This document shows positions 1 through 27,932 of a stretch of 27,932 bases of DNA, piece after piece. The first letter of the stretch is position 1. Each line of letters opens with the position of its first letter. A program made the translations under genes and the position numbers. Origin of the DNA: an uncultured bacterium. GTDB taxonomy: Bacteria; Hydrogenedentota; Hydrogenedentia; Hydrogenedentales; JAEUWI01. The stretch covers positions 1 through 27,932 of the forward strand of contig CAXBPH010000071.1 of NCBI GenBank assembly GCA_963977445.1, read 5' to 3'. Under the pieces are notes generated by a model, which did not search any database, was not told where the DNA came from, and saw only the letters and a list, made by a program, of their open reading frames with translations.

Positions 1-213
1 GCGCGCCAGATTTTCCAGATAGGTCGTTTTTTCGTCTGGACTCAAGGCATTGTAGATTGCAGCGAGATTGCGGCTTTCGGAGGACAGGTTAACGGTGTCC
101 TCAATGGCGTTGGCCACGGAAATCGAGTCGGTGTCTTTGCCATGGGGCGAGGTATCGGACGCGGAGTTTTGAAGGGCGTAACCTGGACGTATAGACGAGG
201 AAATCGGGTTCAT
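1..213 (-). CDS. Partial hypothetical protein running off the left edge (MNPISSSIRPGYALQNSASD...EDTVNLSSESRNLAAIYNALSPDEKTTYLENLAR)
   Basis: ATG (complement of CAT 211-213), GGAGA RBS about 8 nt upstream, and an open frame to the window edge. Not in the supplied ORF track. Confidence 0.65.
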   Translation of the reverse strand, partial: MNPISSSIRPGYALQNSASDTSPHGKDTDSISVANAIEDTVNLSSESRNLAAIYNALSPDEKTTYLENLAR

Positions 214-252
214 TTCGTGTGTCTCCGTGCTGCGTAGCGTATACTACTAATT

Positions 253-280
253 TTATCGGCACCATGGCGGTGAAACTGGA
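253..280 (-). promoter_or_regulatory. Candidate sigma-28 (FliA/SigD) promoter
   Basis: The minus strand reads TCCAGTTT-N12-GCCGATAA against the consensus TAAAGTTT-N11-GCCGATAA. The -10 is a perfect match, about 40 nt upstream of the 1..213 start. Confidence 0.5.
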
Positions 281-602
281 TATGTTGGTATATTTATCTT
301 TTTTCGCAGATTGCGTTGTGTGCGTTTAAGGTTTTCCTTGACTTATCGTATCGTATTGGTGTAGAAGGATTAAGATAAAAAATAGTACGATAGGGTGCAC
401 GGGATCTGGCTCCTCGGGGTTGTCAGATGTTTACTGTACTTTTTTGCTACAATAGACGCGTAAATACGGGGAGTATTTCGCGCCGGTTTGAGCGCGTAGC
501 CGTCCAGTCGGGGCGGGTATACGTGCCCGTAGGCGGGCGCCGCTTGATTTTGAATTAGTCTGCGCCGGTTTTTCGGGTGTGGTTTTAAAGGAGAAGGTAG
601 CT

Positions 603-3600
603 ATGCGAGGACGTAAGGCTGGAGCAATGACACAAGATTCGGCTCCACAGCCCATGGGTCTCAGAGGCAGGACGGGCATTTATGCCGTAAGCAGTCTTGT
701 TTTTGCGTTATCGACGTTATGCAATTTGGCCGTTGCCGCCCCCCTGGCGGTCGAAGAAGGCGCAATTGGCGGCGTGCTTCGAACGCTGGAAGCGCCGGAT
801 GCAACCGACGCGCCATTGATCTATCAGACCGACGAGGGATTTATACGATTTCTCGGTGCCCCTCCCGGTGGCCGCTTTCTGGTTCGCCAAGGTGCCGCAA
901 AGTCGACGAGTGCAGACTCGACCGCTTCGGTCTTTGTCGGTGACCATGCCAGTGCCTTCGGCGCGGATAGTGCCTCGACCAATTTTCGGTCCGGTCCGAC
1001 GCGCAGCTTTGGTGGCTCCGACTACGTGCACCTGGAACAGTTTTACAACGATATCCCCGTTTTCGGCGGTGAAGTTGTGGTTCAGGTGACCAACACGGAA
1101 AGCGTGCAGAATGTCATGAGTGACATCATGCGCGACACCCGCGTTCTCGATGATGGAAGTCTTTCCCTGTCACCGACGCTCTCCGCTGCCCAGGCCCTTG
1201 CAGCGGCGATAAATGATTTCGCGGCAACCTCCGACATTCACGACGCCTCCGATTATTCCGGAATTGGCACACAGACGCTCTTCATCTTTCGTCCGTCCAT
1301 CGTGGGAATTTCCGGGGCGACCCGGCTGGTGTGGAAGCTCCAGGTCGGTGCAGGCCTTCCCGAGCCCGTGCAGAGTATCGTCCTTGTCGATGCCCACAGT
1401 GGCCAGATTGCATTGAAGTATTCCCTGCTGGAGACCGCCCTTGACCGCCAGATTTTTGATGCGGATGGTGGTATTATCAAGCCCCCGACGCCCGTCCGGA
1501 TCGAAGGCGGTAGCGCCACCGGAATTCCAGACGTCGACGCCATGTATGAATTTTTGGGAGATACCTATAATTTCTACCTGAACGAGCATGACTACGACAG
1601 CTATGACGATCTGGGCAGCCCCTTGATTGCAACAGTAAATGCCCCCATCGCCAATGCCTGTTGGGGCTGCAGCCTCGATCCCATCTTCGGTGTTATCGGC
1701 ATGGAAACGGGCAGTGAAATCGTTTTCGGTGCGGGATATGCCATTGACGATGTGGTGGCGCACGAATTAACACACGGCGTAACCGAATATACATCGGACC
1801 TCATCTATTTCGGATTTTCCGGTGCCATCAACGAGTCCTTCTCCGACATGTGGGGCGAGTGGGTTGACCTGACCAATGGCAGTGCCAACGACACGGAAGA
1901 TGTTCGTTGGGCCATCGGCGAGGAATTCGGATTTCGTGGATTCAGCAACGACGGTTCTCCCGGCATCCGGAATATGAAGGATCCCACGATTTTTGGTGAC
2001 CCTGATCGTCTTGGCAGCAGATTGTTGTTTGACCCCACCTCCTTTATCGATTCCGGTGGTGTCCACATTAACAGTGGTATCGGTAACAAGCTCTGCTACC
2101 TGCTTACCGATGGCGATTCGTTCAATGGGCAGACCATTGAGGGTATGGGTATTTCCGCCGCCGCTGATTTGTTCTTCGGTACCCAGTTTCTCATGCTGCC
2201 CGGCGCGGACTACAACGATCTGTTTCTCGCACTGAGCGCGAGCGCGGTAAACCTCGGAATGAGCTTCGAGGAACGGCTGAACATCGCCAACGCGGGTGAA
2301 GCGGTGGAGATCGTTCCCGACTTCCTTTTCGAACAGGGCCTGCGTGAGTTCCGCGCTGTGCCTACGACAGATACCCTGGGCAACCCGGTTGTTGCGTTGA
2401 AATGGACCAATCCAGACGTTGCGTTGTTCGACATAATCTATCTGGTTCGTAGTGCCACCGGCTTCCCGACCAATATTGACGACGGCGAACTGCTTACGAG
2501 CGGTGTGGCGTCACAGTACCTTGATCGGGATGTGCGCGCAGGTGTCACGTACTACTACAGCGTCATCGCTGATTTGAACAGCGGACTTCCGCCCCAAATC
2601 GTTTCCGCACAGGCCAAGGCGGGTGACGTTGCTTCCAGTGCGCTTACGGAATCTTTTGGTGATGGCTTGCTCCTCTTCAGCGGGGCCAACTCGGTGGACT
2701 TGGCCTATAGTCAGCTCGTGTTCACGCCCGTCGGCGCGCCAATCAGCCCTTTGGGCAGCACGGCTGGTAGTGGCAGTTTCAATAACTATGAAGCTACGTT
2801 TATGCCCCAGGCTTTCGCCCTCCCGGTAGCCCGGGAAGATGCGGCAGGTCGCGCCCTGGATGTTACCTCTCCCCAGGATACGGGCGTGAATTTGTCGCTG
2901 GGTCAGCGAAGCTTTCCCTTCTTCGGGCAGAACTACAACCAGCTCTATATCGCGGCGAACGGCTACATCAGTTTCCAGCCCATAGCGCCTGGCGATACCT
3001 TGAATTTTCCGAGTCTGGCATCCCATTTTGCGATACCGCGGATCTCCTATTTCTTCGCGGGTAATGCCGACCTCTTGGATACGCTGGCATCGAGTGCCGG
3101 TGGTTCCATGTGGCTCCGCAACGACCTGAATGACCGCATCGTGGTCACCTACGAAAACGTACCTCAGTTCAACCCATTCAATCCCTTCAATGCGGGTGCC
3201 ACAAGTACCATTCAGACCGAATTGTTCTACAGTGGTCAAATCCGGATTACCTATCTGGACGCCGTTGCGACGGCTGCCGTCGTTGGACTTTCCGACGGTC
3301 GGGGTGTACCGGTTGACCCGGGGACCCTCTTCGCTGGCGTTGTGAGTGCTGGAGGCCTTACAGACCTTTCGTCCTTGCCCGACACGAACATGCTGCTTCG
3401 CATATCACCGGTACTTTCCGAAGCGGTGGATGCGGGTGAGCTGGTCGAGTTTACGGTATCGACGATTGCACCAGCGGATAGCATAACGGTACCGACGCTG
3501 ACGGCCGAATGGAACGGCCCTGGAGGCCTTCGATTTGCCGACAGTGGCAACGGCACGGGTCTCTTCAGTTGGCAGACGACACTGAATGATGCGGGCACCT

Positions 3601-4457
3601 ACATATTGCGCGTAACCGCTAAAGCGGATGGTCAAGTGGCCTATCAGGACGTGACGATTCAGGTCGGAAGCATCATCTTGCCCCCGACGGCCAGTGATTT
3701 GGCCATCCTGACTGGCGAAACCGGTGAAGACCCGACCTTGAGCCGGGCCGTAAAGACCGAAAGTTCCCTCCGGGCGGTTTATACCTATAGCCATCCCCTG
3801 CAGACCGACGGCTTCGACATTTACGACGAGGGCACCTCGGTGGTCTACTGGTACCGCAACAACCAGATTGTCACCAGCTTGACGAATCGCCGTCAGGTAT
3901 CGCCGCAAGCCACACGTGGTGGCGATCAGTGGTACTTCGGTGTGATACCCGTTGGTCTGTATGGTTACGGTGGTGCCATTGCCTACTCGCCCATTGTTAC
4001 CATTTCCGCGCTCCCGGAGATTGTCTCCGTATCGCCGGCTGTCGGTAGCACCCAGGGTGGCGAGGCAGTACGCATCAAGGGTAACCGTCTCAGTGGACCC
4101 GTTGCAGTCACCTTTGGTGGCGTAAGTGTGAGTAGCATTCGGGCCATTTCTGCCGACGAGATTGAAGTGGTAACGCCATTGCATGCTGCGGGCTCCGTGC
4201 CCGTGGTGGTGACCACCATAAACGGCAACGGCATCCTGAATGGCGGTTACACGTACCTCGCCGCAGGAGCTTCCCTGGCGGTGACCGATGTGAATGGTGA
4301 TGGCAAGATCGACGCCATTGACGTGCAGTTGGTTGTCAATGCGGTCCTTGCGGCAAACGCTTCTAAATCGGGTGATATTAATCCCGATGCGAACCGCGAT
4401 GGACAGGTTAACGCGTCCGACATCCAGGTCGTGGTAAATCGGGCCCTACTCCGCTAG
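603..4457 (+). CDS. Secreted M4 (thermolysin-family) zinc metalloprotease with propeptide, FN3/Ig-like regions, IPT/TIG domain and C-terminal dockerin-like domain
   Basis: Motifs HELTH (1761-1775), GAINESFSD and GGVHINSG; propeptide motifs EQFYNDIPVFGG and VDAHSGQI; IPT repeat SVSPAVGSTQGGEAVRIKG; duplicated DVNGDGKIDAIDVQ / DANRDGQVNASDIQ loops; hydrophobic signal peptide. Start uncertain: ATG 603 has a GGAGAAGG RBS, and 627 or 654 are possible. Confidence 0.92.
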   Translation: MRGRKAGAMTQDSAPQPMGLRGRTGIYAVSSLVFALSTLCNLAVAAPLAVEEGAIGGVLRTLEAPDATDAPLIYQTDEGFIRFLGAPPGGRFLVRQGAAKSTSADSTASVFVGDHASAFGADSASTNFRSGPTRSFGGSDYVHLEQFYNDIPVFGGEVVVQVTNTESVQNVMSDIMRDTRVLDDGSLSLSPTLSAAQALAAAINDFAATSDIHDASDYSGIGTQTLFIFRPSIVGISGATRLVWKLQVGAGLPEPVQSIVLVDAHSGQIALKYSLLETALDRQIFDADGGIIKPPTPVRIEGGSATGIPDVDAMYEFLGDTYNFYLNEHDYDSYDDLGSPLIATVNAPIANACWGCSLDPIFGVIGMETGSEIVFGAGYAIDDVVAHELTHGVTEYTSDLIYFGFSGAINESFSDMWGEWVDLTNGSANDTEDVRWAIGEEFGFRGFSNDGSPGIRNMKDPTIFGDPDRLGSRLLFDPTSFIDSGGVHINSGIGNKLCYLLTDGDSFNGQTIEGMGISAAADLFFGTQFLMLPGADYNDLFLALSASAVNLGMSFEERLNIANAGEAVEIVPDFLFEQGLREFRAVPTTDTLGNPVVALKWTNPDVALFDIIYLVRSATGFPTNIDDGELLTSGVASQYLDRDVRAGVTYYYSVIADLNSGLPPQIVSAQAKAGDVASSALTESFGDGLLLFSGANSVDLAYSQLVFTPVGAPISPLGSTAGSGSFNNYEATFMPQAFALPVAREDAAGRALDVTSPQDTGVNLSLGQRSFPFFGQNYNQLYIAANGYISFQPIAPGDTLNFPSLASHFAIPRISYFFAGNADLLDTLASSAGGSMWLRNDLNDRIVVTYENVPQFNPFNPFNAGATSTIQTELFYSGQIRITYLDAVATAAVVGLSDGRGVPVDPGTLFAGVVSAGGLTDLSSLPDTNMLLRISPVLSEAVDAGELVEFTVSTIAPADSITVPTLTAEWNGPGGLRFADSGNGTGLFSWQTTLNDAGTYILRVTAKADGQVAYQDVTIQVGSIILPPTASDLAILTGETGEDPTLSRAVKTESSLRAVYTYSHPLQTDGFDIYDEGTSVVYWYRNNQIVTSLTNRRQVSPQATRGGDQWYFGVIPVGLYGYGGAIAYSPIVTISALPEIVSVSPAVGSTQGGEAVRIKGNRLSGPVAVTFGGVSVSSIRAISADEIEVVTPLHAAGSVPVVVTTINGNGILNGGYTYLAAGASLAVTDVNGDGKIDAIDVQLVVNAVLAANASKSGDINPDANRDGQVNASDIQVVVNRALLR

Positions 4458-4490
4458 GTTGTTGTGCCCGTTTAATTCCGTTACACTCTG

Positions 4491-4527
4491 AACCGCCGTG
4501 TGAGATACTCACACGGCGGTTGTTTTT
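4491..4527 (+). terminator. Rho-independent terminator
   Basis: Perfect 14-bp stem AACCGCCGTGTGAG / CTCACACGGCGGTT with an ATA loop, followed by GTTTTT, just after the protease stop. Confidence 0.85.
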
Positions 4528-4561
4528 AGATTAACCATTTCAAATAGTTTTGGAGTTGTAG

Positions 4562-5773
4562 ATGGCACTATTGCCGTGGATAGTTCTTTTATGCAGTGCT
4601 GTTGGGTCCACCAACACCATTGCATTTGTCGACCAGGCAGATACACCGACCTCTCAGGTGTGTGTCGTCAACGTGGAATCCGGCGATACGGTAGCCATTG
4701 GGCCCGGTGTGCGCGATGGCGCGCCACAGTGGTCACCCGATGGTTCGTGGTTGGCCTTCGAGACCGGAGAGCGGAGCGCCCGTGCTATCTATGTGGTGCG
4801 TGCCGATGGCACCGATGGTCGGCAGCTCCAACACCAAAAGCCTTGGAACGTCATGCCCCGATGGTCAACCGATTGCACCCGTCTGGTCTATATGTCCGCC
4901 ACCTCCCCCGGGGGATTGGGAAGCCTGGCGGTCTATGATCTGCACACGGGGGAAGAGCACCTGTGGGGCGCGGGAGCGTTGGGTCTGTTGCGTCCTGTCT
5001 GGATGCCCTTCAGTAAATTGATGCGCGCCCTGGATCCCGATGTGCTGACTTCGGTGACGGGTATGAACATCGACGTTTTTCGGCGCGAGGCACGGATGGA
5101 ACGTAAAGATCTGGATGAGGATGTTCTTCCAGAAGCGTTGTTGGCGATTCAGATTGTGCTTGGTGGCAAGTCCGATCCAGGCATTCAGACCCGGGCGGTG
5201 CTGGTGACGGAGAGTGAGGTGTTGCCCTTTCTCGATATCGCGCTCAAGGAGCGTTCCGAAGGGTATGGTGCCCTCTGGCAATTGGAGCCCAACTGGGAGG
5301 GCGCTCGTTTTGGAGAAAACCCAAGGGCAGAGCGGCTATTTGGCACCTTTCCCCTGACCCGGAATGGGGAGGCCTCGCGACTGGCCTATGAATCGAACGA
5401 AGGTGGCGATCGGGAAATCTACGTGGTGGGCGGCAAGGGAAAGGCCAACGTGACCAACCACCGTTCCGCTGACTGGAATCCCGTGTGGTCCCCCGGAGGT
5501 CGCCGTCTGGCCTTTGAATCCTTTCGGGAGGTTAGACGGGCTATATACACCGTATTTACCGATACAGCCCTAATCAGCCCCATTGAGAAGGGTGACTTGA
5601 GCTCCTGGTCGCCGAGTTGGTCGCCTGACGGGGAACAGATGGCCTGTATCTCCGATCGGGAGGGGGGGGCGGGCCTGTATGTCGTTACCCTGAAGGGGGG
5701 GAAGTCAACACGTATCTCCCCCCAGGAAGTCATTGTTGACTGGCCAGTCTGGCGTCCGGAGTCCCGGGAATGA
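4562..5773 (+). CDS. TolB-like PD40 repeat beta-propeller protein, secreted
   Basis: Repeated PQWSPDG, PRWSTD, PVWSPGG, PSWSPDG and PVWRP motifs with LAFES-type strands; N-terminal signal peptide; GGAG RBS. Confidence 0.85.
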   Translation: MALLPWIVLLCSAVGSTNTIAFVDQADTPTSQVCVVNVESGDTVAIGPGVRDGAPQWSPDGSWLAFETGERSARAIYVVRADGTDGRQLQHQKPWNVMPRWSTDCTRLVYMSATSPGGLGSLAVYDLHTGEEHLWGAGALGLLRPVWMPFSKLMRALDPDVLTSVTGMNIDVFRREARMERKDLDEDVLPEALLAIQIVLGGKSDPGIQTRAVLVTESEVLPFLDIALKERSEGYGALWQLEPNWEGARFGENPRAERLFGTFPLTRNGEASRLAYESNEGGDREIYVVGGKGKANVTNHRSADWNPVWSPGGRRLAFESFREVRRAIYTVFTDTALISPIEKGDLSSWSPSWSPDGEQMACISDREGGAGLYVVTLKGGKSTRISPQEVIVDWPVWRPESRE

Positions 5774-6753
5774 TAGAGAATATCCGATTCAGGAACCGTC
5801 TCGTGACGTTGACGGTAGTTTTTCTCCTTGCCGTGTCCATCGCACGGGCCGACGGGCTGCCCCACGTTGGCCGGCCAGCGATTGTCGTTGCTGGTGACAC
5901 CTTCAGCCTCGGCGATGGGGCCGAAGCTACGGCATCATTGCGACTGGGTGACACCCGTATTCCCCTGACCGTCACTACGAATGATAAGACGGCCCCGGAA
6001 GGGAAGTGGCTCGCCGAAGTTCCCGACGGCGTCGCACCGGGACGTTACGACTTGGTGCTGACGACTTCGGCCGCAGAGACCGAACAAATCGGTGCGGTCC
6101 ACGTGCTGGAGTCCTTTCCCACGAGCTACGTGCTTGCTTTGCTTCGGGCGGACCAGGTCGACAGCACGGAGGGGACGATGTTCTCACCTGCGCTGTTGGA
6201 CATCCTGCGCGGGGCAACGCCCAATCTCGTCATCGTGCTGGGTGCGTTGACCGCCGATGGTCAGGAGAGCGCCTATGAAGCGCTGGATAGACAGTTCGCC
6301 GGCCTCGACGTGCCGGTGTTCTATTGCCCCAATGAGCAGGAGTCCGCTCGGGAGACCTATCGGGCGCGCTACGGCAATCCCGTGTACCCCCAACGATTTG
6401 GTGATGATGGCTACCTGTTTCTTGGTGGCGGTCTTTCTCACGTGGACAGCATTCATGGTGTCCGGGCGGGGCATCTGTATCGATGGCGTCGTGCACTACG
6501 TTCCAGTCGGTGGAGTATTGGCGTAGCAACCCGATATGGGCTGGATTGGTCGATGCGCGAGCAACTGGTCTTATTTGCCGATGACCCGCTGGATTATCTC
6601 CTGGCAGGAGAAGGTGTGGAAACTTCTGGGGCGAAGGTTCCCTGGAGCAACACCCGCCTTGAAACCTTCGCGGATGCCCTGTCACCCTCCCTTCAACTCA
6701 TCGATGTTTCCCAAGAGCAGTTTGTCCCCCGGATCGTGAAGGTCACGGAGTAA
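5770..6753 (+). CDS. Secreted protein with N-terminal Ig-like region and a degenerate calcineurin-like metallophosphoesterase fold
   Basis: ATGA overlap with the upstream gene; signal peptide; PNLVIVLGALT and VPVFYCPNEQE align with the metallophosphoesterase GD and GNH[DE] strands but lack the ligands. Confidence 0.55.
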   Translation: MIENIRFRNRLVTLTVVFLLAVSIARADGLPHVGRPAIVVAGDTFSLGDGAEATASLRLGDTRIPLTVTTNDKTAPEGKWLAEVPDGVAPGRYDLVLTTSAAETEQIGAVHVLESFPTSYVLALLRADQVDSTEGTMFSPALLDILRGATPNLVIVLGALTADGQESAYEALDRQFAGLDVPVFYCPNEQESARETYRARYGNPVYPQRFGDDGYLFLGGGLSHVDSIHGVRAGHLYRWRRALRSSRWSIGVATRYGLDWSMREQLVLFADDPLDYLLAGEGVETSGAKVPWSNTRLETFADALSPSLQLIDVSQEQFVPRIVKVTE

Positions 6754-6792
6754 CGACCGGGTAGTTTTGTCGTCGGCGCCGGGGGGGATGGC

Positions 6793-7188
6793 CTACGATT
6801 GAACGATTGGCGCTTTCAGATGGCGACTTAGTCGTTTCTGAACGTTATCGCGTGTGACCGGTTTGCAGAGGATGTCGGTCGCCCCGGCCCGAATGGCCTG
6901 TTCCAGCGTTTTCCGTTCCTGATTGGCGGTACAGACGATAATCGGAACGTTCTTTGTCGCATCATTCTTCCGGACCCAACTGCAGACATCAAAACCGGAA
7001 ATCGTGGGCATCATCAGATCCAGAAATATCAGTTTCGGCACATCCTGCCCGATAAGCTTTATCGCATCCTCCCCGTTCTCCACCTCGAGAACATCGTGGC
7101 CCAGACTCTTGATAATGCCACCAAGAAGCCTGCGCATAAACGCGACATCGTCGACCACGAGAATAAAGCCTTGATCAAGTCTTTCCAC
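6793..7188 (-). CDS. Single-domain CheY-like response regulator
   Basis: ILVVDD, LIFLDLMMP (phospho-Asp), VCTA and CKP motifs. Likely GTG start at 7188 behind GAGAGAGG; the ORF extends to 7266. Confidence 0.9.
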   Translation of the reverse strand: MERLDQGFILVVDDVAFMRRLLGGIIKSLGHDVLEVENGEDAIKLIGQDVPKLIFLDLMMPTISGFDVCSWVRKNDATKNVPIIVCTANQERKTLEQAIRAGATDILCKPVTRDNVQKRLSRHLKAPIVQS

Positions 7189-7463
7189 AGAAGGGACCCT
7201 CTCTCGCGTTCGGACGGAAGCATTGTGTTGAAGATGAGAGCAAGTATGGATACGGCACCATCCCAACCAAACTTCATTGTAGCAAAGGCGGGGGAATTCG
7301 TCCCGTATTTATTGCAGCGTGTGTTGTGGAGATTTGGGCAGAAAGAATTTGCCCTGTAAGTAGTTAGCATTAAAACAGTTAGCCGAATCATGGCGCTATG
7401 GCTGATCCCTAATGATGTATGGCGCAAGCGGACGTCACTCAAACGCACGAGGGAGGAATGGCG

Positions 7464-8714
7464 ATGGGGCGATGGAAAAACTGGTTTCAACGAAAGAGCG
7501 AACGGGGTGTCCGGCCAGCGCCGACACCCCCGGCGGGCACCTTCAAGACCATAAGTCGGTCGGCCGACCTGGGACCACTTGGTGAAGGCTGGGGTAGCTA
7601 TGTGGGGATGCCCAACGAGACCCCCTTCGCCATGCTTCAGGTATACCGTTTTCTCCGGGACGCGATTCCCGATGTGTCGGATGCTATCTGGACCTGGAAG
7701 CGATTGTGTCAGACCGGCTACACCGTCGATTTCGAATCGGTAAGTTCGGAGGCCGCTACGGCACGGGCGCAACGATTGATAGGCGCCCTGGACAAGCGGG
7801 TGAATTCGGGCGACCGGGGCATGGAAGGTCTGCTCGATATCTTCTATACCTCCCTCTTCACCTATGGGGCCGCGGCCGTCGAAATTGTCCTGTCCCAAAG
7901 TCGTGAATCCATCTGGGATGTCGTACCCATAGATGTCTGGACGATTCGGTTTCGCCGGGAAGGGGGACAGCTTCAGGCCTACCAGGTGCTGGATGGGGAA
8001 AGCATCAAGTTGCCCATGGAGCGATTTATTTACGTGGGCCTCGACCGGGAGGGCACCAATCCCTACGGCCGTTCCATGCTTCGCTCCATTCCCTTCGTGG
8101 TCAAGATTCAACAACGCCTGATCGAAGATATGGCGAAGGCCACCCACAACGCGGGCTGGAACAAGCTGCACGTTCAGTATGGCGTTGAAGAGCGGGGGCG
8201 GGGCGAGAGCATCGAGGCCTATCAGCAGCGGATGCAGAGCAACCTCCTGGCGCTACGGGATAAGTTGAGCGGCCTGGAGGCCGACCAGAATCTGGTGACC
8301 TACGACAATGTAAACATCTCCATGTTACGGGGTGACCAGCGAACCCAGGTTTTCTACGACAACCACAAGGCCATTGAAGAGCAGGTGATTACGGGCATGC
8401 ATCTCATGCCGATTTTGTTGGGGCGTAACTATGGGACCACAGAGACCTATGGCACGGCCCAATTCGAAATCATCAATCGCCAGGTAGAAGCGGTGAACCG
8501 TAGCGTTCAGTGTATGTTGGCGCGGCTCTACAACTTTGAGCTGGCCTTGATGTGGGGCGAGGCGACGGCTCGGGTTCGCATGCGCACCAACCGCACGGTG
8601 GACGTGCTGAAGGAAGCCCAGGCCCGGGAGAAGGAAATTGGCAATGCCCTGAAGATGAAGGAGGCCGGTTTGTTGGATGAGGCCGGTCTGCGGGCGACGT
8701 TGCTGGGGAGTTGA
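7464..8714 (+). CDS. Phage portal-like protein
   Basis: About 416 aa; motifs LFTYGAAAVEIV, VVPIDVWTIRF, NPYGRSML and GMHLMPILLG match portal architecture; first gene of the head module; GGAGG RBS at 7452-7456. Confidence 0.8.
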   Translation: MGRWKNWFQRKSERGVRPAPTPPAGTFKTISRSADLGPLGEGWGSYVGMPNETPFAMLQVYRFLRDAIPDVSDAIWTWKRLCQTGYTVDFESVSSEAATARAQRLIGALDKRVNSGDRGMEGLLDIFYTSLFTYGAAAVEIVLSQSRESIWDVVPIDVWTIRFRREGGQLQAYQVLDGESIKLPMERFIYVGLDREGTNPYGRSMLRSIPFVVKIQQRLIEDMAKATHNAGWNKLHVQYGVEERGRGESIEAYQQRMQSNLLALRDKLSGLEADQNLVTYDNVNISMLRGDQRTQVFYDNHKAIEEQVITGMHLMPILLGRNYGTTETYGTAQFEIINRQVEAVNRSVQCMLARLYNFELALMWGEATARVRMRTNRTVDVLKEAQAREKEIGNALKMKEAGLLDEAGLRATLLGS

Positions 8715-8753
8715 TACTACCGTTGGACCTAACGTAATTGAAAGGAGGCTTGG

Positions 8754-9452
8754 GTGGAATTGGAACCATTTGTATTCCGACAGGCGGGACGTCTGGTGGC
8801 GTCCCGCGAGGCAAGCGAGGCGTCGAATGAGAACGATGTGGCGGCAGTAAATCGGTATGCCTTGCGCAACCTGTCGGCCGAGGAGTATGCGACCTTTACC
8901 CTCGATTTGTGTAACAACCAGATAGACCGGCACTTCAGCCGCTTCCCCGAGGAGGAACTGGAACGAATTAATGCGCTGGTTCCGGGACGTCCCCTGATGG
9001 AGCGTCATGACCTGCGGGGCACTTTGCCTCGGGGCCGATTTTTTCGGTCCACCCTCCATCAGGAAGGCGAGCACCTCGCTGTTCGCCCGGAAGTTTATGT
9101 GATGCGGAGCGCAGAAAATAGAGACTTCATCCTGAACATCGAAGGCGGCGTCTACCGGGAGACGTCGATTGGCTTTTCCTTTCGATTGCCCGAGTGCTCG
9201 GTGTGCGGCAACGATCTCCGGACCTGCGACCACGTTCCCGGGGCGACCTACGGCGAGCAAACGTGCCACTTCATCATGCGGGATGTATTGGAAGTGCTGG
9301 AAGGCTCCGTCGTTTCTTCGGGATCCCAGGGCACGGGCTTTGTCCGGGGGGAGCGTGCCGAAGACGGCCTGGAGGCGGCATTGACGGAAGCTCGGGATGA
9401 GTTTCATCGTCCCATTGAATTGGCATCGACCGACCTTTGGGCGCGGGAGTAG
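8754..9452 (+). CDS. HK97-type prohead (capsid maturation) protease with Zn-finger-like insertion
   Basis: Motifs IDRHFSRF, LMERHD (His), ETSIGF (Ser), CSVCG..CDHVPG and EGSVV; AAGGAGG RBS before GTG; lies between portal and capsid genes. Confidence 0.75.
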   Translation: MELEPFVFRQAGRLVASREASEASNENDVAAVNRYALRNLSAEEYATFTLDLCNNQIDRHFSRFPEEELERINALVPGRPLMERHDLRGTLPRGRFFRSTLHQEGEHLAVRPEVYVMRSAENRDFILNIEGGVYRETSIGFSFRLPECSVCGNDLRTCDHVPGATYGEQTCHFIMRDVLEVLEGSVVSSGSQGTGFVRGERAEDGLEAALTEARDEFHRPIELASTDLWARE

Positions 9453-9456
9453 CGAC

Positions 9457-9651
9457 ATGGCCGGAGAAAAATGCACCTGTCCTTTCGAGCCGCTTTATGC
9501 CTTGCAGGTGGAAACGGTTCGGGAAGACTTGCGGGAAGTGAAGGAGCGGGTTGGTCGATTGGAGGATACCCTGGGGCGGGGCGTACTGCTCCTGGTGGCC
9601 AACTTGATTGGGGTAAGCATAACGCTGGCGCAGCAACTGCTGTCTCAGTAG
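9457..9651 (+). CDS. Small coiled-coil protein with a C-terminal transmembrane segment (XhlA/holin-like topology), 64 aa
   Basis: ATG 4 nt after the protease stop with a GGGAG RBS; heptad pattern VREDLREVKERVGRLE followed by hydrophobic VLLLVANLIGVSITLA. Confidence 0.6.
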   Translation: MAGEKCTCPFEPLYALQVETVREDLREVKERVGRLEDTLGRGVLLLVANLIGVSITLAQQLLSQ

Positions 9652-9674
9652 ACGCAACCGGGGAAGGGGATTCT

Positions 9675-10376
9675 ATGTTGCATCGATTGCAGTGTGAGCG
9701 GGGCGGGGAAACGCGGGCAGGCACGGAGGGGGAACTACGGCGCTTCGTGCTCCATCGTCATCGGGATGGAGGGGGCGCCCATCTGGATTTGCGTCTTGAG
9801 CAGGACGGCTACCTGATGGGCTATCGCATCGACGGGCCAACGCTTGAGGGAACCCGGTGGGCCACGGTAAAGGCCCCCCATCCCACAACGTGGCTGACGC
9901 AAGATGGGGAGGCCGTCCGGGAAGACGAAGGTACGTATTTCTGGGATTCCGGCGGGGGCCACGAAGGGGTGCTGGTCCTGTGTGGTGCGCGGGATACCGT
10001 GTGTATCTGGGTGGACCCGGTGGACGACGTGAGCGCGGGGGACGTGGCGGCGTTGCGGGCTGCGGCAGAGACCATGGGGCTTGGCTTGGGGGATTTGGTG
10101 GCACTCGCCGAAGATGGGAAAACTGCCCGTGACCGTGCGGTAGCCCGCTACTGTGGCCTGGGCCGCGAACTGGACGGTGAAAGTTTCGACGACGGATTGT
10201 GGCGGCGCACGCTGGCGGGCGAACGGCTCGGGGTCGTCCAGCAATATCTCCACGGATTGGAGCTTCGCTTCGATCGCAAATATCCGCCGCTCCCGGTTTC
10301 ACAACCCGTGGCACTGGAAGAGGAAGCATGCGGCGGGGAAGATTCGTTGCGGGCGTTGAGCATACTCCGGAAATGA
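9675..10376 (+). CDS. LigD-type 3'-phosphoesterase-like domain fused to a helical scaffold-like C-terminus
   Basis: RRFVLHRH-x6-HLDLRLEQDGYL, APHPTTWL and EDEGTY resemble LigD PE FVxQKH-x5-HYDFRLE..DHPxxY..WDxGTW. RBS GGAAGGGG before ATG 9675. Confidence 0.65.
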   Translation: MLHRLQCERGGETRAGTEGELRRFVLHRHRDGGGAHLDLRLEQDGYLMGYRIDGPTLEGTRWATVKAPHPTTWLTQDGEAVREDEGTYFWDSGGGHEGVLVLCGARDTVCIWVDPVDDVSAGDVAALRAAAETMGLGLGDLVALAEDGKTARDRAVARYCGLGRELDGESFDDGLWRRTLAGERLGVVQQYLHGLELRFDRKYPPLPVSQPVALEEEACGGEDSLRALSILRK

Positions 10377-10480
10377 GCGACCCATGGACGAGAGCGTCCA
10401 TCGCGTAGATTCGGTAGTCGGCATAGTTTTTGTTTCGGGGCATGGGGCCTTTGAGCAAGGTGTAGAGGAGCAAGCAAACA

Positions 10481-10861
10481 ATGGCTTTTGGTGATACGGG
10501 TGGTTCGGTTACAGAGTTGATTATTACGTGTCGCACACCGTCGGCGGGTGGTGTAGCGATTGCGAAGGGGGATGCGGTCAAGCTGTCGGGGGCCTATGTG
10601 GTCACCAACGCTACGGACGCGGAAGATGGTGTCTTCGGTGAGGCATTGGCGGCGGCCACGGAGAATGACGTGGCGATTCCGGTGAAGGTGCGGGGTATCA
10701 GTATCTTCACCTATACGGGGACGGCCCCCACGGTGGATGGCGAGCAGGGCGTGGTGACATCGGCGACGGATGGTTCGGTGAAGGCACCGGCGTCGGGCAA
10801 TGGTCGGGGCATCAATGTGAAGGTTGATGCTACGGCCTCGTTGGTTCACGTGTTGCTCTAA
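10481..10861 (+). CDS. Capsid decoration/cement-like protein
   Basis: 126 aa, Gly/Ala/Thr/Val-rich beta pattern (IAKGDAVKL, FGEALAAA, IPVKVRGI); directly upstream of the capsid gene; AGGAG RBS. Confidence 0.65.
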   Translation: MAFGDTGGSVTELIITCRTPSAGGVAIAKGDAVKLSGAYVVTNATDAEDGVFGEALAAATENDVAIPVKVRGISIFTYTGTAPTVDGEQGVVTSATDGSVKAPASGNGRGINVKVDATASLVHVLL

Positions 10862-11065
10862 TTGGGGCGGGTGGCGCTTGGAGGACCTTTGCGTTCTCGC
10901 ACCCGTAAACGTGGTCGCGGCGCTCCCGTGTGTACGGGTGGCACCCTTGCAGTGCTTCTGGGTGGGGTAGAGTTCCTTTTGGGGCTCTTGCACCAGCAAA
11001 CATACGCGTCTGGTTAGTAACGGTTGGCATGGGCGTGTCCCGTGCAATGGATAAAGGGGAAATAC

Positions 11066-12115
11066 ATGGCTTATCAAGATACACAGATGAAAGAACAGAT
11101 TCGCTTTCTGTCGCAGTCGCCCGATGCCTTGCGGCAGGTGCGTGGGCAGGGGCTCTATGAAACGCTGAACAATCTGGGCTTGACCCACCAGCATTATTTT
11201 CGTGCCCTCGATACCTCGGTGCAGGATTACTGTGCCCAGGAATTCGGCATCGATATGAATCGGGTTACGGTGGACCGGTTTTTCCAGTCGGACCCGAATG
11301 CCAAGTGGCTTTTTCCCGATGTGGTGCGGGAGGCGGTGCTGACCGGGCTCCAGCGTAAGCCCGTGTATCCCGACCTGATTATGCACGACCAGCGGGTGGA
11401 GGGGACCGCCTGCGATGTGCCCTACGTCACGGAAGATGCCGGAAACGAGGAGCTTCGCAGTGTGGCCGAGGGGGCCGCGATTCCGGAATCGGAAATCCTC
11501 TATGGCGACCGCATCGTGAAGCTCGACAAGAAAGGCCGGGGCGTGCTGGCCTCCTATGAGGCGGTGCGCCGCATGAGTGTGGACATGTTGCGGGTCCACC
11601 TCCAGCGGATGGGTGAGCGACTGGGCCGCAGTCTGGATGCCCGTCTGGCTACAGTTTTGGCCGAGGGGGATTCGTCCGGCTCGGGCACGGCACCGGTGGT
11701 CATGAATACGGCGACGGCGGATACCTGGACCTATGGCGACTTGGTGGCGGCCTATATGAAGTTGAGCCAGGAGCACTACTTCACGCCGACGCACATGATC
11801 GTGGATAACGCCACGGCCCAGTCGGTGTTGCAACTGTCTCAGATCGCCGACAGTGCCCTCTTCGATTTCGCCAAGACCGGCAATCTGCCCACACCGCTCG
11901 GCGTGCAGCTCGTGCCCCTGGCCGATCAGCCGGCGGACACGGTGACCTTGTTGGACGCGGGCTTCGCCGTTCAGAAACTGACGGAACAGGATCTCATGGT
12001 GGAGTCGGACAAACTTATCAGCCAGCAGTGGGACCGGACCTATCTCACGGTGGTGACGGATTTTGCCATTACCTATGACAAGGCCCGTGTGGTGATGACG
12101 AGTGACTGGAGCTAG
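11066..12115 (+). CDS. HK97-fold major capsid protein
   Basis: About 349 aa; LFPDVV, VAEGAAIPE (E-loop), VKLDKKGRGVLASYEAVRR and LQRMGERLGRSLDARL spine helix; AAGGGG RBS. The true start is likely 11066 rather than 11024. Confidence 0.88.
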   Translation: MAYQDTQMKEQIRFLSQSPDALRQVRGQGLYETLNNLGLTHQHYFRALDTSVQDYCAQEFGIDMNRVTVDRFFQSDPNAKWLFPDVVREAVLTGLQRKPVYPDLIMHDQRVEGTACDVPYVTEDAGNEELRSVAEGAAIPESEILYGDRIVKLDKKGRGVLASYEAVRRMSVDMLRVHLQRMGERLGRSLDARLATVLAEGDSSGSGTAPVVMNTATADTWTYGDLVAAYMKLSQEHYFTPTHMIVDNATAQSVLQLSQIADSALFDFAKTGNLPTPLGVQLVPLADQPADTVTLLDAGFAVQKLTEQDLMVESDKLISQQWDRTYLTVVTDFAITYDKARVVMTSDWS

Positions 12116-12153
12116 GCGCTCAGCGGGTTGAGGCAGGGAACAGACCGGTGAAT

Positions 12154-12193
12154 CGGGTGCTGTGGGTGGCCAGGTGGTTGCCTGCAGCACCCG
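12154..12193 (+). terminator. Long RNA stem-loop after the capsid gene (attenuator or 3' stabiliser)
   Basis: CGGGTGCTGTGGGTGGCC-AGGT-GGTTGCCTGCAGCACCCG forms an 18-bp stem in which every non-Watson-Crick pair is G-U on the + strand. Only a weak U tail (TCTT). Confidence 0.6.
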
Positions 12194-12225
12194 TCTTGGC
12201 GTGGCGAAACGTGGGGAGTGTGGCT

Positions 12226-12639
12226 ATGGCGGCATGGGCGACGGAAGTCGGGGTTCGGTTGCGGGTACAGGTGGACGATGTGGGTGTGGCGAGTTCCGCA
12301 TTGGTGACCGCCTGCATTGAAGAGGCCCACGAACGGATTCTGGCCGAATTGGATGAGAGCATCGATGTAGAGGCGGCACCGGAGGCATTGGCGCAGGGGG
12401 AAACGCTGCTGGCGGCAGCGGGACTCATGAGCGCCCTGGCCTCCGGGGATGCGGCGGAGCAGGTGTCCCTGCAGATTGGTGGACAACGAATCGATGGGGG
12501 GCAGCGCTTCGCTTCTCTCCTGAGTGTGGCCCGTCGCTTTGAAAAAGAAGCGGCGGTTCTCCTTGCGCCCTATATGCGCAGGGCGTTGGCACAGGTTCCG
12601 GGGGACGTGACGAAATCAATCGACGTGCTGGGCGACTGA
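12226..12639 (+). CDS. Head-tail adaptor/connector-like protein
   Basis: 137 aa, helical (WATEVGVR..LVTACIEEAHERI..SLQIGG..LLAPY), the pattern of gp6/gp15/gp36-type adaptors; follows the capsid gene; GGGGAG RBS. Confidence 0.6.
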   Translation: MAAWATEVGVRLRVQVDDVGVASSALVTACIEEAHERILAELDESIDVEAAPEALAQGETLLAAAGLMSALASGDAAEQVSLQIGGQRIDGGQRFASLLSVARRFEKEAAVLLAPYMRRALAQVPGDVTKSIDVLGD

Positions 12640-12666
12640 GCGGGTTCGGGGTAGAAAGGGGGAAGG

Positions 12667-13350
12667 ATGGCAATTTCTGTTGGGGACTATTCCTTTGATG
12701 AGCGCCACACGACGGCACGGGAAACCTATGAAGCCGTGGGGGGCAAAGAAACACGGGTCGTTACAATTACGGGACTGCTGCGGGGCGCAGCGGATCGGGC
12801 GGCCCTCGACGGCGCGCTGGACACGATTATGCAATTGGCTTCTGCGGAGGAGAGCGTTTCGGTGTCTGTTCGTTCGGGACGACGTATCCTGGCCCGTCGG
12901 GAGAGTTTTTCGCGGGAGGTCAACGAACGTACGCTGACGGGGCAGTTTGTGTTGACCATGCGCGCCGACGAGGCCTTCGAGGAGTCTGTCGTCCTGCACG
13001 AAACGGCCTGGAGTATTGGTGCATCCGGCGCGACCCTTGAGCTGAGTCCGGGAGGATCGGCGGCGAGTCCGGCGGTGATTAGCATCGATGCCCTCGGGGA
13101 ACTGGTGGCCCCGACACTGAGTGACGGAACCCGGACGTTGACCTACGAAGGGGTGGTGCCTCTGGGGGCGCTGTTTGTGGTGGATGGGGAGGCCGCTCAG
13201 GTATGGATTGACGACGAAGACGTGACGCCCTATACCGTGGGGGCTTTTCCTGAGCTGGGGCCGGGCGCAACGACCCTGACCTACAGCGACGGCGCGACGA
13301 GCAGTCATCTTGCCGATGGGGTGGTGGCCTATCGTGATCGGTGGTGGTAG
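12667..13350 (+). CDS. Distal tail protein (Dit)-like siphovirus baseplate component
   Basis: Pattern RVVTITG, FVLTMRADEAF, PAVISI, FVVDG, FPELGPGATTL and terminal YRDRWW is typical of Dit proteins; strong purine-rich RBS. Confidence 0.7.
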   Translation: MAISVGDYSFDERHTTARETYEAVGGKETRVVTITGLLRGAADRAALDGALDTIMQLASAEESVSVSVRSGRRILARRESFSREVNERTLTGQFVLTMRADEAFEESVVLHETAWSIGASGATLELSPGGSAASPAVISIDALGELVAPTLSDGTRTLTYEGVVPLGALFVVDGEAAQVWIDDEDVTPYTVGAFPELGPGATTLTYSDGATSSHLADGVVAYRDRWW

Positions 13351-13352
13351 CC

Positions 13353-15092
13353 ATGACTTATGTCGTAGAAGTCGTTGACCGGAATGGCCTGCGGGTGGGA
13401 CGTTTCACCGACGTACCCCTGCTGGAAGTTACACGCACGGGTCCCGATGGTGACGACCGTATCGAGGGACTGCTGCCCCTGTCGCTGGCGCGCTTTGGCG
13501 TGGGCTATACCGTGCGGGTATTGGTGGAGGGCGCGGTGGTGGCTCACGGCACTGTGACGTCCGCCCGACCCGCGTGGGGCGACATACGTCGATTGATTGT
13601 GGACCGGTACGTAGATTTTCAGGAGCTCTTATCCGTCGTCGCCATTGGTCGGTGGGAGCCCTGGAATCGCCACGTTTCCGTGCGTATGGAAAACAGGCCG
13701 GTCGATGAGATGGTGCGTACCTTAATCAATCATGCCCTGGGGGCCGTGCACTACACGGTTGCCCATGGGGCCTATCCCGATGGGGCCGTTCGAGAATATG
13801 AGAAGTTCATCGCCCGTAAGGCATTGGCTGGGGCCCTGCCCTATGGGGGCATCGACAGTGGTCAGTGGGTGGGTGGCGCGCGCATTGACACGACCGGAGC
13901 CTATGCGAAGGACGGAGATACCATCGCGGGCCTGGTGGTGGATGGGGTGACCTGGCCGGACCTGCGCTTGATGATGGTCGACTGCGAGGAAAGCAGTCTC
14001 AACAGCCACGGTATAGGACGCCATCCGGAAACGGCGACCTGGGACAGTGCCCGCTACGCCCGTAGCGTGTATAAGCAGCGGGCCGATGGCGCTACCGCAC
14101 GGCTGCAGGCCTATATGGATGAAAAGGGCATTGATTATATCGAGCTCAATCCCCACCAGGATGGAGGCGGCGACTACGATGACCGGGTGGATGCCTATGG
14201 GCGCTACATTGGCCTGGTCTACGGCGGTGGGGAATGTTTCAACGCGGGGCTGGTGGAAGAGGGGCATGGGGACGTCTATCTCTACGACGACGGCCGCTTT
14301 CATGTGCCGGAGATGGCGCTGAAAGACTTTTACTCCTACGTGGGCGAACACGAAGACTCCATCGCCCCGTGTGAGACGGTGGTGGGTGCGCTGGACATCC
14401 GGGGTGGGGTCCTGGAGGCCATAACGGCCCTGGCGGCCATGGGCGATGGCTATGTGTTTCAGGTGGATGTCGATGGGGGCGTCCATTTTCGACGGGGAGA
14501 CGTGGTCGACGCCGTGGTGCCCGTCGTGCCAACGACGGTGGGCGTAGAACTCGGTCGGGATATCGCCGGGTTGGCCAATTTGCTGCACATTGAGGGGAAT
14601 CCCATCGATGGCGTGGCAGACGACTATTATGCTCAGGAGGAAAGTATCGATCTGTTGGGCACCGCTTCGCGCTACTTTCCGTATTACGCCCTGAGTCGTG
14701 TCGACGACGGGGCCCTCCTGGGGCAGGGGTTGCTGCGGGATCTGGCGTGGCCGGCTCGGGTGGGGCGGGCCTTGTTCTATCGGGGCGTGGCGCACCTTGT
14801 GCCGGGGACGCTACTCGAGTTTCGCGGGGACGTGCTCGAAGAGCGAGACGAGCCCGTGGCAGCGGGATGGGCCGATCGGCTCGGGCAGCGGTTGGTCGGT
14901 CGGGTAAGTCGCGTGGTCCATCGGCTGGCGGGCGCAACCGTGGAGACCCAGCTGGACTTGACCTCGCCCTATCGCTCGGTGGCCTCGCCCCTGAGTTTTA
15001 TCACGCGGAGTCAGGATAGTTTGTCCGAGTTTTTTCAATTTCGTCTGGATGACCCGACGATTGGGTTGGATATCGGGTTCCACCTGGATTGA
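13353..15092 (+). CDS. Baseplate hub/Tal-like tail protein with an inserted staphylococcal nuclease (thermonuclease) domain
   Basis: Follows Dit. Hub-like N-terminus (YVVEVVDRNG) and C-terminus (VLEAITALA..FQVDVDGGVHFR..LANLLHIEG..ESIDLLG). Internal DGDT, LRLMMVDCEE and DAYGRYIGLVY..FNAGLVEEG SNase motifs. Confidence 0.75.
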   Translation: MTYVVEVVDRNGLRVGRFTDVPLLEVTRTGPDGDDRIEGLLPLSLARFGVGYTVRVLVEGAVVAHGTVTSARPAWGDIRRLIVDRYVDFQELLSVVAIGRWEPWNRHVSVRMENRPVDEMVRTLINHALGAVHYTVAHGAYPDGAVREYEKFIARKALAGALPYGGIDSGQWVGGARIDTTGAYAKDGDTIAGLVVDGVTWPDLRLMMVDCEESSLNSHGIGRHPETATWDSARYARSVYKQRADGATARLQAYMDEKGIDYIELNPHQDGGGDYDDRVDAYGRYIGLVYGGGECFNAGLVEEGHGDVYLYDDGRFHVPEMALKDFYSYVGEHEDSIAPCETVVGALDIRGGVLEAITALAAMGDGYVFQVDVDGGVHFRRGDVVDAVVPVVPTTVGVELGRDIAGLANLLHIEGNPIDGVADDYYAQEESIDLLGTASRYFPYYALSRVDDGALLGQGLLRDLAWPARVGRALFYRGVAHLVPGTLLEFRGDVLEERDEPVAAGWADRLGQRLVGRVSRVVHRLAGATVETQLDLTSPYRSVASPLSFITRSQDSLSEFFQFRLDDPTIGLDIGFHLD

Positions 15093-15134
15093 GGGTAGTT
15101 CAACGACGGTGGCAACGCAGGGGAGGGAATTAAC

Positions 15135-15656
15135 GTGGCGATTAAAGGACAGTCCTACACCAAGACGCAGTGGATATTTGAGGAACGTCCCGTTTCGAGC
15201 GCGAAACTGAATCAATGGGATGACCGCATTGAGGCGGCGCTGGAAATGGCGTTTTTCCTGTTGAACCAGGCCTGGGGTGGCGGTAGTGGCGTATTGCGGG
15301 GAGTGAGCGCCGGAACGCTGGCGGTGACGCCTGATTCGCCGGAGAGCATGTCCGTCATCGTCGATGGAGGCTATGCCTTTGTGGAGTCCTACCCCTTTCG
15401 GTTGACGGAGGCATCGGCTGTGGCGGCGATTGTGCCGCCGACATCATTGGGGCGAATCGACCTCGTGCTGACGGATTTGTCGACCTGGGGCATTGTCGTG
15501 AAAAAGGGGCTGGAATCGGCATCGCCCGTCGCGCCCGATGTGGGGGCCGGCACCATGGCCCTGGCGGAATTGGTGTTGCGTCCGGGCATGTCGTCAATCC
15601 GGTCGATTGACGATGGGGTAAATGGGTATATCACGGATGTGCGTACCTTCCTGTAG
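15135..15656 (+). CDS. Minor tail/baseplate structural protein
   Basis: N-terminal YTKTQW..SAKLNQ motif seen in tail fibre/upper baseplate proteins; MSVIVDGGYAF, RIDLV, PVAP and LAELVL minor tail pattern; GGGAGG RBS before GTG. Confidence 0.6.
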   Translation: MAIKGQSYTKTQWIFEERPVSSAKLNQWDDRIEAALEMAFFLLNQAWGGGSGVLRGVSAGTLAVTPDSPESMSVIVDGGYAFVESYPFRLTEASAVAAIVPPTSLGRIDLVLTDLSTWGIVVKKGLESASPVAPDVGAGTMALAELVLRPGMSSIRSIDDGVNGYITDVRTFL

Positions 15657-15713
15657 GCCGTGATGGTCTTACAGGCGGCGCACGGGGTCAATACAAAGGA
15701 GGCATGGAAAGCT

Positions 15714-16064
15714 ATGGGAATCGACGTAGGGGTAACGGTACTGGGCACGGTGCTTGGCGGGCTGTGGGCGACTTTCAAGGCAAGTGATCGCTATCAGCGG
15801 ATGGAGCAGCGCCGATTTCGGCAGGCGCTCCTCGCACTCGAAAGTGGGGTCGAGCGGACCTATCAGGCCTATGTGAAGGCCATTAAGGCGGGGCGGGCCG
15901 ATGGGCGGCTTACGGAAGAGGAGAAGGCCCGGGCACGCTCCATGGCGCGCATGCGGGCCATCAAGCTGGCGCGGGAGGAGGGCATTGATCTGCTGCGCAC
16001 CATCGGGGAGGACTACATCGATGTGTGGATTGGCCGCCTTATTGGACGACGGAAAAGAATTTAG
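15714..16064 (+). CDS. Holin-like membrane protein (one N-terminal transmembrane helix plus charged helical tail)
   Basis: VGVTVLGTVLGGLWATF transmembrane segment, then GVERTYQAYVKAIK..GRLTEEEK; last gene of the virion operon; AAGGAGG RBS. Confidence 0.5.
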   Translation: MGIDVGVTVLGTVLGGLWATFKASDRYQRMEQRRFRQALLALESGVERTYQAYVKAIKAGRADGRLTEEEKARARSMARMRAIKLAREEGIDLLRTIGEDYIDVWIGRLIGRRKRI

Positions 16065-16091
16065 AATGGTGAATTTAGAATAGTGAATTAA
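16057..16091. repeat. Heptamer tandem repeat (GAATNNN)x5
   Basis: GAATTTA GAATGGT GAATTTA GAATAGT GAATTAA, overlapping the stop of the holin-like gene. Confidence 0.7.
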
Positions 16092-16154
16092 ATGGTCTCA
16101 CCATCAGGTTGTTGACGTTGGGTGCTGATTGGCGTAGGCTGGATAAAGATAGTG

Positions 16155-16197
16155 GGCGGGGGCGCTTCCATTTTGGGGGGCGCCCCCGCCTTTGTTT
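16155..16197 (+). terminator. Rho-independent terminator closing the virion operon
   Basis: GGCGGGGGCGC / GCGCCCCCGCC 11-bp stem, extendable inward by G-U pairs, followed by TTTGTTT. Confidence 0.8.
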
Positions 16198-16246
16198 ATG
16201 CCGCGATAGGCAATCAACGCTATGACGTTGAATGGAGGATAGTGCC

Positions 16247-16783
16247 ATGTTAGAAGACAATCCCTTACTGCACAAACGTGTATTAATCCTGGTGGGCGAA
16301 ATTTATGAAGACCTGGAGTTGTGGTACCCCAAGCTCCGGCTGGAAGAGGCGGGCGCAAATGTTACGGTGGCGGGTCCCGAAGCCGGGGTGAAGTACAACG
16401 GCAAGCACGGCTACCCCTGCGTGTCGGAAGCCCGAATCGACGACATGCTGGAAGCGGATTTTGACGGACTCATCGTGCCCGGCGGCTTCATGCCCGATGT
16501 TCTCCGTCGCGACCCAGCGGTACTGAAGCTGGTGAGCGATTTTGCAGCGTCGGGAAAGCTGGTGGCGGCCATCTGTCACGCGGGCTGGATTCCCATTTCG
16601 GCGAAGGTCTACAGCGGCGTCCGGGTGACGGGTTCACCGGGGATCAAGGATGATTTGGTTAACGCCGGGGCGATTTTTGAAGACGCCGAGGTGGTGGTGG
16701 ACCGACACTTTATTTCCAGCCGCCGTCCGGGCGATTTGCCAGCCTTCTGCAAGGCAATCATCGAATTCATGGCCCAAGCCTAG
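16247..16783 (+). CDS. pfpI: PfpI/DJ-1 family type 1 glutamine amidotransferase-like protein (protease I/deglycase)
   Basis: YEDLELWYP, VPGGFMPD, AAICHAGW (nucleophile Cys-His) and SRRPGDL motifs; GGAGG RBS. Confidence 0.9.
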   Translation: MLEDNPLLHKRVLILVGEIYEDLELWYPKLRLEEAGANVTVAGPEAGVKYNGKHGYPCVSEARIDDMLEADFDGLIVPGGFMPDVLRRDPAVLKLVSDFAASGKLVAAICHAGWIPISAKVYSGVRVTGSPGIKDDLVNAGAIFEDAEVVVDRHFISSRRPGDLPAFCKAIIEFMAQA

Positions 16784-16787
16784 CCCC

Positions 16788-17037
16788 CGGGGACTGCACC
16801 GACGTCGTAACCCCAGGCATGTATGAATGACGTCGTGGCAAGCCGAACGTTGGTGGTGGGGGAAGTGCATCGGGGACTGCACCGACGTAGTAACCCCAGG
16901 CATGTATGAATGACGTCGTGGCGAGCCGAACGTTGGTGGTGAGGGAAGTGCATCGGGGACTGCACCGACGTAGTAACCCCAGGCATGTATGAATGACGTC
17001 GTCGCGAGCCGAGAGTTGGTGGTGAGGGAAGTAACAT
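16788..17037. repeat. Tandem array of three near-identical 83-bp units
   Basis: Units start at 16788, 16871 and 16954: CGGGGACTGCACCGACGT(C/A)GTAACCCCAGGCATGTATGAATGACGTCGT...GTTGGTGGTG(G/A)GGGAAGT. Lies between convergent genes. Confidence 0.95.
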
Positions 17038-17085
17038 AGGATAGTCGGGGCCGTCCCCCTGAGGGGATGACGTGGGAGGAAACTC

Positions 17086-17108
17086 GTGGGACCTGTGGGA
17101 CCTGTGGG
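17086..17108. repeat. 9-bp tandem repeat (GTGGGACCT)x2.5
   Basis: GTGGGACCT GTGGGACCT GTGGG. Confidence 0.6.
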
Positions 17109-17197
17109 TTCCTTTTTACGCTTAGGGCGGGGGTATCCAGGGAAGGTGGCGCAATGGCATCTATTCGATGATGGGCCAAGTGCATGTACTTCCTTCG

Positions 17198-17578
17198 CTA
17201 CTTCCCGCGCACGGCGCCGATGATGCGCTCCATGTGGCTGAGGTAGTCCTTGAGCACCTTTTTCCCATCCTTCGTGATGGCGTATTCCGTTTTGGGCATG
17301 CGCCCTTCGAAGCTCTTGGTGCAACTGATGTAGTTGGCTTCTTCGAGTTTGCGGGCGTGGACGCTCAGGTTGCCGTCGGACGTATCGAGGAGGTGCTTCA
17401 GTTCGGTGAAGGTGAGCTTGTTGTTCACGGCCAGGGCGCTGATAATGGCGAGACGGGTGCGTTCGTGGACGAGGCGGTTGAGGTTGGTGGTGGTTTTCGT
17501 TTCGGGAACGACCACGGCGCTCAAGTCTCCTTTGGTGGTAGTTCTTGCTTTCGCTTTTCGAGCCGTATTGCCAGCCAT
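17198..17578 (-). CDS. Winged helix-turn-helix transcriptional regulator (ArsR/MarR-like, HTH_34 type)
   Basis: LNRLVHERTRLAIISAL..FTELK..SDGNLSVHARKLEEANYI..K.FEGRMPKTEY motif; AGGAAAAGG RBS. Confidence 0.9.
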   Translation of the reverse strand: MAGNTARKAKARTTTKGDLSAVVVPETKTTTNLNRLVHERTRLAIISALAVNNKLTFTELKHLLDTSDGNLSVHARKLEEANYISCTKSFEGRMPKTEYAITKDGKKVLKDYLSHMERIIGAVRGK

Positions 17579-17596
17579 GATTCCTTTTCCTTTTTT

Positions 17597-18232
17597 TTAG
17601 CCGCCGTAGCGGAAATGAACGATAGTACCGGCGATGATGTGGAGGCCGCCGAAACCCAGCACCATCGCGAATTCTCCCACCGGATCGGCGATGGCAAAAC
17701 TCCGGGAACCCCACAGGGTCCAGAAGAGGGTGGCCATGCCCAGGGTCATCATGGTCCCGCCCATAACGGGGAGTACCTTGACCGAGAGCGCACCACCCGC
17801 GACGACGCCCGTGCCGTAAAGCAGGAGCCACATGCCGGGCATGAACGCCTTGAGACCGAGCTCATAAAACATTTCCGTGAGGAAGACGCCCGCAAGGACC
17901 GCCGGTGCCAGATTGAAGGCAAAACGCAGGGCGGCGCGGTGGGTGCTCGGTCCATCATGGCGACGCATCTTGGCCCACGTGGCGATGAGTCCCACCAGAC
18001 AGCCAAGGCAGGCGACCGCGAGCCAGACGAACAGCCACCAATCCCGGGAGTGATGCATTCGTGCTACCTGACCACCCGCCAGGGCAATAAAACCCATGGC
18101 GACCATGCCTTTGCCGGAAATGCCCGTAAAGGGGCTGGAGCGCTCCATGGTCTCCCGGATAAACGAGAGATTGTCCATGGCGCGCGCATGGAGGGCGATA
18201 GGGGCATTTTCTTCGAAGTCTTCCACCGTCAC
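17597..18232 (-). CDS. Multi-pass membrane protein co-transcribed with the HTH regulator
   Basis: AMDNLSFIRETMERS N-terminal motif, about 6 hydrophobic segments and GFGGLHIIAG. Confidence 0.8.
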   Translation of the reverse strand: MTVEDFEENAPIALHARAMDNLSFIRETMERSSPFTGISGKGMVAMGFIALAGGQVARMHHSRDWWLFVWLAVACLGCLVGLIATWAKMRRHDGPSTHRAALRFAFNLAPAVLAGVFLTEMFYELGLKAFMPGMWLLLYGTGVVAGGALSVKVLPVMGGTMMTLGMATLFWTLWGSRSFAIADPVGEFAMVLGFGGLHIIAGTIVHFRYGG

Positions 18233-18287
18233 AATCCTTTCACCGGTTTTCTTTCCCTATTTTACAACGAAATGGTTTTTATGACAA

Positions 18288-18332
18288 GAGCTTGGTGTTA
18301 TAAAGCACAGCAGCTTCCTTTGTAACACAAAG
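18288..18332. promoter_or_regulatory. Two palindromic operator-like sites upstream of the membrane protein/HTH operon
   Basis: GAGCTTGG-TGTTA-TAAAGCAC (18288-18308) and CTTTG-TAACA-CAAAG (18318-18332); both fit CTTTG-N5-CAAAG with the same spacer in opposite orientation. Confidence 0.5.
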
Positions 18333-18514
18333 AGGCTGGGTAGTGCTGCGGGGTAGCGCCATCTCTCCGATGAAATACAGAGGAATCCAGGTAGGCATCC
18401 GTACCGCGTGATCGCATTCACGTCGGGTAATTGAAATCCCGGAGCAAGTCTTTCCATTGGTTTCGCATGGGTTAATTTTCCGGCGGAAGCTGGCCCCGCC
18501 CGCCAGGATTCTGT

Positions 18515-21500
18515 TCACTGGCGAACGATGGTCTCATCCAGATTCAGAATTACCCGTGCTGTCAGCGCCCAGGCGGCAAGGTCGGCCGGGTCCAGATTCG
18601 TCCCGTTGTTGTCGCCAACGATGTCTTGGGGATGGAGGACACCTTCGGCAATGCGCACGCGTTGCGCGTCGAGGAAGGTCGCTAAGGTATCAATCTCAGC
18701 CACTTCGGGCGCGCGGGTGATGCAGCGGCGGAAGGCATAGGCAATACGGCTGCGGTCATCGTCCCCACCATGGGTCAGCGTTGTCTCCGCCAGATGAATG
18801 GCCGACGTGTTGAACACCGGTTCATTCAAGAGCGTCAGGGCCTGCAGGGGGCTGTTGCTCCGTTCGCGACCAGTACAGGGCGCATCGCCCGACGGCGTGT
18901 CAAAGACCTGGAGTGCCGGATAGGGCACACTGCGGAAACGGAAGGTGTAGAGGGCACGGCGATAGGCCTCGGGGCCTTCATCGGTGTCCCAGGTCTTGGG
19001 GCCGTAACTCGCCGGGGGTAGGAACAGGAAGTCCGGTGCCGGTGGGTTCACACTGGGGCCGCCCACCTCGGGATTCAGGAGTCCACTGGCGGCCAGGGCG
19101 ATATCGCGCACCGTTTCGCCCTCGACGCGGAATCGGGCACCCCGTGCGAGGAGGCGGTTGTAGGGGTCTCGCTCCCGCAGCGTGGCGTCCACCATAGAGG
19201 CCTGTCGGTAGGTGGCGGACGTGACGATACGGCGGTGGAGATCTTTCACGTTCCAGCCAGAGTCCATAAAGGTCGTTGCAAGCCAATCGAGTAATTCGGG
19301 ATGGCTCGGTGGGTCGCCCTGCATACCAAAATCCGCCGTGGTGGATACAATACCCACGCCGAAATAACGCTGCCAGACGCGGTTCACGTAGGCCCGCGCC
19401 GTCGTGGGTGCCTCGGGGGACACAAGCCACTTGGCGAAACCGAGTCGGTCCGGCGCGCCTTCCAGGTGCAGGGGATTCAGGAACGCAGGCACCCCAGGAG
19501 TCACCGCTTCCTGTGGACTTAAAAAGTCGCCTCGGTCCAGCCGGTGGGTCACGCGGGTGTCGTCTCGTTTTGCCAAGGCCAACTGGGTCGTGCCATCGGG
19601 CGTGCCCAGCCAGAGTCCGTCGATGCGTTGGTTCAGACGTGCCAGTTCCGGAACCGTCGTGCGCCAATAGCTGAACAATTGGGTCTCTTCCGCTTCGGTC
19701 CATGAATCTTTTTTGACCAGGGCGGCAATGGCCAGGGGCAGGGTAAGCTTCGGGACGGTCTCCCCGTTGGTCACGCTAATGCGAAATCGTCCAATGTTGT
19801 TGGTCTGGTTGTCGTCGCTGTTCCACCCGCCATGGAGCTGGCCCATGCGGATGGCAATGGTGGTTTCCGGCGTAAGGGCCAACGGTTCAGCCAGGGTAAA
19901 AATGGCCTGTTGGGATTGATTACGGCGACCGGGATCGATGTCCGTCGTCCATGCTGTATTACCATCGCCGTCGATGGCCATATCGATGGGGCCGGTATAG
20001 CGCACCGTATCGCCCTTGTCGGGGAACTCGATACCGAGGACCCGGCGGGGCGGGTTGACACTGGCGACGGCCGACGCAATCTTCGCGGGGGCCCATTTGT
20101 CATATTGGGCAATGGGCGTATCGTCCGTGGTGGTGCGCATTTCCATTTCAGAAAGGGCACAGCCACCATAGACCGAGCGGCCGGGACCACTACGGGGCAG
20201 GTTGGGGTCGGTGAGTAATTCCAGGCGGATAGCGGTGATTTTATCGAGGCCACTTTTCGTCGTCATCTTGGGCCAGAAGCGGGTGGGCGCATAGCCCTGG
20301 GCCAGGTAGGAGCCATCGCCCACGGGCAGACACTTCTGGCCGCCCGCCGAAGAGTCATCCATGGTGAAATCAAGCACTTCCCATGCAGGCTCCGAATCTT
20401 TTCGGGCCTCCGCGACCCAGGCCATCATTTCGTCCCGCCAATGGTGTCGGTCCGCCTTGATTTCATTTTCGATGGTGTTGACAAGGTTCAGGATTTCGTC
20501 CCGCTGCTTTTTTTCTTCGTCCGAATAGACGGTGATGCAGGCCTCATAGGAATTGTTGAGGAAGGCCATCATCTGGTAATACTCGGTGTGGGTCAGGGGG
20601 TCATACTTATGGGTGTGACACTGGGCGCAGGCGACGGTTAGCCCGAGCACGGCACGGCCCACCAGATCCATGCGGTTAAACTGGGCCTCCATGCGGAACT
20701 GTTCCGGGTCGATGCCTCCCTCCTCATTAATCATGCTGTTGCGCAAGAACCCCGTGGCAACCCGTTGTTCCTGGGTGGGGTTGGGAAGGCGGTCGCCCGC
20801 GATTTGTTCGATGATGAATTCATTGTACGGCTTGTTCTCATTGAAGGCGTTGATGACCCAATCGCGCCATGCCCAGACCTGCCGGGGCTTGTCCTTTTCA
20901 AAACCATCGGAGTCTGCATACTGCGCCGCATCGAGCCAATGGCGTGCCCAGTGTTCCCCATAGTGGGGTGAGGCCAGGAGGCCTTCGACGACACGCTCAT
21001 ACCAATCGGCGGACGGGTCATTGGTGACGCGGTCAATTTCTTCCAACGTGGGGGGCAGCCCCGTGAGATCGAGGCAGAGTCGACGCAGGAGGGTCAGCCG
21101 ATCCGCTTCCGGCGCGGGCGTCAGGCCCTCGGCATGGAGACGGGCCAGAACGAATTCGTCCACGTCATTGCGGGGCCATTCCGTGTTTTCAATCGTCGGG
21201 ACTGCGACATGCATGGGTTTTTCGAAGGCCCAATGCTTCGTCCGTGGTGCGCCCTCGGCAATCCACCTGCGAATCAGGTCGACTTGCTCCGGCGTGAGGG
21301 CATCGGCCACTTCGGGGGGCGGCATGCGATCTTCCGGGTCCGTTGCCGTGATGCGGCGCAGCAGTTCACTTTCTTCCGGCTTCCCCGGCACGACGACCGT
21401 CGATGCGGGGTCTTCGGTTGGCACATCCAGGCGAAGTTTTGCTTTGCGGGCTTTGTCGTCCGGACCGTGACACTGAAAACAGGCCCCACTGAGTAGCGGG

Positions 21501-21595
21501 CGAATCTGGGATTCATAGGAGACGGTGTTTTCGGAAAAAGTCGGAAACGCGAGCAATAGCCCAGTAACGACGATGAGTAAATTTCTGTACAACAC
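18515..21595 (-). CDS. PSD1 / planctomycete cytochrome c domain protein (DUF1549 + DUF1553)
   Basis: CFQCH heme motif, HWAF, YGEHWARHWLD, CAQCHTHKYDP, PSHPELLDWLA and PLQALTLLN; signal peptide; GAGAGG RBS. Confidence 0.92.
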   Translation of the reverse strand: MLYRNLLIVVTGLLLAFPTFSENTVSYESQIRPLLSGACFQCHGPDDKARKAKLRLDVPTEDPASTVVVPGKPEESELLRRITATDPEDRMPPPEVADALTPEQVDLIRRWIAEGAPRTKHWAFEKPMHVAVPTIENTEWPRNDVDEFVLARLHAEGLTPAPEADRLTLLRRLCLDLTGLPPTLEEIDRVTNDPSADWYERVVEGLLASPHYGEHWARHWLDAAQYADSDGFEKDKPRQVWAWRDWVINAFNENKPYNEFIIEQIAGDRLPNPTQEQRVATGFLRNSMINEEGGIDPEQFRMEAQFNRMDLVGRAVLGLTVACAQCHTHKYDPLTHTEYYQMMAFLNNSYEACITVYSDEEKKQRDEILNLVNTIENEIKADRHHWRDEMMAWVAEARKDSEPAWEVLDFTMDDSSAGGQKCLPVGDGSYLAQGYAPTRFWPKMTTKSGLDKITAIRLELLTDPNLPRSGPGRSVYGGCALSEMEMRTTTDDTPIAQYDKWAPAKIASAVASVNPPRRVLGIEFPDKGDTVRYTGPIDMAIDGDGNTAWTTDIDPGRRNQSQQAIFTLAEPLALTPETTIAIRMGQLHGGWNSDDNQTNNIGRFRISVTNGETVPKLTLPLAIAALVKKDSWTEAEETQLFSYWRTTVPELARLNQRIDGLWLGTPDGTTQLALAKRDDTRVTHRLDRGDFLSPQEAVTPGVPAFLNPLHLEGAPDRLGFAKWLVSPEAPTTARAYVNRVWQRYFGVGIVSTTADFGMQGDPPSHPELLDWLATTFMDSGWNVKDLHRRIVTSATYRQASMVDATLRERDPYNRLLARGARFRVEGETVRDIALAASGLLNPEVGGPSVNPPAPDFLFLPPASYGPKTWDTDEGPEAYRRALYTFRFRSVPYPALQVFDTPSGDAPCTGRERSNSPLQALTLLNEPVFNTSAIHLAETTLTHGGDDDRSRIAYAFRRCITRAPEVAEIDTLATFLDAQRVRIAEGVLHPQDIVGDNNGTNLDPADLAAWALTARVILNLDETIVRQ

Positions 21596-21994
21596 GACGA
21601 CAACAATCCTCTCTCAACCAGGGTGTAGCAGACCATCATCCAGTGTACTCTGTCATGCCGAAGGCTGCAAACCGGACGTGGGGCACCGCAAGGCGTCCTT
21701 TTCATCAGGGGGATAGACATTGTCGCTCGCCCCGGCGCGTCGGTGACCTGTCACAGGGCGCACGAGGGCAAATCACGATTCCCGAAACCAGCTTTGTTTT
21801 ATTCCCGCGAAGTTTGCAATGTGGCAATGTCTGGACAAGGTTTGTCTCGGGCCATTGCTCTATGATGACGCGTAATTATCCGGAGGCTCCCTTCTTTGGG
21901 GTCGCTACCTTTCATCTATACCGGAACGAAGACGACGCTGATGTTGTGCCACTCGGTTTTCGCGCCGGCAATTGCTAAGAAAGTGCAGGTTTAC

Positions 21995-23482
21995 ATGGGG
22001 TTTTCCAAGGCCGCAGTTCCCCTATTGTTGGTCCTCGCCGGTTGTGGCACGGTCCACCCGGAGAAGGATTTCGCGCGGGCGGGCACCCTGATACGGGAGC
22101 GTACCGGTGCCGAAGGGGTCTATACACCGGGAGAAGAAGACGTCACCTTGGGTCTTATCGAATCCCGTCTCGCCGACGGCCTCACGGCTGCCGAAGCGGT
22201 GGATATCGCCCTGTTGAACAACAAGTTGTTTCAGTCCCAGTTTCATGAGATCGGCGTATCCCGTGCCGATGTGGTCCAGTCCGGCCTCTTTGCCAATCCC
22301 GCCCTTTCTTTCAGTGCCCGTTTTCCATCGGGGGGTGGTCGGGCCAACCTCAGTTTTGGTCTCGCCCAGGAGATCGTCGATCTCTGGCAGATGCCCGTGC
22401 GCAAACGCATCGCGAAAAAGCACCTCGAAAACACGGTTTCCAATGTGGTCGCCCTGGCTATCGATCTGGCCACCCGCACCCAGCAGGGTTATGTGCAGAT
22501 TCGTGTCTTGGAAGAGCGCAAAACAATCGCCCGGGACAATCTTGCCTTACTGCGGGGTTCCGAAGAATCCGCGTCGCGACGTTTTGATGCCGGGGAAACC
22601 TCGGTGCTGGACGTGAACCTCGTCCATGCGGAAGTCCTTGCGGCAACCATGGGCCTGGAGGCCCTCGACGCAGAACAGGCCGTGCAGCGGGCAGCCTTTC
22701 ATCGCCTCCTCGGGTTGAGCCGCAATCAGCAGCTTAGCCCCCTGACCGACTCCCTTCCCGTGGGGACACCGGAAATCGCAGACGACGAGGGACTCATTAC
22801 CCGGGCCCTCGATGCACGCATTGACCTCAATGCGGCCGCTGCGGGACTGGATGCAGCGGAGGCGGCTATTGCCAAAGAGCGTCTGGCCGCGTTGCCAAGT
22901 TTGTCGGTTGGCGCGGAAGGGGAACGAACCGATACCCGTGGCCCCAACGCCCTGACGCCGTTGCCGACGGCGGTCGCGGCGTTGTCCGCTCGGGACCGGG
23001 TGATCCAGCGTATGACCGACCAGCGACAGCGGGCCTTTGATCGGAGTCAATCCATCGATTTCCTCTTGGGGCCCAGCCTTCAGGCCACCTTGCCGCTCTG
23101 GGATGGTAACCGCGCCCAGATTGCAAAAGCCCGGTATAAATTCATACAGAAAGAAAAGGAATACGCCGACCTCGTGCTCGGGGTCGTCCAGGAAGTGACC
23201 CAGGCCAATGCACGGGCCCGGTCTGCCGCGGCCCTGCTCCGCCTTTCCCGAGACGAAGCCTTGCCCCTGGCCGCGCAAAATGTGGAGACGGCCCGCCGGG
23301 TCTATGAGGCGGGCGAAGCGAGTATTGTGGCGCTCCTCCTGGCCCAACAGAACTACAACGTGCAGCGTGAGGCGAATGTCCAATACGCGGGTGACTATGC
23401 GACGGCCTCTTTCGAATTGGAGCGCGCCCTGGGTGGCTCCCCAAGCCCCGAATCAACAGACGACGAAGAAGGGGCCGAGTAA
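21995..23482 (+). CDS. TolC-family outer membrane efflux lipoprotein
   Basis: Lipobox LAGC; AVDIALLNN, RFDAGE, LPLWDGNRAQI and YEAGEASIVALL repeats. Likely start ATG 21995. Confidence 0.9.
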   Translation: MGFSKAAVPLLLVLAGCGTVHPEKDFARAGTLIRERTGAEGVYTPGEEDVTLGLIESRLADGLTAAEAVDIALLNNKLFQSQFHEIGVSRADVVQSGLFANPALSFSARFPSGGGRANLSFGLAQEIVDLWQMPVRKRIAKKHLENTVSNVVALAIDLATRTQQGYVQIRVLEERKTIARDNLALLRGSEESASRRFDAGETSVLDVNLVHAEVLAATMGLEALDAEQAVQRAAFHRLLGLSRNQQLSPLTDSLPVGTPEIADDEGLITRALDARIDLNAAAAGLDAAEAAIAKERLAALPSLSVGAEGERTDTRGPNALTPLPTAVAALSARDRVIQRMTDQRQRAFDRSQSIDFLLGPSLQATLPLWDGNRAQIAKARYKFIQKEKEYADLVLGVVQEVTQANARARSAAALLRLSRDEALPLAAQNVETARRVYEAGEASIVALLLAQQNYNVQREANVQYAGDYATASFELERALGGSPSPESTDDEEGAE

Positions 23483-23486
23483 GGTC

Positions 23487-26400
23487 ATGGACGATCTAAA
23501 CACGTCAACTCCGCAGGCCGACGGCGGGGACAAGGAAGCACCCACACGGGGCGCGGGTGTGTTGAATCATGCCACCGCGATTCTGTTTCTCTCTCTTGCG
23601 GTCTGCCTCGCTGGTATTTATGCGGCCTACCGGATGCCCGCCTCCGTCTTCCCCCAGACCGATTTTCCACGGGTCGTCGTGCTGGTGGACAACGGCGTCA
23701 TGCCCGCAGACGAGATGATGGCCACCATTACCCGGCCCATCGAACAAGCCATGAAAGAAATTCCGGGAACCATCAATGTCCGCTCTGCGACGGGGCGGGG
23801 CTCCACCGAAATTAATGTGTTTTTCAAGTGGGGCACCGACACGATACAGTCAGAACTCTACGTGCTCGGTCGTCTGGCCCAGATTCGCAACACCCTCCCG
23901 GCGACGGCGGAGTATGCCGTACATCGCCTGACCTTTTCGTCCTTCCCCGTCATGGGTATCAGCCTGACGAGCGATCAGCGGGATATCACCGACCTCTGGC
24001 AACTGGCAGAATACGAGATTAAACCGAGATTGCTGCGGATTGCCGGAACGGCCCGGGTCAACATCGTTGGTGGCCGTGAACCCGAGTATCAGGTGGTGGT
24101 GGACGGGGCCAAACTCGATGCCCACCAACTTTCTCTGGGCCAGGTCTGCGCCGCCATCGCCCAGACCAACGCCTTCACACCGGCCGGCCTGCACGAGGAA
24201 AACAAACAGCTCTATCTCGTGGTGGTCGATGGCCGCGTGCAGGGCCCCGCCGCCCTGGGCGACATTCCGATTGGCCGGGCCGGTGAATCGCCCCTTTATG
24301 TGAAGGACGTGGCGACGATAGAGCGCAACGCCGCGCCCCAGTTTAATTTGGTCACGGCAGACGGTGTCGACGCCGTGTTGCTGAATGTGTACAGCCAACC
24401 CGATGGGAATACCGTCGGTATTGCCCAGGGTCTTGAAACGGAAATCGCCGCCCTCCGGGAAAGCCTTCCGGGCGACACACGTCTCGCACTTTTCTATGAC
24501 CAATCCATCTTTGTCCGCGAAGGGCAGCGCAGCGTTTGGGACAGTATCGGTTTCGGCTTGCTCCTGTCGCTGGTTGTGCTTTATCTCTTTCTGCGCAATG
24601 GTCCCACCACCCTTGTTGCGGTCATCGCCATTCCGGTCTGCCTCTTGTTGACCCTGGGCTGCATGTATGTCATGGGGTACAGCTTTAACCTCATGACCCT
24701 CGGGGGTATCGCCGCCGCCATTGGCCTCATCATCGACGATGCCATCGTGGTCGCCGAGGCCATGCACACCAAGATTGCGGCGGGCCATCCCCTGCGAGAG
24801 GCTATCGGGCGTGCCGTGAGTGAGGTGGGTCCGGCCCTGGTGGGCAGCACCCTGACCCCGGTTGCCGTGTTTTTGCCCCTGGCCTTGCTGGATGGCGTGC
24901 CCGGCGTATTCTTTCGCGCCCTGGCCTTCACCATGGCGACTTCCCTGCTCCTTTCTCTGCTCCTGGCGGTTACCCTGACCCCCGTGCTCGGGTCCTTACT
25001 CCTGCGGGGTCACCAGAGCGCCCCGGCAGACGAACTGGAGCAAGGCGGCGTGATCTTGCGTCGTCTCATTGCCTTTTATGAGCGCGCCGTGCGTCAGGCC
25101 ATGGCCCACACCCGGCTTGCCGCCGTGGGCGCCCTGGCCGTCATTGCGCTGGCTGCGGTGGGTTTTCGCAGCCTGGACTCGGAGTTTTTGCCGCCCATGG
25201 ACGAAGGGGCCTTCGTCCTCGATTACTTCAGCCCGCCGGGGTCCAGCCTCACCGAAACAGATCGCATGCTTCGCCATGTCGAGGAAATTCTCCAAGCTAC
25301 GCCCGAGGTGGAGAGTTATTCCCGTCGGACGGGTGCGCGTCTGGCCCTGGCCATTGCCGAACCCAACACGGGTGACATTCTGGTGAAGCTGAAGCGAAGC
25401 CGAAGCCGGAGCACGAGCGACGTAGTTGACGCCATCCGTGGGCGCGTCGAAAACGCCGAGCCCGCCCTCAGCATCGAGTTTGCCGGCGTCCTTGGCGATC
25501 TTATCGGTGATTTAACGTGGTCGCCGGCACCGGTCGAGATTAAGCTGTACAGTTCCGACGTAGATGCGTTGAAAGATCTGGCGCCCCGCATTGCGGCGGC
25601 CATTGAATCTGTGCCCGGCGTGGTAGACGTAAACGACGGCCTCGTGGTGGCCGGGCCCTCGGCGACGTTTCAGGTGCGAACCGATGACGCCGCCCGGGCG
25701 GGATTTACCGCGACGCAAATTGGCAGTGAGATGGCAACGGCCCTGCTCGGTAACCCGGTCTCCTATGTGCTCGAAGGGGACCGCATTGTCCCCGTGCGCG
25801 TCGTGGTGGACGCCAAAGAGCGGGAGCGTGAACGGGCCATCAATGGAATGGCCCTCCGTTCGGGGGACGGTACCCGGGTTACCCTCGGCCAGGTGGCCAC
25901 GCTCAAACATACCCCGGGCCTTCTTGAAATGCACCGGGACGACCAGCGTCAACTGATTGCCGTGTCGGCGCGCTTCTCGGGTATCGATTTCGGCTCGGGC
26001 ATCGCCGCCATCCGCGCGGTCATCGCACGGGAGGTGGTGCTCCCACCCAATGTAACCCTCGAGTTTGGTGGCTTGTATCAGCAGCAGCAGGAATCTTTCT
26101 ACAACCTGACCCGGGTCCTGGTCATGGCGGTCTTCCTGGTCTTCACCGTACTGTTGCTCGAATTCCGCACCATCATCCATCCCATCGCAATTGTCAGTGG
26201 GGCCTTGCTCTCCCTCTTCGGCGTGGTGGCCGCACTGTGGCTCACCGGAACGTCCCTCAACATCGTCTCCTTCCTCGGTGCTATCATCGGCTTTGGTATC
26301 GTAGCGAAAAACGGCATTCTTATGCTCGACTTTGTGGACCAACTCCGACACCGTGGTTACTCCCTGGAGGAAGCCCTGGTCCAATCGGGACGGCGGCGCT

Positions 26401-26600
26401 TGCGTCCCGTGTTGATGACTTCCCTTACCGCCTTTCTCGGCCTTCTGCCCCTCGCCTACGGTATCGGTGCGGGGGCCGACATGCTTCGCCCCCTGGCCAT
26501 TGGCGTCATCGGTGCGCTGTGCGTATCCCTGGTACTTTCCCTTATCGCAACCCCACTGGTCTACTACGTGTTGACCAAAACATTCCAGAGGTCCACATGA
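23487..26600 (+). CDS. RND efflux permease (AcrB/CzcA/CusA family)
   Basis: FNLMTLGG, IIDDAIVV, FLPPMDEG, AKNGIL and RLRPVLMT motifs; start ATG 23487 just after the TolC stop. Confidence 0.93.
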   Translation: MDDLNTSTPQADGGDKEAPTRGAGVLNHATAILFLSLAVCLAGIYAAYRMPASVFPQTDFPRVVVLVDNGVMPADEMMATITRPIEQAMKEIPGTINVRSATGRGSTEINVFFKWGTDTIQSELYVLGRLAQIRNTLPATAEYAVHRLTFSSFPVMGISLTSDQRDITDLWQLAEYEIKPRLLRIAGTARVNIVGGREPEYQVVVDGAKLDAHQLSLGQVCAAIAQTNAFTPAGLHEENKQLYLVVVDGRVQGPAALGDIPIGRAGESPLYVKDVATIERNAAPQFNLVTADGVDAVLLNVYSQPDGNTVGIAQGLETEIAALRESLPGDTRLALFYDQSIFVREGQRSVWDSIGFGLLLSLVVLYLFLRNGPTTLVAVIAIPVCLLLTLGCMYVMGYSFNLMTLGGIAAAIGLIIDDAIVVAEAMHTKIAAGHPLREAIGRAVSEVGPALVGSTLTPVAVFLPLALLDGVPGVFFRALAFTMATSLLLSLLLAVTLTPVLGSLLLRGHQSAPADELEQGGVILRRLIAFYERAVRQAMAHTRLAAVGALAVIALAAVGFRSLDSEFLPPMDEGAFVLDYFSPPGSSLTETDRMLRHVEEILQATPEVESYSRRTGARLALAIAEPNTGDILVKLKRSRSRSTSDVVDAIRGRVENAEPALSIEFAGVLGDLIGDLTWSPAPVEIKLYSSDVDALKDLAPRIAAAIESVPGVVDVNDGLVVAGPSATFQVRTDDAARAGFTATQIGSEMATALLGNPVSYVLEGDRIVPVRVVVDAKERERERAINGMALRSGDGTRVTLGQVATLKHTPGLLEMHRDDQRQLIAVSARFSGIDFGSGIAAIRAVIAREVVLPPNVTLEFGGLYQQQQESFYNLTRVLVMAVFLVFTVLLLEFRTIIHPIAIVSGALLSLFGVVAALWLTGTSLNIVSFLGAIIGFGIVAKNGILMLDFVDQLRHRGYSLEEALVQSGRRRLRPVLMTSLTAFLGLLPLAYGIGAGADMLRPLAIGVIGALCVSLVLSLIATPLVYYVLTKTFQRST

Positions 26601-27856
26601 GACGCTACGCAACGATTTCCCCCTGGCTCTTCACCCTGAGTCTCAGCGCGTTGCTCTGGGCACCCGGCTGCACGGGTCCTGCCAGCGATGGAGGCGACGG
26701 GAGCGAAATGCCGCCCGTAGCCGTCACCGTGGTTGTGGTGCAACCGGTCACGCTCCAGCCGACCTTGGATGGGATTGGCACCCTCATCGCTCCGCCGGAG
26801 AAGACCGCCATGCTGTCGCCACAAGTGGGCGGCTACGTGAGCGGGGTGCCCGTCGTTGAAGGGGCCCAGGTCCACGCGGGCGACCCCATCGTGCAACTGG
26901 ACACCCGTCTGGTCCAGAGTGAACTGAATAAGGCCACGGCCGCCGCGGACGAAGCCCGGGCCAACCTGGCGTTGTTAAAAAAAGGCCCCCTGCCCGCCGA
27001 AGTGGAAGCCGGTCGTCAGGATGTGCGCAACGCCGCCGCCACGGCCGAGGCCCGCAGGGGGAAACTTAAGGCCCTGGAAGAACTTCAGAAACATGGCGAA
27101 ATTTCCGACGTCCAATACGGACAGGCCCAATCCACCGCTGCCGAGGCCGAAGCCGCACGCCTCGCCGCCGCCGAGCGCTTCAAGCTGCTTCAATCGGGCA
27201 GTCGCCCCGAGGCCGTGGCCCAGGGCGAAGCCCAACTCAAGCTCGCCGAATCCGAGCGGGATATGTGGGCACTCAAGGTGGCATTGTGCACCATCACCGC
27301 GCCTATTGAGGGCACCGTAACCCAGCTTCCGGTCCGCCAGGGCATGTCGGTCGATCCCCAAACCAATGTGGCGACCATTCAGGACCTGTCCACCCTCTAT
27401 GGACGGGTTCGCGTGCCGGCCGCGCAACTCATTCATCTGACCGTGGGCGCCGATGCCCAGGTTACCCTCGACGGTGCCCGTGCATCGGTCCATGAGGGCA
27501 CCGTTCAGCGCATCGGTGCGGAGGCGGGTGCCACCACGGGCGACGTGGAAGTGCTGGTGGCCCTGAGCAACGAGGGTGGCGCATTCCGGCCCGGCCTCGG
27601 TTGTCGTGTGCATCTGGCCCTGGCACCCATTCCCGATGCCCTCGCCGTTCCCCCGGCGGCCATCACCGATCGCAATGGCCAGGCTGTAGTAACCATCGTG
27701 GAGGGCGGTAAAGCCTTCCAGCGCGACGTCCAGACCGGTGTCCAAACCACCGACGCCATCCAGGTCATCGACGGTGTCTCCCCGGGGGATACCATCGTAA
27801 CCCGAGGCGGATACGCCCTCCCCGATGGGTGCCCTGTGGAGATCGTGACGGAATAG
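26597..27856 (+). CDS. RND periplasmic adaptor (membrane fusion protein)
   Basis: ATGA overlap with the permease; lipoprotein-like signal (WAPGC); lipoyl motifs SPQVGGYV..VEGAQV.AGD and ITAPIEGTV; long coiled-coil hairpin. Confidence 0.92.
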   Translation: MRRYATISPWLFTLSLSALLWAPGCTGPASDGGDGSEMPPVAVTVVVVQPVTLQPTLDGIGTLIAPPEKTAMLSPQVGGYVSGVPVVEGAQVHAGDPIVQLDTRLVQSELNKATAAADEARANLALLKKGPLPAEVEAGRQDVRNAAATAEARRGKLKALEELQKHGEISDVQYGQAQSTAAEAEAARLAAAERFKLLQSGSRPEAVAQGEAQLKLAESERDMWALKVALCTITAPIEGTVTQLPVRQGMSVDPQTNVATIQDLSTLYGRVRVPAAQLIHLTVGADAQVTLDGARASVHEGTVQRIGAEAGATTGDVEVLVALSNEGGAFRPGLGCRVHLALAPIPDALAVPPAAITDRNGQAVVTIVEGGKAFQRDVQTGVQTTDAIQVIDGVSPGDTIVTRGGYALPDGCPVEIVTE

Positions 27857-27932
27857 GTGGCGGCGAAGGCGTGATGGGTTTCGTGTGAATCGAAGAGCTC
27901 CCGCGTAGCGATTCCATGGCCTTGGTGGCCCT

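Follow-up and report, generated by a model that had tools for sequence, protein, structure and literature searches.

Why would bacteria of the phylum Hydrogenedentota keep, amid cellular genes, a phage head and tail-tip gene set that comes with neither a packaging motor nor a tail tube? The question is raised by eleven co-oriented genes at positions 7464-16064 (+ strand) of a 27,932-nucleotide stretch of DNA from an uncultured member of this phylum, the whole of which we call the window and which an earlier note had described from its letters alone.

Layout and boundaries of the operon

The genes form an uninterrupted series of + strand ORFs that runs from 7419 or 7464 to 16064. Ten are obvious ORFs of 116-583 aa, and the eleventh, a 64-aa gene at 9457-9651 (g2b), completes the count of eleven co-oriented ORFs given in the earlier note and is conserved in 60 of 80 related loci (tblastn, 35-85% identity), always immediately 5' of g3. 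Start codons were refined by orthologue lengths and Shine-Dalgarno (SD) motifs, which placed the portal at ATG 7464, g3 at ATG 9675, g6 at ATG 12226 and g10 at ATG 15714. The portal start is the one proposed before, with GAGGGAGGA upstream of it; the long ORFs 9471-10376 and 12148-12639 of the earlier gene models, in contrast, are probably over-extended at the N-terminus. SD-like motifs precede at least seven of the eleven genes, most of which the earlier note had credited with a clear RBS, and G-rich purine tracts lie 5' of the remaining ones. The features are:

6793-7266, - strand: Response_reg gene, flank (E 2e-27)
7267..7463, + strand: intergenic stretch upstream of the operon, separating the portal gene from the divergent response-regulator gene; presumed promoter region
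7464..8714, + strand: g1, portal protein (phrog_3753 4.3e-45; Pfam Portal_Mu 9.1e-7); ORF opens at 7419
8754..9452, + strand: g2, assemblin-fold protein, probably the prohead maturation protease; has a Cys3-His zinc-ribbon-like insert (phrog_16951 8e-38)
9457..9651, + strand: g2b, 64-aa protein with a coiled-coil-like N-part and a hydrophobic C-terminal helix
9675..10376, + strand: g3, two-domain protein, N-terminal LigD-type 3'-phosphoesterase (PE) and conserved helical C-terminal domain; ORF opens at 9471
10481..10861, + strand: g4, small head protein, decoration- or scaffold-like (phrog_4588 'virion structural protein' 2.3e-6)
11066..12115, + strand: g5, HK97-fold major capsid protein, MCP (Pfam Phage_capsid_4 1.7e-14; phrog_3922 4.8e-50); ORF opens at 11024
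12226..12639, + strand: g6, head-tail adaptor-like protein (weak phrog_19646); ORF opens at 12148
12667..13350, + strand: g7, distal tail protein (Dit)-like (phrog_33 2e-8; Pfam SPP1_Dit 1e-3, under its cutoff)
13341..15092, + strand: g8, baseplate hub (gp27/Mu gp44/Tal-like) with an inserted staphylococcal-nuclease (SNase) domain (AF2 pLDDT 87.7, pTM 0.87)
15135..15656, + strand: g9, BppU-N-like protein (phrog_5339 2e-6)
15714..16064, + strand: g10, small membrane protein with a single hydrophobic helix at its N-terminus and a tail that is helical and charged; ORF opens at 15660
16154..16191, + strand: intrinsic terminator (16-bp stem with 13 G-C pairs, 6-nt loop, T-rich tail), closing the operon
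16232-16783: DJ-1/PfpI gene, flank on the other side (E 9e-44)

No sigma-70-like site was found in 7267..7463. This region has the words GTAAGT and GATCCCTA in common with the closest relatives, and GTGCAAC recurs among deeper relatives, being present in 17 of the 55 regions upstream of a portal gene (at most 9 in shuffles). At the other end, the closing terminator reported earlier was recovered at 16154-16191 as a strong one, ranking first among 16 terminator-like sites in 6500-17500. The neighbouring genes, previously described as ordinary host genes (CheY-like, PfpI), matched Response_reg and DJ-1/PfpI; farther out come genes for an M4 peptidase, a PD40 protein, an HTH_34 regulator, PSCyt/PSD1 and an RND efflux system. 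All 14 flank ORFs of the window are cellular, and the G+C content of the operon is similar to that of its flanks. The earlier note had also seen no integrase, att repeat, tRNA or terminase, and our searches of the window agree: there is no tRNA, no Rfam family and no integrase, flanking direct repeats are limited to chance-level matches of 14-30 nt, no terminase is detected by Pfam or PHROGs, tblastn with two phage TerL and one TerS gives nothing below E 0.07, and no P-loop motif lies in a real reading frame, the cluster being devoid of P-loop proteins. The claim that there is no endolysin holds for the window but not for its relatives, since an M15-like peptidase gene stands directly 5' of g10 or at the cluster end in 30 of the 55 loci that reach this position.

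Predicted head, tail tip and nucleic-acid enzymes

Gene presence was scored by HMM only in loci whose contigs reach the place of the gene. The portal gene is present in 62/63 such loci (53-88% identity), and its product is 26-29% identical to the portals of Bacillus phage CUBc25 and Enterococcus phage fHoEfm07. The g2 product (65/68 loci) matches by tblastn the N-half of a 403-aa gene 5' of the CUBc25 MCP as well as the 'major head and protease protein' of Flavonifractor phage Cormatin, both at 30-35% identity. Its AF2 model (pLDDT 76.6) has herpesvirus assemblins and T4 gp21 as best Foldseek PDB matches (prob 0.96, TMt 0.53) at E 0.03-0.1, none reaching E<=1e-3, and on these fold matches it is a probable prohead maturation protease; H60, S62, H85, D86, E130, S138, C148, C151, C158, H160, C171, E183, S185 and S191 are invariant in 59/59 sequences. 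By position, g2b may be scaffold-like; it has no family match. The g4 protein (77/77 loci; 123-128 aa in 76) has no PDB sequence match and occupies the place of the ~130-aa gene 5' of the MCP in related phages, while the MCP itself measures 347-352 aa in 78 loci and is present in 80/80 by construction, the loci having been sought through it.

As for the tail tip, g6 (70/71 loci) has no PDB sequence match; its nearest named atlas clusters are Phage_connect_1, Mu gp36, DUF4054 and SU10_adaptor (TM by query 0.60-0.63), leads that would make it adaptor-like. The profile of g7 (225-231 aa, 64/67 loci) matches SPP1 gp19.1 (2x8k) at 5.1e-6. For g8 (60/66 loci), Foldseek retrieves eCIS, phage and T6SS hubs from the PDB (7aef_q 3.7e-11, 3d37, 3cdd, 1wru), with the insert matching SNase, and tail hub and minor tail proteins from BFVD (1.5e-13). 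The PHROG matches of g9 (170-174 aa, 51/58 loci) are confined to the N-terminal ~130 residues of virion proteins that are 303-633 aa long, and its atlas structures fall in BppU_IgG-, Collar- and Gp10_C-bearing clusters (TM by query 0.72-0.74), a lead suggesting that it is a stand-alone N-terminal anchor domain (BppU-N-like) of longer phage tail or baseplate proteins. Finally, g10 (44/52 loci), whose ATG 15714 is preceded by the SD AAGGAGG, has no family or PDB match and lies in relatives directly 3' of the M15-like peptidase gene; it may be holin-like.

The earlier note had placed a nuclease and a 3'-phosphoesterase in these structural genes, and both assignments are upheld by profile or structure matches and by conserved catalytic residues. 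The N-domain of g3 (profile of 25 orthologues; 74/75 loci) matches the PE structures 3p43 (5.5e-7), 3p4h (2.5e-5) and 3n9b (4.4e-3); it scores 0.0057 with NCBIfam LigD_PE_dom, far short of the cutoff, and gives nothing with Pfam. Its catalytic columns are kept almost throughout (H29 48/49, H36 48/49, D38 49/49, R40 49/49, E42 48/49, H69 49/49). In g8, residues ~187-322, which sit within the baseplate-hub fold, match SNase chains at 2e-7, and the equivalents of SNase D21, R35, D40, E43 and R87 are kept in 48, 52, 51, 50 and 52 of 52 sequences. A tblastn search of 50,697 phage records, CUBc25, fHoEfm07 and Cormatin included, gave no match to g3 or g8. Cleavage by SNase produces ends with a 3'-phosphate, the group that the LigD PE domain takes off.

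The portal, protease and MCP all match, at 25-35% identity, one phage group composed of CUBc25, fHoEfm07, Cormatin and unannotated records. Gene order was read in the two annotated records, CUBc25 and fHoEfm07, which are complete genomes of 44-47 kb and which, like the cluster, run from portal through protease and a ~130-aa gene to MCP. They differ in having TerL directly 5' of the portal, where the cluster has none, in the five to seven connector genes, tube gene and tape measure that follow the MCP, and in a protease gene of ~380-400 aa against 229-232 aa in the Hydrogenedentota cluster. Both gaps (motor; tube and tape measure) thus fall exactly where the phage relatives encode those genes, which fits loss as well as relocation.

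Conservation and spread of the cluster

Patterns from the MCP matched 181 stretches, one genome per species, of which 103 encode a relative and 80 were kept, 57 of these labelled Hydrogenedentota. The earlier note had proposed to look at synteny and dN/dS in related genomes. In the 80 fetched species genomes the cluster is collinear and intact, with all eleven genes in the same order wherever contigs reach, apart from a transposase within one cluster (L035), the lack of g1-g3 in another (L027), and losses of the hub or g9 at three or more places on the MCP tree. Omega (NG86) lies between 0.035 and 0.345 in 45 of 46 computable gene-partner pairs, indicating purifying selection, although dS is saturated, mostly above 1, so that the values are rough. 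Orthologue lengths are near-invariant, and in the relative L009 the MCP (73%) and portal (65%) are conserved more strongly than the syntenic host neighbours (M4 peptidase 45%, PD40 33%). All genes co-diverge (Spearman 0.29-0.73 between gene distance matrices).

The kept loci, two complete chromosomes (L055 and L061) among them, lie on contigs with 80 different accession prefixes (table read by eye), which fits one copy per genome. Immediate neighbours are cellular on both sides in every locus examined and change between lineages. As to patchy presence at variable loci, which the earlier note had set against its own reading, the MCP-positive loci do vary between deep lineages; neighbour sharing drops with MCP distance (7/17 pairs below 0.15, 1/143 above 0.35), the pattern that a fixed locus would show as its surroundings are rearranged. 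At none of the 80 loci does the cluster, or the DNA within 10 kb of it, contain a gene for terminase, tail tube, tape measure or tail completion, and a survey of 196 representative ORFs, among 246 within 3.5 kb of cluster ends, returned 0 terminase, 0 integrase and 0 replication families. Many flank ORFs have no Pfam match, so an unrecognisable partner gene may exist among them.

The capsid proteins of the cluster group tightly in a single clade, at 59-94% identity. Among 1.84 billion representatives we found one full-length clade member (72% identity, 576 bits), the next full-length matches standing at ~31% identity and 134 bits with no relative of 35-59% identity in between, and in a quick tree the median tip is 0.14 substitutions per site long, whereas the stem to the nearest outside capsids measures 5.07+3.61.

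Possible function of the predicted particle and comparison with known systems

Judging from these sequence comparisons, the operon is very probably functional and maintained by its host for making a particle. Collinearity in 80 genomes, purifying selection, cellular neighbours and kept catalytic residues thus side with the earlier view of a host-maintained capsid-plus-baseplate particle over a decaying prophage. Since the eleven-gene set is kept intact in the chromosomes of many Hydrogenedentota species, the host appears to build from it a virus-like particle. We read the region as what remains of a tailed phage domesticated long ago and fixed in the chromosome, kept as a functional operon and most likely put to a use like that of gene transfer agents (GTA), a reading that, taken whole, leaves us evenly divided between belief and doubt.

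The particle would have an icosahedral, portal-bearing head made of portal, assemblin-fold protease, small scaffold-like protein, small head protein and HK97-fold capsid protein, and a stubby tail tip of adaptor-like protein, Dit ring, trimeric hub and BppU-N-like protein, set directly on the neck with neither tube nor tape measure. The hub would display the SNase (Ca-nuclease-type) domain with its catalytic residues intact, while g3, made alongside the head proteins, is probably carried in or on the head via its conserved C-terminal domain; both enzymes may act on DNA ends. Release by lysis could involve the membrane protein g10 and, in many lineages, the M15-like wall peptidase. It is tempting to hypothesize that the particle packages cellular DNA with a terminase encoded elsewhere. 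This GTA-like function is the weakest step of the reading and is offered with rather more reserve than conviction: the parts with which a GTA fills and empties its head are unaccounted for, because terminase, tube and tape measure are absent within 10 kb, and the hub is lost in 6/66 loci, g9 in 7/58 and g10 in 8/52, with the peptidase missing in 25/55.

With motor and tube both gone, the particle may instead have a role other than packaging. Its capsid, which has a portal but would no longer take up DNA by terminase, could be a nanocompartment of the host or, outside the cell, a carrier of enzymes, its portal plugged. The SNase of the hub and the PE domain, inside or outside the head, would then be brought to nucleic acid, for instance in attacking or scavenging extracellular DNA. 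Such a role would explain why motor (TerL/TerS) and conduit are missing around all 80 loci, exactly the parts that phage relatives encode at these positions, why no P-loop protein is made, why structural genes carry two conserved enzymes without match among phage records, and why head genes persist in lineages that have lost the hub. We nevertheless consider it rather unlikely: portal and adaptor, for which no other role is known, are kept at 53-88% identity, encapsulins, the known compartments of this fold, have no portal, the nuclease-bearing hub is dispensable in some loci, and the place of the PE protein in or on the head is only presumed.

A helper-dependent chromosomal element, making its own heads and tail tips and borrowing a phage terminase, perhaps also tails, as a satellite or a packaging-diverting defence, would account for the absent genes without unlinked host copies, and capsid-forming satellites such as cf-PICIs are known. 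It is improbable all the same, as integrase, replication, excision and small-terminase genes are absent in or near the loci, the 11 window proteins and the M15-like peptidase of one relative (L043) match none of 5,027 PADLOC models, and the apparent single copy per genome, slow co-divergence and one isolated clade are unlike satellites and defence islands, which are patchy and turn over fast. If the cluster supplied the structural proteins of a temperate phage or other mobile element that is active and widespread, the remaining genes lying more than 10 kb away, flanks that differ between deep lineages would be understandable; cellular genes on both sides of every locus examined, the fall of neighbour sharing with MCP distance and the empty interval at 35-59% identity make this very improbable. 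Retention by chance of a prophage decaying through deletions, which the large missing portions of a phage genome, the transposase and the locus without g1-g3 might recall, is hardly credible, being contradicted by eleven genes intact in dozens of species despite saturated synonymous divergence, by the low omega, and by invariant lengths and kept active sites.

For the host-maintained particle operon, we found no published description of this Hydrogenedentota cluster. RcGTA of Alphaproteobacteria is a host-fixed phage structural operon without integrase or replication genes, inherited over long times under purifying selection and released by lysis, with some functions encoded outside the main cluster. 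The present operon is likewise a chromosomal phage structural operon without integrase or replication genes and under purifying selection; it too would have been inherited with its host for a long time, with release by lysis and some functions encoded elsewhere. The RcGTA cluster itself, however, encodes large terminase, tail tube and tape measure, all absent here from the cluster and 10 kb around in 80 genomes; kinship is limited to HK97-type folds, the phylum differs, and we know of no SNase-bearing hub or PE-domain head protein in RcGTA. Encapsulins are HK97-fold shells that hosts keep for their own use and to which enzymes are targeted, yet they lack the portal, protease, adaptor and baseplate that the cluster has. 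cf-PICIs encode their own portal, protease, capsid and connectors without tail genes and move between strains with integrase, replication and packaging genes, which are absent in or near our loci. In Thaumarchaeota, Caudovirales-derived loci hold morphogenetic modules without att sites or replication genes, and their conservation was read as possible, GTA-like domestication (PMC6563490). Those loci were found via TerL, TerS, TerL, major tail protein and tape measure are all named in a figure legend, and the three elements are described as highly divergent with separate origins (PMC6563490), unlike the Hydrogenedentota cluster with its single origin, many species and no terminase. Siphophage baseplates (SPP1, lactococcal phages; Dit, Tal, BppU) offer a close likeness for the tail tip, as g7 matches SPP1 Dit, g8 has the hub fold and g9 resembles, as a lead, the BppU-type N-terminal anchor. 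In contrast to them, the Dit ring of the cluster has no tube or tape measure to cap, g9 is without the distal receptor-binding part, and the hub bears a nuclease in place of the siphophage-type wall-degrading or fibre domain.

Layout of the operon and its head genes

The plus-strand genes of the cluster follow one another in an unbroken series between a response-regulator gene and a DJ-1/PfpI gene. The earlier note had counted eleven ORFs in this series and all of them were recovered, ten being plain in the ORF list and the remaining one being the 64-aa g2b. Four starts were reset from orthologue lengths and SD motifs (portal, ATG 7464; g3, ATG 9675; g6, ATG 12226; g10, ATG 15714), the first of which is the portal start already proposed.

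Elements of the window that frame or complete the gene series
6793-7266, minus strand: response-regulator gene, CheY-like, divergent from the operon
9457-9651, plus strand: g2b, 64 aa, between g2 and g3, kept in 60 of 80 related loci
16154-16191, plus strand: strong intrinsic terminator, closing the gene series
16232-16783, plus strand: DJ-1/PfpI gene, downstream flank

The G+C content of the cluster (0.57-0.63) is similar to that of its flanks, neither tRNA genes nor Rfam families were found in the window, and the direct repeats flanking the cluster, searched as att-like sites, occur at chance level only. No sigma-70-like site was found upstream of the portal gene. The 260 nt preceding the portal were scanned in 55 sequences (the window and 54 related loci), and the word GTGCAAC was present in 17 of the 55 regions, usually 40-60 nt before the portal start, for a maximum of 9 in 20 shuffles; in the window's own sub-clade the words GTAAGT and GATCCCTA are common instead (7267-7463 in the window). 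These three words are possible promoter or regulator sites. A 14-nt unit, GAATTTAGAATAGT, is repeated 2.4 times across the g10 stop codon, just 5' of the operon terminator (16057-16089). Beyond the PfpI gene as seen from the cluster, an 83-nt unit occurs in three head-to-tail copies (16788-17036; 88-100% identity to the reference copy; TRF 96% matches, score 448), the first one starting 5 nt past the PfpI stop codon; a CRISPR array was ruled out, as there are no spacers. The response-regulator gene is common to four of the related loci, L006 and L061 (53-58% identity) and L009 and L076 (50%), and its weak PADLOC match (8e-5) to the C-terminal part of the PD-T4-6 model probably reflects merely the receiver domain.

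Portal, maturation protease and HK97-type capsid genes stand in the order of a tailed-phage head module, the fold support for the protease being weak. In PHROGs and Pfam, g1 is a portal (phrog_3753, 4e-45; Portal_Mu, 9e-7) and g5 an HK97-fold capsid protein (Phage_capsid_4, 1.7e-14; phrog_3922, 5e-50). In the Bacillus phage CUBc25, a protease/scaffold gene lies 5' of the capsid gene, and g2 corresponds by homology to its N-terminal half; a further match is the "major head and protease protein" of the Flavonifractor phage Cormatin. The AF2 model of g2 (pLDDT 76.6) finds herpesvirus assemblins and T4 gp21 as top fold matches; because none of these reaches E 1e-3, we consider g2 as a probable, not a proven, prohead protease. 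Among its His/Ser/Asp/Glu/Cys positions, fourteen do not vary in any of the 59 sequences. An HNH-type nuclease was also envisaged from the Cys/His cluster of g2, and the fold matches and phage homologues favour the prohead protease. The small head protein g4, 126 aa long, has its match in a PHROG for virion structural proteins (2e-6) and occupies the slot of the gene of about 130 aa that precedes the capsid gene in related phages, whereas g6 may resemble a head-tail adaptor, going by Atlas leads only. PDB profile searches with g2, g4, g6, g9, and g10 returned nothing useful, and NCBIfam gave sub-threshold matches only (LigD_PE_dom, 0.0057; HK97 capsid, 7.9e-5; EcnA nuclease, 0.0019).

Tail-tip genes and two enzyme domains

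Downstream of the adaptor-like gene, g7 is Dit-like (phrog_33, 2e-8; SPP1 gp19.1, 5e-6) and g8, whose AF2 model is of high confidence (pLDDT 87.7, pTM 0.87), has the fold of a baseplate hub of the gp27/Mu gp44/VgrG/Tal kind, matching 7aef_q (3.7e-11) and many other phage, eCIS, and T6SS hubs of the PDB, with a best match of 1.5e-13 in BFVD. The following gene, g9, matches only the first 130 residues or so of much longer virion proteins in PHROGs, and Atlas leads suggest a resemblance to the anchor domain found at the N terminus of tail proteins of the BppU, Collar, and Gp10 types.

A nuclease and a 3'-phosphoesterase domain had been proposed within these structural genes, and both are real since profile matches point to SNase and PE, with fold matches also for SNase, and the active-site columns are kept in both. 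The domain inserted in the g8 hub is a staphylococcal nuclease by sequence profile (2e-7) and by Foldseek matches to SNase structures (TMt 0.62-0.66); the equivalents of D21, R35, D40, E43, and R87, which we take to be the Ca-binding Asp residues, the catalytic Glu, and the two Arg of the SNase site, are kept in 48, 52, 51, 50, and 52 of 52 sequences, respectively. With both fold and residues of an SNase domain, the insert is a predicted nuclease. As for g3, a 25-sequence profile of its N-terminal domain groups with LigD 3'-phosphoesterase structures (3p43, 5.5e-7; 3p4h, 2.5e-5; 3n9b, 4.4e-3) while lying below the curated NCBIfam and Pfam thresholds; H29, H36, D38, R40, and H69, presumably the His/His/Asp metal site together with the active-site Arg and His of PE, are kept in 48-49 of 49 sequences, and the position aligned to the PE tyrosine is a Trp in 47 of 49. 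This domain has the features of a LigD PE domain and is thus a predicted 3'-phosphoesterase; the conserved C-terminal domain of g3 gave no match. It is worthy to note that SNase-type nucleases leave 3'-phosphate ends and that the LigD PE domain removes 3'-phosphates and 3' ribonucleotides, giving 3'-OH ends; the pairing of both activities is suggestive.

A further gene of about 155 aa, encoding an M15/LAS-like peptidase (fam11), is found in 30 of 55 loci (e.g., L043:14460-14927), where it comes after g9, or after the last structural gene if g9 is absent, and directly 5' of g10 where the latter is present; it is absent from the window and its sub-clade. PHROG endolysin families are matched by three of the five members tested (6.3e-7 to 6e-3), Pfam Peptidase_M15_3 by one of nine (0.011), and the comparison with the L-Ala-D-Glu peptidase structure PDB 2vo9 gave 0.13. 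The alignment displays SxHxxGxAxD and HxH motifs, which we take to be those of an endolysin, and an endolysin is the probable, modestly supported, identity of this protein. Because g10, a single N-terminal hydrophobic helix followed by a charged helical tail, adjoins this lysin gene in relatives, it may be holin-like.

Conservation, variation, and location of the cluster

The capsid protein has 361 relatives at E<=1e-5 in 90% clusters. Among the 120 matches listed, all are 341-352 aa long and 68-94% identical, several lie on contigs of 0.1-0.5 Mb, and the source, where named, is Hydrogenedentes/Hydrogenedentota except for one "bacterium" and one "FCB group bacterium". Scanning a single genome from each species, by way of the capsid gene in every case, turned up 103 stretches that encode a capsid relative, and 80 of these loci were kept with 10 kb on each side. 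They have 80 different contig accession prefixes, as read by eye, and include two complete chromosomes. Fifty-seven are labelled Hydrogenedent*, 16 "uncultured Nitrospirales/Nitrospiraceae", and 7 otherwise (Planctomycetota, Bathyarchaeia, FCB group, metagenome, and three times uncultured bacterium). Because the capsid tree interleaves the off-label records with Hydrogenedentota at very short distances (tips of 0.03 for L045, labelled Bathyarchaeia, and L047, labelled Hydrogenedentota), these labels are likely noise of labelling or binning, that is, mislabelled or contaminated bins. Nitrospirales/Nitrospiraceae, Planctomycetota, Bathyarchaeia, or FCB group labels are borne by 19 of the 23 loci not labelled Hydrogenedentota (L013, L020, L023-L025, L029, L030, L037, L038, L045, L048, L058-L060, L063, L067, L069, L070, and L079).

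This clade of capsids is isolated. Against 1.84 billion representatives at 50% identity, the capsid retrieved one full-length representative of its own clade (72%) and fragments, and nothing beyond that clade above about 35% identity (best 31%, 134 versus 576 bits). Ten of the outside relatives, when looked up, proved to lie on contigs of 1.4-82 kb, and only one of them bears a capsid name. In a quick ML tree (IQ-TREE), the stem to five outside capsids measures 5.07+3.61 substitutions per site for a median tip of 0.14; such a gap is not seen in ordinary phage capsid families and fits a slowly evolving, host-bound element.

Synteny in related genomes, one of the checks named in the earlier note, gave the same order at the 80 loci, all eleven genes being collinear wherever the contig reaches. 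Using HMMs built from alignments, with the loci reaching each position as denominator, the genes are present in 62/63 (g1), 65/68 (g2), 74/75 (g3), 77/77 (g4), 80/80 (g5), 70/71 (g6), 64/67 (g7), 60/66 (g8), 51/58 (g9), and 44/52 loci (g10, absent in the other 8); two additional cases of missing g2, in L012 and L052, are probably contig-edge or insert effects. Lengths are almost invariant: 347-352 aa for the capsid (78 loci), 123-128 for g4 (76), 225-231 for g7 (63), and 170-174 for g9 (50). The dN/dS check, also named earlier, was carried out by the Nei-Gojobori method between the window and its five closest relatives (10 genes by 5 partners, g2b left out, four pairs not computable), and omega is 0.035-0.345, hence not near 1, in 45 of the 46 computable pairs; dS is mostly above 1, therefore these values are rough and upper-range. 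The outlier, g3 versus L003 (dN 2.06), is attributed to mis-set coordinates. The ten gene distance matrices correlate positively (Spearman 0.29-0.73), as expected of a cluster diverging as a unit. In deeper relatives, the structural genes are more conserved than the shared host neighbours, PfpI of L009 apart: capsid and portal are 73% and 65% identical in L009 versus 45% for the M4 peptidase, 33% for PD40, and 74% for PfpI, and 68% and 74% in L055 versus 49% and 37% for host neighbours.

The cluster varies at its tail-tip end and in one slot of the head block. Hub and g9 are both absent in six loci and L055 lacks g9 only; among the hub-less loci, Dit is still present in L050, L073, and L081, the last of which also has the lysin, only the adaptor-like gene is left in L058 and L080, and in L082 the capsid gene is followed straight by the lysin and g10. 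These six loci belong to a single part of the tree with 18 members, and since hub-less and hub-bearing loci are mixed there, at least three losses of the hub are indicated. The slot between g2 and g2b is hypervariable: in 14 of 57 loci it holds an additional gene of 370-620 aa, which is absent from the window.

Extra gene in the g2/g2b slot, by related locus (others not listed)
L011:848-2716
L015:4148-5506
L020:6706-8499
L033:6910-8622
L038:6571-8259
L045:6522-7742
L060:7303-8421
L069:6484-8136
L072:2124-3680

The encoded proteins have a hydrophobic, signal-like segment at their N terminus and share a conserved motif of the PRYLEELR-GGGYGD type, and their variable middle gives weak CBM_4_9, Laminin_G_3 (2.6e-22 in L060), and depolymerase-like matches. 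They could be surface receptors, head fibres, or morons, although an exported protein inside a block of head genes is odd. Three loci show other arrangements: a DDE transposase lies between the capsid gene and g6 in L035 (11151-12242), ankyrin/kelch and NHL-repeat genes lie between g3 and g4 in L075 (6049-8866), and g1-g3 are absent 5' of g4 in L027 (1-9500), where an unassigned 801-aa ORF, with a homologue in L076, is found instead.

Pairs of loci sharing neighbours amount to 7/17 at capsid distances below 0.15, 14/275 at 0.15-0.25, 29/460 at 0.25-0.30, 15/380 at 0.30-0.35, and 1/143 above 0.35, some of the shared families being possibly generic. This decay is that of a fixed locus eroded by rearrangement and not of site-specific insertion.

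Missing parts, proposed working, and known systems

Within 3.5 kb of the cluster ends, 246 flank ORFs of at least 120 aa were collected and 196 kept, one per similarity family. The Pfam scan (107 ORFs at 1e-5, 89 at 1e-6) found no terminase, integrase/recombinase, or replication family among these 196 ORFs of the 80 loci; it matched glycoside hydrolases, peptidases, transporters, DnaG primase, fumarase, and secretion ATPases, and many ORFs had no match. The sole phage-type match is a gp19-like tube gene beside L076; its 334-aa product contains two tail-tube stretches of the T4 gp19 type (L076:2738-3742; Pfam, 6.8e-19). With the gene of an unassigned 316-aa protein (L076:3762-4712), it lies co-oriented directly 5' of the portal gene; no homologue of this pair was found in the other 79 loci, and the pair may be a piece of an adjoining contractile system or have been added in this lineage alone.

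Neither is there a terminase in the cluster itself (Pfam, PHROGs) or within 10 kb at the 80 loci. In tblastn, TerL of CUBc25 and both TerL and TerS of the Enterococcus phage fHoEfm07 gave a best E of 0.07 when compared with the window and all loci. A Walker A regex found no P-loop in a real frame; of its two matches, one falls in a frame that is spurious and the other on DGxTAR, a conserved motif of g3. The cluster is likewise devoid of tube, tape measure, tail terminator, sheath, integrase, repressor, and replication genes, so that the absences listed in the earlier note (integrase, att repeat, tRNA, repressor, replication, terminase, tail tube, and tape measure) all hold. In CUBc25 and fHoEfm07, the nearest annotated phages, TerL lies directly 5' of the portal and the capsid gene is followed by 5-7 connector genes, tube, and tape measure; the cluster therefore looks like this layout minus two blocks, the packaging genes and everything between adaptor and Dit.

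Taken as a whole, the head, neck, baseplate-tip, and often lysis genes form a conserved operon that is under selection, is embedded among host genes, and encodes two intact DNA-end enzymes. The claim of a host-maintained capsid-plus-baseplate operon, as opposed to a decaying prophage, is borne out by the omega values, the invariant lengths, and the catalytic columns kept. We propose that the head genes would assemble a portal-bearing shell matured by g2, that g6 would dock onto the portal, and that a Dit ring and a hub trimer would close the channel directly, forming a stubby tip decorated by g9; the particle would then exit the cell by lysis.

The description of the system as GTA-like stands in part. 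As in GTAs, this chromosomal structural cluster has no integration or replication genes and has been retained over the long term under purifying selection as one isolated clade, but two features that define GTAs are absent at the locus itself, a large terminase and a DNA-delivering tail; of the latter, only the adaptor-like, Dit, hub, and BppU-N-like genes are present, with a lone gp19-like gene next to L076. Because portals and adaptors have, to our knowledge, no other function and some genes of known GTAs lie outside the main cluster, we rank a GTA-like role first, while giving it somewhat less than an even chance: an unlinked terminase would package host DNA, and the two enzymes would trim and heal its ends.

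It is tempting to consider instead that packaging and injection were given up and that the particle acts through its enzymes. Since no locus has either motor or conduit and some lineages do without the hub, this alternative deserves attention, yet we regard it as rather unlikely, about half as probable as the GTA-like role. Capsid, neck, and hub would have become a host device, with the SNase-type nuclease at the tip and the 3'-phosphoesterase in or on the shell, either cutting and de-phosphorylating foreign or environmental DNA or loading DNA by a route unlike any phage's. That Hydrogenedentota would keep a portal-bearing head working without terminase or tail tube, nucleic acid being handled enzymatically and not by injection, is for us a similarly doubtful proposition; if true, GTAs, tailocins, and encapsulins would be joined by a domesticated virus structure of a new and separate kind.

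A helper-dependent satellite or a defence role appears improbable: the cluster has the features of neither a phage satellite (PICI/cf-PICI) nor a defence system, and it fits both poorly because there is no mobility gene, PADLOC matched none of the 11 cluster proteins of the window nor the M15-like peptidase of L043, and divergence is slow and unit-wise. A decaying remnant is nearly excluded, relaxed selection, pseudogenes, and strain-specific presence not being encountered, apart from the missing g1-g3 of L027, the transposase insertion in L035, and the six hub-less loci, and so is an active phage module, as integrase/att, repressor, replication, and terminase of an intact or inducible prophage are all lacking.

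A full-text literature search, with matches judged mostly from abstracts, found no published description of the cluster, which we file with the domesticated phage-derived particle systems. If a terminase is encoded elsewhere, the cluster would define a new, independently domesticated short-tailed GTA family and a natural test of the minimal needs of a GTA; if no terminase exists, a portal-bearing capsid would have a role unrelated to DNA packaging, which would be novel. With its 8.6 kb the cluster is compact, and it should be expressible in a laboratory host, making these questions directly testable. Few lineage-wide virus-derived particle systems are known (GTA families, tailocins, contractile injection systems, and encapsulins), each of which has taught how cells reuse viral machines, and the present one would add to them a system from a little-studied phylum known mainly from metagenome-assembled genomes. 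Encapsulins are HK97-fold shells without portal or tail parts, whereas portal, adaptor-like, Dit, and hub genes are present here. The nearest published idea that we encountered concerns some thaumarchaeal head-tail loci, suggested to be possibly domesticated and akin to GTAs (PMC6563490); terminase and tail genes are found there, whereas our cluster has neither terminase nor tube. The part list fits no known kind, as it combines a full head, portal, neck, and hub, with no motor, tube, or tape measure nearby, and two conserved DNA-end enzymes inside structural genes.

What the first reader, a model, noticed from the sequence alone, without database searches (positions are those of the whole stretch)
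13880..14300. Staphylococcal nuclease domain with a full catalytic set inserted in the baseplate hub/Tal protein
Seen: DGDT (13911), LRLMMVDCEE (13962-13991) and DAYGRYIGLVYGGGECFNAGLVEEGHGDVY (from 14190). These align with SNase DGDT, FRLLLVDTPE and [30 protein letters not shown]. Equivalents of D19, D21, R35, D40, E43 and R87 are all present, and the R/D/E spacing (+5, +8) is identical. The C-terminal SNase helix is not evident. Established: Tal/hub proteins normally carry peptidoglycan hydrolase or carbohydrate-binding extensions. Inference: a Ca2+-dependent nuclease at the particle tip could digest biofilm eDNA, act as a delivered toxin, or cut DNA for packaging.
Basis: partly seen in the sequence, partly recalled or inferred. 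Interest (0 to 1): 0.9.

Follow-up and report, generated by a model that had tools for sequence, protein, structure and literature searches.

The report
Nuclease domain inside phage-like tail hub
The tail-tip hub protein of a compact phage-like gene cluster, found in the same order in many Hydrogenedentota genomes, carries an inserted staphylococcal-nuclease-type domain with all its catalytic residues, which suggests a domesticated virus-like particle with a DNA-cutting enzyme at its tip.

Summary
The ORF at 13341/13353..15092 (+) encodes a 579-583 aa protein. Its N- and C-terminal parts fold as a gp27/Mu gp44-type baseplate hub. Residues ~137-345 form an inserted module with a staphylococcal nuclease (SNase) fold.

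All SNase Ca2+-ligand and catalytic equivalents (D191, D193, T194, R209, D214, E217, R282, D284, R288) are invariant in 41 of 41 aligned relatives. They are complete in 187 of 202 family sequences. dN/dS is 0.04-0.14.

The gene follows an SPP1-type Dit gene. It lies in a 10-gene block running from portal to a small membrane protein. That block is colinear in 70 loci from 70 species genomes, nearly all labelled Hydrogenedentota, with unrelated cellular flanks. The large terminase is usually encoded elsewhere. No tail tube, tape measure or integrase was found.

My reading is that this is the hub of a vertically inherited, GTA-like particle. The nuclease is probably active and Ca2+-dependent, works outside the cell at the particle tip, and may also serve as the distal plug. 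Activity, exposure and the target of the nuclease are untested.

Five divergent lineages have lost catalytic residues but kept the domain. I rate it a new variant of a known kind, interest 0.65.

The parts
13353..15092 (+). Hub (baseplate hub protein) gene with inserted SNase module; 579 aa from ATG 13353 (the ORF is open from GTG 13341, 583 aa; residue numbers in this report use the 583-aa numbering)
13353..13748 (+). N-terminal hub part (residues 5-136): beta-rich first hub domain plus the first helix of the next domain
   Evidence: AF2 secondary structure; this part is present and colinear in the SNase-less relative P0145
13749..14375 (+). Inserted module (residues ~137-345): conserved leader segment with helix 147-162, then the SNase domain. 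Absent from P0145.
13896..14345 (+). SNase-fold core (residues ~186-335), with a helical elaboration at 222-262
13911..13922 (+). DGDT (D191 G192 D193 T194), equivalent to SNase D19-T22; D193 corresponds to the Ca2+ ligand D21
   Evidence: invariant 41/41; alignment to SNase
13965..13991 (+). R209...D214...E217, equivalent to SNase R35, D40, E43
   Evidence: invariant 41/41
14184..14204 (+). R282-V-D284-A-Y286-G287-R288, equivalent to SNase R81, D83, Y85, G86, R87
   Evidence: R282, D284, G287 and R288 invariant 41/41; Y286 is Y in 30 and F in 11
14376..15092 (+). C-terminal hub part (residues 346-583), ending in a conserved low-confidence tail FRLDD..GLD..HLD
12667..13350 (+). Distal tail protein (Dit) homologue, 227 aa
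   Evidence: PHROG 33 E 2e-8; Pfam SPP1_Dit C-terminal domain E 0.001; profile against PDB 2x8k_A E 2.3e-6
12226..12639 (+). Probable head-tail adaptor, 137 aa (the ORF is open from 12148)
   Evidence: Atlas leads only: SU10_adaptor, Phage_connect_1, Mu Gp36 clusters; no PDB sequence match
11024..12115 (+). HK97-type major capsid protein
   Evidence: Pfam Phage_capsid_4 E 1.7e-14; PHROG 3922 E 4.8e-50
7419..8714 (+). Portal protein (Mu-type)
   Evidence: PHROG 3753 E 4.3e-45; Pfam Portal_Mu E 9e-7
8754..10861 (+). Three head-module genes of unknown role (232, 301 and 126 aa)
   Evidence: PHROG 16951 E 8e-38 and PHROG 4588 'virion structural protein' E 2.3e-6; colinear in related loci
15135..15656 (+). 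173-aa protein that resembles the N-terminal anchor part of BppU/collar-type baseplate and fibre proteins
   Evidence: PHROG 5339/3398 E 2e-6 to 1e-4; Atlas structural neighbours, TM by query 0.64-0.74 (lead only); present in 62 of 70 loci
15660..16064 (+). 134-aa protein with one hydrophobic segment (residues ~21-39); possible membrane or lysis protein; last gene of the block
   Evidence: present in 43 of 70 loci
16154..16191 (+). Strong terminator-like hairpin (16 pairs, 13 G-C) that closes the block
6793..7266 (-). Receiver-only response regulator, divergent from the portal gene. Membership in the system is uncertain.
   Evidence: Pfam Response_reg E 2e-27; found at the same place in 4 related loci only (L002, L003, L020, L025)

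Best explanation
Shown: the gene encodes the baseplate hub protein (gp27/Mu gp44 fold) of a compact phage-derived head and tail-tip gene block. A ~210-residue module containing a complete SNase-type nuclease domain is inserted after the first helix of the domain that follows the first hub domain. By analogy with T5 pb3, that domain is hub domain II.

Shown: the block (portal to hub to small membrane protein) is conserved in gene order in 70 species-level genomes, nearly all labelled Hydrogenedentota. It sits among unrelated cellular genes, is under purifying selection, and its large terminase is usually encoded elsewhere.

Inferred: it is a vertically inherited, domesticated (GTA-like) particle and not a prophage. 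The nuclease is catalytically active and, like SNase, needs millimolar Ca2+. It would therefore be silent in the producer's cytoplasm and near the packaged DNA, and would switch on outside the cell. Three copies sit at the distal end of the trimeric hub. There they digest extracellular nucleic acid (matrix eDNA, or DNA or RNA on the target surface), letting the particle reach the cell envelope. The OB-fold domain at the same time helps to close the distal opening of the hub until triggering, when the hub domains swing outwards.
For: Fold and insertion:
- AF2 model pLDDT 81.4, pTM 0.80.
- Foldseek hub matches at E 4.6e-11 to 1e-5, and SNase at E 3e-5.
- The SNase-less relative P0145 is predicted to be a complete hub.

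Catalytic competence:
- D191, D193, T194, R209, D214, E217, R282, D284 and R288 are invariant in 41/41.
- The full set is present in 187 of 202 sequences.
- The SNase region is the most conserved part of the protein (mean column identity 0.785, against 0.655 for the N-terminal part and 0.62 for the C-terminal part).
- dN/dS of the SNase core is 0.037-0.137 in the 14 closest pairs.

Context:
- A Dit gene lies directly upstream.
- 70 loci in 70 genomes are colinear wherever the contig allows: Dit 65, MCP 55, portal 40 of 70.
- In 10 divergent loci, 45 flank ORFs gave only cellular families and no phage family.
- TerL lies near the block in 2 loci only, yet the TerL family has 396 clusters at 65-93% identity.
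- Pairwise distances of the hub correlate with those of the other block genes (r 0.65-0.84).
- The closest relatives share the same cellular neighbours.
- GC content is like the flanks and there is no tRNA.

Plug analogy: passages of 10.1101/2022.09.20.507954 state that a large hub-domain-II insertion closes the tube in T5 pb3 and RcGTA, that an OB domain is inserted in the RcGTA hub, and that an OB domain closes myophage tubes.

The Ca2+ dependence of SNase comes from my own knowledge of the enzyme and from no call.
Against: - No activity, Ca2+ binding, trimer geometry or surface exposure was tested. The position of the module relative to the three-fold axis is inferred only.
- Five divergent members (P0122, P0123, P0125, P0126, P0149) have lost two or more catalytic residues but keep the domain. 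Catalysis is therefore dispensable in some lineages.
- The window's own protein is below Pfam's SNase cut-off.
- Model confidence is low at 271-280 and 311-330.
- A nuclease beside the DNA exit channel looks hazardous for the cargo.
- No tail tube, tape measure, small terminase or endolysin was found, so the particle's architecture is unclear and it is not known whether particles are made at all.
- Vertical inheritance was not tested against a host phylogeny.
Confidence: 0.55

Rival explanations
1. The domain is mainly structural. It is an OB-fold plug or nucleic-acid-binding adhesin at the hub tip, and hydrolysis is irrelevant or vestigial.
For: Five divergent lineages lost D193, R209, D214 or E217 equivalents but retain the domain and the R282, D284 and R288 equivalents. 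Hub-domain-II insertions and OB domains close the tube in T5, RcGTA and myophages (passages).
Against: The full catalytic set is invariant in 41/41 relatives and present in 187/202 sequences, and the SNase part is the most conserved region. dN/dS is 0.04-0.14. A purely structural role would not hold the Ca2+ ligands and the general base fixed.
Confidence: 0.2
2. The particle is a killing device. The hub nuclease is a toxin carried into the periplasm or cytoplasm of a competitor, as with nuclease effectors on T6SS spikes or contractile injection systems.
For: The hub fold is shared with VgrG and with eCIS spike-hub proteins. The nuclease sits on the component that first meets the target.
Against: The domain is inserted inside the hub fold and is not a detachable C-terminal cargo. 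No sheath or spike genes were found. TerL, portal and capsid are strongly conserved, which points to DNA packaging. SNase-type enzymes need Ca2+ levels not found in cytoplasm (my own knowledge). No immunity gene is evident next to the hub gene.
Confidence: 0.1
3. The nuclease acts in the producer cell, fragmenting chromosomal DNA for headful packaging.
Against: The domain is covalently part of a tail-tip protein, far from the packaging vertex. TerL proteins carry their own nuclease (established knowledge). The Ca2+ requirement argues against cytoplasmic activity.
Confidence: 0.05
4. This is simply the Tal of an ordinary temperate phage, or a decaying prophage remnant.
For: The proteins are phage-type portal, capsid, Dit and hub.
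Against: In 10 of 10 divergent loci examined, the 10-kb flanks held cellular genes only: no integrase, replication, tube or tape-measure genes. ORFs are intact and under purifying selection across 38-94% identity. The hub has no match in 50,697 phage records, and the capsid is at most 32.5% identical to any of them.
Confidence: 0.05

Closest known systems
Staphylococcal nuclease / thermonuclease family (Pfam PF00565; PDB 1ey0, 4odg, 3lx0)
   Same: OB-fold core; equivalents of D19, D21, T22, R35, D40, E43, R81, D83, Y85 and R87 in the same order and spacing.
   Different: It is not a free secreted enzyme but an internal module of a 579-aa structural protein. It has about 30 extra helical residues between the E43 and D77 equivalents, a conserved ~50-residue leader (H137...R159) and a short or uncertain C-terminal helix. 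The window's sequence is below Pfam's gathering score.
gp27-type baseplate hub proteins (Mu gp44 1wru/9ki1_G, MuSo2 3cdd, Neisseria 3d37, T4 gp27 1k28_D; N-terminal part of siphophage Tal, 80alpha 6v8i_AE, p2 ORF16 2wzp_R)
   Same: Same fold over the N- and C-terminal parts. The gene sits directly after Dit, as in siphophage tail-tip modules.
   Different: It carries an enzymatic domain inside the fold. It has no C-terminal lysin, spike or fibre extension, and no tape measure or tube genes lie upstream.
T5 pb3 and the RcGTA hub/megatron: hubs with a large insertion in hub domain II
   Same: The insertion is at the equivalent place, in the domain after the first tube-like domain. RcGTA's hub even has an OB domain in its insertion (passages of 10.1101/2022.09.20.507954). 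T5 pb3 is among the Foldseek hits (7zqp_b, E 1.7e-9).
   Different: In T5 and RcGTA the insertions are non-enzymatic plugs. Here the insert is a nuclease fold with an intact active site. The equivalence of the insertion site is inferred from secondary structure and from the deletion variant, not from a superposition.
Gene transfer agents (RcGTA-type viriforms)
   Same: Phage-derived structural genes in the chromosome, conserved across a host clade, split over more than one locus, without replication or integration genes nearby.
   Different: Unrelated host phylum and no detectable sequence kinship. The block has only 10 genes and no recognisable tube or tape measure. DNA transfer has not been shown.
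Evolved VgrG and other T6SS/eCIS spike complexes carrying nuclease effectors
   Same: A gp27-like hub physically linked to a nuclease (fold matches to VgrG 8gra_G, 4mtk_A and 7q5p_A).
   Different: Those effectors are C-terminal extensions or bound cargo that are fired by a contractile sheath. Here the domain is internal and no sheath is encoded.

Membership tests
Staphylococcal nuclease (SNase/thermonuclease, PF00565) | Significant match to the family model | tested here: inconclusive
   The window protein scores 16.4 bits against a gathering score of 21 (E 0.013). However, 37 of 41 relatives match at E <= 0.01 (best 3.4e-9), and the family profile against PDB gives SNase at E 1.9e-7.
Staphylococcal nuclease (SNase/thermonuclease, PF00565) | OB-fold barrel with the SNase topology | tested here: met
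   Foldseek 4odg/3lx0 at E 3e-5, TM by target 0.59-0.64 over ~150 columns. The model is locally weak at 271-280 and 311-330.
Staphylococcal nuclease (SNase/thermonuclease, PF00565) | Ca2+ ligands (D21, D40, T41 carbonyl), general base E43, and R35/R87 | tested here: met
   D193, D214, E217, R209 and R288 are invariant 41/41. The T41 equivalent varies (C/A/S/T), as expected for a backbone ligand. Residue roles in SNase are from my own knowledge.
Staphylococcal nuclease (SNase/thermonuclease, PF00565) | Ca2+-dependent hydrolysis of DNA and RNA | not testable with these tools
   Needs expression and an enzyme assay.
gp27-like baseplate hub protein / Tal N-terminal module | Four-domain hub fold | tested here: met
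   Foldseek PDB hits to Mu gp44, MuSo2, T4 gp27, T5 pb3, 80alpha Tal and VgrG. The SNase-less relative gives TM 0.50-0.62 to the same set over 350-366 of its 368 residues. BFVD gives tail proteins.
gp27-like baseplate hub protein / Tal N-terminal module | Gene follows Dit in the tail-tip module | tested here: met
   The Dit homologue at 12667-13350 ends 2 nt before the hub's ATG. This order is kept in 65 of 70 loci.
gp27-like baseplate hub protein / Tal N-terminal module | Homotrimer capping a tube or Dit hexamer | not tested
   The full-length trimer (1,749 residues) exceeds the 1,000-residue limit of complex prediction, so no job was sent.
Tail-associated lysin (Tal) in the strict sense | Peptidoglycan hydrolase or fibre extension C-terminal to the hub, with a tape-measure gene upstream of Dit | tested here: not met
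   No lysin domain in Pfam, PHROGs or NCBIfam. The protein ends with the hub fold. No tape-measure or tube gene lies in the window or in the flanks of 10 loci.
Gene transfer agent-like viriform | Phage-derived structural genes conserved and colinear across a host clade, under purifying selection | tested here: met
   70 loci in 70 species genomes; colinear; hub dN/dS 0.06-0.15; co-varying distances, r 0.65-0.84.
Gene transfer agent-like viriform | Not self-sufficient: no replication or integration genes, and loci are split | tested here: inconclusive
   The flanks are cellular in 10 of 10 loci examined (45 ORFs that I chose from 256). TerL is near the block in only 2 loci but is widespread. 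Whole genomes could not be searched.
Gene transfer agent-like viriform | Vertical inheritance congruent with the host phylogeny | not tested
   The fetched loci contain no host marker genes. The only indirect support is shared cellular neighbours in the 4-6 closest loci.
Gene transfer agent-like viriform | Particles package random host DNA and transfer it | not testable with these tools
   Needs particles and sequencing of their DNA.

The most novel reading that the evidence does not exclude
The block is a previously undescribed, vertically inherited viriform of the phylum Hydrogenedentota. It would be a capsid with a minimal tail (adaptor, Dit, hub, and no tube or tape measure), with its terminase encoded elsewhere. 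Its hub has been armed with an active, Ca2+-gated SNase. The particle would then use a nuclease, not a glycan or peptidoglycan hydrolase, to work through eDNA-rich matrices or to process nucleic acid at the recipient surface. That would make it an independent origin of a GTA-like system with a new kind of tail-tip enzyme.
Probability: 0.3. Interest if true: 0.8.

Novelty: new variant of a known kind. Interest (0 to 1): 0.65.

Why it matters
Enzymes known at phage and GTA tail tips attack polysaccharide or peptidoglycan. A conserved, apparently active nuclease built into the hub, the part through which DNA leaves the particle, would be a different solution. It raises a concrete question: how is the cargo protected? 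It would also bear on how such particles cope with eDNA-rich flocs and sediments.

Separately, the gene context points to a possible domesticated phage-like particle shared across an uncultured phylum. If confirmed, it would add an independent GTA-like lineage and a compact 10-gene system that could be expressed heterologously.

Three literature searches for a nuclease in a Tal or hub protein and three for GTA-like elements (two naming Hydrogenedentes/Hydrogenedentota, one general) found no description. The library is incomplete, so this is not proof of absence.

Tried and rejected
- Hub protein against 50,697 phage records (tblastn): no match. The capsid matched only 11 distant records at 32.5% identity or less.
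- Exhaustive phmmer of the hub against 1.84 billion representatives: 54 hits, all full-length or fragmentary members of the same family. No broader SNase-less family was found.
- Search seeded with the SNase-less variant P0145: 2 hits only, itself and one 579-aa member. It is a singleton on a 3.3-kb contig and could be a deletion or an assembly artefact.
- Profiles of the 173-aa and 137-aa neighbours against PDB sequences: nothing credible. Their assignments rest on Atlas leads only.
- NCBIfam gave only a sub-threshold hit to the calcium-activated nuclease EcnA (E 0.0019, 18 bits against a cut-off of 180).
- My greedy gene caller mis-called the antisense of the capsid gene and was dropped. Anchoring by tblastn was used instead.
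- Complex prediction was not used, because a full-length hub trimer exceeds its size limit and truncations would remove the ring-forming domains.
Full report
**The observation.** DGDT is at 13911. LRLMMVDCEE is at 13962-13991. DAYGRY starts at 14190.

Alone, the sequence is a weak SNase match. Pfam PF00565 gives E 0.013 and 16.4 bits, below the gathering score of 21. PHROG 452 'endonuclease' gives E 8.9e-4. phmmer against PDB gives SNase at E 0.005, in two colinear stretches.

With relatives the match becomes clear. A 41-sequence alignment (A1) used as a profile hits SNase chains at E 1.9e-7, and all 60 rows shown are SNase variants. PF00565 matches 37 of the 41 members at E <= 0.01, best 3.4e-9.

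**Catalytic residues.** In A1 the equivalents of SNase D19, G20, D21, T22, R35, D40, E43, R81, D83, G86 and R87 are invariant in 41 of 41. In this protein they are D191, G192, D193, T194, R209, D214, E217, R282, D284, G287 and R288. The Y85 equivalent is Y in 30 and F in 11.

I also checked 202 distinct family sequences of at least 300 aa, taken from the protein hits and from 70 genomic loci:
- 187 have the full set.
- 6 have one substitution.
- 4 are fragments or lack the region.
- 5 divergent members (P0122, P0123, P0125, P0126, P0149) have lost two or more of the D21, R35, D40 and E43 equivalents while keeping the domain.

The SNase region is the most conserved part of the protein, with mean column identity 0.785 against 0.655 (N-terminal part) and 0.62 (C-terminal part). 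Among the 18 locus pairs above 72% identity, the 14 closest printed give dN/dS of 0.064-0.153 for the whole gene and 0.037-0.137 for the SNase core.

**The scaffold is a baseplate hub.** The AF2 model has pLDDT 81.4 and pTM 0.80, with weak stretches at 80-83, 271-280, 311-330 and 572-583. Foldseek against PDB returns the following before the SNase entries:
- Neisseria and MuSo2 43-kDa tail proteins (3d37, E 4.6e-11, TM by target 0.58; 3cdd)
- Mu gp44, T4 gp27, T5 pb3, Listeria gp18 and the 80alpha Tal
- VgrG and the hub proteins of PVC, AFP, AlgoCIS, Anabaena CIS, diffocin and pyocin

These alignments span 550-590 columns for ~325-residue targets, so they bridge an internal insert. The SNase entries follow at 4odg and 3lx0, E 3e-5. 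BFVD returns viral 'tail protein', '43 kDa tail protein', 'gpP' and 'minor tail protein' entries.

**It is an insertion.** One natural relative, P0145 (368 aa, 36% identical), joins the N- and C-terminal parts directly and lacks residues ~137-345. Folded with the family alignment, it gives pLDDT 90.6 and pTM 0.88. Foldseek finds it to be a complete hub, with best E 2.3e-17 and Mu gp44 TM 0.54-0.60 over about 350 of its 368 residues.

The insert begins after the first helix (121-131) of the domain that follows the first beta-rich hub domain. Passages of the T5 tail-tip paper (10.1101/2022.09.20.507954) state three things:
- The corresponding domain, hub domain II, carries a large insertion that closes the tube in T5 pb3 and RcGTA.
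- The RcGTA hub has an OB domain within its insertion.
- Myophage tubes are closed by an OB domain.

I infer the equivalence of the site here; I did not superpose structures. P0145 is a singleton on a 3.3-kb contig, so it shows modularity and says nothing about ancestry.

**Neighbourhood.** The gene upstream (12667-13350) is a Dit homologue: PHROG 33 at E 2e-8, and profile against PDB 2x8k_A 'protein 19.1' at E 2.3e-6. That 2x8k is SPP1 Dit is my recollection.

Further upstream lie a probable adaptor (Atlas leads only), an HK97-type capsid protein, three head-module genes and a Mu-type portal. Downstream lie a 173-aa protein that resembles the N-terminal anchor of BppU/collar-type proteins (Atlas lead) and a 134-aa protein with one hydrophobic segment. 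A strong terminator-like hairpin follows at 16154-16191.

No tail tube, tape measure, sheath, terminase, integrase or lysin was recognised in the window. The rest of the window is cellular: an M4 peptidase, a PD40 protein, DJ-1/PfpI, a PSCyt/PSD1 protein and an RND efflux system.

**Distribution.** The protein search gave 313 clusters at E <= 0.001. Among the 120 listed, nearly all are 578-584 aa. Wherever a taxon is given it is Candidatus Hydrogenedentes or Hydrogenedentota. Some are already called 'thermonuclease family protein' or 'endonuclease YncB'.

In the species-representative genome collection, 147 pattern matches gave 71 confirmed matches in 70 loci, each from a different assembly. 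Nearly all are labelled Hydrogenedentota. I take the few bins labelled otherwise to be mislabelled, but did not check this.

tblastn with the window's proteins shows the block colinear wherever the contig is long enough. Out of 70 loci, many of which are cut by contig ends, the counts are:

| Protein | Loci with a match (of 70) |
|---|---|
| Dit | 65 |
| 173-aa protein | 62 |
| adaptor | 59 |
| capsid | 55 |
| 126-aa protein | 50 |
| 301-aa protein | 47 |
| 134-aa protein | 43 |
| 232-aa protein | 42 |
| portal | 40 |

Capsid identity is 61-91% and portal identity is 54-88%. The window's cellular neighbours recur only in the 4-6 closest loci.

In 10 divergent loci with long flanks I picked 45 of the 256 ORFs of at least 130 aa for Pfam. 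The 32 of them with a Pfam match carried cellular families only; the other 13 had no match. PHROGs on 14 ORFs (12 of these unmatched flank ORFs and two from the window) found one large terminase, in L067 (E 9.4e-23). It has a 72% identical homologue near the portal in L005, and none in the window or the other loci.

That terminase family nevertheless has 396 clusters. The 120 listed are 65-93% identical, and all those with a taxon name are named Hydrogenedentes-type apart from one row called Nitrospiraceae and one called simply 'bacterium'. One sits on a contig of the same length as that of L024, yet outside the 10-kb flank. Hub distances correlate with those of the other block genes, r 0.65-0.84. 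GC content is like the flanks and there is no tRNA.

Together this looks like a long-resident, split-locus, domesticated phage-derived system (GTA-like), and not like a prophage. Congruence with host phylogeny, copy number and particle production were not tested.

**Mechanism.**
- Shown: a hub fold, a discrete SNase insert, an intact active-site set under purifying selection, and a place in a conserved particle-gene block.
- Inferred: the nuclease is active and Ca2+-dependent like SNase (my own knowledge of the enzyme). It would therefore be inert in the cytoplasm and active outside the cell. Three copies sit distally on the trimeric hub. They digest extracellular nucleic acid on the way to, or at, the target envelope. 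The OB-fold module may also plug the hub until the hub domains open.

The loss of catalytic residues in five divergent lineages shows that the domain also has a non-catalytic role. That keeps the purely structural rival alive. I consider the toxin-delivery and packaging-nuclease readings less likely, for the reasons given under the rivals.

**Novelty.** Annotation pipelines have already seen the nuclease domain, and insertions in hub proteins are known. What I could not find described is a nuclease as the hub insert, and this Hydrogenedentota block itself. Literature searches gave listings only, and none was relevant. One search also listed a 2026 preprint on a biofilm-degrading RcGTA tailspike, of which I saw only the start of the abstract. 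It is a functional parallel for a matrix-degrading enzyme on a GTA tail.

I rate this a new variant of a known kind, interest 0.65.

Noticed in passing
window 7419-16191; loci L001-L070: The whole 10-gene block (portal to a 134-aa membrane protein) is colinear in 70 species-level genomes, nearly all labelled Hydrogenedentota. Its flanks are unrelated cellular genes and it has no tube, tape-measure or integrase genes. It looks like a domesticated, GTA-like element.
   Followed up: partly
L067 1205-2749 (+); L005 133-1614 (+): A large terminase (PHROG 2, E 9.4e-23) lies 1-2 genes upstream of the portal in only two loci. Its family is nevertheless as widespread and even better conserved (396 clusters, 65-93% identity), so it is usually encoded at a separate locus.
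   Followed up: partly
P0122, P0123, P0125, P0126, P0149 (relatives, not in the window): Divergent hub homologues keep the SNase-like module but have lost two or more of the D21, R35, D40 and E43 equivalents, while retaining the R81, D83 and R87 equivalents.
   Followed up: partly
between the homologues of window 8754-9452 and 9471-10376, e.g. L008 4636-6348: There is a variable slot in the head module. 14 of 41 loci carry more than 600 bp of extra sequence here (up to 2.3 kb). The 570-aa ORF in L008 has no Pfam match and only patchy similarity to the inserts of other loci.
   Followed up: partly
window 6793-7266 (-): A receiver-only response regulator (Pfam Response_reg, E 2e-27) is transcribed divergently from the portal gene. 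It occupies the same position in L002, L003, L020 and L025 but not elsewhere. It might be a regulator of the block.
   Followed up: partly
window 13749-13895 (residues 137-185): The segment leading into the SNase core has many invariant residues (H137, Y138, H142, G148, A149, E152, K155, R159, W176, R181) and no counterpart in SNase. Its role is unknown.
   Followed up: no
window 15039-15089 (residues 567-583): The hub's extreme C-terminus (FRLDD..GLD..HLD) is highly conserved but modelled with pLDDT below 50. It may be a docking peptide for a partner such as the 173-aa protein.
   Followed up: no
window 579-6753; L001-L003, L005, L025, L028: An M4 (thermolysin-like) peptidase with TIG and dockerin domains, a PD40 beta-propeller protein and a 327-aa protein of unknown family travel together and lie near the block in six loci. 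In L005 they are inverted and downstream.
   Followed up: no
window 15660-16064: The last gene of the block encodes a 134-aa protein with one hydrophobic segment followed by a highly charged helical part. It is holin- or spanin-like in shape only, with no family match.
   Followed up: no
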